DNA of 64,000 nucleotides. It comes from Candidatus Multivorans sp. Its GTDB lineage: Bacteria > Acidobacteriota > Thermoanaerobaculia > Multivoradales > Multivoraceae. Below are positions 1 to 64,000 of the stretch, one piece after another. Both the position numbers and the translations under genes were made by a program. Under the pieces are notes generated by a model. The model was not told the origin of the DNA. It saw only the letters and a list, made by a program, of their open reading frames with translations, and did not search any database. Positions within the stretch are counted from its first letter, which is position 1; each line of letters starts with the position of its first letter. The stretch is from positions 3,072,001 through 3,136,000 of the forward strand of contig OZ251997.1 in NCBI GenBank assembly GCA_965247095.1, given 5' to 3'.

Positions 1-508
1 GGGCAGCGCGTCGCACCGGCTCGAGCAGGGCCCTTCGGCGGGTTTGGTGGTCGCGGCGCTGGTCGCGGTCAACGCGGTGGGCGATGTGATCGATCCGGCT
101 ACAGGTCAGGTCGTCGCGGGCGTGCGCGGCCCGAACAACGAACTGCTCGACGCCCGCAAGCTGCTTCGCAGCGGCCTCGGGCGCGACCGCCGCGCCAGTC
201 GACGGGAGGCCGCCAACCGCGAGAACACGACGATCGCCGTGGTCGCGACCAACGCCACCCTGAACCAGGCCGAGGCGACCCGGGTGGCGCAGATGGCCCA
301 CGATGGTCTCGCCCGCTCGATCGTCCCGTCCCACACCCCGGGCGACGGCGACACCGTGTTCGCGATCGCCACCGGCGTTCTCGAAGGGCCGGCCGACGTC
401 AGCCGGATCGGCGCCCTCGCGGCCGAGGTGCTGGCCGACGCGGTCCTCAACAGCGTGCGGCATGCCGAGTCGCTTCCCGGCATCCTCGCCGTCCGCGACC
501 TGCCGTGA
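1..508 (+). CDS. P1/S58 (DmpA-like) peptidase, 5'-truncated by window edge
   Basis: C-terminal motifs VNAVGDV, ENTTIAVVATNA, AQMAHDGLARSIVPSHTPGDGDTVFA typical of DmpA/ArgJ-like peptidase family S58. Confidence 0.85.
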   Translation, partial: GSASHRLEQGPSAGLVVAALVAVNAVGDVIDPATGQVVAGVRGPNNELLDARKLLRSGLGRDRRASRREAANRENTTIAVVATNATLNQAEATRVAQMAHDGLARSIVPSHTPGDGDTVFAIATGVLEGPADVSRIGALAAEVLADAVLNSVRHAESLPGILAVRDLP

Positions 509-512
509 GGCG

Positions 513-1295
513 ATGACGGTGTCACAGAATCCGTTTCGTCTCGACGGCAGCACTGTCGCCGTGATCGGCGCCGGCTCCGGCATCGGTGAGGGCGCGGCCG
601 AGGCCTGCGGCCGCCAGGGGGCGCTGGTCGCGTGCTTCGATGTGAATCTGCCAGCCGCGCAGGCGACGGCCGACCGGATCGTCTCGGCCGGCGGCCAGGC
701 CGAAGCGGCCGAACTCGACATCCTCGATCCCGCGGCGATGGCGTCGGCGTTCGAGGCGCTGAGCGATCTGCGGGGCGTGGTGGCGACGCCCGGAGTCAAT
801 GTCCGCAAGCGCCTGCTCGACTACCAGCCCGAAGAGTTCGACCGGGTCATCACACTCAACCTTGGTGGCGCGATGTGCGTGTTGCAGGTCGCGGGAGGGC
901 TGCTGTCGGCCGCCGGCGGCGGCAGCATCGTGCTGCTGTCTTCGATCCGTTCCCTGGTCGTTGAGCCGGGTCAGGGCGTCTACGCCGCGACCAAGGCCGG
1001 CATCGTTCAACTCGCGCGCGCCGCCGCGGCCGAACTCGGCGGCGCCGGGGTGCGGGTGAACGCGCTGGCGCCGGGGGTGGTGGACACGCCGTTGACCAAG
1101 CCGATCCAGCAGAACGAGGACTGGAACCGCGCCTACGCCGAGAAGACGGCGCTGGGCCGGTGGGGCCGTCCGGACGAGATCGGCAACGCGGCGGCGTTCC
1201 TGGTCTCGGACGCCGCCAGCTACATGACGGGCGCCGTGCTCTTCGTCGACGGCGGCTGGACCGCGATCGACGGGCGGTTCGAGCCTCCGGCCTGA
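513..1295 (+). CDS. SDR family NAD(P)-dependent oxidoreductase
   Basis: ATG at 513; GAGSGIG Rossmann motif, YAATK catalytic motif, VNALAPG, LFVDGGW. Confidence 0.93.
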   Translation: MTVSQNPFRLDGSTVAVIGAGSGIGEGAAEACGRQGALVACFDVNLPAAQATADRIVSAGGQAEAAELDILDPAAMASAFEALSDLRGVVATPGVNVRKRLLDYQPEEFDRVITLNLGGAMCVLQVAGGLLSAAGGGSIVLLSSIRSLVVEPGQGVYAATKAGIVQLARAAAAELGGAGVRVNALAPGVVDTPLTKPIQQNEDWNRAYAEKTALGRWGRPDEIGNAAAFLVSDAASYMTGAVLFVDGGWTAIDGRFEPPA

Positions 1296-1355
1296 ACCAA
1301 CTGCGGGCATCGATGCCCGCGTGCCATCCGCGCCGCAAGTAGACTCGGCGCCGCG

Positions 1356-1919
1356 ATGAACCAGGCTGGCGATCTCTTCCGACTCGACGGCAAGACGGCG
1401 GTGGTGACCGGCGCTTCGTCGGGCCTGGGCGTGGTCTTCGCGCACGCGCTGGCCGGCGCCGGCGCCTCGGTCGTCGTTTCGGCGCGACGGCTCGAACGGC
1501 TGGAGGCGCTCGCTGGGGAGATCGAGGCTGCCGGCGGAGAGGCCCTGGCGGTTTCCTGCGACGTCAGCAGCGAGGACGGTGTGGAGGCCCTGGCCGCAGC
1601 CGCCGTCGATCGGATCCCCCAGGCGTCCTACACCGCCTCCAAGGGCGGCGTCGTCAACCTGACGCGTGAGCTCGCGGCACAGTGGTCGCGCCGCGGCGTG
1701 CGCGTGAACGCGATTGCGCCGGGCTGGTTCGCATCGGAGATGACCGAGGGAATGTTCGCGTCCGATCAGGGAGTCCGCTGGATCCGGCGCAAGACGCCGA
1801 TGGGCCGGCCCGGCGAGGGTGAGGAACTGGCTGGTCCGGTCCTGTTCCTCGCCTCGGACGCATCGAGCTACGTAACCGGCCAGACACTCGCCGTCGACGG
1901 CGGCTGGACTGTGATCTGA
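1356..1919 (+). pseudogene. SDR oxidoreductase with in-frame internal deletion
   Basis: TGASSGLG and YTASK present, but AAVDR runs directly into IPQASY; the NNAG strand, following helix and catalytic-Ser strand are missing (187 aa vs ~250). Confidence 0.75.
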
Positions 1920-1923
1920 CGGT

Positions 1924-4269
1924 TTGACCCTCGAGATTGCATTCCTGCTCGCGGTCCTGGCGGGCATGGTCGTCCTGTTTCTGACCGAGAAACTGCCGAT
2001 CGACCTGACCGCCTTCCTCGGTCTGACGCTGCTGATCTTCACCGGCTACGTCGCCGTCGATCAGGCGTTCACCGGCTTCGCGTCGTCGGCGGTGATCACG
2101 ATGCTGTCGATCTTCATCGTCAGCGCCGGGCTGATGCAGACCGGCGTGGCGGATCTGGTCGGCGGCGCCATCCATCGCTTCGTCGGCAGCCGCGAGACGC
2201 CGTTGATGATCGCCGTGATGCTGGTCGCCGGTGTGCTCTCGATGTTCATGAACAACATCGCGGCGACCGCGGTGCTGATGCCGGCGGTGGCGAGTCTCGG
2301 TCGGCGCGCGCACCTGCCGCCGTCCCGGTTGTTCCTGCCGCTGGCCTTCGGCGCCATCCTGGGGGGCACCGCGACCCTGGTCGGGACGCCGCCGAACATC
2401 CTGGCGGCGGCGATGTTGCGCGACCGCGGACTCGAGCCCTTCAGCCTCTTCGACTTCACGCCCTTCGGCGCGGTACTGCTCCTGGGCGGCATCGTCTACA
2501 TGCTCACCCTGGGGCGCCGGCTCCTGCCGGGTCGCAGAGCCGCGGCCCCCGGCCGCGGTCAATCGGAACTCGCGGATCTCTACGGCCTCCATGAGGGACT
2601 GTTCTCGATCCGCATACCGGCGGCTTCGCAGCTCGACGGGGCGACCCTGCGCGAGACCCGGTTGGGGACCACCCTGGGAGTGCAGCTTCTCGGCATCGCG
2701 CGCGGCGAGGACTGGCAGTTGGCGCCCAAGGACGACGCGCGGCTGCTGGCCGGGGACGAACTGGTCGTCCAGGGCGACGCGGACCAGGTGCGGCAGATGC
2801 TGCGGCTCCAGGGCGTCGACCTCGGCACGGCCACGACGCTCGGCACGGCCACCACGGGGGAGACCGGCGCGCCGGACGTGGGCGTGACCGCGCTCAGGGC
2901 GCGGGTGCCCGCCGGGTCGCCCCTGGCCGGGAGCACGCTGGCGGCGACGAGCTTCCGCGAGCGTTGGCGCGTGTTCGTGATCGCGGTGGAACGAGACGGC
3001 GAAGTTCACGTCGACCGGCTCGGCAACCTGCCGCTCGAGAAGGGAGACCTGCTCTACGGTCTGTTCGGAGACGACGCGCCGGAGATCGACTCCGGCGTGC
3101 TGGAGATCGAAGAGAGCGGCCCCGCCGCGCTGGACCGGCTCGAGGATCAACCCCTGCTTGTCATCCGGGTGCCGGAGAACTCGGCGCTTCTCGCCAGCGG
3201 CGCGGGCGTCGGGTGGATGGGCCGGCTGATGGAACTCACGGTCGTCGGGGTCGAACGGGCCGGCGAGGTGCTCTGGGGCCCCGGACCCGAGCTCGAGTTC
3301 GAGGCCGGAGACCGGCTCTTCGTCAAGGGCAAGGAGCGTCGCCTGCGCGCCCTGCTGCGCATGGGCGGCGTCGAGTTGACGTCGGGGATTGCCGCGCCTG
3401 CGTTCGAGTCGGAGGAGGTGGGCATGGCCGAGGCCACGCTGGCGCCCCGGTCCGGTCTCGCGGGGCGAAGCCTGGAGGAGATCGAGTTCCGCGATCGGTA
3501 CGGCGTGCAGGTGCTCGCGATCTGGCGCGAGGGCAGGGCCATTCGCAGCGGCCTGGCCCAGCTTGCGCTACGGGTCGGCGACGCGCTGCTGCTGCAGGGC
3601 CGCCGGGGCCGGCTCGGTCTGCTCTCCCGGGAGCGGGATCTGTTGATGCTCTCGGATGTCGCGGACGAGCCCCGTCGCCTGAACAAGGCGCCCTACGCCG
3701 TCGGCTGCCTGGCCTTGATGATTGGTCTGGTGGTGACGGGGTTTGCACCAATTCAGGTCGGGGCGTTCGCTTCCGCGAGCCTGATCGTGCTGTGCGGCGC
3801 GCTGACCATGGAGGAGGCCTACCGCGCGGTCGAGTGGCGGGCGATCTTCCTGGTCGCGGCGATCCTGCCGGTGGGAGCGGCGATGGAGAGCAGCGGTACC
3901 GCGGCTCTGCTGGCGAGCAGCGTGATGGACCTGGCCGGCCCGGTCGGACCGTATGCGGTGCTGGCGTCGCTGGTCCTGCTCTCGAGCCTGCTCAGCCAGT
4001 GTCTCGACGGTGCGCCGGCGGTGGTCCTGCTGACGCCGGTTGTACTTGAAGCGGCATCGGGCCTCGATCTTTCTCCCTATCCGTTGATGATGGGGGTGGC
4101 GCTCGCGGCCTCCGCGGCCTTCATGACGCCGTTCAGCCACAAGGCGAACCTGCTGGTCATGGGCGCGGGCGGCTATCGCAGCATGGACTACCTGAAGGTC
4201 GGCACGCCGCTGACCGTGGTGCTGCTTGCCGTGATCGTCTGGATGGTGCCGCTCTTCTTCCCGTTCTAG
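1924..4269 (+). CDS. SLC13/CitMHS-type permease with TrkA-C (RCK_C) domains
   Basis: Hydrophobic N- and C-terminal halves with FMNNIAA, GTPPNI, FMTPFSHKANLLV motifs; central repeated TrkA-C segments. Confidence 0.9.
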   Translation: MTLEIAFLLAVLAGMVVLFLTEKLPIDLTAFLGLTLLIFTGYVAVDQAFTGFASSAVITMLSIFIVSAGLMQTGVADLVGGAIHRFVGSRETPLMIAVMLVAGVLSMFMNNIAATAVLMPAVASLGRRAHLPPSRLFLPLAFGAILGGTATLVGTPPNILAAAMLRDRGLEPFSLFDFTPFGAVLLLGGIVYMLTLGRRLLPGRRAAAPGRGQSELADLYGLHEGLFSIRIPAASQLDGATLRETRLGTTLGVQLLGIARGEDWQLAPKDDARLLAGDELVVQGDADQVRQMLRLQGVDLGTATTLGTATTGETGAPDVGVTALRARVPAGSPLAGSTLAATSFRERWRVFVIAVERDGEVHVDRLGNLPLEKGDLLYGLFGDDAPEIDSGVLEIEESGPAALDRLEDQPLLVIRVPENSALLASGAGVGWMGRLMELTVVGVERAGEVLWGPGPELEFEAGDRLFVKGKERRLRALLRMGGVELTSGIAAPAFESEEVGMAEATLAPRSGLAGRSLEEIEFRDRYGVQVLAIWREGRAIRSGLAQLALRVGDALLLQGRRGRLGLLSRERDLLMLSDVADEPRRLNKAPYAVGCLALMIGLVVTGFAPIQVGAFASASLIVLCGALTMEEAYRAVEWRAIFLVAAILPVGAAMESSGTAALLASSVMDLAGPVGPYAVLASLVLLSSLLSQCLDGAPAVVLLTPVVLEAASGLDLSPYPLMMGVALAASAAFMTPFSHKANLLVMGAGGYRSMDYLKVGTPLTVVLLAVIVWMVPLFFPF

Positions 4270-4337
4270 GGTCGCGGTGCGGTAACATCCGCTCTTTCGC
4301 AGACCGTGAAGATCCAGCGAACGTTGGGAGATCGCCG

Positions 4338-7109
4338 ATGTCACCCGCACTGCACCGCGCCAGCCGAGTTCTGACCCTGACCGCACCCCTTCTGGTGCTG
4401 GCGGCCGCCGCCGCCGCCCAGACCACGGGCGATATCCGCGGTGAGGTGCGCGACGCGAACGGCGATGCTCTGCCCGGCGTCACGGTCACGGCGACGATCG
4501 AGAATCGCGGCCTGTCGCGGGCCACGATCGCCGGCGCCGGCGGCCGCTTCGTGATGTCGTCGCTTCCGGTCGACGACTACGTCGTGACCGTGACCCTGGA
4601 CGGCTTCCGGGAGCATCGGGTCGAAAATGTCCGGGTGGGCATCAGCGCCACGGTCAACCTGGACATCGAACTCGCCCTCGAGACGGTGGAGGAGGAAGTC
4701 ACGGTGACCGCGTCGCCGATCCTTGACGTGACGAGTTCCAGCGTGGGCAGCAGCTACACCGCCGACTTCATCGACGACCTGCCGACCGACCGGAACTTCT
4801 GGGACCTGGTCGCGGTGTCGCCGGGGATCAGCGTGAGTTCCGAGGGCGACACCGACATGTCTGCCTTCGGCTCGAGCACGGCGTCGAACTCGTGGCGGAT
4901 CGACGGACTGGACACGACCTCGTCCGACACCGGCAATTCGTACTGGTGGTTGAACCCGGCGATCATCGATGAGGTCCAGGTGCTCGGAATCGGCGCGCCG
5001 GCGGAGTACGGCAGCATGTCCGGCGCGGCGTTCAACGTGGTGACCAAGTCCGGTTCGAACGAGTTCAGCGGCACGATCGACTGGTACCACCAGAACAGCG
5101 GCCTGACGGAGGAGAACGCCGAAATCGATGGCATTCCGTTCCATCGCGAGGAGTTCGACGACACGACGGGCACGTTGGGCGGCCCGTTCGCGCGCGACAA
5201 GGTGTGGTTCTTCGGCTCCGTCCAGTACGCGCGGGATGCCTTCACCGAGGCGGGCGTCGACCCCAGCTTCCCGACGGCCTACCCGTCCGACCGCTACGAC
5301 ATGAAGATCAACGCAGCGTTCAACGACAGCAACCTGATGGAGGCGAAGTACCACTACGAGGACTTCAGCTTCACCTACGCCGCCGCGAACACGACGCCCG
5401 ACGCCATCAGCAACCAGTCCGGGACCAATCCGGCGTGGGGCCTCCAGTTCCAGTCCGTCCTGAGTCCGAACGACTACCTGGAAGTGATGTACGCCGGCTA
5501 CAGCGGCAAGGACAACCTGCTCTCGGCGACGGGCAGCGAGGCGGCGCCCTACACGGACTACTCGCCGGTGGACGGCGGCCCCGCCCAGTCCAGCGGCAGC
5601 CCCGGCTACACCTACCGGTGGACGCTTGGCCGTGACCAGTTGGACGTCAAGCTCTCACACCACGCCGACGACCTGCTGAACGGCGACCACGACTTCAAGT
5701 TCGGCATCTCCTACGGCATGGGCACCGGCGATACCCGTACCGGCGGCGGCCCGAACGGCGTTTACTTCTACCGCTACGAGTACTACCCGGGCTACCCCTA
5801 CTACTACCGGGTGACGGCGCGGCCGTTCCACTACGGCGCCGACACCAAGGCGGTTTCGGCGTTCATCGACGACTCGTGGCAGGTCGGCTCGAACCTGACG
5901 CTCAACGTCGGCGTGCGGTACGACAAGCACAACGGCGAGATCGCCGACTTTCCGCGGCTGAACCAGGACTGGAGCCCGAGTTCGGACGTCATCCCGGGTG
6001 TTGCGGACGTGATCGACTGGACACTGATCTCGCCGCGCATCGGCATGGCCTACCAGATCGGTGACCGGCAGGTCTTCCGCGCCTTCTACGGCAAGTTCTA
6101 CGACGCCGACGTGACCGGCAACTGGTACGCGCCGCCGCCGGACCCGCCCGCGTACCTCACCGAGTCCGGGCCCTCGCTTGAAGGTCCCTGGACCTACTCG
6201 TCCAGCTTCGAGTACCACGGAAACCTGTTCCATCCCGATCTGAAGGCGCCGGAGACCGACCAGTTCACGGTGGGTTGGGAGCGTCGATTGGGCGACAACT
6301 TCACCCTCGGCATCCAGGGCGTCTACAAGGAGGCGAAGAACCTGATCGGCTGGGAGATCCTGGACGACGGGGTCTTCGGGCGCGTGCCGTGGACGAACCC
6401 GTTCACGGGCGAAACGGAGCAGTTGATCAGCGTCATCGAGCAGCCGACGACGCGCAAGGGCAACGGCCCGGGCCCGGGCTCGGCGGCGCCGGGCGCCAGC
6501 TTTAACCAGCAGTACGAAGGCGTGGTCATCTCCTTCAACAAGCGCTACAGCGACGGCTGGAGCATGCAGTCTTCGTACACCTGGTCCGACTCGGCCGGCT
6601 TCATCCCGCGGCCGCTGCTGCAGTCCCAGGGTAGCCCGTTCTATACCGACACCGACGGCCGCGACCCGAACAACTGGATCAACGCCGACCAGGCCCTTCA
6701 GAACGACCGCGAGCACGTGTTCCAGTTCCAGGGCAGTTTCGAGTTGCCCTGGAAACTCATCGGCACCGCCACCTACAGCTTCATGTCGGGCAAGCCGTAC
6801 AGCCGCCAATTGCGGGTCGGTCTAGCTTCGTCGGCGTCGCCGCTCCCTCAGGGCGGGGTGACAGTGATCGCCGTCCCCGCCAGCGACGACACGCGGTTGC
6901 CTAGCCAGAACAACTTCGATCTCTCCTTCGGCCGGCGCTTCGACGTCGGCAAGGTCGAGATCAAAGTGGACCTCCAGTTGTTCAATGTGTTCAACGAAGA
7001 CACCCACGACTGGTGGGAGACCCTCCAGGTGCCCGCGGACGAGCAGTATGTGCCCAGCGGCTACCTCTTCCCGAGGCGGGTCATGCTGCGCTTCGGGCTC
7101 GAGTTCTAG
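4338..7109 (+). CDS. TonB-dependent receptor (Oar-like, N-terminal carboxypeptidase-regulatory domain)
   Basis: Signal peptide, G.V.D..G..LPGVTVT domain, plug motif AEYG..SGA.FNVVTKSGSN, LNVGVRYD, C-terminal Phe. Confidence 0.92.
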   Translation: MSPALHRASRVLTLTAPLLVLAAAAAAQTTGDIRGEVRDANGDALPGVTVTATIENRGLSRATIAGAGGRFVMSSLPVDDYVVTVTLDGFREHRVENVRVGISATVNLDIELALETVEEEVTVTASPILDVTSSSVGSSYTADFIDDLPTDRNFWDLVAVSPGISVSSEGDTDMSAFGSSTASNSWRIDGLDTTSSDTGNSYWWLNPAIIDEVQVLGIGAPAEYGSMSGAAFNVVTKSGSNEFSGTIDWYHQNSGLTEENAEIDGIPFHREEFDDTTGTLGGPFARDKVWFFGSVQYARDAFTEAGVDPSFPTAYPSDRYDMKINAAFNDSNLMEAKYHYEDFSFTYAAANTTPDAISNQSGTNPAWGLQFQSVLSPNDYLEVMYAGYSGKDNLLSATGSEAAPYTDYSPVDGGPAQSSGSPGYTYRWTLGRDQLDVKLSHHADDLLNGDHDFKFGISYGMGTGDTRTGGGPNGVYFYRYEYYPGYPYYYRVTARPFHYGADTKAVSAFIDDSWQVGSNLTLNVGVRYDKHNGEIADFPRLNQDWSPSSDVIPGVADVIDWTLISPRIGMAYQIGDRQVFRAFYGKFYDADVTGNWYAPPPDPPAYLTESGPSLEGPWTYSSSFEYHGNLFHPDLKAPETDQFTVGWERRLGDNFTLGIQGVYKEAKNLIGWEILDDGVFGRVPWTNPFTGETEQLISVIEQPTTRKGNGPGPGSAAPGASFNQQYEGVVISFNKRYSDGWSMQSSYTWSDSAGFIPRPLLQSQGSPFYTDTDGRDPNNWINADQALQNDREHVFQFQGSFELPWKLIGTATYSFMSGKPYSRQLRVGLASSASPLPQGGVTVIAVPASDDTRLPSQNNFDLSFGRRFDVGKVEIKVDLQLFNVFNEDTHDWWETLQVPADEQYVPSGYLFPRRVMLRFGLEF

Positions 7110-7212
7110 GCACCGGGAGGCCGCGCCGCCGACCCGTCGGCGCCAGCACCCTCCCACCGGCCCCTGGACGGGCTGGACGGCGTCGGGCGTCGAGTAACGG
7201 TCGGCGAACCTG

Positions 7213-7819
7213 TCAATCGTCTTCTACGGGGCGGACGAACTTCCCGGCCGCCTTGATGGAACCATCAGGCTCAAGTGCAATGCCGAAACAATGGTCGGCT
7301 CGGTCAAGAATTCCGCGGCAGTCCGCTTGCAAGAGAGCCTCGGCCCGCTCTCTTGGGAGGCGATTGCAGTGGACTGTCAACGCCGTTCCAGCATCGCCGA
7401 CACCGAAGGCAAACCTGTACGGATTGCCGTCAGTTGCAGCACCTTTCAGGATCTTCTCGAACTCTTGGTTGAGTCTCCGAATGGTCTCCTCGCTCCGCTC
7501 TAGGAGGAACAGTCCGAGGTCAATGGCCATTGGGTGGGGCTGATCGTCGGCCTGGGCGAGGATGTTGAAGACAGGGTGAAGATGTCCGTCACGACGGGCG
7601 CCACGATCTCCTCGGTGGTCTTCGCGTCGAGAAACTGGCGAGACTGAAACGAGAGGGCGTGGTAGTGGTCTGTCAGGAGTGTCACGGGAAAGATGGTTCG
7701 CGGCCGGTTGGCTAGTGAAACCGGTGACCCGTCCCGGGTGTGAAGCGTCACGGTGCGGTCGAGAAGTGATGTAGCGCAGGAGAACGAAGGTCGTCGAAGA
7801 TCGCTTGCTCGGAGCGCAT
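7213..7819 (-). pseudogene. Collapsed remnant of a large NERD/SEC-C-type hypothetical protein
   Basis: Three fragments in gene order: MRSEQAIFDDL (7819), TDHYHALSFQSRQFL (7500-7751), IDLGLFLL..LTVHCN..FGIAL (7213-7530); family assignment is from recollection; less GC-rich than flanking genes. Confidence 0.5.
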
Positions 7820-7906
7820 TGGCGGGTGACCTGGGTGCCGAAACTTTAGCGGTGCGTGCTGGGAGGACTGTGCGGCGACTGGGGCCGGTTCGACAGCCGT
7901 GCTCGA

Positions 7907-8299
7907 TCAGGTTTCGCGGTCGAGGCGTGATCGGACTTGCTGCATCAGCTCTTGTATCCGGGCGATCGTCTTCTCCCGGTTCAGCTTGGGAGCGTCGGGG
8001 ACGCGGCCTGCATAGCGGAAACGGACGGCGTAGGGGGTCAGTTCGACAAGTCCGCCGAGATCGATCTTTGGAGGCTGTTGGGCGGTCAGGACCTCAAGCA
8101 GTTGCGCGATGTCGTGAGTGATCGGGTACTTCTCACCGAGCAACGCGATCCAGGCCTTGACGAGTTTCTCGGTTGCCTGCTGAGCGAGGAATCCCGCGAT
8201 CTCGTCCGCGAACACTTCCGAGTCGGTCATGCCGCGGAGAGCAGCGAGATCGCGCTCCGCCGCCTCAAGGAGAACGCGGGCGGACTTAGTGTCGCTCAT
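7907..8299 (-). CDS. HEPN domain protein (MNT-HEPN pair)
   Basis: AERDL, FLAQQATEK, THD, LTPYAVRFRY motifs; start overlaps the end of the MNT gene. Confidence 0.88.
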   Translation of the reverse strand: MSDTKSARVLLEAAERDLAALRGMTDSEVFADEIAGFLAQQATEKLVKAWIALLGEKYPITHDIAQLLEVLTAQQPPKIDLGGLVELTPYAVRFRYAGRVPDAPKLNREKTIARIQELMQQVRSRLDRET

Positions 8300-8621
8300 A
8301 GAGGACCTTGCCCTCACGCAGCGCCCGCGCGACGACGTGGTTCAGCGAATCTCGCCAGTAGTCGACTTCATCGCGGCCGTAGAGCAAGATGTCCGTCGGC
8401 ACGGAGAAGCGCGCCAGTTGCCTGCTCAGGCGAACCGACTGCGCGTCGCGCTTTCCGACCTTCTTGAAGGGTTCCGACTGGATGACCAAGAGGTCGATGT
8501 CGGACTCCTCTCCGTGATCGCCCCGGGCCTGGGATCCGAAGAGAATCACCTGTTCGGGATCGACCTCGGCGACGATGGCATCGACCATCTCTGCGAGTAC
8601 CTCTTGCGTTGGGTAACTCAT
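8286..8621 (-). CDS. Minimal nucleotidyltransferase (MNT) antitoxin
   Basis: ILFGSQARGD..SDIDLLVI motif, 111 aa. Confidence 0.92.
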   Translation of the reverse strand: MSYPTQEVLAEMVDAIVAEVDPEQVILFGSQARGDHGEESDIDLLVIQSEPFKKVGKRDAQSVRLSRQLARFSVPTDILLYGRDEVDYWRDSLNHVVARALREGKVLYERH

Positions 8622-8630
8622 GGTTGCCGG

Positions 8631-9125
8631 CTAGCGCCCGTGGTAGAGCGTCGCGTCCTCGGTGTGCAGGCCGCGGGGGTCGTCGCGCTTCGACTCGTAG
8701 AGGCCGCCCTCGGCGTCGACGAGGTCGTCCGTGAAGATGGACTCGTCGACGGGAATCTCGCTCGGGCAGGAAATCTCGATCAGGTTGCCCGCGGGGTCGC
8801 GGATGAACATCTGCATGGCGCCGTCGGGCAGCCGTCGGACCTTGCCCCAGGGTGAGGTGTCGATGGCGCCGAGTTCGCGCATGCGGAAGAAGATCGAGTC
8901 GAAGTCGTCGACCTGCAGGCAGAGGTGCCCGCGGAAGGAGGCCTGGTCCTCCCACTCGGTGACGTGAAGCTGCTGCTCCTCGTTGATCTTGAAGAACTGG
9001 GCCGGGAAGTCGAGGTTGAAGGTCGGCAGCGCCTCGAGCCCGAGCTCGTGCTCGTAGAAGGCGCAGGCCTTCTCCAGGTCGTCGACGACGACGGTCGCGT
9101 GTTGAATTTGCAGGATCTTCGCCAT
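8631..9125 (-). CDS. VOC/glyoxalase family protein
   Basis: HATVVVDDLEKACAFY, HLCLQVDD, FIRDPAGNLIEI; start at ATG 9125. Confidence 0.9.
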   Translation of the reverse strand: MAKILQIQHATVVVDDLEKACAFYEHELGLEALPTFNLDFPAQFFKINEEQQLHVTEWEDQASFRGHLCLQVDDFDSIFFRMRELGAIDTSPWGKVRRLPDGAMQMFIRDPAGNLIEISCPSEIPVDESIFTDDLVDAEGGLYESKRDDPRGLHTEDATLYHGR

Positions 9126-9291
9126 GAGCGCGGGTCCTCTTCTGGTTGAGTGCGGCGGCTGAGGCGCGAACAATGCACCGATGCGTAGCCGCCTGCCGAG
9201 GCTATCGGAGCGGTGCGAGCGGATGGGGACTTGACCGCGGCTTGGCGTCGTTCGAGCCGCGATGTGAGTGCGATGGCATACTGCTGAGGCG

Positions 9292-9558
9292 ATGTCTGAA
9301 CCGGTCATGCCTGTCACGGTCCGATTCGGCGCCCAGGGCCGTCTGGTGGTACCGGCGCCGATGCGCGAGGCCCTCGGTTTCAAGACGGGCGACCCTCTCG
9401 TCGTCCGCGTACAGGACGGCCGGTTGGTCGTCGAGGGCAGGGAATCGGTGGTTCGACGGGTGCAGGAACAGTTCGGCGTACCAGGCCGGAACCTCGTCGA
9501 CGAGTTCATCGCCGAGCGTCGTCAGGAAGCCCGGCGGGAGGAAGAACTGATCCGCTGA
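9292..9558 (+). CDS. AbrB/MazE/SpoVT-family DNA-binding protein (orphan antitoxin)
   Basis: GRLVVPAPMREALGFKTGD swapped-hairpin motif; LVDEFIAERR tail typical of VapB-type antitoxins. Confidence 0.85.
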   Translation: MSEPVMPVTVRFGAQGRLVVPAPMREALGFKTGDPLVVRVQDGRLVVEGRESVVRRVQEQFGVPGRNLVDEFIAERRQEARREEELIR

Positions 9559-9588
9559 CGGGTCGCCCCCTGCCGACCGACCGGCTTC

Positions 9589-10476
9589 CTAGCTGATGAG
9601 CGGCAGCAGTTCCTCGGCCGAACGCCGGGTGAGCATCGTGTAGAACTCGTCGCTCAGCAGGTTGCTGCCGTGGTCTTCGATGAACTTCTTCTGCTCCGGC
9701 GTGATGTCGGTCGGTTCGGTTTCGACTGCCTCCGGGTAGCGGTTGGCCGGCGTGCGGTCGATCGGCGCCACGAACTCGACGGTCAGGGCGCCGTTGTAGC
9801 CGACCTCGCGTAGCGTCTCGACGATCGCCGCCCAGTCGAGCGCGCCCATGCCGGGGGCCATCCGGTTGCTGTCGGCGACGTGGAAGTCGACGAGACGGTT
9901 GCCTGCCTTGCGGATCGATCCCAGGAGGTCGTCGTCCTCCATGTTCATGTGGAAGGCGTCGAGGCAGACGCCGCAGTCCGGTCCCGTCGCTTCGGCGAGC
10001 GCCAGCGCCTGGTCGCCGCGGTTGATGAAGTAGGTTTCGAAGCGGTTGATCGGTTCGATCGCGATCAGCACGCCCGCGGCCTGACTGTGTTCGTAGATCT
10101 CGCGCATGCTCTCGACCGCCCACCGCCACTCGTTCTCGGGCGTCGAGTCGGGGTCGACCTTGCCGACCGTCCCGGGAACGACCGACATCTCGTGGCCGTC
10201 GAGTTCCTTGACCATCGTGATGCAGTCCTTGACGTACTGGATGGAGCTGGCGCGCTCGGCCTCGTCCCTGGCGATCAGGCTGCGGCCCTCCATCATCAGG
10301 GTCACGGAGCCCCAGCAGCGAATGCCGTAGCGCTTCAGCAGGGCGCCGACCTCGGCCGTCTCGTAGAGCTCGGGCTCCCCGCTGATCTCGAGCGACTCGT
10401 AGCCGAACTGCCGCAGACGCGCGAGGGTGTTCTCGAGCGGTTCCGCGCGCATCCAGTTGTGCATGGACAGGTGCAT
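9589..10476 (-). CDS. Sugar phosphate isomerase/epimerase (xylose-isomerase-like TIM barrel, ketose 3-epimerase family)
   Basis: EPINRFE, LDAFHMN, FHVADSNR..PG.G, LTVEF metal-binding motifs. Confidence 0.9.
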   Translation of the reverse strand: MHLSMHNWMRAEPLENTLARLRQFGYESLEISGEPELYETAEVGALLKRYGIRCWGSVTLMMEGRSLIARDEAERASSIQYVKDCITMVKELDGHEMSVVPGTVGKVDPDSTPENEWRWAVESMREIYEHSQAAGVLIAIEPINRFETYFINRGDQALALAEATGPDCGVCLDAFHMNMEDDDLLGSIRKAGNRLVDFHVADSNRMAPGMGALDWAAIVETLREVGYNGALTVEFVAPIDRTPANRYPEAVETEPTDITPEQKKFIEDHGSNLLSDEFYTMLTRRSAEELLPLIS

Positions 10477-10640
10477 GGCAGGTCTCCCGTTGGTGCGGGG
10501 GAAGATAGCAGCGTCACGGGAATCCTGGGCGGCAGCCAAGGATTGGCTCTCCCCGTGCGTCATACCCGTGAATGAGGATGGGAGACGCGGTGCATGTGGC
10601 CGTCGAAACCAGATGGGGTTCCCCTGCGGCGTGGTCTAGT

Positions 10641-11183
10641 GTGAAGGCCACTGTGAGAGGTGACGACGAGCTGGTTCGGGCGGCTGTGGCTGGCGACCGC
10701 GACGCCTTTGGCCACCTCCTGGAGCTCCACTACGACCGGATCTTCCGGTTCTGCTTCCGGCTGACCGGGCGCCGGGAGGAGGCAGAAGACCTTACGCAGG
10801 AAATCTGCCTCGCCCTGCCCGCGAAGCTTCAGAACTTCCGGGGCAAGGCCAAGCTGACGACCTGGCTCTATCGGATCGCCGCGAATGCGGCTCACGACCG
10901 TCGGCGCCGTGCCGCCAGCAGCGCCAAGGCTGCCGAGGGTTGGGGGGACTGGGAGGTGAACCGCCGTGCGGCGGCAACGGACAGGGCCGCGGATCTCGAC
11001 TGGCTGCGCCGCTCGATGACGGTCCTGCCGGACGATCTGCGCGACACGGCCGCGCTGACGCTCGACGGCGAGATGACCCATGCGGAAGCCGCCGAGGTGC
11101 TCGGAATCTCCGAAGGCACCGTCAGTTGGCGGCTGTCGGAAGTCCGCAAGCGCCTGCGCGCGATGCGGCAAGAGGAAGGATGA
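10641..11183 (+). CDS. ECF RNA polymerase sigma factor
   Basis: Region 2 (AEDLTQE, TWLYRIAAN) and region 4 (EAAEVLGISEGTVSWRLS); start uncertain (10572-10653). Confidence 0.92.
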   Translation: MKATVRGDDELVRAAVAGDRDAFGHLLELHYDRIFRFCFRLTGRREEAEDLTQEICLALPAKLQNFRGKAKLTTWLYRIAANAAHDRRRRAASSAKAAEGWGDWEVNRRAAATDRAADLDWLRRSMTVLPDDLRDTAALTLDGEMTHAEAAEVLGISEGTVSWRLSEVRKRLRAMRQEEG

Positions 11184-13375
11184 CGATGACCGATCCACTC
11201 GACGATCTGAAACGTGCGTTGGACCGTGCGACGCCCGAGCCCGATGCCGAACGGCGGAAGGCGAACATGGCCCGCGCGATGGAGCTCTTCGACCAGTCCC
11301 AAGAATCAGCGGCCGAGCCGCGTCGTACTCATGACCGCCTCACTACCTGGGCGGGTATCGGACATGGAGTACGACACATGCTTTCCACACTGACTTCTCG
11401 CCCCGCTGTGATCGCCGCTGCTGGCCTGGCCGCGGTCGGCTTCGCTGCTCTCTTCGTGGTCTTGAGCCGAGAGACCACGCCGCGCCCGGCCGAGGTTGTA
11501 GCAGAGGCCGACGCCTCGCCACCGGGCCCCTTGCCCTATGAACCGGAGTCGCTCCGCCTCCAGGAGCGGGAAGAGTTGGAGGTTGCGGAGATCGACATTC
11601 CGGAGGTCGACGATCTGGACCTGTTCGATCTTGCCCCTACCGAGCCGTCGCCCGCTCCCGTCGCTCCAGTCGAGGCGCTCCGCCGCCGACTCCAACCCGC
11701 TCCTGCGCCTCCTCCTCCTCCCGCGGCCGAGCCCCTGGAGGGAGCGATTACGGTGACCGCAGAGAGGCCCTTGGTCGATAGGTTCTCGGTGACCGCGGGG
11801 TCGCCGGTGGAGACTGAAACGCTGCCGCCGCCTGCGCCTGAACCCATGCAGCCAAGGCCTCGGCCGAGTGCCCTTTCCTCGCGTATGAAAGCGCTGGTTG
11901 CGGCGGACCCGTTCGTCGCGGGCGAGCTGGTAGTTCGAGCAGCTCCCCAACCGCGCAGCACAGAAGCCTTCGCCAACGAGCCGGCCAGCCCGCTCAAGAT
12001 TGCTGGCGAGGAACCCGTTTCGACCTTCTCGATCGACGTTGACACGGCCAGTTACTCCGTCGTCCGCTCTTCGTTGATGACCGGCTATCTGCCTGTGGCG
12101 GAGGCCGTGCGCGTCGAGGAGATGCTCAACTACTTCCCCTACGCGTATCCCGCGCCCGAGGCCGGCGGGGCGCCGTTCAGGCCGACCGTCACGGTGGCGC
12201 AGACGCCGTGGAACCCGGACACGCTGTTGATGCACATCGGCCTCCAGGGCCGGTTGCCGGCAACGGACGACCGGCCGCCGCTCAACCTCGTGTTCCTGAT
12301 CGACACGTCGGGCTCGATGAACCGGCCCAACAAGCTGCCGCTCCTGAAGCAGTCCTTCCGTCTGATGCTGGGCCAACTGCGGCCCGAGGACGAGGTTGCG
12401 ATCGTCACCTACGCCGGCAGCGCGGGTCGCCCGCTCGACGCGATTTCCGCCACCGAAAGGGGCGAGATCCTGAGTGCACTGGACCTCCTCAACGCCGGCG
12501 GGTCGACTGCCGGGGCGGCGGGCATCCAGTTGGCTTACCAGACGGCCGCGGGAATGGCGGCGGAGGGCGAGGTCACCCGCGTGATCCTGGCCACGGACGG
12601 CGACTTCAACGTCGGCATCTCGGACCCCGAGCAACTCAAGGACTTCATCGCCCGGCAGCGGGAGAACGGCATCTACCTCTCCGTCCTCGGCTTCGGCCGC
12701 GGCAATCTGGACGACGCGACGATGCAGGCCCTGGCCCAGAACGGCAACGGTCAAGCGTCGTACATCGACACGCTCGCGGAGGCCCAGAAGGTGCTGGTCG
12801 ACCAGCTCACCGGCACCCTGTTCCCGATCGCGGACGACGTGAAGATCCAGGTCGAGTTCAACCCTGCCGCGGTGGCCGAGTACCGGCTGATCGGGTACGA
12901 GACCCGCGCGCTGAGGCGCGAGGACTTCAACAACGACCGGGTCGACGCGGGCGAGATCGGGGCCGGCCACTCGGTGACCGCGATCTACGAAGTGACGCCG
13001 GTCGGTTCGCCTGCCGTGCTTCACGATCCTCTGCGCTACGCGGCGCCCGCGGCGGAGCCCCCGGGCGCCGGCGCGGACTCGCGGAGGTCCGGGGAGTTCG
13101 CCTTCCTCCGCCTGCGCTACAAGGCGCCGGGCGAGGACACGAGTCGCCTGATCGAAGTGGCGATCAACCGCGAGGCGGGCAATGCCGGCGCCGACCAGCG
13201 CTTTGCCGCCGCCATCGCCGGATTCGGCCAGCTCTTGCGGGGCGGCGTCTACACCGGCGACTGGTCTTACGCGGACGCGATTGCGCTAGCCGAGGCGAAC
13301 ACCGGCGGCGACCGGTACGGCTACCGCCGCGAGGCCGTGACCCTGATGCGTCTGGCCGAGAGTCTGAGCGAGTAG
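11180..13375 (+). CDS. Membrane-anchored VWA-domain protein (YfbK-like), probable anti-sigma partner
   Basis: ATGA overlap with sigma stop; TM helix; PVSTFSIDVDTASY, MIDAS DTSGS, ATDGDFNVG, YRLIGYETR, C-terminal DUF3520-like region. Confidence 0.9.
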   Translation: MTMTDPLDDLKRALDRATPEPDAERRKANMARAMELFDQSQESAAEPRRTHDRLTTWAGIGHGVRHMLSTLTSRPAVIAAAGLAAVGFAALFVVLSRETTPRPAEVVAEADASPPGPLPYEPESLRLQEREELEVAEIDIPEVDDLDLFDLAPTEPSPAPVAPVEALRRRLQPAPAPPPPPAAEPLEGAITVTAERPLVDRFSVTAGSPVETETLPPPAPEPMQPRPRPSALSSRMKALVAADPFVAGELVVRAAPQPRSTEAFANEPASPLKIAGEEPVSTFSIDVDTASYSVVRSSLMTGYLPVAEAVRVEEMLNYFPYAYPAPEAGGAPFRPTVTVAQTPWNPDTLLMHIGLQGRLPATDDRPPLNLVFLIDTSGSMNRPNKLPLLKQSFRLMLGQLRPEDEVAIVTYAGSAGRPLDAISATERGEILSALDLLNAGGSTAGAAGIQLAYQTAAGMAAEGEVTRVILATDGDFNVGISDPEQLKDFIARQRENGIYLSVLGFGRGNLDDATMQALAQNGNGQASYIDTLAEAQKVLVDQLTGTLFPIADDVKIQVEFNPAAVAEYRLIGYETRALRREDFNNDRVDAGEIGAGHSVTAIYEVTPVGSPAVLHDPLRYAAPAAEPPGAGADSRRSGEFAFLRLRYKAPGEDTSRLIEVAINREAGNAGADQRFAAAIAGFGQLLRGGVYTGDWSYADAIALAEANTGGDRYGYRREAVTLMRLAESLSE

Positions 13376-13447
13376 GGCCGCGGCAGCGCGGCAGAAACTG
13401 GGTGCGCCCGCGTCCCCGCCGGCCTCCGGTAGTGCTGCCGCGCCAGG

Positions 13448-14272
13448 TCAGTTCGCGCCGAGGAAACGGCGCAGACAGCGGGTGACGGCGCCCGGGGTTT
13501 CGGCCATCAGCATGTGGCCGGCGTCCGCCACCGTCTCAAAGGCGGCGCCGCCATTGCCGTTCTGGATCCGGTCGGCAAGCGCGCGGCCGGCTCTTGGCGG
13601 CGTCATCCGGTCCTTTGTCCCCGAGACCACGAGCGTGGGACAGTTGACGCCGGGGGCGCTCTCGCTGCCTTCCCACTCGTTGCAGGCGGCGAAGTCGCGG
13701 TGGAGCACTTCCGGAGCGCAGCGGTCGAGCAGGGCCATCGTCGCGCCGAGCATCCACAGCCCCGGCGATTCGGCGCCGCCGAAGTGGGCGCCGGCGCCGT
13801 GGCCGAACGCGGCGATGAAGCGGTGGGCGTTGAGCGGTCTCTTCAGTGTGTCGGCGAGCAGGCCGGGGTTCACGCGCAGCGTCTCGCCGGCGCCGAACAG
13901 GGCGACCCGGTTGGCGGGTCCGTTCAGCCTGGCCGCGGCGTCGACCGCGATGCAGGCGCCCATCGAGTGGCCGACGATCGCAAGCTCCTCGCTGCCTGCC
14001 CGTTCCGCGGCTTCGGCGGCGAAGTCGGCGATCCAGGCCGCGTAGTCGGCGATCGTGGAGATGCCGTCGAGGTCGTCCGACATCCCGTGGCCCGGCAGGT
14101 CGGGCGCGGCGACATTCCAGCCGTGCTGGGCCAGAGACCTCGCCTGCAGGGCCCACACCGTATGGTCGCAGCCGGCGCCGTGGAGAAGCAGGGCGAGCGG
14201 CCGCCCCGGCTTCCAGGAGGCGCCGCCGGTGCCGCAGTAGACCTTGCGGCCACGCGTTTCGAGTTCGGGCAT
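13448..14272 (-). CDS. Alpha/beta hydrolase
   Basis: LLHGAG, DLPGHG, GHSMG nucleophile elbow, D.MTP, AGHM. Confidence 0.9.
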   Translation of the reverse strand: MPELETRGRKVYCGTGGASWKPGRPLALLLHGAGCDHTVWALQARSLAQHGWNVAAPDLPGHGMSDDLDGISTIADYAAWIADFAAEAAERAGSEELAIVGHSMGACIAVDAAARLNGPANRVALFGAGETLRVNPGLLADTLKRPLNAHRFIAAFGHGAGAHFGGAESPGLWMLGATMALLDRCAPEVLHRDFAACNEWEGSESAPGVNCPTLVVSGTKDRMTPPRAGRALADRIQNGNGGAAFETVADAGHMLMAETPGAVTRCLRRFLGAN

Positions 14273-14286
14273 GCTTGGTCTCCCGC

Positions 14287-15609
14287 TCAGGAAGCGACGG
14301 CTCGAAGCCGCTGCACCTGCTTCTGGGAGCGCTTCAGGGCACGGTCGAGATCGGCCGTGAGGTCTTCGGGGTCTTCCAGACCGACGGACAGCCGCACCAT
14401 CTCCTGAGTGACCCCGGACTCGGCCAGTTCCTCCGCCGTCATCTGCTGGTGGGTCGTGCTCGCGGGGTGGATGACCAGGCTCTTCGCGTCGCCGACGTTG
14501 GCCAGGTGGGACCAGAGCTCCAGGCTCTCGATGAAGGCGACGCCGGCTTCCAGCCCGCCGCGGATACCGAAGGTCATCAAGGCGCCGCTGCCCTTGGGAA
14601 GCAGCTTCTGCGCGAGTTCGTGTTGGGGGTGGCTCGCCAGACCGGGATAGCTCACCCACAAGGCGGCGTCGTGCTGTTCGAGGAAGGCGGCGACGACGGC
14701 GGCGTTCTCGACATGGCGTTTGATCCGCAGCGGCAGGGTCTCAAGCCCCTGCAGCAGGTAGAACGCCGCCTGCGGGTTGAGGCAGGCGCCGAAGTCGCGA
14801 AGCCCTTCGAGCCGCGCCTTGAGGATGAAGGCGGGCGGACCGTAGTGCTCGGCGAAGGCGATGCCGTGGTAGCCGGGGCAGGGCTCGGTCATGATGGGGA
14901 AGCGGCCGGAAGCGGCCCAGTCGAACTTGCCGCTGTCGACCAGGACGCCGCCCAGGGTGACGCCGTGACCGCCGATGAACTTGGTTGCCGAATGCATCAC
15001 GATGTCCGCGCCGAGATCGATCGGCCGGGACAGGAACGGGGTGGCGAAGGTGCTGTCGATCATGAGCGGCACACCGATGTCGTGTGCGAACCCGGCGACG
15101 GCGGGAATGTCCAGCACGTCGATCCGCGGGTTGCCGATCGTCTCGCCGAAGAACAGCTTCGTGTTCGGCCGCGCCGCGCGCTGAAAGTTCCGCGGGTCGG
15201 TCGGCTCGACGAAGGTGGTCTCGATGCCGAAGCGCCGCAGCGTGTGGTTCAGCAGGTTGTGGGTGCCGCCGTAGATCGCGGCCGAGGACACGACGTGGTC
15301 GCCAGCGGAGAGGATCGTCGCCGCGGCGAGGTGGAAGGCGGCCTGGCCGGAGGCGGTGGCGACCGCGCCGACGCCGCCCTCGAGCGCCGCGATCCGCTCC
15401 TCGAACACGGCGACCGTCGGGTTCGAGATCCGCGAGTAGATGTGCCCGGCTTCCTCCAGGTTGAACAACCCCGCGGCGTGGTCCGTGTCGCGGAACACGT
15501 AGGACGTCGAGTTGTAGACCGGCACCGCGCGCGCCCCGGTGGCGGCGTCGGGCCGCTGGCCGGCGTGAAGCGAAAGCGTGTCGAACTTGTAGAACCAGTC
15601 GCTGCTCAT
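14287..15609 (-). CDS. metY: O-acetylhomoserine aminocarboxypropyltransferase (sulfhydrylase)
   Basis: [22 protein letters not shown] (PLP Lys), [22 protein letters not shown]. Confidence 0.9.
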
Positions 15610-15709
15610 GGCTGCTGCCTCCCGGTTGCGTCCTGCCTGAGGCGGACCGCGAGTGTAGCCGGACCAGGCTTCGCGGTGTGTGGCAGAGTGGCGCTTCGAG
15701 GGGGAGCAG

Positions 15710-16636
15710 ATGGGGATTGTTGAAGAGTGGCATGAGTGCATGGACCGGGGTGAGGTTCTTCTTCTCGACGGTGGCACCGGGACGGAGCTGGAGCGCCGGG
15801 GGGTGCCGATGGACTCGGCGGCCTGGTGCGGAACAGCGGCGCTCGATCACAAAGACGCGATCCGAGACCTTCATGAGGAGTACATCCGGTGCGGCGCCGA
15901 CGCGATCATCACGAACACCTTCGCCACCCACCGGCCTCTGCTCGAAGCGGCGGGTCTTGGCGACCAGGTCGGGGTGATCGTGCGGCGGGCGGTGGAGGCG
16001 GCTCTTGAAGCACGGGAGCGGGCCGGTTGTCCCGGCGTGCTCGTTGCCGGTTCGCTGTCGACGATGCCGGCGAGCAACATTCGGGGCGGCTACGCACCGC
16101 TGGACGAACAGTCCGCGGCCTACCGGGAGCAGTGCCAGCTTCTGGCCGAAGCAGGAGTCGACGTCATCGCGCTCGAGATGATGCAGAATGGGGAGCGCTC
16201 TTCGCTCGCCTTCGAGGCGGCGAAGGAGACCGGCCTGCCGGTGTGGCTCGGCGTCAGCGCGCGCAAGGACTCAGGTACGGGCGCCATCACGCCGTTCGAT
16301 TGGCCGAACGAGTCGTTCGAGGCGTTGCTCGATGCGCTGATTCCGCTGGGTCCAAAGGTAGTGCATGTGATGCACACGGAGATCGCGGCGGTTCCCGAGG
16401 CGGTGGCGATGGTGCAGGAGCGTTGGCAGGGGCCGGTCGGCGTCTATCCCGAGTCGGGTTACTTCACGATGCCGAACTGGAACTTCGTCGAAGTGATCGA
16501 ACCGGCGGACCTGCTTGCGGAGGCCCGCGGCTGGGTGGCGGAAGGCGTTCAGATCGTGGGAGGCTGCTGCGGCCTGGGGCCGGAACACATCCGCGCGCTC
16601 GGAGCGCTGCGCGGGGCGGACGCCGGGGCGGCCTGA
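15710..16636 (+). CDS. Homocysteine S-methyltransferase family protein
   Basis: LLDGGTGTEL, GADAIITNTF, C-terminal IVGGCCG Zn motif. Confidence 0.9.
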   Translation: MGIVEEWHECMDRGEVLLLDGGTGTELERRGVPMDSAAWCGTAALDHKDAIRDLHEEYIRCGADAIITNTFATHRPLLEAAGLGDQVGVIVRRAVEAALEARERAGCPGVLVAGSLSTMPASNIRGGYAPLDEQSAAYREQCQLLAEAGVDVIALEMMQNGERSSLAFEAAKETGLPVWLGVSARKDSGTGAITPFDWPNESFEALLDALIPLGPKVVHVMHTEIAAVPEAVAMVQERWQGPVGVYPESGYFTMPNWNFVEVIEPADLLAEARGWVAEGVQIVGGCCGLGPEHIRALGALRGADAGAA

Positions 16637-17121
16637 TGGCAGCGGCAAAGGGCGAATCGGACCGGGCGCGGACGGCCTTCGAGCCGCCGCTGCTCATCCT
16701 CGCCAGCCTGCTTGTTTCCTTTGGGCTGTCGCGCTTCTTGCCGCTTCCCCTCTGGCCCGGCAGCCTCTCGAGGTTCGGCGAGGTCGCGGGCGTCGTGATG
16801 ATTCTCGGCAGCGTGGTGCTGATGACCTGGGCCGGTCTTTCGATGATGCGCGGCGGCGGCTCGCTGGCGGTGCACACTCCGACGGCGCGCCTGGTCGTGC
16901 GCGGCCCCTACCGCTTGACCCGGAACCCGATCTACACCGGCATGGTGTTGCTGCTTCTGGGCATCGGATTCGCCAGGGACAGTTGGTGGTACCTGGTCAT
17001 TGCCGTTGCCACGGCGATACTGCTCCGCTGGGGCGTGATCCTGCGCGAGGAGGCCTACCTGGAAGGCAAGTTCGGCGACGAGTACCGCGAGTATGCGAAC
17101 CGCGTCCGGCGCTGGCTCTAG
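16636..17121 (+). CDS. Isoprenylcysteine carboxylmethyltransferase (ICMT/PEMT) family membrane methyltransferase
   Basis: LVVRGPYRLTRNPIY, EEAYL..KFG.EY..Y...VRRW; TGATG overlap with the upstream gene. Confidence 0.88.
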   Translation: MAAAKGESDRARTAFEPPLLILASLLVSFGLSRFLPLPLWPGSLSRFGEVAGVVMILGSVVLMTWAGLSMMRGGGSLAVHTPTARLVVRGPYRLTRNPIYTGMVLLLLGIGFARDSWWYLVIAVATAILLRWGVILREEAYLEGKFGDEYREYANRVRRWL

Positions 17122-19489
17122 CCGTCGGCGTCTTCTGCTGGCGGCCATCGTGGCCTCGGGTCTGGCCGCTTGCGCCCCCGAACCGGAGGACGCGTCGCCC
17201 ACACCGGTTCAGGCGGACACTGCGCGCCTCCTCGCGGGCGCCTCGACGGCCCACCCGTCGGTCATCCTGATCACGATCGACACCCTGCGCGCCGACCGGC
17301 TGTCGAGCTACGGTTCCGATCGGGTTGCAACGCCTCACATCGACCGGCTGGGCGCCGAGGGCATTCGCTTCGCCAACGCGTCGTCGACGGTGCCGTTCAC
17401 GTTGCCGGCCCATAGCTCGATCATGACCGGGCTCTACCCGCCGTCCCACGGCGTGCGGGAGAACGTCGGCTACGTGTTGGGCGCGGATCGGACCACTCTC
17501 GCGGAGCGTTTCCGGGACGCCGGTTACAGCACCGGCGGCTTCGTCAGCGCCTTCGTGCTCGATGCGCGCTGGGGGATCGGCCGCGGCTTCGATACCTACG
17601 TCGACGATTTCGATCTCGACTCGATGGCCGGCGCGAACCTGGGCTCGGTCCAGCGCTCCGGGCCGGAGACGATCGCCCACGCGCTGGAGTGGCTGGACGG
17701 AGCGGTCTCTTCCGGCGACGGCGGCGCTGCCGGCGACACGAGCGGGCCGCCACCCTTCTTCCTGTGGCTGCACCTGTTTGATCCGCACGATCCGTACGAG
17801 CCGCCCGAACCGTTCCGGACCGAATACGAGGGACGGCCCTACGACGGCGAGGTGGCGTACACGGACTCGCTGATCGGCGACTTCCGGGCCGCGCTCGAAC
17901 AGCGCGGGTTGTTCGACGAGTCGGTCGTCGTCCTGACGGCGGACCACGGGGAGGGCCTCGGCGATCACGGCGAGAGCTACCACGGCTTCTTCGTCTACGA
18001 CTCCACCGTGCACGTTCCCCTGATCGTGCGGCTGCCCGGTGGGCTGGAAGACGGACGGGTAGTGGCTGACGTCGTGAGCCACGTCGACATCGCGCCGACG
18101 CTGGCCGAACTCATGGGCCTCGAGGGGGCCGGCGCCGGGCAGGGGCGGAGTCTGCTCCTGTCGATAGAGGGGCTGGAGGACCCGGCCACCGAGCGCGGCG
18201 TCTACGCCGAGTCGTTCTACGCCCTCGACCACTACGGCTGGGCGCCGCTTCGCTCGCTGCGCACGGTGGACTACAAGTACATCGAGACGCCCGACCCGGA
18301 GCTCTACGCCCTGCTGGAGGATCCGGGGGAACTGACGAACGTCCTGTTCGAACGGCGCGACACCTCCCGCGAACTGAGGGCCGCCGCCCTGGAACTGGCT
18401 GCCGAACTCGACCGCGGGGCGCCGGATGCAACGCCCGAGCCCGATCTGGACGAGCAGGCCCTGGCGCAGTTGCGTGCCCTCGGGTATCTCGCCGGCCGCG
18501 GCACAGCCGAAAGGCGGGAGGCGGAAGGGCCGCGCGCCGATGCCAAGACGAAGGCGCATCTCCACCGCGCGATCATGAGGGCGCAGAGCGCCTTCGGCGG
18601 CGGCGACGACGAGGCCGCGAACGCGGAACTGCGAGCGGCGCTCGCCGAGGACGACGGACTGCTCGACGCGCACCAGCTTCTGGGCACGATCACCCTTCTT
18701 GCCGGCGATCCGGCGCCGGCGGCTTCGCACTTCCAGCGCGCGCTGGCGCTCGACCCCGAGCACCGGCAGTCTCTGCTCGGGCTGGCCAACGCCTACCACG
18801 AGCTGGGCCGCATCGATGAGGCGATGGTCGGCTACCGGCGCCTGCTTGAGGTCGCGGGCCAGGACTCGAAGGCGACGATGGCCCTGGCTCGCATCCATGT
18901 TGAGCGCGGCGAGTTGAGCGAAGCCGAGGAAGTGCTCGCCGCTGCTGCCGAAGGTCGCGAGCCGCCGCCGGTGGTCACGAACAAGCTGGGCGAAGTGATG
19001 GCGCTCACGGGCCGGAGCGGCGAGGCGGAGGCGAAGTTTCGGCAGGCCATCGCCTCGAACCCGGAACTCGGCGAAGCGCACTACAACCTCGCGGTCTTGC
19101 TCGACGAGGCGGGGAAACCGTTCGAGGCGGTGGAAACGTACCGGCGGGCGGCGGAACTTCGGCCGCGGGACCATCGCCCGCGTTTCAATCTCGGCCGTCT
19201 CTACGGACGGTTGAACCGGCCCCTCGACCAGATCGAAGCCTATCGGGACGCGGTCGAGGCGGCGCCGGACTTCGTGCGCGGCTACTTCCATCTGGCAAAG
19301 GCCCTGATGGACCTTGACCTCGACCTGACCGAAGCGGAGGCGATCGCCCGCCGGGGTCTCGATCTGGCGCCGGCCGGCGAGGATGGCGCGCTCGGCTACT
19401 TCGTGCTCGCCGACATTCTGAGCCGGCTCGGCCGACCCGGTGAGGAGCGGCAGGCGCTGGCGCGCGGCCAGGAGCTGCTACAGCGCTAA
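17093..19489 (+). CDS. Sulfatase-like hydrolase with C-terminal TPR repeats (lipoprotein)
   Basis: LAAC lipobox; ITIDTLRAD, TLPAHSSIMTG, HLFDPH, ADHGE; TPR helices after ~aa 470. Confidence 0.9.
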   Translation: MRTASGAGSSRRRLLLAAIVASGLAACAPEPEDASPTPVQADTARLLAGASTAHPSVILITIDTLRADRLSSYGSDRVATPHIDRLGAEGIRFANASSTVPFTLPAHSSIMTGLYPPSHGVRENVGYVLGADRTTLAERFRDAGYSTGGFVSAFVLDARWGIGRGFDTYVDDFDLDSMAGANLGSVQRSGPETIAHALEWLDGAVSSGDGGAAGDTSGPPPFFLWLHLFDPHDPYEPPEPFRTEYEGRPYDGEVAYTDSLIGDFRAALEQRGLFDESVVVLTADHGEGLGDHGESYHGFFVYDSTVHVPLIVRLPGGLEDGRVVADVVSHVDIAPTLAELMGLEGAGAGQGRSLLLSIEGLEDPATERGVYAESFYALDHYGWAPLRSLRTVDYKYIETPDPELYALLEDPGELTNVLFERRDTSRELRAAALELAAELDRGAPDATPEPDLDEQALAQLRALGYLAGRGTAERREAEGPRADAKTKAHLHRAIMRAQSAFGGGDDEAANAELRAALAEDDGLLDAHQLLGTITLLAGDPAPAASHFQRALALDPEHRQSLLGLANAYHELGRIDEAMVGYRRLLEVAGQDSKATMALARIHVERGELSEAEEVLAAAAEGREPPPVVTNKLGEVMALTGRSGEAEAKFRQAIASNPELGEAHYNLAVLLDEAGKPFEAVETYRRAAELRPRDHRPRFNLGRLYGRLNRPLDQIEAYRDAVEAAPDFVRGYFHLAKALMDLDLDLTEAEAIARRGLDLAPAGEDGALGYFVLADILSRLGRPGEERQALARGQELLQR

Positions 19490-20346
19490 TCGCCCGCCAG
19501 CGCCCGGGCCGTCAACTCCGCCAAGCGCCGCGGGTTCTCCAGCGGCCCGAGATGATCGAGGTCCTCGACCTCCAGGAAGTTGACGTTCGGCAGTTCGTTA
19601 ACAATCGCCTCGGCCCAGTACGCGGGCCCGGGCGTGAGCACGGCGCCGCGCATCAGGGCGACCGGGCAGTGCACTTCGGTCAGGGTATCCCAGGCGAGGT
19701 GGTGGGGCCCCATCAGGTAGAGCTGGGCTTCGACATCGGGCCGGCACTTGATCTCGACCGTGCCGTCAGGCCGGTCGGCGAAGCCGTGCCGGACGTAGGC
19801 CTCCAGGGCGGCCGGGTCGAACAGCGAGTAGGGCATCTTCGACGCGAAGTTGGCGATGGCGGCCTCGAACGAGTCGAAGCGGCTGCGACGGTTCCTGGTT
19901 CGTGCGACCCAGACGTCCAGGCGCGCGTCGTCGTCCGTCACGCCCGGCGGATAGATCACCGGCTCGTAGCAGACCAAGCCGGCGAAGAGGCCCGGTCGTC
20001 GCGGCTCAGCCATCAGCAGGGCGGCCGCGCCCATGGAGTGGCCGAAGCCGAACAGCGGTTCTTCGGTATCCAGTTCGAGCGTGTCGACTACGGCCAGCAG
20101 ATCGTCGGCGCAGCTCTCCCAGCGGTAGTCCAGACCGTCCGGGGCGGGCGCGTCGCCGTGGCCCCGAAGATCGACGCTGATCCGGCGATAGCCGTCGAGC
20201 CGAGCGAGCATGGGGTCGTACACCCGTCCATGGAACCCGGTCGCATGGCCGGCAAGGAGGGTCGGTCCGTCGCCGCCGTAGTCGTAGACGGCGAGTTCGA
20301 CGCCGTCGGTCGACGGGACACGGTGGACGGAGACCGGTTCGAGCAT
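19486..20346 (-). CDS. Alpha/beta hydrolase
   Basis: HATGFHG, DLRGHG, GHSMG, DHLGPLE. Confidence 0.88.
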   Translation of the reverse strand: MLEPVSVHRVPSTDGVELAVYDYGGDGPTLLAGHATGFHGRVYDPMLARLDGYRRISVDLRGHGDAPAPDGLDYRWESCADDLLAVVDTLELDTEEPLFGFGHSMGAAALLMAEPRRPGLFAGLVCYEPVIYPPGVTDDDARLDVWVARTRNRRSRFDSFEAAIANFASKMPYSLFDPAALEAYVRHGFADRPDGTVEIKCRPDVEAQLYLMGPHHLAWDTLTEVHCPVALMRGAVLTPGPAYWAEAIVNELPNVNFLEVEDLDHLGPLENPRRLAELTARALAGD

Positions 20347-20410
20347 GGTGGGGGAACCTAACACCGGCAGCAGCCCGCGGTAGCGGAGCGTTCGTAGCAG
20401 AATAGGGCCG

Positions 20411-21553
20411 ATGCCGAAACGGTTTCCCTGGTTTGGACTGAGCGCTTCTTCGTCGGCGGAGAGCCTGCGCGTCCGGCGACTCCAGGTCGGCTTTCTGCTT
20501 CTGCTGACCATCACCGCGGTTCAGGTCGTCTGGTGGTTGGTCGACCAGTCGCTGCTCGCCGGCAGGATCGCCGCGGACAGGGTGGCGAGCTACGAGGTGG
20601 ACCGCTCGGCTGGCGAGGCATCGGTTCTGGCCGGGCAACCCCTCGATGGGCTACGCGCCTTCTACCCGCACCTGGAGATCGATGCCCAGGGCGCGCAGAT
20701 CCGGCCCTCCGCCCTGCAGGCGATCGAAACGGAACGCCGTAGCCACCTCAGCCAGTACCGGTGGGAGGGTTCGTTCTTCCTGCTCGTCCTCGCCGGCGGC
20801 ATTCTCGTCCTGTGGCGGGTGCTGCGCCGGGAGGCCGACCTCCTGAACCGTCAGCAGAACTTCCTGGCCGCCGTGTCGCACGAACTGCGGAGTCCGCTGG
20901 CGAGTCTGCGGTTGACGACGGAGACCCTGCTGCTGCGCGACCTGGCGGCGACGGATCGCCGCGGGCTCCTGGAGCGCAACCTCGAGGATCTGCGGCGGTT
21001 GGAACGTCTGGTGGGCAACCTGCTGGAGACCACGCGTCTGGAGGAGCGCCGGGCGGTACCGCGCCGGGCGCCGGTCGACCTGTCGGAAGCCGTCTCGCTG
21101 GCGTTCGCCGAACTCGGGCACCGGGCCGCCGGTACCGAGGGAATCGATATCGAAGTCCGGGTGGAGCCTGGTCTGGGCTTGCAGGCCGATCCGGTGGGCC
21201 TTGGCACGGTGCTGCGGAACCTGATCGGCAACGCAATCGAGTCGGCGCAGGCAGCCGGCACCAGGGTGGAGGTCTCCGCCAGGCGGCTCGGTTCGGCGAT
21301 CGAGCTTCAGGTTCTCGACGACGGGGTCGGCTTCGAGCCCGCCGAGGGCCGCCGGTTGTTCGAGAAGTTCTACCGGCCCGGCAGTGAGTTGCGACGCAAC
21401 AAGAAGGGCAGTGGCCTGGGCCTCTACCTGGTGCGCGGCTTCGTCGCCCTGGAAGGCGGTGAGGTCGAGGCAAGCAGCGAGGGTCCGGGCCGCGGCGCTA
21501 CCTTCCGAGTCACCTGGCCGGTCGGTGAGCCTGCCGCGGCGCCGGCGTCGTGA
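20411..21553 (+). CDS. Sensor histidine kinase
   Basis: Two TM helices; SHELRSPL H-box, NLIGNA, DDGVG, FEKFYR, GSGLGL. Confidence 0.95.
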   Translation: MPKRFPWFGLSASSSAESLRVRRLQVGFLLLLTITAVQVVWWLVDQSLLAGRIAADRVASYEVDRSAGEASVLAGQPLDGLRAFYPHLEIDAQGAQIRPSALQAIETERRSHLSQYRWEGSFFLLVLAGGILVLWRVLRREADLLNRQQNFLAAVSHELRSPLASLRLTTETLLLRDLAATDRRGLLERNLEDLRRLERLVGNLLETTRLEERRAVPRRAPVDLSEAVSLAFAELGHRAAGTEGIDIEVRVEPGLGLQADPVGLGTVLRNLIGNAIESAQAAGTRVEVSARRLGSAIELQVLDDGVGFEPAEGRRLFEKFYRPGSELRRNKKGSGLGLYLVRGFVALEGGEVEASSEGPGRGATFRVTWPVGEPAAAPAS

Positions 21554-22266
21554 GAACCGCGGCCGAGGGGGCGGCCCGGGTGCTCCTGATCGAGGACGAG
21601 GAGAACCTGGCCGCGGGCATCCGGTTCAACCTCGAAGCGGAGGGTCTCGACGTCGACTGGGTCGGCGACGGCGAGGAGGCTCTGGAGCGGATTCGTGATC
21701 CGCGCTATCAGCTCGTGATCCTCGACGTGATGCTTCCGGGTGTGGACGGCTTCACCCTGTGCGAGGAGGCGAGGCGGAACGGTGTCGATACACCGGTGCT
21801 GTTCCTGACCGCGAAGGCCTCGGTCGACGATCGCATTCGCGGCCTCGAAGCCGGCGGCGACGACTACCTCGCCAAGCCGTTCCATCTGACCGAGCTGCTA
21901 CTGCGGGTGCAGGCGATCCTGCGGCGGCGCGCCTGGGGGGCGGCGGAGGGGAGTCCCGATGTGGTGCGTTTCGGCGACAACCACTTCGATTTCACCGCCT
22001 TCTCGGGCGCGTCCTGGGACGGCCAGCCCCAGCAGTTGACGCAGAAGGAAGCGATGATCCTCAAGACCCTGGCGGAGCGGGAAGGCGAGGTCGTCTCGCG
22101 CGAGGACATTCTGGACCGCGTCTGGGGCTACGAGGCGTTCCCGTCGTCCCGGACGATCGACAACTTCGTCCTCCGGCTACGCAAGCGATTCGAACCCGAC
22201 CCCGAACGGCCGCGCCATTTCCACACCGTCCGCGGCGTCGGCTACCGCTTCACCGCCGGACGCTAG
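21550..22266 (+). CDS. OmpR-family response regulator
   Basis: LIEDE, LDVMLP, FLTAK, DDYLAKPF; winged-helix HTVRGVGYRF. Confidence 0.95.
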   Translation: MRTAAEGAARVLLIEDEENLAAGIRFNLEAEGLDVDWVGDGEEALERIRDPRYQLVILDVMLPGVDGFTLCEEARRNGVDTPVLFLTAKASVDDRIRGLEAGGDDYLAKPFHLTELLLRVQAILRRRAWGAAEGSPDVVRFGDNHFDFTAFSGASWDGQPQQLTQKEAMILKTLAEREGEVVSREDILDRVWGYEAFPSSRTIDNFVLRLRKRFEPDPERPRHFHTVRGVGYRFTAGR

Positions 22267-22272
22267 CTATAG

Positions 22273-23010
22273 CTACTGAACTTCCAGCAGCTCGACCTCG
22301 AAGATCAGGGCAGCGCCCGGAGGGATGGCGGGCGGCGAGCCGTGGTTGCCGTAGCCGAGATCGGCGGGGATGAAGATCTCCCACACAGCACCCGGTTTCA
22401 TCAGTTGCAGCGCCTCTGTCCAGCCGGGGATGACGCCGCCGACCGGGAAGGTTGCCGCTTGGTCGCGGTCGTAGCTGCTGTCGAACTGCGTGCCGTCGAG
22501 CAGGGTGCCGCGATAGTGCACCGTCACTGCCTGGTCGGCCGTGGGACTTTCGCCGTCGCCGGCGCGGAGTTCGCGGTAGAGGAGTCCTGAGTCCGTCTTG
22601 ACGACGCCGTCCTCATTCGCCTTGGTGGCCAGGAAGGCGGCGCTGCGGGCCGTGTTTTCGAGCATCGCGGCCTGACGCTGGCGATCCGTGTGTTCTTGCA
22701 TTTTCGTCCCCAGTTCGCTTAGCACGGTGTCAACTACTTCGGAATCCAGGGCCTCGTTGCCTTCCACTCCGTCCCTGAAGCCGCGCAGAAGCAGCTCGAC
22801 GTCGAGTTCCAGGTCGTCCGGTCCCAGGTTGCTGCCGATGTTCAGCCCGAGCGCGTAGGAGGCCTTCTGGTCCCAGGTCTCCGTGAGCGGCGGCTCGTCG
22901 TCGGCCGTGGCGCCGGCCTCTTCATGGGCGCAGGCGGGCGTCGCGGCAAGGAGAGCAAGGGTTGCGGCAACCAAGCTGAGGTGGCTGTGTGGCTTCTTCA
23001 TGGCGCGCAT
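22273..23010 (-). CDS. FKBP-type peptidyl-prolyl isomerase (FkpA/Mip-like)
   Basis: Signal peptide, KASYALG dimerisation domain, VHYRGTL.DGTQFDSS, VIPGWTEALQLM, LIFEVEL. Confidence 0.95.
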   Translation of the reverse strand: MRAMKKPHSHLSLVAATLALLAATPACAHEEAGATADDEPPLTETWDQKASYALGLNIGSNLGPDDLELDVELLLRGFRDGVEGNEALDSEVVDTVLSELGTKMQEHTDRQRQAAMLENTARSAAFLATKANEDGVVKTDSGLLYRELRAGDGESPTADQAVTVHYRGTLLDGTQFDSSYDRDQAATFPVGGVIPGWTEALQLMKPGAVWEIFIPADLGYGNHGSPPAIPPGAALIFEVELLEVQ

Positions 23011-23059
23011 CGTATCCGCATCCGGCGGGCGCGTTCTGCCGCTTCGCTATCCTCGCTGC

Positions 23060-23857
23060 GTGGGCCCCCTGCAGTTGATTCTCGTGGCCTTGGTGCAGGG
23101 GCTGACCGAGTACCTGCCGATCAGCTCGACGGCGCACCTGATCCTGTTGCCGCGGCTGTTCGGCTGGCCGGACCAGGGACTGGCGGTCGATGTGGCGGCG
23201 AACACGGGCACACTGTTGGCGGTCGTCGCCTACTTCCGGAAGGACCTTGCGGGCTACGTCCGGGCCCTTCGGCAGAACGGCGCCGCAGGTGGCGATTCGG
23301 CGCAGCGGCGGATGCTTCCGTTGCTGGCGCTGGCGTCGCTACCGGTTCTAGTCGTCGGCATGGCGACCGAGGGCTGGGTCGCCGGCGACGCGCGCAATCC
23401 TGGCGTGATCGCCTGGGCGACGATCGGCTTCGGCCTCGTGCTCGGCGTGGCGGACCGCTGGGGGAAGCAGGGTCGCCGTCTCGACCAGGTGACCTGGTGG
23501 CACGCGTTGCTGTTCGGCGTGGCTCAGGCCACCGCGCTGATTCCGGGCGCGTCCCGGGCCGGCGTCACCATCAGCGCCGGCCGGTTGCTCGGCTTCGACC
23601 GCGAATCGTCGGCGCGTTTCGCCTTCCTGATGGCGATCCCGCCCGGCGTCTTCGTCGCCGGCAAGAACAGTCTCGATCTTCTGAGCGGGGCGCTGCCGGT
23701 ATCGCAACTACCGGCGATGCTTCTGGTGGTCGTGCTGTCGGCGGTCGTCGGCTACCTGGTGATCGGTTTCCTGCTCGCCTGGGTCCGTCGCCGGAGCCTG
23801 CAGATCTTCGTCGCGTACCGGCTGGTGTTGGGCGTCGTGCTGCTGATCCTCTTCTAG
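23060..23857 (+). CDS. uppP: Undecaprenyl-diphosphate phosphatase
   Basis: QGLTEYLPISSTAH, ALIPGASRAGVT, ARFAFLMAIP. Confidence 0.93.
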   Translation: MGPLQLILVALVQGLTEYLPISSTAHLILLPRLFGWPDQGLAVDVAANTGTLLAVVAYFRKDLAGYVRALRQNGAAGGDSAQRRMLPLLALASLPVLVVGMATEGWVAGDARNPGVIAWATIGFGLVLGVADRWGKQGRRLDQVTWWHALLFGVAQATALIPGASRAGVTISAGRLLGFDRESSARFAFLMAIPPGVFVAGKNSLDLLSGALPVSQLPAMLLVVVLSAVVGYLVIGFLLAWVRRRSLQIFVAYRLVLGVVLLILF

Positions 23858-23899
23858 TCCGGCAGCGCCGGCCTGGATTCGCAGTTCTGGCAGACGCAG

Positions 23900-24230
23900 T
23901 CAGGACGCCTGGAGCTTCTCCGCAACGGCAGTTCCCATTTCCGTCGTCGACACCGCCTGCTGGCCCGCGGGCACCAGGTCGGCTGTGCGGAACCCTTCGT
24001 CCAGGACCGCGGCGACCGCCGCTTCGACCTGAGCCGCCTCCGCTTCGAGGTCGAGGCTGTGGCGGAGCAGCATCGCGGCGCTCAGGATCGCGCCGATGGG
24101 GTTGGCGAACAGGCCCATCTCCGCCCGCAGGTCGAGCAGCCCCTGCTCGGGACGGAGTTCGGCGGTCGGGTCGGACCACTTCGGCCCGCCGACGGCGCCC
24201 AGCAACACGGCATCGGCATTCTTGCAGGCG
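23900..24230 (-). pseudogene. leuB: Second, diverged leuB copy with 5' truncation and large internal deletion
   Basis: [23 protein letters not shown] fused to [12 protein letters not shown]..; similar but not identical to leuB at 27081-28151. Confidence 0.88.
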
Positions 24231-24645
24231 CGCTATACTGATGGTTCACATTCACATGGTTGGAGGAACCGGTTGAGCTTTGTTCTCGTTGCGGTCCTTG
24301 GAGTCGCAGGCGTGGAGTTGTTCGTGACAAGCAGCACGGCAGGCCGATCTGCGTCCCGGTCGGCGGGTGCGGCAGTCGCCCCGCTGCGGGTCGAGCGGAC
24401 CGAGCGGACCTCGAACCGGGGCCGATTCTGACGCTTGCGGAGGCGATGGACGACCGCGAGGGAGATCCGACGCTGCGTCCGACCGGCGCTTGCATCCCGG
24501 TGCCCACCGCCGTCGCAACCTGTTCGATAACGAACGGGCAATCGAGCCTGGTGGGTTGCAAGGCGCCTTGGGAGAGCGGGAGCAGGATTCGGCAAGGCGC
24601 TCCTGCCGAACGTGACTTGGCGGTGCCGACGGCGGGCCCCTGAAC

Positions 24646-27000
24646 TTGCGACTCGATCCCAAGAGGATTGCGATCGGGTCGACGATCCTGATCACAACCT
24701 TGGCTTTGCCGGGCACGCTTCCGGCAGAGGAGATCGTCATCTCGGTCGCGGCGGGGCAGTTGGCGCCGGAAGCGGCCGCTACGATCACGCTGGTCTCCGT
24801 GGACGGGGACGGCGGAGTGGTTCGAGAGCTGGGCGCGCCGGGCGCGACTCCGGTCCGCGCTGCGGTTGAGGGTCTTGAGTACGTTTCCTGCCGCGGTCGC
24901 CTGATCTGGTGTCCTCGGGTTGGCGTGGGTGCTTCGATGGCGAGCGTCGTCGACGGCGAGGCGCCACCGGTTCGGGTTGTCAATCTGACCGCCTACACGT
25001 TGGCTGACCTCGCTGTGCCTCTTGTTCTGCCTTCCGGTGAGAGCCTCGGAAGTGGAACTCCATTGGTCGAAGGCTGGCTCGAAGTCGCGTCGGGAACGCT
25101 CCACTTCCTGGAACCTGCCACTCTGGACGGGAACCTTCTGCGTTGGCGCGGGCCGGCTGGCCGCACGGACTATCGGATAGCGGTGGAGGGCTGGGCGCCT
25201 AGCTATCTCTTCGACCGAGACATCGGGGCTGGCATGAGGCAACTCGAACCGCTTCGGCTTGTCAGGGGATCCTCCGTGTCACTCCATGCGGTGGAACAGA
25301 ATTCGGGCCTGCCCGTCGCCGGCGCCGCGGTGAGGGCCGAGCCGTACCCGCCGCTTGCGGAAGACGGAAACGGACCGGTGCCCGCGCGGGCAGTGACGAG
25401 CGAAGACGGCTTCGCGCAGCTCGTGGGGCTTGACGGAGAGTACTACTCCCTGATCGTCGAGAGCGAGGGTCGGCCGCCTACCCGGATCAACGGCGTGCGG
25501 CTGGCGCCGGACGCCGAAACGCGGCTTGCGGAAGTCCTCCTGAGGGAGTTTGCCGAGGTACGGGTCTTCATCTCGCCGCAGGCGCCTGGCACGGGCAGGT
25601 GGCGAGTCGCGGCGCAGAGGCTCGATCAGAGTGCGGCGCCTCGGATGGCCGAGGCGGATCCCGACGGCGTCGCGACCCTTCATGGTCTGCCGACGGGCTC
25701 GTACTTTCTGGACCTGCAGACTCCGGACGGCGACGTGCTCCATTCGGAGCAGATGCAAGTAGCGGGCAACGCAGCCGTGGCCATCGATCTGGACTTCGTC
25801 GAGGTGCGCGGTCAGGTGCGTCTCGACGGCAACGGCGTTCAGGCCCGGGTGGCGCTCAGCCGCGGGGCTGGCGACCGCGTACCATTCGTCACGAACGAAG
25901 ACGGCGAGTTCGGCGGCCAGATGCCGAGGCCGACAGGCGATGTGGTCGCCGCCGCCGTGGAAACGGCCGGCGGACTCCGTCGGATGTTCAAGGTCAGCGC
26001 ACGCGCGGACAACGATGTTCTGAGCCTGCGATTCGACCTGGGCGACCGAACGGTACGTGGCGTCGTCCTCGATGGCTCAACGCTTGAGCCGCTCCCCGGC
26101 GCCTCGGTGAGCATCGAGAGAGCGGACGAGGGGGACGGGAACGACGATGACGATATGGAAGCGTTCGTTTCTCTGCCAGTCGTGTCCGACCAGGAGGGCC
26201 GTTTCGCGTTCGACGGGCTCGAGGAAGGCCGGTATCGCCTGTGGGCCTGGTTCGACGGATTCACCCAGGGGAGGGCCGAGGTTCCTTCCTCGCCGTTGGA
26301 GGACTGGGTAGTAGACGACGTTCGGACAGTGCGCCTGCGCCTCCAACCTGGCGACCCACTCGACCTGCTCCTGACGAGAGCGGGAAGTCCCTTGCCGGCT
26401 GCGATGGTCGAGGTCGTTGCGCGAAGCCGATCGGGGGCCGTCGGCGCTGGCTTCGGTGCGACGGACCGCTCGGGCCGAACCAGGGTCCTCGTTCCTCGCG
26501 GCGGCGTCGGACCGGCTTCGGTGGTCGTCAAGGCGCCGCCCCACCTGCTGTGGTCGGGTTGCGTGTCGCTGCCATCGCCGGGCGAGCCCGTTCTGCGACT
26601 CGACCTGATGGACGAACCGGTCGGCACGGTCGTGCTGCGCAACACGGTCGGCGACCGTGCCGGAGGTCTCTCCGAGCCGGTCCTCGTGACGCCGCACGGA
26701 GGCGTACTGTTAATGAGCGACCTGCTCGCCTGGAGCAGCCGTGCCGGCGGGGCGGGCGTGGACCTGGCGACCGGCAGTGTGATCGACAGGATCGAACTGC
26801 CGGGACTTTCCGCCGGTCGCTACTGGGTTGTCGAATCGGCGGCCTTCGACTATTGGCTCTATGTGAACGCCTGCGCGGGCGCGCTCAACGCAAGCGCCGG
26901 CGCCGGGAGCGTGCTCGTGCCTGGGGGGCGGGTGGAGTTCGAGGTCGACCTCGGGTTCGGTTCCGACGAGCCGGTGCTGTTTTTTCCAGCGGATCTCTGA
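24646..27000 (+). CDS. Secreted protein with repeated carboxypeptidase-regulatory-like (beta-sandwich) domains
   Basis: Signal peptide; repeated G.V.D....P..GA.V ... T/SD..G.F...GL..G.Y motifs. Confidence 0.7.
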   Translation: MRLDPKRIAIGSTILITTLALPGTLPAEEIVISVAAGQLAPEAAATITLVSVDGDGGVVRELGAPGATPVRAAVEGLEYVSCRGRLIWCPRVGVGASMASVVDGEAPPVRVVNLTAYTLADLAVPLVLPSGESLGSGTPLVEGWLEVASGTLHFLEPATLDGNLLRWRGPAGRTDYRIAVEGWAPSYLFDRDIGAGMRQLEPLRLVRGSSVSLHAVEQNSGLPVAGAAVRAEPYPPLAEDGNGPVPARAVTSEDGFAQLVGLDGEYYSLIVESEGRPPTRINGVRLAPDAETRLAEVLLREFAEVRVFISPQAPGTGRWRVAAQRLDQSAAPRMAEADPDGVATLHGLPTGSYFLDLQTPDGDVLHSEQMQVAGNAAVAIDLDFVEVRGQVRLDGNGVQARVALSRGAGDRVPFVTNEDGEFGGQMPRPTGDVVAAAVETAGGLRRMFKVSARADNDVLSLRFDLGDRTVRGVVLDGSTLEPLPGASVSIERADEGDGNDDDDMEAFVSLPVVSDQEGRFAFDGLEEGRYRLWAWFDGFTQGRAEVPSSPLEDWVVDDVRTVRLRLQPGDPLDLLLTRAGSPLPAAMVEVVARSRSGAVGAGFGATDRSGRTRVLVPRGGVGPASVVVKAPPHLLWSGCVSLPSPGEPVLRLDLMDEPVGTVVLRNTVGDRAGGLSEPVLVTPHGGVLLMSDLLAWSSRAGGAGVDLATGSVIDRIELPGLSAGRYWVVESAAFDYWLYVNACAGALNASAGAGSVLVPGGRVEFEVDLGFGSDEPVLFFPADL

Positions 27001-27080
27001 TCTCGGGAGCGAGCAGTCGATTTTCGGCGGGCGGACCGCCGGCGGCGCGAGCCTGCAGAGTCAGAGGAACGCCAGCGGGT

Positions 27081-28151
27081 TCAGGCGCCGCCGATCCTGG
27101 CGGCGATCGCCAGGCCCATCTCCGTTGTGGATACTGCCGGCTGCCCTTCGGGCGCCAGATCGGCAGTCCGGCGCCCGTCGTCCAGGACCGCGGCGACCGC
27201 CGCCTCGACCTGAACCGCCTCCGCTTCCAGGCCGAGGCTGTGGCGGAGCAGCATCGCGGCGCTGAGGATGGCGCCGATCGGGTTCGCGATGCCCCGTCCC
27301 GCGATGTCGGGCGCCGAACCGTGGACCGGTTCGTAGAGGCCCTGACGCCCGGCGCCGAGGGACGCGGAGGGCAACATGCCGAGCGAGCCGGCGAGAATCG
27401 CCGCTTCATCGCTCAGGATGTCGCCGAACATGTTGCCGGCCAGGATCACGTCGTAGTCCTTGGGCGAGCGCATCAACTGCATCGCGAAGGCGTCGACGAG
27501 GTGGTGTGTCACTTCGACATCGGGGTAGGCGCCGGCAACCTCGGTCACGGCGCGGCGCCACAGCCGCATCGAGGCCAGCACGTTGGCCTTGTCGATCGAG
27601 GCCAGCTTCCCGCTCCGACCCCGGGCCGCGCGCAGCGCCACGCGGGCGACTCGCTCGACCTCGGCGGTCGAGTAGACGAGGGTGTCGTGGGCCACATCGC
27701 CGTCGCCCTGTTCCTGGCGGGGGCCGAAGTAGATGCCGCCGGTCAGTTCGCGAACGAACAGGAGGTCGACGCCGCGCAGCAGCTCGGGCTTGAGCGGCGC
27801 GAACTCGACGAGGGACTCGAACACCGGCACCGGGCGCAGGTTGGCGAACAGCCCGAGATCGGCCCGCAGGTCGAGTAGCCCCTGCTCGGGTCGGAGTTCG
27901 GCCGTGGGGTCGGACCACTTCGGCCCGCCGACCGCGCCCAGCAGCACCGCGTCCGCGTCCCTGCACGCCGCCAGCGTGCCGGGCGGCAGTGGATTCTGGA
28001 AGTCGTCGATCGCGTTCCCGCCCATCGGGTGGGAGTCGAGTTGGAACTCGTGCCCGCCGAGGTCGGCGACCGCTCGGAGGACGCGCGCCGCTTCGGCTGT
28101 GACTTCAGGCCCGATGCCGTCGCCGGGAAGGAGGACGATGTTCGCTTGCAT
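27081..28151 (-). CDS. leuB: 3-isopropylmalate dehydrogenase
   Basis: [43 protein letters not shown]. Confidence 0.97.
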
Positions 28152-28215
28152 GAGATGGGCACTCCGTTGCCGAACCCTTTCGGCGACGTTGCTTGCGGGA
28201 CTGGGAGATCTTGAA

Positions 28216-28377
28216 TCAGCCCGGGATGTGGCGGAAAAGGAGAATCATCACCAGGGTTGTCGTGGCTGCGGAGACCGTGAGGAATGCTGCCAGGAGCCAG
28301 ATGACGATCGTCAGCCGGCGATGCACTGGGTCGGTAACTCCGCGGAGGCTTATCAGTTTGACGAACGCTTCGGCCAT
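28216..28377 (-). pseudogene. Short remnant paralogous to the membrane anchor of the adjacent coiled-coil protein
   Basis: [22 protein letters not shown] resembles TKLIVWLLGAGLTL..LMFLLFR of 28413-28907. Confidence 0.5.
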
Positions 28378-28412
28378 ATGCCGATTGTAGCTGGCGCTCT
28401 TCCGGCTGGTGC

Positions 28413-28907
28413 TCAGGCCACGACGCTCCGGAACAGGAGGAACATCAACGAAACCACCGTGCCTGTGTAGAGCGTCAGCCCCGCTCCCAGCAGCCACACG
28501 ATCAGCTTCGTCCGATCGTCCTGTCCCTTTGCGGTTGCTTTGGCCTCGAGCCGAAGCGCCTCGACATGACCCCGGATTTCGGTGCAGAGCGTGGCGATTT
28601 CGCCCCGGACGCTTGCGATCTCGTTCTTGACGCGCCCTTCGGACGCCTCAATGCGGGCTGCGACCTCGTCCCGGAAGCTGTCGAACCGCTCGTTGAGTGA
28701 CGCAGTCTGCTGCTTGAGTACAGCGACGTCCTGCTTCAAGACGGTGACGTCCCGCCTCAACTCGGCCAGGTCCGTCCGGAGCGTGAGCCATTCGCCGCTG
28801 GTGCTTGTCACCTCGATTACCGCTCGAGCTTGTTCGTCATCGAAGCCTGCCTCCAGGAGCCTTCGCCTCGCCGATTCCGCAACGGATTCTACTGCGATCC
28901 TCTGCAT
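28413..28907 (-). CDS. DUF1640/CCDC90-like coiled-coil protein with C-terminal membrane anchor
   Basis: Head RLLEAGFDDEQARA, heptad LKQDVAVLKQ stalk, terminal TM helix. Confidence 0.7.
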   Translation of the reverse strand: MQRIAVESVAESARRRLLEAGFDDEQARAVIEVTSTSGEWLTLRTDLAELRRDVTVLKQDVAVLKQQTASLNERFDSFRDEVAARIEASEGRVKNEIASVRGEIATLCTEIRGHVEALRLEAKATAKGQDDRTKLIVWLLGAGLTLYTGTVVSLMFLLFRSVVA

Positions 28908-29006
28908 TGACTCTGAACTCCGTCCTGTAGTCCATGGCGCCGGGTCTTGCTCCGGCCCCCTAAGGGACTCAGACGGAATTCGGGACTGGAAGAGGGATCG
29001 GCCCGC

Positions 29007-29626
29007 TCAGCTTGCCCGCGTGTCGAGCCGCGAGGGATGGCCGGCCTCGAACGCCTGGATCGCCGGCGCCTGCTGCAGCAGGTAGCCGAGCTGGTCGGTG
29101 CCGTCGAGCAGGCAACGGCGGGCGAATGGGTCGACATCGAACGTCGCTTCGCCGCCGCCGGGCAGGCTGAGTGTCCGCGCTTTCAGGTCGATCGTGACTT
29201 CGGTTGCCGGATCGGCGGCGACGGCGTCGAACAGGGCCGCGGAGACGTCCTCCGACACCGGCACGACCACGAGGCCGTTCTTCAGCGCGTTGCTGCGGAA
29301 GATGTCGGCGAAGGAGGTGCTGATCACGGCGCGGAAGCCATAGCCGACCAGCGCCCACGGCGCGTGCTCGCGGGAGCTGCCGCAGCCGAAGTTGTCGCCG
29401 GCGAGCAGGACGCGGGCGTCCTGATGCTGCGGCTGGTTCAGGACGAAGCCTTCGATCGGTTCGCCCTCCGGGGTGCCGTCGCGATAGCGCCAGCGGCAGA
29501 AGAGGCCGGAGGCCAGCCCCGAGCGGTCGGTGACCTTGAGGTAGGACGCCGGGATGATCTGGTCAGTGTCGATGTTCTGGTTAGGCAGCGGCGCCATCGT
29601 GCCGGTATAGCGGTCGAAGCGGACGC

Positions 29627-29630
<4 letters not shown>
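29007..29630 (-). CDS. leuD: 3-isopropylmalate dehydratase small subunit
   Basis: [37 protein letters not shown]. Confidence 0.97.
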
Positions 29631-31044
<1,414 letters not shown>

Positions 31045-31048
<4 letters not shown>

Positions 31049-32673
31049 GCTTTCACCGGTTGGGGGCTCGACACTCCGAGTGTTGCCGGACTGCCTTCGC
31101 CGGCGGTGTACTTGGTCCCGATGGCGGTCACCATCCGGTTCAGGGCGGCTACGTACGCCTTGGCCGACGCGACGATGACGTCCGTGTCGGCGCCGTAGCC
31201 GCCGAAGACGCGGCCCTTGCCGCGGCCGCCCGTTGGGCTCTTGATCCGTACCGTGACTTCGCCCATCGCGTCGATGCCCTCCGTGACGCTGTGGACGTTG
31301 TACTCGAGCAGCGTGTTCCTGGCCTCGACGACGGCGTCGATGGCGCGGAAGGTGGCGTCGACCGGGCCGGTGCCGACACCGGGCGAGACGTACTCCTGGC
31401 CGTTCGGACCGACCAGGCGGGCCGTCGCGGTCGGCATGCCGGGCCGCCCGCAGGAGATCTGCAACTCCGTCAGCGTGAAGATCTCCGTGGGCGCCAGGAT
31501 CTTTTGGTTCGCCAGCGCCTGGAGGTCGGCGTCGGTGATGTCCTTCTTCTGATCGGCGAGCTGCTTGAAGCGGCGGAACGCCTCGCCCAGCTCCTCCCGG
31601 CTGAGCTCGAAGCCGAGTTCCTCCATGCGCATCCGGAGCGCGTGCTTGCCGGAGTGCTTGCCCAGGACCAGCCTGCTCTGCGTCAGCCCGACGGTCTGCG
31701 GCGTCATGATCTCGTAGGTGCGCTGATCCTGGAGCATGCCGTGCTGGTGGATCCCGGCCTCGTGCGCGAACGCGTTCTCGCCGACGATCGCCTTGTTCCG
31801 GGGCACCGCGATGCCGGTGTAGTGGGCCACCAGGCGGCTGGTCCGCACCAGTTCGGTCGTGTTCAGGCGGGTGCCGACGCCGTAGATCTGGGGTCGGGTG
31901 TGAAGCGCCATGACGACTTCTTCGAGGGAGGTGTTGCCGGCTCGCTCGCCGATGCCGTTGATCGTCACTTCGACCTGGCGCACGCCGGCCTGGATCGCCG
32001 CCAGCGTGTTCGCGGTGGCGCAGCCGAGATCGTCGTGGCAGTGCGCCGACCAGATGACGCGGTCGGCGCCGTCGGTGTGCTTCATCAGGTACCGGAACAG
32101 GTCGGCGTACTCGACAGGCATGTCGTAGCCGACCGTGTCGGGGATGTTCAGGGTGGTGGCGCCCTCGGCGATGGCCAGCGAGAGAACCTCGACCACGAAG
32201 TCCGGGTCGGAGCGGCTGCCGTCCTCGGGGCTGAACTCGATGTCGTCGCATAGCGACCGGGCGTGCGCGACCATGTGGCCGACCTGGCTCAGTACCTGCT
32301 CGCGGGTCATGCCCAGCTTGCGATCCATGTGCAGGTCCGAGGTCGCGATGAAGGCGTGGATCCGCGGCTTTGCGGCATCGCGGACCCCCTGCCAGGCCTT
32401 GTCGATGTCCTCGCGCCAGCAGCGGGCGAGCCCCGTGATGACCGGTCCGTCGCGGCCTCCGACCTCCCGCGCGATCCGCCGTACGCCCTCCAGGTCGTCC
32501 GGGCTCGCGGCCGGGAAGCCGGCCTCCATGACGTCGATGCCGAGCACGGCGAGCTGGCGCGCCACCTCGAGTTTCTCGGCGCTCGTCATCGTTGCGCCCG
32601 GCGACTGCTCGCCGTCGCGCAGCGTGGTGTCGAAGATCCGGACGTAGTCGCGGTTCGGCCCTGGTCCCGCCAT
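31045..32673 (-). CDS. leuA: 2-isopropylmalate synthase
   Basis: [38 protein letters not shown]-terminal regulatory domain. Confidence 0.96.
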
Positions 32674-32675
32674 CG

Positions 32676-33677
32676 CTACACCTCCTTGGCGTCGAGGAAC
32701 GGCATCATCCGGCGCAGTTCCCGGCCGACCTCCTCGATCGGATGCGTCCTCTCCTTCGCTCGACGGGGATCGAAGCGGGGGCGGCCGTTCCGGTTCTCAG
32801 CGATCCAGTCGCGGGCGTAGGTCCCGTCCTGGATGTCGCTCAGCACCTTGTCCATCACGGCGCGCACGTCCTTCGTGATCATCTGGTCGCCGGCGTGGTA
32901 GCCGCCGTGCTCGGCGGTGTCGGAGACGCTGTACCACATGTAGCCGAGTCCGCCCTCGTACATCAGGTCGACGATCAGCTTCAGCTCGTGCAGGCACTCG
33001 AAGTAGGCGACTTCGGGCTGGTAACCGGCCGCCACCAGCTTCTCGAAGCCGGCGCGCACCAAGGCCGAGGCGCCGCCGCAGAGCACGATCTGCTCGCCGA
33101 AGAGGTCGGTCTCGGTCTCTTCTGCGAAGGTGGTTTCGATGACGCCGGCGCGCGTGCAGCCGATCCCCTTGGCGTAGGCCAGGGCGTCCGCCAGAGCGCT
33201 CCCCGTGGCGTCGTTCGCCACGGCAACGAGACCCGGCGTACCGGCGCCCTCGGTGAACACCTCCCGCACCCGGTGCCCGGGCGCCTTCGGCGCCACCAGG
33301 GACACGTCGACGTTCTGGGGCGCCTCGATCTGGCCGTAGCGGACGTTGAAGCCGTGCGCGAACATCAGGGTGTCGCCGGGCTCGAGGTTCGGTGCGATGT
33401 CCTGTTCGTACAGCTCCGCCTGGGCGGTGTCGGGGGCCAGGATCATGATCATCCGACTCCTGGCCGCGGCCTCGGCGTTGCCCAGCACCTCGAGGCCGTC
33501 GGCCTCGGCCTTGGCCTGGCTGCTGCTTCCCTCCCGCAGGCCGACGACGACGTCGACCCCGCTGTCGCGCAGGTTCAGGGCATGGGCGTGGCCCTGGCTG
33601 CCGTAGCCGATGACGGCGACGGTCCGGCCCTCGAGCCGGGAGAGATCCGCGTCGTCGTCGTAGTAGAGCTTTGCCAT
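32676..33677 (-). CDS. ilvC: Ketol-acid reductoisomerase
   Basis: [37 protein letters not shown]. Confidence 0.98.
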
Positions 33678-33773
33678 CTGAGTTGTTCCTCGTCTGTGTG
33701 ACCTGAGCCGAAGCGGCCGTCGGTAGTGTGGTTCCTGGCGGGGTTCTCGAATCTCGTTCTACGGCGCAAGCCG

Positions 33774-34319
33774 CTACAGCACGCTCCGTCTGGCCCTGGA
33801 CCCGCCTCGGTTCGGCTTGAAGCCCGCGTCCTTCAGGGTGTGGCCGCCGCGGCCCATGGCGATGACGCCGGTGCGAACCATCTCGACAATGCCGAACGAA
33901 CGGACGAGCTCGGTGAAGTGCTCGATCTTCTCCTCTTCGCCCGTGATCTCGACGACCAGGGACTCCGCGGCGACATCGATGATCCGGGCGCGGAAGATGT
34001 CGCAGAGCTGGATCACCTCCCGCCGGTTCGAGGAGTCGGCCCTGACTTTGACCAGGGCCATGTCACGGGCGACGGCGGGCTGGCCGTGGAGGTGGTCGAC
34101 GTGGACGACGTCGACCAGCTTGTAGAGGTTCTTCACCAGGCGGTCCGCCTCCGCGGCGTCCGACTCCATGACGATCGTCATCCGCGACACGTGGTCACGC
34201 TGGGTGCGTCCCACGGAGAGGCTGTCGATGTTGAAGCTGCGCCGCCGGAAGAGATTCGCCACACGGGCCAGGACGCCGGGGCGGTTCTCGACCAGAGCGG
34301 CCAGGATGTGCTTTGCCAT
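33774..34319 (-). CDS. ilvH: Acetolactate synthase small (regulatory) subunit
   Basis: ACT domain VENRPGVLARV..FRRRSFNIDSL, EMVRTG. Confidence 0.96.
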   Translation of the reverse strand: MAKHILAALVENRPGVLARVANLFRRRSFNIDSLSVGRTQRDHVSRMTIVMESDAAEADRLVKNLYKLVDVVHVDHLHGQPAVARDMALVKVRADSSNRREVIQLCDIFRARIIDVAAESLVVEITGEEEKIEHFTELVRSFGIVEMVRTGVIAMGRGGHTLKDAGFKPNRGGSRARRSVL

Positions 34320-34331
34320 ATCGCAGTGCCC

Positions 34332-36242
34332 TCAGGACCCGAGCGCCTCAGACTCCGAACCGTGTCCGATGGCCACCGCGGCTGCCGGCGCCTCGGGCTC
34401 GGGCGCCTCGGGCTCGGGCGTCTCGACGGCCGCCGCTTGTTCGCGGCGCCTGCTCTCGAACTCCTCCGGCGTCGGCCGGCGGATCATGTCGTCGAGGTCG
34501 GCGCCCGACGGCACCATGGGATAGACGATCTCTTCCTTCTCGACGACGAACTCGATCAGGGTCGGACCGCCGGTCTGTGCCCGCGACGCAGCGACCGCTT
34601 CCTCGATCTTGCCGCGTTCAGTGACCCGGATCGCGGGGATGTCGTAGGCGGCCGCCAGCTTGCAGAAGTCGGGGTTGACCATGGGTGTCTGGTTGTACCG
34701 CTCGTCGTAGAAGAACTCCTGCCACTGGCGGACCATGCCGAGAAAGCCGTTGTTGATGATGGCGATGTGAACGTTCGCCTGCTCCTGGACGGCGGTGGCG
34801 AGTTCCATCATCGTCATCTGGAAACCGCCGTCGCCGATGATCGCCCAGACCTCCTGGTCGGGGCGGGCCATCTTGGCGCCGATCGCCGCCGGCAGCCCAA
34901 AGCCCATCGTGCCCAGGCCGCCGCTGGTGATCAGGCTGTGCGGCCGCTCGTGCTGGTAGTACTGCGCCTCCAGCATCTGGTGCTGGCCGACGTCGGTGAC
35001 GGTCACGGCGTTGCCATCAGTGAACTCGAACAGGTCCCGGATGACCTGGGCGCCGAGCAGCTTGCCCTCGGGGACCGCGGGGTGCTGGGGTTCGCTCGCC
35101 GGCCTCACGATCTCCCGCTGTTCGGCGCCCGCCCGCCACTCGGCGATCCGGTCGAGCCAGGCCTTGTCCCAGGGGCGCTCGGCCCCTTCCAGCAGTTGCC
35201 GCAACACCTCGCCGAGGTCGCCGACGATCCCCACGTCGACCCTGACGTTCTTGTTGATCTCCGATGGATCGATGTCGACGTGAATCTTGCGCGACTTCTG
35301 GGCGTAGGTCGCCAGGTTGCCGGTCACCCGGTCGTCGAACCGCATGCCGAGGGCGATCAGCAGGTCGGCGTGCTGGATGGCGTGATTGACCTCCGCGCCG
35401 CCGTGCATACCCATCATTCCCAGGCACAGCGGATGGTGTTCCGAGATGGCGCCCTTGCCGAGCAGGGTCAGGGCGACCGGGATCTGCGTGCGCTCGCAGA
35501 GTTCGTTGAGCTCCCGGTTGGCGCCCGCCATGGAGATCCCGTGTCCGGCCAGGATCAGCGGCCGCTTCGACTCGCGGATCAGCTCGAGGGCTCTGTCAAT
35601 CTGGTCGGCGCGGCCCTTGAGCGGCTGCGGGTAGCCGGGCAGGGTGATGGGTTCCTCGGAATAGACGAACTCGGTCGTCTGAACCTGCACGTCCTTCGGT
35701 ATGTCGACCAGGACCGGGCCGGGACGGCCGGTGCGGGCGATGTGGAACGCCTCGCGCATCACGTCGGCCAGCTCCTCGACGCTGGTGACCAGGTAGTTGT
35801 GCTTGGTGATCGGGATCGTGATGCCGGTGATGTCCGTCTCCTGGAACGCGTCCGTTCCGATGGCGCCGGTCGGCACCTGGCCGGTGATGCAGACGATCGG
35901 GGAAGAGTCCATCATCGCGGTGGCAATGCCGGTGACCAGGTTCGTGGCGCCGGGGCCGCTGGTCGCCATCGCGACGCCGACCTTGCCGGTGGCGCGGGCG
36001 TAGCCGTCCGCCATGTGGGACGCGCCCTGCTCGTGACGGGTCAGGACGTGGTGGAGCTGCGGGTACCTGGTCAGGGCGTCGTAGGTGGGCAGGATGGCCC
36101 CGCCCGGATAGCCGAAGACGATGTCGATCCCCTCGCGGAGCAGGCACTCGCAGACGATCTCGGCGCCGGTCAGGACGACTGCGTCCGTGCCCGTGCCTGT
36201 CTCTGTGTGTTCGCTGTCCGTTGCGGTCGTTTCTTCGGCCAT
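34332..36242 (-). CDS. ilvB: Acetolactate synthase large subunit
   Basis: FGYPGGA, RHEQGASHMADGY, TDVGQHQM, GDGGFQMT TPP motif. Confidence 0.97.
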   Translation of the reverse strand: MAEETTATDSEHTETGTGTDAVVLTGAEIVCECLLREGIDIVFGYPGGAILPTYDALTRYPQLHHVLTRHEQGASHMADGYARATGKVGVAMATSGPGATNLVTGIATAMMDSSPIVCITGQVPTGAIGTDAFQETDITGITIPITKHNYLVTSVEELADVMREAFHIARTGRPGPVLVDIPKDVQVQTTEFVYSEEPITLPGYPQPLKGRADQIDRALELIRESKRPLILAGHGISMAGANRELNELCERTQIPVALTLLGKGAISEHHPLCLGMMGMHGGAEVNHAIQHADLLIALGMRFDDRVTGNLATYAQKSRKIHVDIDPSEINKNVRVDVGIVGDLGEVLRQLLEGAERPWDKAWLDRIAEWRAGAEQREIVRPASEPQHPAVPEGKLLGAQVIRDLFEFTDGNAVTVTDVGQHQMLEAQYYQHERPHSLITSGGLGTMGFGLPAAIGAKMARPDQEVWAIIGDGGFQMTMMELATAVQEQANVHIAIINNGFLGMVRQWQEFFYDERYNQTPMVNPDFCKLAAAYDIPAIRVTERGKIEEAVAASRAQTGGPTLIEFVVEKEEIVYPMVPSGADLDDMIRRPTPEEFESRRREQAAAVETPEPEAPEPEAPAAAVAIGHGSESEALGS

Positions 36243-36255
36243 CTTGACCTCCTCC

Positions 36256-37212
36256 TCAGCCCGCCGCCGGCTGTGCCGCCGCTGCCAATCGGGATACCGG
36301 AGTGAGCCAGTTGTGGCGGTCGGGGAGCCGGCCTTCCACCAGACCGAAGAACTCCTCCTGCAGGCGGTGCGTGATCGGGCCGCGGCAGCCGTTGCCGACC
36401 GGAATCTGGTCCACGGAGCGGACCGGGCTGACTTCGGCCGCGGTGCCGGTCATGAACAGTTCGTCGGCCAGGTACAACTCCTCGCGGCTGATCGGCTCGA
36501 AGCGCACGTCGAACTTCAGATCCTGGGCTATCGTGATCACCGAATCGCGGGTGATGCCGTTCAGAATCGAGTTGTGGCTCGGCGGCGTGTAGATCACGCC
36601 GTCCTTGATCAGGAACAGGTTCTCGCCGGGGCCCTCGCAGACCAGGCCGCGGTCGTCGAGCATGATGCCCTCGGCGTAGCCGTTCTGGCGCGCCTCGACG
36701 GAGACGAACTGGTTCGTGACGTACTGCCCGCCGATCTTCCCCAGGGGAGCGCCGGTGTTCGAGTTGAAGCGCCGCCAGGAGGAGACCGCGGCGTCGACGC
36801 CCTGTTCGATCGCCTCCTCGCCGAGGTAGCGCCCCCAGCGGACGGCGAAGATCGCGAGCTTCACTCCGCAGTCCGTGGGGTTGAGTCCCATGCTCTCGGC
36901 GCCGCGGTAGATCAGCGGCCGGATGTAGCAGGACTCCAGGCGGTTGCGCGCCACCGCCTCGAGGCACAACTCCTCGACCTGGTCCTGGACGTAGCCCGGA
37001 TCCATGCGCATGATCCGGCAACTGTCGAACAAACGCCGGATGTGGGCGCCGAGCCGGAAGACGGCCGTCACCTCGCCGGTGTCGTAGGCGCGGATGCCCT
37101 CGAAGACCGACGAGCCGTAGTGGAGGCCGTGGGTCGTGATGTGGACGTTCGCCTCGGCCCAGGGCGTCCACTGGCCCTCGAGCCAGATCCACTCGGATCG
37201 TTCAATCGTCAT
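36256..37212 (-). CDS. ilvE: Branched-chain amino acid aminotransferase
   Basis: HGLHYGSSVFEGIRAY, EGPGENLF, ILNGITR, ELFMTGTAAEV. Confidence 0.96.
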   Translation of the reverse strand: MTIERSEWIWLEGQWTPWAEANVHITTHGLHYGSSVFEGIRAYDTGEVTAVFRLGAHIRRLFDSCRIMRMDPGYVQDQVEELCLEAVARNRLESCYIRPLIYRGAESMGLNPTDCGVKLAIFAVRWGRYLGEEAIEQGVDAAVSSWRRFNSNTGAPLGKIGGQYVTNQFVSVEARQNGYAEGIMLDDRGLVCEGPGENLFLIKDGVIYTPPSHNSILNGITRDSVITIAQDLKFDVRFEPISREELYLADELFMTGTAAEVSPVRSVDQIPVGNGCRGPITHRLQEEFFGLVEGRLPDRHNWLTPVSRLAAAAQPAAG

Positions 37213-37286
37213 GCGGGTTGATCAGTCGTCGTATGGGTTGTTCAGTGGTCATGTGGTGTTTCATGGTGGATTCCGGGGGCCGAACT

Positions 37287-37315
37287 AAAAAAGCCCCCAG
37301 GCGGTGCTGGGGGCT
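37287..37315 (-). terminator. Attenuator terminator upstream of ilvE
   Basis: Minus strand AGCCCCCAG-caccgc-CTGGGGGCT followed by a T run, ~75 nt before the ilvE start. Confidence 0.85.
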
Positions 37316-37345
37316 CTAGGTCGGTCAAGGTACCGGTTGGTGCGC

Positions 37346-37435
37346 CTAGTTAGCCCCCTGGACGGCAAGGACCAGAATCAGAACCAGTAGCAGCAGGCCG
37401 GCGGGAACGCCGAAGTCGGCGATCGATCGCGGCAC
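37346..37435 (-). CDS. ilv-leu leader peptide (attenuator)
   Basis: GTG 37435: (M)PRSIADFGVPAGLLLLVLILVLAVQGAN*, with 11 Leu/Val/Ile in a 12-residue run; alternative in-frame ATG at 37519; overlaps CAGGGGGCT, which can pair with the terminator 5' arm. Confidence 0.8.
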   Translation of the reverse strand: MPRSIADFGVPAGLLLLVLILVLAVQGAN

Positions 37436-37604
37436 CGCGCGGACGGCGACGACGGGCCGGGCGCTGTGGAGAGGCGCCCGCGCACTTCTCCGAAGCCATC
37501 CTGGCGCCAAGCGGGTCATGGCCGGTTCGAGTGTCCCATTTGGGTAGAGGGTTACTGCGGGTATGGGTTTCCGAGTGATCTACCGGATGGTAGGTCGTGC
37601 GGGG

Positions 37605-37634
37605 AGCGTAGGGGAGGACAGGAGCGGCTGTCAA
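37605..37634 (-). promoter_or_regulatory. Putative sigma70 promoter of the ilv-leu leader
   Basis: TTGACA-18 nt-TACGCT on minus strand upstream of the leader. Confidence 0.55.
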
Positions 37635-37667
37635 GTGGACCGCGCGCCTGGCGCCGTCGAGGTGGCG

Positions 37668-39047
37668 CTATCCGACGGTGTCGCGGAAGATGCCGATGAT
37701 CTCGTCCGCTTCGTTCTCGGTGAGCGTCAGGATGGGACGGAACTCCACTCCACCATCCGTGTACCAGGCGGGCACGGTGAAGATGCCGGCCTCGAACAGC
37801 CTCGTGGTCATCTCCATCTTGCCCATCTCTTCGGAGAGGATGCCCATGCACAGTCCGTGCTGGTTCACCTTGTAGGGACCGCCGCGCAGGCCCTCGGCGA
37901 ACTGCTCGGCCAAGACGTTCACGTGCTCCAGGAAGCCGGGCGCCATGGTCAGGTCGCAGACCTTGGCGGTCGCCACGCAGCCGAGTTCGTTGCCGCCGAA
38001 GGTCGAGGAATGCGGTATCGCCGTGTCGAAGAACCACTCCTTGACCTCGGGGGCGAACAGTACGGCCGCGTTGGCGAGGATGCCGCCACCGAGACCCTTC
38101 GCGGTGGTCACGATGTCCGGGACGATGCCGTGGTGTTGCCAGAGCCAGAACTTTCCGGTCGCGCCCAGCCCCGTCTGGACCTCGTCGATGATCAACTTCG
38201 CACCGTGCTTCCGGCAGATGTCCATGACGGCCTGGAAGTAGCCGGGGTCGGGCACCGGGAAACCCGCCTGTGCCGGTGAGGACTCGATCATCACCGCCGA
38301 AGTCTCGTCATCGACGGCAGCGGCCATGGCGTCGACATCGTTGTACGGCACGAAGACAAAGTCGTCGAAGTCGAGCAGATAGCGCTCGTGGTTGTCGGCG
38401 CTGTCGCCGGCGGCCATCGCGAAGCAGGTGTGGCCATGGTAGGAAGCCTCGATCGAAACGAGCTTCGTACGCCGGGTCATGCCTCGAGTGGCGCGTATCG
38501 CGACCTCCGTTGACTCGGCGCCGCTGGCGGTGTAGGTGACCCCGGTAAGTGCGCCATCGGTGCTGGCAATCAGCTTCTCGGCCGCCTTCGCCTTGTAACC
38601 GGAAACCAGCAGCAGGTTCCCGATCTCGAGCTGGTGCAGCGCCTCCTTGACGGCCGCGATGATGTCCGGGTTGCGGTGGCCGAGGTTGTAGAGCGTGCCG
38701 TTGCGGTGGCAGTCCCAGTACCACTTCTTGGTGAAGGCGTCCTGGACGCGCGCGCCCTCGCGCTGGCCGAAGTGAAGCTCGGTGCCGAACGCTCTCATGA
38801 CGCCGACGTTTCCGGGGGACACGTGCTCCGCGAACGCAGTCTCCGTGGCCTCTGCCGAAGGGTAGGGTGGGTAACCCTCGGGGAAGTGTCGCGCTTCCAT
38901 GTCTGCTGGTCTCTGATCGTCAGATGCTCCCAGCGCACCTTCCGTACCTGGTGTGCAGCTCGCCAGAGCCGCGGCGCCGCCGGCGACCGCCATGGTCTTG
39001 ATGCAGTCGCGGCGATTGCTTGTCCTGGGCCTGCCCGCTTCGCTCAT
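37668..39047 (-). CDS. Class III PLP aminotransferase with Tat/lipoprotein signal
   Basis: NLGHRNP, SGAESTE, DEVQTGLG.TG, TAKGLGGG, HSSTFGGN; N-terminus SNRRDCIK..AAALASC. Confidence 0.88.
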   Translation of the reverse strand: MSEAGRPRTSNRRDCIKTMAVAGGAAALASCTPGTEGALGASDDQRPADMEARHFPEGYPPYPSAEATETAFAEHVSPGNVGVMRAFGTELHFGQREGARVQDAFTKKWYWDCHRNGTLYNLGHRNPDIIAAVKEALHQLEIGNLLLVSGYKAKAAEKLIASTDGALTGVTYTASGAESTEVAIRATRGMTRRTKLVSIEASYHGHTCFAMAAGDSADNHERYLLDFDDFVFVPYNDVDAMAAAVDDETSAVMIESSPAQAGFPVPDPGYFQAVMDICRKHGAKLIIDEVQTGLGATGKFWLWQHHGIVPDIVTTAKGLGGGILANAAVLFAPEVKEWFFDTAIPHSSTFGGNELGCVATAKVCDLTMAPGFLEHVNVLAEQFAEGLRGGPYKVNQHGLCMGILSEEMGKMEMTTRLFEAGIFTVPAWYTDGGVEFRPILTLTENEADEIIGIFRDTVG

Positions 39048-39307
39048 TCCAGGGATCTCCCTCTTTCGGAATCGTCGGCCAGTCTCCCTGTCAAGGGGAG
39101 CCGGCTTCTCGATGGTTGTGGTTCGTCGGCGACGCGCAAAGATTTGTTAAGCAAATTACATTTTCGCTCTCGGTGCTCCGCGCTCAGAGAGTATATGGTC
39201 TGCAATGACCTAGACAACAATCTGGCATCGGATGTTGGATCGACGAGTCGATGGCAGTTCATAAAGGTATAGAAAAGAACGACTTACCCGTAGATCGGAG
39301 GATCGGT

Positions 39308-42085
39308 ATGTCCAAGGTTCGATTCCTGGTTGCAGTCTCATTTCTCTTGCTGGCGGTGACGCCGGCCCTGGCCCAGAACGTCGGAACGGTGCGCGGAGAG
39401 GTTCGCGACACGAATGGCGACCCGCTGCCGGGAGTCCTGGTGGAGGTGACAGGGGACATCGTGCGTGGTGAGCGCGCGACGACCAGCGGGGCCACCGGGG
39501 AGTACCTGGTGACGGCTCTGCCGCCGGGCACTGTCACCGTAACGGGAACGCTCGAAGGGTTCGCGGACGAAACGGTCGAGGACGTGCGCATCTCGATCTC
39601 GGCGACCAGTACGGTGAATCTGGTGCTCCACCTCGTCGCGGCCGAGGACACGATCACGGTGACCTCGGAGCGGCCTTTCGTTGACGTGACGAGCAACGTC
39701 ATCAGCACGAACCTGCCGGAAGAATTCATCGACCCCCTGCCCACGAACCGCAACTTCCAGGACTACGCGGGATTCGCCAAGGGCATGAGCAACATGGGCC
39801 GCGACCAAACCTACGCGGAGTACCGCTACTCGGCCTACGGCGGCGGCATGGCCGCGAACTCCTGGAACGTTGACGGTCTCAATGCCTCTCTCCACGAGAA
39901 CAGCAACGTGTGGTGGTGGATCAACCCCGACACGATCGCCGAGATTCAGGTGCTGGGAGTGGGCGCCCCGGCCGAGTACGGAGGCATGTCGGGCGCGGCC
40001 ATCAATGTGGTCACGAAGTCCGGGACCAACGACCTGAACGGTCGCCTGAACTACTTCGGTCAGTACGCGGGCACGACGGCCGAGGGTCCCAAGGCGGCCG
40101 GGCTGGGTGGCGAGGAGACCGGTTTCTATCGAGACAGCTTCCAGAACTACACCCTGGCGCTCGGCGGCCCTCTTGAGCGGGACAAGCTGTGGTACTACGT
40201 GTCGCTCGAGTACAAGGAGGACGCGTTGGGGGAGCCGGGTCAGGTACGCGAGTTGATCCGGCCGGACAAATGGGAGCGCTACAACCTCAAGCTCGACTGG
40301 TCGCTCACTGAGTCGAATACCCTGACGTTCAGCGGCCAGTACGAGGACTACGACTGGCAGCAGACCGCGGATCCCTTCACGGACGAGGACGCGACGTCCC
40401 ACGAGTTCGGAGAAAAGCCCGGATGGAAGCTGGGCTGGCAGTCCGTGATCACGGACAGGACCTTCTTCGAGGTCAGCGTCGGCGCGTTCGAGAACTACGA
40501 CCGCGTCGCCTCGGTGACCGGAAGCATCGCCGCGCCGGTCATCGACTACACGGCGCCGGTGCCGACCACGGTCGGCGGGGTGAAATACCCCTACGACTAC
40601 CCGCCGGAAATGACCAGGGCGAGCGCGAAGTTGACGCACTTCGCGGACGACCTCGGAGGCAGCCACGAGTTCAAGTTCGGCGTCCAGTTCACCGACGCTT
40701 CGATCCAGACCGCCGCGATCTATCCCGGCGCCAGCGGCAAGTACTACTACAAGTTCGGGGCGAACTACTACATCTACGCTCGCCGACCCCACTACTACGG
40801 CAGCGACGCGACCGCGCTGGGGATCTTTGCGGACGACTCGTGGAGCGTCGGCGACAGGCTGACCCTGAACGTGGGCGTTCGCTACGACCAGGACAACGGC
40901 GACATCCCTGCCTTTCCTGAGCTCTTGCAGCACTTCGGCGGCGAGAACCAGGGCGTCAAGACTGGGAACGTGCATCCCGCCTACAAGGACGTCGTGGACT
41001 GGGAGACCATCTCTCCGCGCGTCGGGCTGGCCTACCAGGTCGGCGAGGGCTCGAAGCAGGGCGTGCTGCGGGTGTCCTACGGCAAGTACTTCGAGAGCAA
41101 CAACACGGCGATGTGGAACGGGCCGCATCCCAACCGGCCGGAGGCGAAGTTCGGCTTCAGCGCCAACCGGTACGGCCCCTTCACCTACTTCCGAACGGTC
41201 ACGGACGAGAACCTCGATCCGCCGGACCCGAACATGAAGCCCCCCGAGTTCGACCAGTACGCCGTGGGCTACGAGCAGCAGCTCAGCGACACCCTCACAA
41301 TCGGTGCGGAGCTAGTGATCAAGGAAGGCACGAACCTCATCGGTTGGCACATCCTCGATGACGGCGTTTATGAGAATGTGCCCTTCGTCAACCCGGAAAC
41401 TGGCGAGACGATGACGCTCTTCAGCATCATCGAGGAGCCGACGCGGCGCAAGGGCAACAGCCCAGGCCCTGGAGCGAACGCGCCGTCCGATGCGAGGTAC
41501 TACCAGGACTACGAGGGGTTCTTTGTGACCCTCAGAAAACGCCAGGTCGGCCGTTGGGGACTGAACAGTTCTCTCGGCTACTCGAAGTCGACGGGACGAA
41601 ACACCCGTCCTCTGAACCAGATCCAGGGTCAGCCTTTCTTCAGCAACCAGGAGGGCGCCGATCCGAATCATCATCTGAACGGGGACGGGCTCTACCAGGC
41701 CGACCGGAAGCTGATGTTCCTGGCCCAGGGGCATGTCGACCTGCCCTGGAATCTGAGGGCGGTCGGAGTGCTCAGGGTCCAGGACGGCCGGCCGTATACG
41801 GTCCATAGGCGCGTGCGCTTGAACCAGGGGTTGACCGAGATCGCTCTGCACCCGCACGAAGACGGCGTCCGGCTGCCCGGCAACACCTTCCTGGACCTCG
41901 GCCTCGGGCGCTCGTTCTCGCTCGGGAACGGCCGCGCGCTGGGGGTCGACCTGCAGGTCCAGAACGTACTCAACGACGATGGCTGGGACCAGTGGCAGCG
42001 CGGCGCTTATCGGAGCGGCAATCTCGTACCCCTGAACTTCCTGCTGCCGCGGCGGTTGACGCTGCGCCTGACCTTGGACTTCTGA
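39308..42085 (+). CDS. TonB-dependent receptor (Oar-like), paralog of 4338-7109
   Basis: Signal peptide, carboxypeptidase-regulatory domain, AEYGGMSGAAINVVTKSGTN, C-terminal LTLDF. Confidence 0.92.
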   Translation: MSKVRFLVAVSFLLLAVTPALAQNVGTVRGEVRDTNGDPLPGVLVEVTGDIVRGERATTSGATGEYLVTALPPGTVTVTGTLEGFADETVEDVRISISATSTVNLVLHLVAAEDTITVTSERPFVDVTSNVISTNLPEEFIDPLPTNRNFQDYAGFAKGMSNMGRDQTYAEYRYSAYGGGMAANSWNVDGLNASLHENSNVWWWINPDTIAEIQVLGVGAPAEYGGMSGAAINVVTKSGTNDLNGRLNYFGQYAGTTAEGPKAAGLGGEETGFYRDSFQNYTLALGGPLERDKLWYYVSLEYKEDALGEPGQVRELIRPDKWERYNLKLDWSLTESNTLTFSGQYEDYDWQQTADPFTDEDATSHEFGEKPGWKLGWQSVITDRTFFEVSVGAFENYDRVASVTGSIAAPVIDYTAPVPTTVGGVKYPYDYPPEMTRASAKLTHFADDLGGSHEFKFGVQFTDASIQTAAIYPGASGKYYYKFGANYYIYARRPHYYGSDATALGIFADDSWSVGDRLTLNVGVRYDQDNGDIPAFPELLQHFGGENQGVKTGNVHPAYKDVVDWETISPRVGLAYQVGEGSKQGVLRVSYGKYFESNNTAMWNGPHPNRPEAKFGFSANRYGPFTYFRTVTDENLDPPDPNMKPPEFDQYAVGYEQQLSDTLTIGAELVIKEGTNLIGWHILDDGVYENVPFVNPETGETMTLFSIIEEPTRRKGNSPGPGANAPSDARYYQDYEGFFVTLRKRQVGRWGLNSSLGYSKSTGRNTRPLNQIQGQPFFSNQEGADPNHHLNGDGLYQADRKLMFLAQGHVDLPWNLRAVGVLRVQDGRPYTVHRRVRLNQGLTEIALHPHEDGVRLPGNTFLDLGLGRSFSLGNGRALGVDLQVQNVLNDDGWDQWQRGAYRSGNLVPLNFLLPRRLTLRLTLDF

Positions 42086-42089
42086 CGTG

Positions 42090-42293
42090 ATGCCGGAATC
42101 CACCGCGGTTGAGAAACCTGATCACAAGATCCCCCTCGATCGCCGTGCCCTCCTTGGGGCCGGCGTCGTGGGTGCCGCAGTGGAGACGATCGTGACGGAT
42201 CGGGGGCGGGTGCAGATCAAGATCTCGGGCAGTTTCTTCGTCGAAGACGGGCAGATCGTCGAGTGGTTTGAGCTGGTTGAGCCGCAGGGCTGA
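42090..42293 (+). pseudogene. Tat signal fused to C-terminal strands of an NTF2/limonene-epoxide-hydrolase-like protein (internal deletion)
   Basis: LDRRALLGAG Tat motif directly joined to ISGSFFVEDGQIVEW, an NTF2/SnoaL-type ending. Confidence 0.5.
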
Positions 42294-42309
42294 GACCCTT
42301 GGGTCCGTG

Positions 42310-44127
42310 ATGCAGATCCGCGCCTGTACCCTCGGGGCGGTTCAAGCGGCGGTCTTCGTGCTCCTGTTTCTCGGTCCGCTATCCGTCCTTCTTGCGGATG
42401 GCGGTGACTGGCCCCAGTGGCGTGGTCCCGACCGGAACGGAGTCGCCCCGGCTGCTGGCAACGAGCAGCTTCAGGCGGCGCTCGAAGGGCCCCTTCCGGC
42501 CGCGTTGCACCAGGTTTGGAAGCTCGAAGTGGGTCTCGGGCAGTCCGCGCCGATCATTCACCGGGGCCGGCTCTACATCCACGCCCGGCAGGGTGAAGAA
42601 GAGGTCGTCCTCGCCCTCTCTCCGGACACGGGAGAGGAGATCTGGCGCTATGCCTACCCGGTCCCCTACAAGGAAGTGACGCACGCGGCGGCGTGGGGTC
42701 CAGGCCCCAAGTCGACACTGGTGGCGGAGGGGGACTCCATCTACAGCTTCGGGGTCACAGAGCGACTGCACGCCCTGGATGCCGAGTTTGGCGATGTCCT
42801 ATGGGACAAGAGCTACGACGACATCTACGAGCAGCCGTATCCGGAGTGCGGCGCCAGCGCCTCGCCCTTGATCGAAGGGGATCTCATCGTCGTGCCGATC
42901 GGCCAGACCTGGCCGGATCCTTCCCTCGTAAGTGTTGGAGCGTTGATCGCCTACAACCGGTACACGGGTGAAGAAGTGTGGCGGACCGAGGAGTTCCCGC
43001 CGAGCTACGCCTCGCCGATGGCGTTCACGATCGGTGGCGTCCGGCAGATCGTGACGCTGACCCAGAACAACGCGATCGGCGTCCGCGCCAGTGACGGCAA
43101 GCTCCTGTGGTCGAAGGAGATGCGCACGTTCATGGAGATGAACATCACGACGCCCGTGCTCTACGAGGACCGGATCCTGATCGGCGGCTACCATTGGGGG
43201 AACACGCTGCTCGGGGTTGAACCCCGGAGCGGATCGACTGATCAGCCTTGGCAGGTGAACAATGTCTGGGCGTCGAAGCGGCACGAGCTTTACATGGACT
43301 CGGCGGTGCTCGTCGACGACTACGTCTACTTTCGTTCCAACAAGAGGCTCGGGACACTCGTTTGCGTCGATGTCCGGACCGGGGAGCAGTGCTGGCGGGG
43401 CCCGCCCCAGGCGGCGCGGTACGCGACCTTCGTCGTGGTGGGAGATCGGCTTCTCGTGCTGACGGACAACGGCGACATCAAGGTGGTCGCGGCCGATCCG
43501 GCGGAGTACCGGGAGCTGGCGTCCTGGGAGGTCGCCGACACTCCCGTGTTTACCCACCTGACGGTCGCCGGGTCGCGGATGTACGTCAAGGACGCGGCGC
43601 ACCTGGTCGCGTTCGAGATCGCTGCCGACCGGGTCACGAAGGCGCCGGACCGCCCGGCCGAGACCGCCGTCGCGGATGCCTGGGCGCCGACGCCGGAGGA
43701 TGAGGCGGCGGCCCTCGAGGTGGCCGCCAACGTGCTCGACACGCAGAAGGAGGCGACGACCTGGGAACAGGTCGAAGAGCACCTGAGCTACTGGGCCGAC
43801 GACTTCAGCGACTACTCCGGCCAGATGAAGGCGGACTGGACGGAGATGTACCGGCGCAGGTTCGAGCAGATCGGCAGGATCGGCTCGCCGCTCGGGGCCG
43901 ACGTCAAGTCGATGTACGTCGAGTGGGCCGGTGAGGTGGCCATCGTGCGGGGCATCTTCATCGACTTTCGGCCCGCTCGGCAGGGCATCATGGAACGCCT
44001 CTTCTACCTGAGGAAGTACGGGGGCACATGGAAGATCACCGCCCTGGACGGCATACCGATCTGGGAGAGGTGGGGATCGAAGGGCGAACTCAAGGCCACC
44101 GAATTCAGTGCCGAGAGTCCGGAGTGA
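42310..44127 (+). CDS. PQQ-like (BamB-type) beta-propeller protein with C-terminal NTF2-like domain
   Basis: DWPQWRGPDRNG start, repeated A.D..TG...W blades; C-terminal LSYWADDF..YLRKYGGTWKI. Confidence 0.82.
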   Translation: MQIRACTLGAVQAAVFVLLFLGPLSVLLADGGDWPQWRGPDRNGVAPAAGNEQLQAALEGPLPAALHQVWKLEVGLGQSAPIIHRGRLYIHARQGEEEVVLALSPDTGEEIWRYAYPVPYKEVTHAAAWGPGPKSTLVAEGDSIYSFGVTERLHALDAEFGDVLWDKSYDDIYEQPYPECGASASPLIEGDLIVVPIGQTWPDPSLVSVGALIAYNRYTGEEVWRTEEFPPSYASPMAFTIGGVRQIVTLTQNNAIGVRASDGKLLWSKEMRTFMEMNITTPVLYEDRILIGGYHWGNTLLGVEPRSGSTDQPWQVNNVWASKRHELYMDSAVLVDDYVYFRSNKRLGTLVCVDVRTGEQCWRGPPQAARYATFVVVGDRLLVLTDNGDIKVVAADPAEYRELASWEVADTPVFTHLTVAGSRMYVKDAAHLVAFEIAADRVTKAPDRPAETAVADAWAPTPEDEAAALEVAANVLDTQKEATTWEQVEEHLSYWADDFSDYSGQMKADWTEMYRRRFEQIGRIGSPLGADVKSMYVEWAGEVAIVRGIFIDFRPARQGIMERLFYLRKYGGTWKITALDGIPIWERWGSKGELKATEFSAESPE

Positions 44128-44452
44128 GGAGCAGCCTGCCGATCTGGTCTGCTACTCGGTGACGCGTTCGAAACGCCGGTCGCCCCGGTAACGGGCGGCA
44201 AGGCGCTCTTCGCTTCAACTGGCCAGGCGATGGCCGGTGTCGATCCGTCGTTTCTTCTCTGCTTCCGTACAAACCGCGGGTTCGGCGGTCCTGCGAGTTT
44301 CACGCGAGAGAGAACCCCACAGGTCCCCGAATCGGAGATAGGATCGAGCGTTTACGCGCTCAGCGTGGCGGATCGGCCCCATGGGACTTAGCTCCAGCCC
44401 CGTTTCTGCGCGCGTTTCGCGCCTTTCACCGAAGCCAACTGGCGACTGTGTC

Positions 44453-47419
44453 GTGAAGCTGTTTCCCCGTCTTGAATTCCACCGCACCGGCATCGGACTG
44501 CTGCCGGATCCGCACGATCCAGAGCCGGGTTCGGCGGTGCATCTGGCCAACGTGGCGGGGTCGAAGCGGCCACTCACGTTCTGCAGTTGTTCGGCCGGGC
44601 GGCGCAGCGGCTGCCGCCATCTGAAGCAGCTCGAAGGCCAGATCCGGGAGTTCCACCGCGCCCTCGGCGGCAGTTGGTTCGACCTGTTTTCACGCAGCGG
44701 CTGGTTCCGGCTCGCTCAGACACTCTTCGAGGACAGCCTTCCTTCCGTTTCGGATTGCAGCGTTCTGCAGGAGCGGCCGGGCGGGCCGATCCGTCTGTTT
44801 TCGCCGGCTGGGGTGGAGGTTCTCTGCTACCTGGAGCAGTCTCCATCGGTGGTTCGCTTCCTCGAGCGGATCGGGAAGCTCTCGTCCGGCGCCTCGGTGG
44901 CGGATCGTTCGGGTCTCCTGGAGCGTCTCTCGACCTTCATGCGTACGCCAGAGGAGCAGCACCTGAACAAGGCCGGAATGCAGACGAACCGGCAGTTCTT
45001 CGAGCGGAGTCTCTGGTGCCGCATCGCCTACCACGCGTTGCGGGAGTATGGCGACATCCCCGGTGGCGCGCCTGACATGGCGGAGCTTGTCAAGGCCCGG
45101 ATCCGGCTCGAGCCCGCGGTCGACCTCCGTAGCGGCAGCGTGTTTCTAAAGGTCAGGGTCGATTCCGATGTCTCGGTTCGCTTTCACATTGCGGTGCCGC
45201 CGAGGCGGGTGGCCGACGTGCTCGCGCTGCTGGCGGATACGGGGCAGGACTCGGTTGCGCCGCTGCCGGCGGCGGACCTCTTCTACGTCGGGCCGGACAC
45301 GAGGATCGAAGAGAAGCGGAAGCTCGACGCCCTGCGCCTCGCCGCGGAGGGCGAGGAGATACTCGACGAACCCGGGCGGAAGCGCTTTCAGTACGGCGAC
45401 CTCGTGTTCCTCGAGGAACTGGGGATTCTCGTGCGGCGGTCGGAGCGGGGCGAGGGAAGGTGGCGCGAACCCAGGTCTCTGGACCTCGAGACCGCGGCCA
45501 TCGGTACGTTTCGCTCGGCGCCACCCACCCTGGAACCTGCGCCGACCCTGGCCGAGAACCCCCTGGCCAGCCTGGGCATTCTGACCGAGTTCGACTACAT
45601 CGAGATCGCGCCCGAGGGCGAAGACGAAGAGGACGACCTGCTGTCGATCCGCTACGGTTTCGGCAGCGGCGACGTGGGGCTGAACGAGCTGCTCGAAGCG
45701 AAACGGGCGGGCCAGCCCTATCTCGAGACGGCCTCCGGCTGGATCGATCTGAACGCGCCGGCGCTGCGCAATTTGGGCTCGCTGCCCGGTCGTGGGGAGC
45801 GTGCCGGGCGGGCCAGCGTCAAGGGCAACGGCGGCGCGGGCCGCGTGCGCCTTTCGTCGGCTGAACTGCTGCGGCTTCAGGCCTCGAGCGCGGCGCCGAT
45901 CCGGGTCGAGGGCGAGGGAAGCCGGACGGATTTCCTGCGCCGATTCCTGGCCTTGAGGCCCGCCGATCCACTGGTCGAGCCGGAGGGGTTGAAGAGCGTC
46001 CTCCGGCCGTACCAGAAGCTGGGCGTGGAGTGGCTCAAGTTCCTGTACGAGAACGGTCTGGCCGGCTTGCTGTGCGACGACATGGGGTTGGGGAAGACCC
46101 ACCAGGCGATGGCCCTGATGGTCCTTCTGCGCGAGCAGTTGGCTGTGGACCTGCCGATTCTGGTCGTCTGCCCGCGCACCGTGATCAGCCACTGGCGGAA
46201 CAAGCTGCGCGAGTACGCTCCGGGTTTGCGGCCGGTCTACTACCACGGACCTCACCGCAATCTGGAGGAATCGCTGGCCCAGGGCGACGTGGTGCTCACC
46301 TCGTACGGTGTGATGCGCAACGATGTCGAGCAGTTCGGCGAGCGACTGTGGGGCCTGATCGTGTTCGACGAAGTTCAGCAGATCAAGAACCGCAGCACGC
46401 AGGGCTATCGGGCCGCGGTGGCGCTTACGGCGCGCATGAAGATCGGGCTGACCGGCACGCCGATCGAGAACTCGCTGACCGAACTGAAGGGACTCTTCGA
46501 TCTCGTGCTGCCCGGCTATCTGGGCGGTGACGACAGCTACGTCGACTTCATAGGGCCGAACGAACTCGATGCCGACTCGTGGTACGCGGTCAACCTGCGG
46601 CGTCTGACCGCGCCCTTCGTCCTGCGCCGGGTGAAGAAGGCGGTTCTGGACGAACTGCCGGAGAAGATCGAGGATGTCCGCACCTGCCGCCTGAGCGAGG
46701 AGCAGTTCGGCATGTACCGGCAGACGATCGAGACGAAGGGCGCGGCGCTGATGAAGACGCTGCGGAGCGAACGGGGCTCGTTGCCCTACATCCACATCTT
46801 CGCCCTGCTGAACATGCTGAAGCAGATCTGCGATCATCCCGCCTTGGCGGTCGGTGACCTCGACCGCTACGAGAACTACGAGTCGGGGAAGTGGGATCTG
46901 TGCAAGGAGCTGCTGGAGGAGAGCTTCGACAGCGGCCAGAAGGTCGTCGTCTTCACCCAGTACCTGGGCATGATCGCGATCCTGGAGCGCCACCTGACGA
47001 AGCTCGGCATCGACTACGTCACCCTGACGGGTTCGACCCGCGAACGCGGCAAGGTCGTGGATCGGTTCAACAACGAAGACGAGTGCCGGGTGTTCCTGGG
47101 CAGCCTGAAGGCCGGGGGTACGGGGATCGACCTGGTTGGCGGTTCGGTCGTGATCCACTACGACCGCTGGTGGAACGCCGCTCGGGAGGATCAGGCGACC
47201 GACCGCCTCTACCGCATCGGCCAGAAGCGTGTCGTGCACGTGTTCAAGCTGATTACGGAGGAGACGCTGGAAGAACGGATCGCGGCGATCATCGACCGCA
47301 AGCGCCGGCTGATGGAGAGCGTGGTGCAGGAGGACGATCCGCGTCTGAACAAGATCTTCTCGCGCGAAGAACTGATCGAGCTGTTGCAGGGACCGGGGCT
47401 GGAAGATGCTTCGCCATGA
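44453..47419 (+). CDS. SWIM zinc-finger SNF2-family helicase/ATPase
   Basis: CSC..GCRH SWIM motif; LRPYQ, DDMGLGKT, DEVQ, TGTPIEN, QATDRLYRIGQ; start uncertain (44381-44453). Confidence 0.9.
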   Translation: MKLFPRLEFHRTGIGLLPDPHDPEPGSAVHLANVAGSKRPLTFCSCSAGRRSGCRHLKQLEGQIREFHRALGGSWFDLFSRSGWFRLAQTLFEDSLPSVSDCSVLQERPGGPIRLFSPAGVEVLCYLEQSPSVVRFLERIGKLSSGASVADRSGLLERLSTFMRTPEEQHLNKAGMQTNRQFFERSLWCRIAYHALREYGDIPGGAPDMAELVKARIRLEPAVDLRSGSVFLKVRVDSDVSVRFHIAVPPRRVADVLALLADTGQDSVAPLPAADLFYVGPDTRIEEKRKLDALRLAAEGEEILDEPGRKRFQYGDLVFLEELGILVRRSERGEGRWREPRSLDLETAAIGTFRSAPPTLEPAPTLAENPLASLGILTEFDYIEIAPEGEDEEDDLLSIRYGFGSGDVGLNELLEAKRAGQPYLETASGWIDLNAPALRNLGSLPGRGERAGRASVKGNGGAGRVRLSSAELLRLQASSAAPIRVEGEGSRTDFLRRFLALRPADPLVEPEGLKSVLRPYQKLGVEWLKFLYENGLAGLLCDDMGLGKTHQAMALMVLLREQLAVDLPILVVCPRTVISHWRNKLREYAPGLRPVYYHGPHRNLEESLAQGDVVLTSYGVMRNDVEQFGERLWGLIVFDEVQQIKNRSTQGYRAAVALTARMKIGLTGTPIENSLTELKGLFDLVLPGYLGGDDSYVDFIGPNELDADSWYAVNLRRLTAPFVLRRVKKAVLDELPEKIEDVRTCRLSEEQFGMYRQTIETKGAALMKTLRSERGSLPYIHIFALLNMLKQICDHPALAVGDLDRYENYESGKWDLCKELLEESFDSGQKVVVFTQYLGMIAILERHLTKLGIDYVTLTGSTRERGKVVDRFNNEDECRVFLGSLKAGGTGIDLVGGSVVIHYDRWWNAAREDQATDRLYRIGQKRVVHVFKLITEETLEERIAAIIDRKRRLMESVVQEDDPRLNKIFSREELIELLQGPGLEDASP

Positions 47420-47448
47420 TGTGAGGATGGCGCATGTGAGGATGGCGC
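47419..47448 (+). repeat. 15-bp perfect tandem duplication ATGTGAGGATGGCGC covering the cimA ribosome-binding site
   Basis: Read directly: 47419-47433 and 47434-47448. Confidence 0.9.
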
Positions 47449-47449
47449 C

Positions 47450-49015
47450 TTGACGACCTTCCGGATCGAGCTCTACGACACGACGCTGCGCGACGGCACG
47501 CAGCGCGAGAACATCTCGCTGTCTCTGGTCGACAAGGTGGCGATCGCCCGGCGCCTCGACGCCTTCGGCATCCCCTACATCGAGTGCGGCTGGCCGGGAT
47601 CGAACCCGAAGGACGCCGATTTCTTCGAGGCGATCCGCGAGGTCGAACTGAAACAGGCGAAGATCTGCGCGTTCGGCAGCACGCGGCGCAAGCACAGCGC
47701 GTGCGCCCACGACGGCAACGTCCAGGCGCTGGTCGCTGCGAAGACGCCCACCGTTACCCTGGTCGGCAAGAGCTGGGATCTGCATATCGAGAAGGTCCTC
47801 GAGACGAACGCCGAAGAGAACGAGGCGATGATCGGCGACACCGTCGGCTACTTGAAGGACCTCGGCCGCGAGGTGATCTACGACGCCGAGCACTTCTTCG
47901 ATGGCCTGGCCGGAAACCCGGAGTGCGCCCTCGGCACGCTGCGCGCGGCTGCTGCGGCGGGCGCCGACTACATCGTGCTCTGTGACACGAACGGCGGCAC
48001 TCTGCCGTGGCAGATCGAAGCGGGTGTCGATGCCGCGCGGGCCGAGCTCGGCCCGGACGTCCGGATCGGCATCCACACCCACGACGACGGCGGCTGCGGC
48101 GTCGCCAACTCGCTGGCGGCGGTGCGGGCCGGCGCGGTCATGGTGCAGGGCACGATCAACGGCTACGGCGAGCGGGTGGCGAACGCGAACCTGGTCACCA
48201 TCGTGCCGGACCTGCAGTGCAAGATGGGGTTCTCCTGCGTTCCCGACGAGAGCCTGCATGAGTTGACCGCGCTGTCGCGCTACGTCGCGGAGGTTGCCAA
48301 CATCACGCATGACGACCACCTGCCGTACGTCGGCCGGAGCGCCTTCGCCCACAAGGGCGGCATCCACGTCGCCGCGATGCTCAAGGAACCGACCAGCTAC
48401 CAGCACCTCGAGCCGGAGGTGGTGGGCAACGAGATGCGTACCGTGGTCTCCGAACTCGCCGGGCGGGGCAACATCGTCCACCTGGCTGAGAGCACCGGCG
48501 TCGGCGCCGATACGCCGTACGCGCGCGAGGTGCTGCACAAGGTCAAGGAACTTGAGAACCGCGGCTACAGCTTCGAGGCAGCCGCAGCCTCCGTCGAACT
48601 CATGCTGCGCCAGGCGGAGCCCGGGTATGAAGCGCCGTTCCGACTGATCGACTTCCTGACCGTCGTCGAACACCGCGATGGCCGCGGCCTGGTTGCCGAG
48701 GCGACGGTCAAGGTCGAGGTGCCGGGCGGCACGATCGCCCATACCGCCTCCGAGGGCAATGGCCCGGTCAACGCCCTGGCTCACGCCCTGCGCAAGGCCC
48801 TGGAGCCGCACTACCCGCAACTGGGCGAGATGCGGCTGGCCGACTACAAGGTCCGCATCCTGGACAGCGCCCACGGTACGGCCGCCATCACCCGGGTGTT
48901 GGTGGACTTCGTGGCCGGCGGCGACCGGTGGACCACGGTCGGCGCGGGGACCAACATCATCGAGGCGAGCTGGGAAGCTCTGTCCGACGCGATCGAGTAC
49001 GGGTTGACGAAGTAA
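47450..49015 (+). CDS. cimA: Citramalate synthase
   Basis: [53 protein letters not shown]. Confidence 0.92.
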
Positions 49016-49051
49016 CCGCGCCCGGCTCCGGCCGCGCGACGCGTCGTCCGG

Positions 49052-49535
49052 CTACTCGGGCTTGCGGGCGTGGAGGAAGTACATCGGCGTGAAGATGCCG
49101 AGCCGGCCCGCTTCCGCCATGGCCGCCGCGCAGAGGTTCAGGACGTTCGATACGCGCTCGTTCGACCTGGTACCCGTTGTTGTTCACGCCGAGGATGCTG
49201 GCGCCCGAGAACCGGGCAATCTCGCGTTGGGGCCCGCCCAGGCCGCAACCGAAGTCGGCGGCCAGCATTCCAGGCCTCAGACCCAGCCTGTGGGCCAGGT
49301 AGTGCTCGTGACGCGCGAGCGACGCAGCAAAGCTCTCTTTCGGCGCCCGGGGAGCGAAATGGAAAGATTGTCCCCAGCCGTACTCATAGAAATCGGTGAC
49401 GAGATCGTAGTAGGCCTTGGTGAAACTCGCGTTATCCTTTTTCTTGCGATACAAGTCCTCGTAGTACTGAAACTGGGAGACAACCTGATCGTTGTCAGCA
49501 GTATCCTGGAGGACGTTTGCCAGCTTGACGGCCAT
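49052..49535 (-). pseudogene. Sterol 24-C-methyltransferase (ERG6/SMT-like), frameshifted by internal deletion
   Basis: [20 protein letters not shown] sterol-binding region, [12 protein letters not shown] motif, GVNNNGYQ; C-terminal ..[18 protein letters not shown] in another frame. Confidence 0.9.
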
Positions 49536-49622
49536 CGAATATCTTACGCTAGCGGCGGGTCGTGACGGTGTCAAACCGCGAGGCGCCCCCTTGAGCGCTG
49601 CCCGCCGGCCGCGGGTTTGCCG

Positions 49623-52546
<2,924 letters not shown>

Positions 52547-52550
<4 letters not shown>

Positions 52551-53500
52551 TGCTTGGTGAAGAGCCAGGCTACGTAGGGGCCGTAGGCCGCGAGCAGCAG
52601 GATGCCCCAGGTTCGTCCGATGCTGCGCCCGTGCCTCAGCATGTAGATGGCGAGAAACAGGAGCAGGCTGAAGACGAGCATCACGACGGCGTCCAGGCCT
52701 TCGGCAGCGAGAGTGGTGGTGAAGGGGCGGAGAATCGTGCCGGCGGGCAGCACGAGCAGGATGTTGAACACGTTCGAGCCGATGATGTTCCCCAGCACGA
52801 TGCCGTGGTGCTTGCGGTATGCCGCCACCAGGCAGGCAGCGAGCTCCGGGACACTGGTTCCGAAGGCGACGACGGTCAGGCCGATGACCCGCTCGCTGAC
52901 GCCGACCGCACTGGCCAGATCCTGTGCTGCCGGAACGAGGAGTCGGTCGGCGCCCAAGATCAGCAACGCCAGTCCCAACAGGGTACCCAGGACGGCCTTG
53001 AGTCGATTCACGCCGTGCGACTCTGGCGCGTCGACGTTGCCGGTGCGTACCAGAACGACGAGAAAGAACGCCATCAGTGCGAGCAGCACCGCGCCTTCGA
53101 AGCGCCCAAGGCGTCCGATGGCGGCGAAGATCAGCACGAGGAGTGACGTGGCGAGCAGGAAGGGCAACTCGCGGCGAACCAGGCGCACGGCCTGTCGCTC
53201 GCTGGCGTCGTCGTGGTTGTGGAGCGGAACCGCCAGCGCCGAGAGACCGAGGATGAGGCCGACGTTGGCGATGTTCGATCCGACGACGTTGCCGTAGATC
53301 AACCCGGGCGAATCGCGTAGCGCGGCGAAGACCACCGTCACCAGCTCCGGCGCCGAGGTGCCGAAGGCGACAACGGTCAGACCGATAACGGTCGGACTCA
53401 CCCGCAACACCGCGGCCAGACCGGTCACCGAGCGCACGAGGACCTCGCCGCCGGCCCAGAGCACGGCGATGCCGAGCACGATGAGGAGTACGGAGATCAA
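52547..53500 (-). CDS. Calcium/sodium antiporter (YrbG-like)
   Basis: Two alpha repeats [16 protein letters not shown] and [16 protein letters not shown]. Confidence 0.93.
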
Positions 53501-53522
53501 GAGCGGTCGGCGCCGTGGCGGA

Positions 53523-54974
53523 TCAGGGGAAGATCCCCGCGGTCTTGTAGGAGGCCGCGACCTTGTCGATGGCCAGGGCCATCGCCGCGGTGCGCAGGTC
53601 GACGCCGGGGCCCGCCTTCTTCTGGAACCTGCGCATGTGGTGATAGGCGGTGGCCATGGTCTCTTCGAGGCCGGAGTTCACGAGGTCGATCTCGTCCGCG
53701 CCCCGGGCCAGGATCTTGATCTCGCCGTCGCTGAAGCTGACGCCGGTGGCTGAACTCAACGCGTGCAGCAGATCGCGGCGCACGTCTTCCTCGAAGCGCT
53801 TCTGCATTCGCCCGAAGCGGACGTGGGAGAGGTTCTTGAGCCACTCGAAGTAGGACACGGTGACGCCGCCGGCGTTCAGGTAGACATCCGGAATCACCAG
53901 GATGCCGCGCTTGGCGGCGGCCATGCTCGCAAAGGAGGTCGTCGGTCCGTTCGCCGCTTCGGCCAGGATGCGGCAGGAGATGCGCCCGATGTTCTCCCTG
54001 GTGATCTGGTTCTCGAGCGCCGCCGGGATGAGGATGTCGCAGTCGAGTTCCAGCGCCTTGCGGCTGGGCTCGATGTTGGATGCGCCGGGGAAGTCGAGGA
54101 TCGACCCGGTCTCGCGGCGGTGTTCGACCACGTCGTCGACATCGAGTCCGTCCGTACACGCGATCGCCCCCTCGTACTCGGCGAGACCGACCAGGCGCGC
54201 TCCCGCGTCCTGCAGGTACTTCGCGGCGTGGTAGCCGACGTTGCCCAGCCCCTGGATCACCACGCGTTTGCCCGCGACGCCGGGTTCGAGCCCGAGCTTC
54301 GCCATGTCGTCCTCGAACGAACAGGCTTCGCGGATGCCGAAGAAGACGCCGAGCCCGGTGGCCTGGGTGCGGCCCTGGATGCCGCCGTGCTCGACCGGCT
54401 TGCCGGTGACGCAGGCGGCGACGTTGACCTCGCCGTGCTCGATCTGCGCGTAGGTGTCGGCGATCCAGGCCATTTCCTGCTCGCCGGTGCCGTAGTCCGG
54501 CGCCGGCACGTCCTTGCCGGGGCCGATGAAGGACTTGCGCTGCAGTTCGGCGGTGTAGCGGCGGGTCAGCCGTTCCAACTCGGCCTGGGAGTACTTGTAG
54601 CGGTTGATCCGGACGCCGCCCTTGGCGCCGCCGAAGGGGACGTCGACCAGGGCGCACTTGTAGGTCATCAGCGCCGACAGCGCCATGACCTCGTCTTCGT
54701 TGACGTTCATCGCGTAGCGGATGCCGCCCTTGGTCGGCAAGCGGTGGTGGCTGTGTTCCGCGCGCCAGGCGTCGATGACCTCGATCGACCCGTCGTCCCG
54801 CCGGAGTGGGAAGCTCATGCGGTAGACCGAGTTCACGCACTTCACCTGCTCCAGCAGCGTGGGGTCGTGATCCGTGTGCTTGGCCGCCTCGTCAAAGGAG
54901 GCGTTGACCTGCTCGAAGAAGGTCAGCCGCGGCGCCGCTTTCCGCTCCGTAGACCCGGTTGCCGTTGTCGTCAC
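53523..54974 (-). CDS. gdhA: Glutamate dehydrogenase (Glu/Leu/Phe/Val dehydrogenase family)
   Basis: PTKGGIRY, VPFGGAKGG, DVPAPD, QGLGNVG, EAANGP, NAGGVTVSYFEW. Confidence 0.92.
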   Translation of the reverse strand: MTTTATGSTERKAAPRLTFFEQVNASFDEAAKHTDHDPTLLEQVKCVNSVYRMSFPLRRDDGSIEVIDAWRAEHSHHRLPTKGGIRYAMNVNEDEVMALSALMTYKCALVDVPFGGAKGGVRINRYKYSQAELERLTRRYTAELQRKSFIGPGKDVPAPDYGTGEQEMAWIADTYAQIEHGEVNVAACVTGKPVEHGGIQGRTQATGLGVFFGIREACSFEDDMAKLGLEPGVAGKRVVIQGLGNVGYHAAKYLQDAGARLVGLAEYEGAIACTDGLDVDDVVEHRRETGSILDFPGASNIEPSRKALELDCDILIPAALENQITRENIGRISCRILAEAANGPTTSFASMAAAKRGILVIPDVYLNAGGVTVSYFEWLKNLSHVRFGRMQKRFEEDVRRDLLHALSSATGVSFSDGEIKILARGADEIDLVNSGLEETMATAYHHMRRFQKKAGPGVDLRTAAMALAIDKVAASYKTAGIFP

Positions 54975-55036
54975 TCCAAACTCCTCGTCAACGTTGTGCT
55001 TTCCCTGTAGAGGTCAACAGGGGCTAAGGGGTCAAC

Positions 55037-55990
55037 CTATGCCCGCTCGCCCGCGTCGTCAATCGGCCCGCCAGTCACCAGACGCGCCTCGACCGGGACG
55101 GCGGGATAGAGGTTGCCGCGATCGCCTGCCACGAAGGCGTAGACGCGGATCCCGGCCAGATGGGCGATGTCCAGCGCCAGACTGGACGGCGCTCCAACGG
55201 CGGCAATCAGTGGCACGCCGGCGACCGCCGCCTTCTGGACGATCTCGAAGCCGAGGCGTCCGCTGACCGCCAGGATCGTCGAGTCCAAGGGCAGCCGGCC
55301 GGCCTGAAGCGCCCGGCCGACGACCTTGTCGGCCGCGTTGTGGCGGCCGATGTCCTCGTAGAGCCACAGCAGCTCGGCGCGCTGGTCGTCGACTTCGAAC
55401 AGGGCGGCTGCGTGAACGCCGCCGGTGTCGTCGAACAGTTCCTGGCGACCCCTCATCGCGGCCGGCAGTTCCCGGACGAGCGAGCGTTCACGGTCCGGCG
55501 CCAGGTCGAGCGGCCGGATCGCCGGCAGCCGCACCCACAGGTCCTCGAGCGAGGGCTTGCCGCAGACGCCGCAGGCGCTCGTGACGCGGAACGCGCGTTC
55601 GCGCTTGCCGGCATCTTTCCGTTGGCCGGTCCGCCGGCGTCCTGCCGCCGAGAGCCGGATGTCGACGATCGAGCCGGGGACCAGGGTCGGCTCGTCGTCG
55701 GCCGGAACCGCTGGCTGCCCGTCGGAGCGGGTGGCGGCGCCGGCGGCGACGTCGGCCACGTCCGCGGCGTCTTCGATCCAACCCTCGGCGTACAGGTATC
55801 CCAGGGCCAGTTCCACCTCGGCGCCCGGGCTGCGCATGGTGATGACGAGGGGTTCTCCGTCGACCCGGATCTCCAGCGGCGCCTCGACCGCCACCAGGTC
55901 GCATCGCACATCGCCCTCGCCGCGCTCGACCAGGGCCTCACGGGCCGCGGCGCGTCCGGCCCCGTCAGCCGCCGGGCGGTCAGCCGCCAT
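55037..55990 (-). CDS. fdhD: Formate dehydrogenase accessory sulfurtransferase
   Basis: VEAPLEI, TMRSPG, SACGVCG, TGGVHAA, EDIGRHNAADK. Confidence 0.94.
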   Translation of the reverse strand: MAADRPAADGAGRAAAREALVERGEGDVRCDLVAVEAPLEIRVDGEPLVITMRSPGAEVELALGYLYAEGWIEDAADVADVAAGAATRSDGQPAVPADDEPTLVPGSIVDIRLSAAGRRRTGQRKDAGKRERAFRVTSACGVCGKPSLEDLWVRLPAIRPLDLAPDRERSLVRELPAAMRGRQELFDDTGGVHAAALFEVDDQRAELLWLYEDIGRHNAADKVVGRALQAGRLPLDSTILAVSGRLGFEIVQKAAVAGVPLIAAVGAPSSLALDIAHLAGIRVYAFVAGDRGNLYPAVPVEARLVTGGPIDDAGERA

Positions 55991-58196
55991 GTGCGGCGCC
56001 CGCCCGTTCGATCCGCACCCGCACGCCGTATTCGGGCTCGCCCGAATCGGGGTCCAGCGACCAAGGCAGCAACTCCATGCACTCCGGCCAGTGCGCCTCG
56101 ACGTTGCCCGCCTTGATCGGTTGGAAGCGCGCCACCAGTTCGATCTGCGACACGGGAGACGAGACGACCACGCGGTCGCCGTCCGCGATCCCCCGGATAC
56201 GACCGTCCTCGGCGTTCATCAGCAGGTCGGAACGTTCGAGCCCTGTCAGGGCATCGCGCCCGTGATGGACCATCGAGTTGAACTGGCGGCCCCGGCGGGT
56301 CGAAAGAAAGAGCTCGCCATCCTCGAGACCGCGCTCCGCGGGCGGTTCGACGGCGTGGAAGCCGGCTCGGCCCGAGGGGGTCGCGAAGCGTCCATCCTCG
56401 AACAGGCGAGGACCGCCCCACTGGAACTGGTCGCCCTTCCGCTTCAGGTGCTCGATGCCGGCGTAGCGCGGTTCGGCGCGTGCGATCTCGTCGCGGATTG
56501 CTGCCGTGTCCGCGAAGTCGAGGGCGCCTCGCGGCTCGGGCCGGACCCTGGAGACGATCTCGCACAGCACCTCCCACTCCGGGCGGCATTCGCCCAGCCG
56601 CCGCGCCTCGGCGCCCCCGTAGTCGATCGGCGGCGAGTAGACGATCCGCCTCTCCGTCGTCGTCTCCGTCACGCCTCCGGGGATCTCGTAGCGGGTCGTC
56701 GCCGGCAGCAGAAGCACGGTGTCGCTCGGCTCGACCAGCATCGCGCCGTTGAGCACGATGTCCTGGTGGATCCGGAGCCTGGGCCGGTGCAGCGCACGCT
56801 CGATCCGTTCCCGGTCGGGCGTCGTTTCCAGGAAGTTGCCGCCGAGTAGCCAGAACGCGTCGATGTCTCCGGCCGCCGCCGCGGCGATCTGGCCGGTCGC
56901 GGCCAGTCCGGGACCGCGCGGGGGCTCGAAACCCCAGACACCGGCCCAACGGTCGAGCGTCTGCGCTTCGGTCACCGGCGCGCAGCCGACCTCGGAACCG
57001 CCCTGGACGCCGGAATGGCCGCGGATCGGAACCAGGCCCGCGCCGGGACGGCCCGGGAGGCCGCGCATCAGGCCGAGGTTGCAGATCGAGAGCACGGTGT
57101 CGACGCCGTGGCGGTGCTGGGTCAGCCCCATCGACCAGACCAGGATCGTCTTCGGCTTGGAGCAGAGAAGTGCCGCGAAACGCTCCATCTCGGCGCGCGA
57201 GGCGCCGCTCGAGCTCTCGAGCTCGGACCAGGCGGTTCCTCTCAGCGCCGCCTCGACCTCGGCGAAGCCCTCGGTGGAGCGTTCGACGAAACCGCGCGCG
57301 ACGCCTCCGGGCAGATCGAGCAGGGCCTTCATCGTGCCGTTCAGGAAGGCGAGGTCGCCGCCGGTGTCGACCGCGAACCAGTGCTGCGCCAGGTCGGTGC
57401 CGAACAGGGCGCTCGAAGGGACCGACGGCACCCAGTAGCGCTTGAGGCCGGGCTCGCGATACGGGTTGACGACCGCGATCTCGGCGCCCCGGCGGCGCGC
57501 GAAGTGGAGATACTTGATCGTCACCGGCTGGTTGTTCGGCACGTTCGAGCCGAAGAACACGATCAGGTCCGCGTCGAGCCAGTCGCGGTAGGAGTTGGTC
57601 GCGGCGCCGAATCCCAGCGCGCGATGCAACGCCACCGTGGAGGCGGCGTGGCAGAGGCGGGCAGCGGTGTCTACGTGGGGCGTACCGAGGAAGCGGGCGG
57701 CCTTCTGCGCCACGTAGTACGTCTCGTTGGGAATGCCGCGCGAGGTCAGGAAGAAGGCCGCCCGCGTGGGGTCGCGCTGCCGGACTTCCGCGAGCCTGGA
57801 CGCCGCGATGTCGGTCGCCTCGGGCCAGCCGATCCGCCGGAACCCTGGCTCTCCGGCCCGTCGCAGCATCGGGTGAGCGAGGCGTCCCAGACCGCGCAGC
57901 GCCGTCGAGCCGCGAGCGGCGAGAGCGTCGGCGTCGGCGAGGACGGCCGGGTCGAGGGCCGGCATCGTGTTCAGCCGCAGCAGATCGAGACGCACCATGC
58001 ACAGGTGGACTCCGTCCAGTGTCCAGTCGCGCAAACCCGAAGTGCCCAGCGCGCAGCCGTCGCAGACCCCGTCGCGCAGGATGCGCCACGCGTAGCCGGC
58101 CTCATCCCGGTTCCGCCACGCCACCTTCCCCATCTCCAGGAAGTGGTGCGGCTTGGTTTGCCCCAGGCCGAAGGGGATCCTGGAACCGGGGCTCAC
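55980..58196 (-). CDS. FdhF/YdeP-family molybdopterin oxidoreductase
   Basis: GVCDGCALG, ARLCHAAS (Cys ligand), PIRGHSGVQG, STRRGRQFNS. Confidence 0.92.
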   Translation of the reverse strand: MSPGSRIPFGLGQTKPHHFLEMGKVAWRNRDEAGYAWRILRDGVCDGCALGTSGLRDWTLDGVHLCMVRLDLLRLNTMPALDPAVLADADALAARGSTALRGLGRLAHPMLRRAGEPGFRRIGWPEATDIAASRLAEVRQRDPTRAAFFLTSRGIPNETYYVAQKAARFLGTPHVDTAARLCHAASTVALHRALGFGAATNSYRDWLDADLIVFFGSNVPNNQPVTIKYLHFARRRGAEIAVVNPYREPGLKRYWVPSVPSSALFGTDLAQHWFAVDTGGDLAFLNGTMKALLDLPGGVARGFVERSTEGFAEVEAALRGTAWSELESSSGASRAEMERFAALLCSKPKTILVWSMGLTQHRHGVDTVLSICNLGLMRGLPGRPGAGLVPIRGHSGVQGGSEVGCAPVTEAQTLDRWAGVWGFEPPRGPGLAATGQIAAAAAGDIDAFWLLGGNFLETTPDRERIERALHRPRLRIHQDIVLNGAMLVEPSDTVLLLPATTRYEIPGGVTETTTERRIVYSPPIDYGGAEARRLGECRPEWEVLCEIVSRVRPEPRGALDFADTAAIRDEIARAEPRYAGIEHLKRKGDQFQWGGPRLFEDGRFATPSGRAGFHAVEPPAERGLEDGELFLSTRRGRQFNSMVHHGRDALTGLERSDLLMNAEDGRIRGIADGDRVVVSSPVSQIELVARFQPIKAGNVEAHWPECMELLPWSLDPDSGEPEYGVRVRIERAGAAHGG

Positions 58197-58256
58197 GGGT
58201 CGATCATAGATGAGCGCTTTCGGTTTAGGCTCCGCCGATAGAGTCCAACGTGTCGA

Positions 58257-60083
58257 ATGGCGCTCAAGAACTTGCTCAAGCCACTGCTTTTTCTGCCTGC
58301 CGCGGCCACGCTCTCGGCGGTCATCCTGCTGGGCGTCTCACCGACGGCGGTGGCACAGGGCCGCCGCGCGGCTGCCGCGGCTGTTGAGACATCGCCTGCC
58401 TTCGGCCCGGAGAACTTCGCCGCCGCGGTCGATCCTCGAACCGACGGCTGGGACACCGAGGCGCTCAGCGAGCAGGCCGAGGCGCAGCTCAAGCGCGTCG
58501 CGGTGTGGCTTGTGGGCGGCGCGGCCGCGGTGTCGCCGGGTGCGTTGGATGAAGTGGTTGACGAGACGTTCGAGACCCGGGGCTTCGTCCCCGATGAGTT
58601 GATCGAGCGCTACTCCGGTCCGGCTTTCACCGTGACTACCGGCCACCCTGACCGCGCAGCCTATCGGGGCGGCGAGGGCTTCCTGGAGGCGCTTCGCGCG
58701 TTGGGCGAGCGCCTGGCTGGCAACGGACCGCCGCGGGCCGACTTCAAGCTCTTCACGATCGACGGAGGCGCGTCGGGCTTCACCACCCGCTCCTACTTCG
58801 AGGCGTCGGTCTCCGGTGCCGCGCGCCACCGCCAGTTGAACGCGGTCTGGACGACGACCTGGACGTTGGCTGAGGACGGCGCGGGCGAGCCGCTCCTGCG
58901 CACGGTCGAGGTCGGCGACTACGAGGAGACTTCCGCGGCCGGAGGGGCCCTGTTCGTCGACGTCACCGAAGCCGCCGTCGGTCACAACCCGAGCTACCGG
59001 GAACAACTGCTGCAGCCGCCGGACGCCTGGCTCAACCGGATCACCAAGGCGGCTGGCTACAACAAGACGGGATGGCAGGGCGTGTCCGTCGCCGACGTCA
59101 ACGGCGACGGACTGGACGACATCTTCCTGCCCGAGCAGGGCGGACTGCCGAACCGCCTCTACGTTCAGAAGCCGAACGGCACGTTCGACGACCGTTCGGC
59201 CGCGGCGGCGGTCGACTACCTGGAACGCGCCCTCGCCGGGCTGTTCGTCGATCTCGACAACGACGGCGACCCGGACCTGGTGCTCTCCAGCCGGCCGGCG
59301 GTCCTGGTGCTCGAGAACGACGGCGACGGCGGTTTCGCCCGGGTGCGCCACATCGCGGGCGACATTCCCGACAGCAACTCGCTGTCTGCGGCCGACTACG
59401 ACGGCGACGGCGACCTCGACCTCTACGTCTGCGCCTACCGCCGCGCCTACGACGAGCGCGGGGTGGCGAGCCCGGTGCCGTACCACGACGCGAACAACGG
59501 CGGCCGCAACGTGCTGCTGCGCAACGACGGCGGGTTCCGGTTCGTCGACGCGACGGCCGCGGCGGGGCTCGACCGCAACAACCGCCGCTTCAGTCTGGCG
59601 GCGTCCTGGGAGGACTACGACGGCGACGGCGACGCGGACCTCTACGTGGCGAACGACTACGGCCGCAACAACCTGTACCGCAACGGCGGCGGCTCGTTCG
59701 TCGACGTGGCGGGGGATGCCGGAGTCGAGGACATCTCCTCCGGCATGTCGGTGAGTTGGGCCGACTACAACCGCGACGGCCGCATGGATGTCTACGTCGG
59801 CAACATGTTCTCGGCCGCCGGCAACCGGATCACCTACCAGCGGAAGTTCGAGCGCGACCGGCAGCGCGCCGGTCCGCTGGCGGAGGTCCAGCGGATGGCG
59901 CGCGGCAACTCGCTGTTCGCGGGCACAGGCGGGGGAGGGTTCGTCGACCGGAGCGTCCAGGCCGACGTGACGATGGGCCGGTGGTCGTGGTCGTCGGTGT
60001 TCGCCGACATCAACAACGATGGCTGGGAGGATCTGGTCGTAGCCAACGGCAACCTGACCCAGATCCTCCCGGACGATCTGTGA
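58257..60083 (+). CDS. FG-GAP/VCBS (CRTAC1-like) repeat protein; N-terminal part of a predicted read-through selenoprotein 58257-62555
   Basis: Signal peptide; six DxDxDGxxD-type repeats; ends at TGA 60081-60083 that is in frame with the next ORF. Confidence 0.85.
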   Translation: MALKNLLKPLLFLPAAATLSAVILLGVSPTAVAQGRRAAAAAVETSPAFGPENFAAAVDPRTDGWDTEALSEQAEAQLKRVAVWLVGGAAAVSPGALDEVVDETFETRGFVPDELIERYSGPAFTVTTGHPDRAAYRGGEGFLEALRALGERLAGNGPPRADFKLFTIDGGASGFTTRSYFEASVSGAARHRQLNAVWTTTWTLAEDGAGEPLLRTVEVGDYEETSAAGGALFVDVTEAAVGHNPSYREQLLQPPDAWLNRITKAAGYNKTGWQGVSVADVNGDGLDDIFLPEQGGLPNRLYVQKPNGTFDDRSAAAAVDYLERALAGLFVDLDNDGDPDLVLSSRPAVLVLENDGDGGFARVRHIAGDIPDSNSLSAADYDGDGDLDLYVCAYRRAYDERGVASPVPYHDANNGGRNVLLRNDGGFRFVDATAAAGLDRNNRRFSLAASWEDYDGDGDADLYVANDYGRNNLYRNGGGSFVDVAGDAGVEDISSGMSVSWADYNRDGRMDVYVGNMFSAAGNRITYQRKFERDRQRAGPLAEVQRMARGNSLFAGTGGGGFVDRSVQADVTMGRWSWSSVFADINNDGWEDLVVANGNLTQILPDDL

Positions 60084-60121
60084 AGCTTCTTCTGGCGGCA
60101 GGTCGTGCCGCGTGCGCCCAG
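60081..60121 (+). promoter_or_regulatory. In-frame UGA plus putative bacterial SECIS element
   Basis: TGA-AGCTTCTTCTG-GCGGCA-GGTCG-TGCCGC: perfect 6-bp stem with G-led loop starting 18 nt after UGA; resembles E. coli fdhF GCAGGUC apical loop. Confidence 0.72.
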
Positions 60122-62555
60122 AGCCCTCGATGACGGCGCGCCCGATGACCGCTCGTTGGCGCCGTATCTCGAATCCCTGCGCGCGCTCCACGAGCGGCTG
60201 GACGAGGGGTTGTCCTTCAGCGGCAACGAACGGAACTGCGTCTTCCTGAACCCCGGCCGGGCGGGCGGCGCCTTCGCCAACGCCTCGGCGGTGAGCGGCC
60301 TGGACTTTCCGGACGACGGCCGCGGCGTCGCCTTCCTCGACCTGGAGGGCGACGGCGACCTGGATGTGGCGATCAGCAACCGAACCGCGCCCCGGCTGCG
60401 GCTGATGCGCAACGAGCTGCCCTCGGGCGACCGCTTCGTCGCGCTGCACCTCGAAGGCGACGGCACCGGCACCAACCGCGACGCGGTCGGCGCCCGGGTC
60501 GAGCTTGAGACGACAGAAGGCGCCTTGCGGCGCTCGGTGCGCGCCGGCGAGGGCTTCCTCTCCCAGTCCAGCCGCTGGCTGCACTTCGGCCTCGGCGACG
60601 CCGAACCGACGGGTACGGCGATCGTTCACTGGCCGGGCGCCGGCCGGGAGACGTTCGGCGGCATCGCGGCCGGCGGCCGCTACCGGATTGTCCAGGGCAG
60701 CGGCCGGGCGGCGCCGGCGCCGGTGCGCAGGCGGCAGTCAGCCCTCGAACCGGGCGAGCAGCAGCCCCCGGCGCCGACCACGGGCGCCCGGGTCGTGCTG
60801 GCGCCGCGGCCGCCTTCGCCGCAGCTCTCGATGCGACCCTTCGGCGCCGCGGAGACGCTGCCGATCGCGATCGGACGGGGTCGGCCGGTGCTGCTCAACA
60901 TCTGGGCGAGCTGGTGCGCTCCCTGCCGGTCAGAGCTGCTCGACCTGACGCGGGAGGAGGACGCGCTACGCGCCGCCGGGCTCGAGATCGCGGCGCTGTC
61001 GACCGACGGACTGGGCGACGTGCCGACCACGACCGAGGAGTCGGCCCGGAAGTTCATGGACGAGGTCGGCTTCCCGTTCTCTAGCGGGATGGCGACCGAA
61101 GAGACCCTCGACAAGGTCGAGATCGTCAAGCGCTCGCTGTTCGACCGCCGCTTCCCGCTGTCGCTGCCGTTCTCCATGCTGATCGACGGCGAGGGCCGGG
61201 TCGCCGTTCTCTACCGTGGCGGTGTGACCGCCGGCGATCTTCTGGCCGACCTCGAACTGCTCGACGCGCCGCGCTCCACGCTGCGGGCGGCCTCCGCGCC
61301 GATTGCCGGCCGCTGGTTCACCGAGCCGCCGGACGAGGTGTCGCTGGCCAGCTACGCGCGCTGGTTCGAGGATCGGTTCCCCGCGGAATCCGTGGACCTC
61401 CTGCAACGGTCGGTGGAGGTGGAACAGGCGCGGCTGGACGGCAGCCGGGCGGACGGCGGTGGGAGAGCCTCGTTCGAGCAGCGCGGTGCGCGGGACCGGC
61501 TGTTCAAGTCGCTCCAGCGGTTGGCGGTGATCGAGAGCCGGCGCGGAGACAACCGGGCCGCCGTCCGTCACGCGCGCGCCGCACTGGACCTCGAACCGGA
61601 CGATCCGGGTGCGCGGATGGCCTACCAGAACGCCCTGGTGGACGCCGGCGACGTGGACCAGGTACGTGCCGAGGCGGAGGCGGCGCTGGCCGCGGATCCC
61701 GGCAATGTCGCGGCGCGGGTGCGCTTGGCCGAACTCCTGGACAGCGAAGGGCTAACGGAGGCCGCGGCAGATGAACTCGGTCGCGCCGTGGAGCAGAGCC
61801 CCGACGACGTAGAACTCCGCTATCTCTACGGCCAGTTGCTCGGCAAGCTGGACCGGCTGCCTTTGGCGATGGAGCAGTTCGCTGCGGTCGTCGACCGCGA
61901 TCCGCGCCACGTCGAGGCGCACCGGATCCTGGCCGTCGCGGCGGTCCGCAGCGGCTACCCGGAGGCGGCTGGGGCCCACTACCGTGCGATCCTCGCGGTG
62001 GCGCCCAGGGATGTCGACGCTCTCTACGGCGCCGCCCAGGTTGCGGCGGGGTCGGGCCGTCTGGAGGAAGCGGTGGAGGGATACCGGTCGCTTCTGGAGC
62101 ACGACCCCAATCACGCTGCCGGCCGCCACGAACTCGGGTTGACTCTTCTGCGTAGCGGACCCGAGGGCGCTATGGAGGGCACGGATCACCTGCGGCGCGC
62201 GTACGTTGAGGACGAGCGCCTGCTCGCACGGGGCAACGACCTCGCCTGGACCCTGGCAACCGATCGCGACAGCCGCCGCCGGGACGGCCAGCTCGCTCTG
62301 ATCATCGCGCTCGAGCTGAACGCAGTCGCCGGCGGCGAAGAGCCGGCCCTGCTCGAGACCCTGGCCGCAGCCCAGGCCGAGACCGGCGACTTCGACGCTG
62401 CGGTGCGAACGATCGAGACCGCCCTGGAGGCCATCCGCGGCGCGTCGGGGCGGCGGCAGGCCGCGCCGGCGTACCGGGAGCGGCTGCTTGAGCTTCTGAA
62501 CCGGAGACTGGAGCAGTACCGGCAGGGCATTCCGGTGCGGTCGGGCCGGCCATGA
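60105..62555 (+). CDS. ASPIC/UnbV + TlpA-like thioredoxin (WCAPC) + TPR protein; C-terminal part of the predicted selenoprotein
   Basis: SFSGNERN, seventh FG-GAP repeat DLEGDGDLD, NRDAVGARV..GEGFLSQSSRWLHFGLG, NIWASWCAPC, TPRs, NDLAWTLAT. Confidence 0.85.
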   Translation: MPRAPRALDDGAPDDRSLAPYLESLRALHERLDEGLSFSGNERNCVFLNPGRAGGAFANASAVSGLDFPDDGRGVAFLDLEGDGDLDVAISNRTAPRLRLMRNELPSGDRFVALHLEGDGTGTNRDAVGARVELETTEGALRRSVRAGEGFLSQSSRWLHFGLGDAEPTGTAIVHWPGAGRETFGGIAAGGRYRIVQGSGRAAPAPVRRRQSALEPGEQQPPAPTTGARVVLAPRPPSPQLSMRPFGAAETLPIAIGRGRPVLLNIWASWCAPCRSELLDLTREEDALRAAGLEIAALSTDGLGDVPTTTEESARKFMDEVGFPFSSGMATEETLDKVEIVKRSLFDRRFPLSLPFSMLIDGEGRVAVLYRGGVTAGDLLADLELLDAPRSTLRAASAPIAGRWFTEPPDEVSLASYARWFEDRFPAESVDLLQRSVEVEQARLDGSRADGGGRASFEQRGARDRLFKSLQRLAVIESRRGDNRAAVRHARAALDLEPDDPGARMAYQNALVDAGDVDQVRAEAEAALAADPGNVAARVRLAELLDSEGLTEAAADELGRAVEQSPDDVELRYLYGQLLGKLDRLPLAMEQFAAVVDRDPRHVEAHRILAVAAVRSGYPEAAGAHYRAILAVAPRDVDALYGAAQVAAGSGRLEEAVEGYRSLLEHDPNHAAGRHELGLTLLRSGPEGAMEGTDHLRRAYVEDERLLARGNDLAWTLATDRDSRRRDGQLALIIALELNAVAGGEEPALLETLAAAQAETGDFDAAVRTIETALEAIRGASGRRQAAPAYRERLLELLNRRLEQYRQGIPVRSGRP

Positions 62556-62604
62556 ACCGCGCGCGGTACAGTCACGAAACCGGGCCACTACAGGAGTCAA
62601 GATC

Positions 62605-62850
62605 ATGAACTCGATCGACACACTGGCGACGTTTTTCGGCTGGTGTACGGCGGTCAATGTCGGATTGTTGCTCCTGGCCATGGTGGTTTTCAGTGTGTTT
62701 CGCGACATCTTCGCCACCATCACTGCGAAGATGTTCGGTGTGACCAAGGAAGAAGCGGCGGTAACCTTCTTCCGCGTGTTTCAGCAATATCGACTCGCAG
62801 TGGTGGTCCTGAATGTCGTTCCCTATATCGCCCTGAAGATGATGTCCTGA
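62605..62850 (+). CDS. Small membrane protein (DUF6868-like)
   Basis: Good RBS (CAGGAG); FFGWCTAVN..LLL, NVVPYIALK pattern. Confidence 0.7.
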   Translation: MNSIDTLATFFGWCTAVNVGLLLLAMVVFSVFRDIFATITAKMFGVTKEEAAVTFFRVFQQYRLAVVVLNVVPYIALKMMS

Positions 62851-63262
62851 TCCAGGCCTGCCAGCGCCACGTCACCCCCGACTCGTTCACGTCGATCGGC
62901 AGCACGACGCTGCCCGCGCGCTGCGCTTCGCGGACCAGGGCCGCCGGGATTGCGAGTCGCCTGCTGGTCCTGTTCCCGATTGTCCTTCTAGTAGGCGGCG
63001 CGAACAGCGCGCAGGGTTGCGAACGCTACGGGGCGCCGTTCTTTCGAGGTACCGGCGGATTCGTGGCGAAGCCGGAAGGCGGTCACTCCCTGGAAGTCAG
63101 CATCGAGCGCGACGGCACGGCTGTACGAGAAACCCTGTTCCCGCGGTCCGACGGCTTGGTCGTCCAACTCTTGACCGATTCCCTGTGTGCCGGTGCGGAT
63201 GGTGATCCGGTGGAGTGTCAAGTTTCATTCACGGACATCGGGGATGACGGTTGGTACTGGGT

Positions 63263-64000
63263 CATTGCTGTCCCACAAACTTCAGAGTAGAGCGAGTTGA
63301 GTTCGCGTGTTGTTCGGGTCGGGTGGTCCGCTCGGAGGTTCGAAGAGGTCCAGCAGCGATCTTCGGTCGAACAGGTTGAGTTGCAGAAGGCGCAGGATCC
63401 GGCTCATGCTCCAGGACATCTTGTTGACGAACTTCAGGTAGGCGAGCAGGAGATGGACGCACACGGCGATCCAGATCTGCGTCATGACCGCGTTGGGCGA
63501 GGCGCCGACGAAACTCTTGATGCGCAGGTTCTGTTTGATCCACTTGAAGAAGAGCTCGACCTGCCAGCGCGCCTTGTAGATGTCCGCGATGGTCTTCGGG
63601 GCGAGGCTGAAGTTGTTGGTCAGGAACTTGTAGTGCCGGCCCGTCTCCGGGTCGCGATAGCCGACCCGACGCAACGGAATCGGGCACCGCTTGCGCCCCT
63701 TGACGCTGGTCAGCTCGATGGTCTGGTCCGACGTCACGCCCCGGCCGCGAGCGAACGAGCGCCGCTCCCGAACCGCGTACTTGACCTTGCGCTTCAGGCG
63801 GGTGACCAGGAAAACCCCTTGTGCATCAAGGTCCTTTAGCCATCCGAAGTCGAGGTACAGACGGTCCGCCGCCACGATGCTCCCCTTCGGAAGACGAAGC
63901 GACCGGGCCACCTCGAGGTCCGAGCCCTTGCCGTCGGTGACGTGCAGGAACGACGGCAGACAGCCCTCGTGGTCGAGACCCACGTGCAGCTTCAACGCAC
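63263..64000 (-). mobile_element. IS4-family insertion sequence, one end (partial)
   Basis: Terminal CATTGCTGTCCCA at 63263 just downstream of the transposase stop. Confidence 0.85.
63282..64000 (-). CDS. IS4-family DDE transposase (5' part outside window)
   Basis: KLHVGLD, AADRLY, FLTNN, YKARWQVELFFKWIKQNL (YREK motif). Confidence 0.95.
   Translation of the reverse strand, partial: ALKLHVGLDHEGCLPSFLHVTDGKGSDLEVARSLRLPKGSIVAADRLYLDFGWLKDLDAQGVFLVTRLKRKVKYAVRERRSFARGRGVTSDQTIELTSVKGRKRCPIPLRRVGYRDPETGRHYKFLTNNFSLAPKTIADIYKARWQVELFFKWIKQNLRIKSFVGASPNAVMTQIWIAVCVHLLLAYLKFVNKMSWSMSRILRLLQLNLFDRRSLLDLFEPPSGPPDPNNTRTQLALL

Follow-up and report, generated by a model that had tools for sequence, protein, structure and literature searches.

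Positions 58257-62555 of the window (the whole stretch of DNA analysed, 64,000 nucleotides from Candidatus Multivorans sp., GCA_965247095.1, contig OZ251997.1, 3,072,001-3,136,000; feature positions are in window numbering) very probably form one gene encoding a predicted exported selenoprotein of 1432 residues, in which selenocysteine (Sec) would be inserted at UGA609 via a SECIS element. This core reading, a single gene with Sec609 and a SECIS, was proposed in a first-pass annotation of the sequence and was upheld in every refutation test put forward there. A widespread selenium-containing protein family thereby appears to emerge, each gene of which is split in two by routine annotation; as predicted, public close relatives are ~800-aa ORFs named 'tetratricopeptide repeat protein'. 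The family was also rightly placed outside the classic ones: the 2026 catalogue of 119 selenoprotein families (PMC13188914) does not include it, and NCBIfam holds no model for it.

The ORF list contains an upstream ORF of 608 aa (58257-60083) and a downstream ORF of 816 aa (60105-62555) in a common frame, and the coordinates bear out the original observation that TGA 60081-60083 is their sole separator. The readthrough translation is ..ILPDDL-U-SFFWRQVV.., with U as residue 609, and the terminal stop of the gene is TGA too. The features of the gene are as follows.

58257..62555, + strand: whole putative selenoprotein gene, coding for 1432 residues and ending in TGA, with a single further TGA inside the frame (Sec609)
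58257..58355, + strand: predicted signal peptide, residues 1-33, MALKNLLKPLLFLPAAATLSAVILLGVSPTAVA, read by eye (basic n-region, hydrophobic core, AVA-Q)
58407..59051, + strand: predicted NTF2-like/SnoaL-like N-terminal domain, residues ~51-265 (AF2 model and Foldseek)
59079..60416, + strand: FG-GAP beta-propeller, residues ~275-720 (Pfam), interrupted by the predicted Sec-bearing helical insertion
60081..60083, + strand: in-frame TGA, putative Sec codon U609 (column conservation), opening helix 609-619 of the model
60081..60203, + strand: predicted two-helix propeller insertion, residues 609-619 and 632-649, motif U-S-F-F-W-R-Q-V-V (DSSP of the AF2 model)
60095..60111, + strand: bSECIS-like hairpin starting 11 nt past the TGA, with a 6-bp stem (GCGGCA/TGCCGC) and a loop of 5 nt (GGTCG)
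60483..60683, + strand: UnbV_ASPIC domain, residues 743-809 (Pfam PF07593, 2.6e-14)
60876..61220, + strand: ResA/TlpA-like thioredoxin-fold domain, residues 874-988 (Pfam AhpC-TSA 4.4e-8, Redoxin, Thioredoxin_8)
60915..60926, + strand: C887-A-P-C890 active site (W-C-x-P-C); 60903-60932 translates to WASWCAPCRS
61509..62171, + strand: TPR repeat region, residues ~1085-1305 (Pfam TPR_19, TPR_14, TPR_17, TPR_2 and others)

Conservation of the TGA and the downstream hairpin

Open frames of ~1400 aa with exactly one TGA inside the match were found in 41/41 other same-genus genomes, and the single TGA also occurs in 5 further genomes from other genera of the family. The TGA column (DDL*SFFWRQVV) is kept in 39/40 family loci read, the exception being L055, which was placed later in the phylum alignment. 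Of 62 loci in the phylum sample, 47 carry TGA at the column, 14 carry a sense codon and 1 is unalignable. Outside the phylum, 10 MAG loci also have TGA at the column; their titles refer to Planctomycetota, Phycisphaerae, Roseibacillus, Akkermansiaceae, Verrucomicrobiales or an uncultured bacterium. Neither TAA nor TAG was found at the Sec column in any of the loci examined. Metatranscriptome contigs cover the stretch only partially and provide weak evidence of expression.

The hairpin at 60095-60111 agrees with all four bacterial SECIS (bSECIS) constraints given in PMC13188914, having a 6-bp stem, the loop GGUCG, a UGA-to-loop distance of 17 nt and an energy of -10.0 kcal/mol when folded alone. 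Synonymous sites over codons +1 to +9 are frozen, with 0.125 minor synonymous codons per degenerate codon among 36 same-genus loci, versus 5.07 upstream and 6.7 downstream. Among 52 distinct sequences, 84% of the cells are paired, versus 76.3% in shuffles (0/500 reach 84%) and 25-68% with a slid partner, and the fourth stem pair covaries (CG 24, GC 7, GU 6, UA 4, AU 3, other 8). The TGA and hairpin are therefore more than chance, being conserved over dozens of genomes, and the SECIS claimed just 3' of the UGA is supported by a hairpin kept among homologs with compensatory changes. The lower pairing CTGG/CCAG suggested along with it was not confirmed; codons +10 and +12 vary freely in the 36 same-genus loci. 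The complete six-pair hairpin is present in 37/57 Sec forms versus 1/17 sense-codon homologs, while 17 to 20 of the 57 Sec forms lack a hairpin in this register and have other, shifted hairpins instead. Folding 66 nt that include the site gave no more stability than shuffled sequence (z = 0.23).

A likeness to E. coli fdhF, noted in the first-pass annotation, was found in E. coli MG1655, where fdhF carries TGA, an 11-nt spacer and GGTTGCA-GGTC-TGCACC; GCAGGTC is common to both. The two sites share the in-frame TGA, the 11-nt spacer, a short A-U-closed stem and a loop opening GGUC, but the proteins are unrelated, and the loop here is 5 nt and the stem perfect. The fdhF SECIS has been described with a bulged U, which was not seen in the hairpin at 60095-60111. 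The fdhF product, formate dehydrogenase H, is a cytoplasmic enzyme in which Sec ligates molybdenum (PMC13188914, section 7). At codon 609, a ribosome meeting the UGA would have the GGUCG-loop 6-bp hairpin 11 nt downstream. With its bacterial SECIS features, this hairpin would recruit SelB carrying Sec-tRNA(Sec), so that Sec would be inserted and translation would continue.

Sec machinery and residues at the Sec column

The Sec machinery, for which a search of the genome had been proposed, is present in the host: selA (439 bits), selB (339 bits), selD (260 bits) and tRNA-Sec (74 bits, anticodon TCA) were all found. A second predicted selenoprotein, of the UGSC family NF041046 (149.9 bits versus a cut-off of 125; G000:C1:3057605-3058165, minus strand), shows that the Sec system of the host genome is in use. 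Its hairpin begins 11 nt after its own TGA, as in the gene described here, and served as a positive control. It differs in being a small protein (~150-aa family profile) with Sec in the UGSC motif, an 8-bp stem and the loop GUG.

Among 57 sampled genomes with the TGA form, selA was detected in 53, and the remaining 4 have selB above the cut-off. Five genomes with homologs and no selA match (G155, G225, G262, G272 and G360) contain sense-codon forms only. Since selA is common in the phylum (301/401 genomes), co-occurrence with the Sec machinery is weak evidence alone. In genome G077, selA immediately follows the selenoprotein gene, in the same orientation.

The expectation that homologs would have TGA or Cys at this position holds in part: the TGA is kept and Cys, a point in favour of Sec, occurs in 10 of 79 sense-codon homologs, but the majority of the 79 have Ser, Asp, Glu or Gly (residue counts S 16, D 14, E 10, C 10, G 7, A 5, others). 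Trp was found at the column in 0/79. The Sec column does not form a classic Sec/Cys pair, and the residue is therefore dispensable for the function of these sense-codon homologs.

Predicted architecture and role of Sec609

The predicted domain order is signal peptide, NTF2-like domain, CRTAC1-like FG-GAP propeller, UnbV/ASPIC, ResA/TlpA-like WCxPC domain and TPR region. Two relatives have lipobox-like N-termini, and a short paralog class is devoid of the TPR region. The model of residues 36-275 (pLDDT 85.4) matched ketosteroid-isomerase/NTF2-like folds in the PDB with TM (target) up to 0.79 in Foldseek; Pfam gave no match for this domain. The propeller was matched by FG-GAP_3 (1.2e-40) and FG-GAP (1.3e-25) in Pfam, with FG-GAP repeats preceding the TGA. 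In the AF2 (AlphaFold2) model of residues 270-1010 (pLDDT 91.4, pTM 0.88), DSSP places helices H340-350 and H363-380 between strands E323-328 and E392-395 (model numbering), H340-350 corresponding to residues 609-619, a helix that U609 opens. W613 is invariant in alignment A2. Predicted propeller strands lie on both sides of residue 609 and a stop there would therefore cut one propeller, as the first reading had held.

The best PDB match is murine CRTAC1 (PDB 9etn, 9etn_A; Foldseek E 5.4e-26, TM (target) 0.71, 603 aligned columns, identity 19%), which likewise has an FG-GAP propeller followed by UnbV_ASPIC but is not reported to contain Sec or any NTF2-like, thioredoxin or TPR domain. In generic bacterial CRTAC1-like proteins the column is occupied by I, V, M, L or F, and the FWR helix motif is missing. 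The thioredoxin domain resembles ResA (TM (target) 0.82-0.86; 0.85-0.86 for 2f9s/1st9), as well as TlpA, CcmG and DsbE, sharing with these reducing extracytoplasmic thioredoxins the fold, the W-C-x-P-C motif and the exported-protein context; unlike them, it is embedded as one domain within a protein of 1432 aa and is not a membrane-anchored single-domain protein. Its scores lie below the NCBIfam equivalog cut-offs for TlpA (43.2 bits versus 230) and ResA (34.9 versus 170). Exported TlpA/ResA-like domains also occur within catalogued selenoproteins, namely the UGC-containing TlpA family and the ResA-like WAxxUGC family NF041054 (Table 1, PMC13188914), but their Sec lies inside the thioredoxin motif, whereas here the motif has two Cys and the putative Sec lies 278 residues upstream in the propeller insertion. 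The score against NF041054 is 28.9 bits, below its cut-off of 300. In Neisseria PilB/MsrAB, a fused thioredoxin-methionine sulfoxide reductase, a TlpA-like domain fed by DsbD recycles the oxidised active-site residue. This is a working analogy only, for an exported catalytic module with a fused TlpA-like recycler; the catalytic folds are unrelated, and Pfam found no Msr domain in the 1432-aa protein.

An intramolecular relay from Sec609 to the thioredoxin dithiol, also suggested in the first-pass annotation, is supported indirectly by the co-occurrence of Sec and an intact CxxC. At 230-330 residues downstream, a CxxC is found in 33/33 Sec forms with enough sequence versus 22/67 others. Weighing against the relay, many sense-codon forms (the same 22/67) thus have a CxxC too, and in 6 independent pairs the association is directionally consistent but underpowered (4.4 concordant, 0 opposite, median p 0.125). 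CxxC is present in 125/126 long-enough 'downstream-half' representatives, mostly as W-C-x-P-C, and the 10 full Sec ORFs inspected have few further Cys. The host genome contains DsbD_TM, and no conserved neighbouring gene hinting at a substrate was found. If Sec is inserted, helix-start Sec609 in the propeller insertion may be a low-pKa selenolate that provides an extracytoplasmic enzyme with its redox or nucleophilic centre. The WCxPC domain of the same protein would then reduce the selenium that turnover leaves oxidised (as selenenic acid or selenenylsulfide) and would itself draw electrons via a DsbD/CcdA-type membrane protein, and the TPR or NTF2-like parts might hold the substrate or a partner. 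We offer this whole chain tentatively and put it slightly short of an even chance.

A less probable, indeed unlikely, role for an inserted Sec609 is that of a metal or metalloid ligand and not a redox nucleophile, in a binding, chaperone or detoxification site for Cu, Zn, Hg or the like, with the TlpA-like domain keeping the ligand reduced, as TlpA prepares copper sites. Several catalogued selenoproteins bind metal (Table 1, PMC13188914). Most of the residues that homologs have at the column could bind metal (C, S, D, E, H, Y, N, Q), and the fold matches include structures of TlpA bound to ScoI, a copper chaperone, and to cytochrome oxidase subunit II (4txo, 4txv). However, G and A occur at the column too, neither a second conserved ligand residue nor conserved metal-related neighbouring genes were found, and S655 is the only column whose conservation is specific to Sec forms. 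Helix N-caps are usually S, D, N or G, so the residue spectrum of the column is explained without metal.

Alternative readings of the TGA

As for Sec insertion itself, the genomic data require continued translation past the TGA and do not by themselves name the inserted residue, which leaves room for reading by a near-cognate tRNA (Trp or Cys) or other recoding, with the hairpin as a read-through stimulator and not a SECIS. This is very improbable, given that the hairpin's spacing, loop and energy agree with the bSECIS model, that the hairpin is similar to that of fdhF, that selA or selB is present in 57/57 genomes with the TGA form, that the 79 sense-codon homologs have 0 Trp and 10 Cys at the column, and that the UGSC selenoprotein has the identical 11-nt spacing.

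Slightly more remote still is a true stop. The products would then be a propeller fragment of 608 aa and an ASPIC-Trx-TPR protein of 816 aa, and the hairpin would couple termination to reinitiation. The halves are listed separately in public gene calls and the TGA is followed 21 nt later by a GTG, but, in line with the original remark on the downstream ORF, this GTG has no preceding Shine-Dalgarno-like sequence and the downstream half no signal peptide of its own. Moreover, SFFWRQV, with which the conservation of that half begins, lies upstream of any start codon, the modelled propeller would be cut in two, sense-codon homologs are single full-length proteins, and TGA is the only stop ever found at the column.

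An error of sequencing or assembly, or a pseudogene of recent origin, has a negligible probability, found nothing in its favour and is refuted: the TGA is genuine, being present in 41/41 other same-genus genomes and bridged by contigs of three other studies, which span 60081-60083 with no difference listed at that site, and the protein sequences of both halves are conserved across phyla.

One gene with a conserved in-frame UGA

We show here that the 1432-aa exported protein is the product of one gene, which carries a conserved UGA followed by a SECIS-like hairpin, lies in a genome with selenocysteine (Sec) machinery, and encodes recognizable domain folds. As the first-pass annotation had claimed, two open reading frames are separated by TGA alone:

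58257-60083, + strand: ORF 1, 608 aa, in the same frame as ORF 2
60105-62555, + strand: ORF 2, 816 aa, parted from ORF 1 only by the TGA at 60081-60083

The read-through product has 1432 residues with U at position 609 (..ILPDDL-U-SFFWRQVV..). The terminator of the gene is also TGA, and a general reassignment of the codon is thereby excluded. A read error at the TGA, which had been raised as an alternative, is contradicted by contigs from three other studies, which span 60081-60083 and agree there, with no difference listed.

In a six-frame search of the window's family, each of the 41 other same-genus genomes had a match with exactly one internal TGA within an open frame of about 1400 aa, as did five genomes from other genera of the family. 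The TGA column is identical in 39 of 40 loci read, the exception (locus L055) being later placed there by local alignment. In a sample of the window's phylum, which the names of relatives point to as Acidobacteriota, 80 of 401 genomes have a match at E <= 1e-40, 57 with at least one TGA form and 23 with sense-codon forms only; among 62 loci from this sample, TGA stands at the exact column in 47 and a sense codon in 14, one locus being unalignable. The 47 TGA loci take in a second paralog class of approximately 920-1030 aa, with 34-43% identity and the motif K-D-T-U-S-x-F-W-R-[HQ]-V-V. Ten more loci with TGA at the column, from other phyla, came from named genome records (Planctomycetota, Phycisphaerae, Roseibacillus, Akkermansiaceae, Verrucomicrobiales and uncultured bacterium titles), and the TGA form thus extends to MAGs titled as Planctomycetota and Verrucomicrobiota lineages; an eleventh locus, L184, is doubtful. 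The patterns behind this named-record scan were generic FG-GAP ones, and most of its matches were distant CRTAC1-like proteins. Neither TAA nor TAG occurs at the Sec column among the loci examined. Loci L073 (genome G105, Sec form) and L063 (genome G208, Ser form) are from unpublished genomes, and no claim depends on either alone. The observation is therefore real, with the TGA kept by homologs at the Sec position, and the core of the first-pass interpretation is supported.

Residues 610-830 were used as the query to search 1.84 billion cluster representatives exhaustively, giving 1382 proteins at E <= 1e-30. At the protein level only, 131 of the 142 newly returned sequences among the best 150 of these 1382 have their first residue 1-43 positions beyond the Sec column, the pattern that gene calling leaves, judged from sequence, when it cuts a gene at its TGA. 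Gene callers break one gene into two in at least 96 loci read, as had been anticipated, and public names such as 'tetratricopeptide repeat protein' mask a selenoprotein of 1000-1400 aa.

In one metatranscriptome run, contigs cover 59502-60063 and 60075-60107 only, and expression of the whole gene is not implied. Two 'sponge metagenome' metatranscriptome runs contain 0.05-0.08 of the stretch's words, which is no evidence on habitat. Metagenome contig depth leaps in the single 41-nt bin 60074-60114 (937 versus about 63 in X5, 207 versus about 34 in X9), and many contigs of other organisms match the TGA-plus-hairpin segment at 88% identity or above.

The SECIS-like hairpin and the Sec machinery

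The hairpin (GCGGCA-GGTCG-TGCCGC, 60095-60111) begins 11 nt past the TGA and folds alone at -10.0 kcal/mol. Criteria for bSECIS elements are a stem of 4-16 bp and a loop of 3-9 nt with G in its first two positions, a UGA-to-loop distance of 16-37 nt, and an MFE of at most -7.5 kcal/mol (PMC13188914, Fig. 2 legend). Applied directly to the hairpin values, all four agree with what is found here (6 bp, loop GGUCG, 17 nt, -10.0 kcal/mol). A 66-nt fold around the site has no extra stability relative to shuffles (z = 0.23), so thermodynamics alone proves nothing and the case rests on comparison with relatives.

Among 36 same-genus loci, the eight degenerate codons within +1 to +9 have 0.125 minor synonymous codons each, owing to a single TTT, whereas the flanks are far freer (5.07 upstream, at codons -30 to -1, and 6.7 downstream, at +10 to +40). 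The synonymous freeze lifts precisely where the stem ends on its 3' side. When 55 Sec forms (52 distinct) were aligned without gaps, 84% of cells were paired versus 76.3% in shuffles, none of 500 shuffles reaching 84%, and a slid partner gives 25-68%. The fourth stem pair is CG in 24, GC in 7, GU in 6, UA in 4, AU in 3 and other in 8 of the 52 distinct Sec sequences, indicating covariation between position 3 of the Arg codon and position 1 of the codon that follows Val-Val (Pro/Ser/Ala/Thr). The complete six-pair stem is seen in 37 of 57 Sec forms versus 1 of 17 sense-codon homologs encoding nearly the same peptide; about one third of the Sec forms have other hairpins in a shifted register. 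Taken as comparative evidence, these patterns demonstrate that the putative SECIS, proposed in the first-pass annotation, is under RNA-level selection. Its suggested likeness to the formate dehydrogenase element of Escherichia coli also held: in fdhF of strain MG1655, the TGA is followed by the same 11-nt spacer and by GGTTGCA-GGTC-TGCACC, and GCAGGTC is common to both hairpins. The lower pairing CTGG/CCAG suggested in the first-pass annotation is not conserved, and was rejected in view of the free variation at codons +10 and +12. Scanning 59900-60300 against Rfam by E-value turned up nothing beyond a chance miRNA match (E 2.4), and no Rfam model recognises the hairpin.

The window's own genome, a single contig of 4.62 Mb, encodes selA, selB, selD and tRNA-Sec (anticodon TCA), all above curated cut-offs, so the machinery on which the first-pass reading depended is present. 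The open frame around the selD match is 854 aa long and may represent a fusion. In the phylum sample, selA is common (301 of 401 genomes; genome G080 is counted only in this tally, and no claim depends on it alone). The gene occurs in 53 of the 57 TGA-form genomes, and the other four (G137, G283, G370 and G308) have selB above cut-off, while five genomes with homologs and no selA match have sense-codon forms only.

A crude genome-wide scan for an in-frame TGA plus hairpin, which does not amount to a full selenoproteome, returned 48 candidates. Eight have GGT- or GT-type loops, and two of these are plausible, namely the gene under study and a selenoprotein of the UGSC family. Of the seven translated besides the gene under study (loop with GGT or starting with GT), six seemed to be off-frame noise. 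The UGSC gene lies approximately 14 kb before the window start:

G000:C1:3057605-3058165, - strand: UGSC-family selenoprotein (locus L215), with an in-frame TGA, NF041046 at 149.9 bits versus a cut-off of 125

Its 8-bp hairpin, GTCGTGCA-GTG-TGCACGAC, begins 11 nt past its TGA, which makes the gene a positive control from within the same genome. A search of this genome at E <= 1e-20 for a selenocysteine formate dehydrogenase (FdhA) of the TIGR01553 type found none, although the Sec machinery is complete. The gene under study and the UGSC gene are the only plausible selenoproteins from the crude scan.

Domain architecture and the Sec position

Pfam matches comprise FG-GAP repeats and UnbV_ASPIC (743-809), both above gathering scores, as well as AhpC-TSA/Redoxin (874-988) and TPRs. 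An AlphaFold2 model of residues 270-1010 from a 56-row alignment has a pLDDT of 91.4 and a pTM of 0.88, and its closest PDB match is murine CRTAC1 (9etn_A, E 5.4e-26, TM target 0.71). As in CRTAC1, an FG-GAP propeller is followed by an UnbV_ASPIC domain. Animal CRTAC1 has a C-terminal EGF-like domain, and no EGF family is among the Pfam matches of the 1432-aa protein, which is a bacterial relative of the CRTAC1 fold and not a CRTAC1 ortholog. Residues 36-275 were modelled as an NTF2-like/ketosteroid-isomerase-like domain (pLDDT 85.4). The N-terminus is signal-peptide-like by eye, and two relatives have lipobox-like N-termini. The short paralog class has the same core and lacks the TPRs.

The WCAPC thioredoxin domain claimed in the first-pass annotation is confirmed by Pfam, motif and fold. 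The C-terminal domain of the model matches ResA, TlpA, CcmG and DsbE, with a TM target of 0.82-0.86 for ResA, and shares with TlpA/ResA-type oxidoreductases a thioredoxin fold with a W-C-x-P-C active site. It falls below the NCBIfam equivalog cut-offs for TlpA (43.2 bits versus 230), ResA (34.9 versus 170) and DsbE (28.2 versus 123); the domain would act in the manner of a TlpA/ResA-type oxidoreductase, yet is not a family member under the equivalog rule. ResA-like WAxxUGC and UGC-containing TlpA selenoproteins carry Sec inside the thioredoxin motif, whereas the motif here is WCAPC without TGA, and NF041054 (ResA-like WAxxUGC) scores 28.9 bits against a cut-off of 300.

In the AlphaFold2 model, helix 609-619 starts with U609 and belongs to an insertion of two helices between propeller strands. 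Ten full Sec ORFs examined have few Cys residues and a CxxC 246-266 residues past U (262-266 in nine of the ten); in the window's protein, the spacing runs from U609 to C887/C890. Among 100 sequences with enough downstream sequence, CxxC occurs in 33 of 33 Sec forms versus 22 of 67 others, and among the newly returned representatives of the best 150 of 1382, it is present in 125 of the 126 that are long enough, mostly as W-C-x-P-C. An underpowered, phylogenetically controlled independent-pairs test of Sec against CxxC gave six pairs, 4.4 in the same direction and none opposite (median p 0.125). Cys661 (NERNC) was considered as a nearby resolving Cys and rejected, since V, N or R replaces it in other Sec forms. 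Ser655 (60219-60221, in the loop S-F-S-G-N-E-R-N) occurs in 95% of Sec forms versus 26% of sense-codon forms, and was the only column to pass the filter for Sec-specific partner residues.

At the Sec column, 142 sequences have U (63), S (16), D (14), E (10), C (10), G (7), A (5), L (4), H (4), Y (3), Q (3), N (2) and P (1). The expectation of TGA or Cys in homologs was thus borne out: TGA is kept and Cys occurs in 10 of 79 sense-codon homologs, but S, D, E and G are together commoner, a replacement spectrum atypical for a selenoprotein. S, D, N and G are usual helix N-cap residues, and the spectrum is consistent with the chemistry at this position being important in the Sec and Cys forms alone. 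In a FastTree phylogeny of the propeller-ASPIC region, Sec forms lie on the deepest branches and throughout the tree; the tree requires no fewer than 16 U/non-U changes, with well-supported branches forcing at least 8. Since the root was not inferred, an ancestral Sec that was often lost is a reading of this unrooted tree rather than a result.

Sec609 may act outside the cytoplasm as a helix-N-terminal selenolate, recycled by the protein's own fused WCxPC domain. There are parallels in other exported proteins that TlpA-like domains recycle or prepare, such as PilB/MsrAB, and the genome encodes a DsbD/CcdA-type membrane domain at another site. The main functional rival to this selenolate relay is a role of Sec609 as a metal ligand.

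Novelty and genomic neighbourhood

Literature searches found no selenoprotein with FG-GAP, ASPIC, CRTAC1 or VCBS. A 2026 catalogue of 119 selenoprotein families and subfamilies has no FG-GAP, VCBS, ASPIC or CRTAC1 entry (PMC13188914, Table 1), nor do the main texts of selenoproteome studies PMC12013277, PMC13326102, PMC2398784, PMC9402790 and PMC9312934 mention these terms; in NCBIfam release 20.0 the family is not modelled. The proposal that this is not one of the classic selenoprotein families is therefore upheld, and by the literature searched the 1432-aa protein belongs to a new, large family among bacterial selenoproteins. With Sec on an extracytoplasmic beta-propeller scaffold and not on a thioredoxin fold, the range of known Sec contexts widens, and since residues other than Cys take the place of Sec in most cases, the family reveals a blind spot of searches for Sec/Cys pairs.

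A broader reading, held tentatively and at somewhat below even confidence, is that the protein founds a very large, hitherto overlooked family of exported beta-propeller selenoenzymes, in which an ancestral Sec was repeatedly lost to helix N-cap residues with CxxC decaying alongside, and which Sec/Cys-pair screens hence missed. The protein would perhaps be a main reason why Sec machinery persists in marine and other Acidobacteriota without selenocysteine formate dehydrogenase. If so, a propeller selenolate recycled by a built-in TlpA-like domain would define a new extracytoplasmic selenium chemistry.

Two genes flank the selenoprotein gene in the window:

55980-58196, - strand: molybdopterin oxidoreductase (PF00384, PF01568), divergent, starting 60 nt from the selenoprotein start
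63282-63995, - strand: DDE transposase (PF01609), just downstream of the selenoprotein gene, cut by the window end

The molybdopterin oxidoreductase has no match to the Fe4S4 N-terminal domain and no internal TGA. No conserved operon partner was found in 17 neighbourhoods of 16-20 kb, only the selenoprotein family itself recurring, and neither the window's own neighbours nor these 17 neighbourhoods hint at a substrate. In locus L230 (G077:C1), in a genome of another taxonomic family, the split selenoprotein gene (7924-11103) is followed on the same strand by selA (11540-12940) after a gap of 437 nt, and in G231, a genome of the same genus as G077, selA lies approximately 4 kb downstream of the selenoprotein gene. 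In locus L216 (G012:C139), several ORF pairs of the selenoprotein family, at 4096-8036 (-), 8059-12285 (+) and 16081-19756 (-), lie within 20 kb, which suggests tandem paralogs, each probably split by gene calling.
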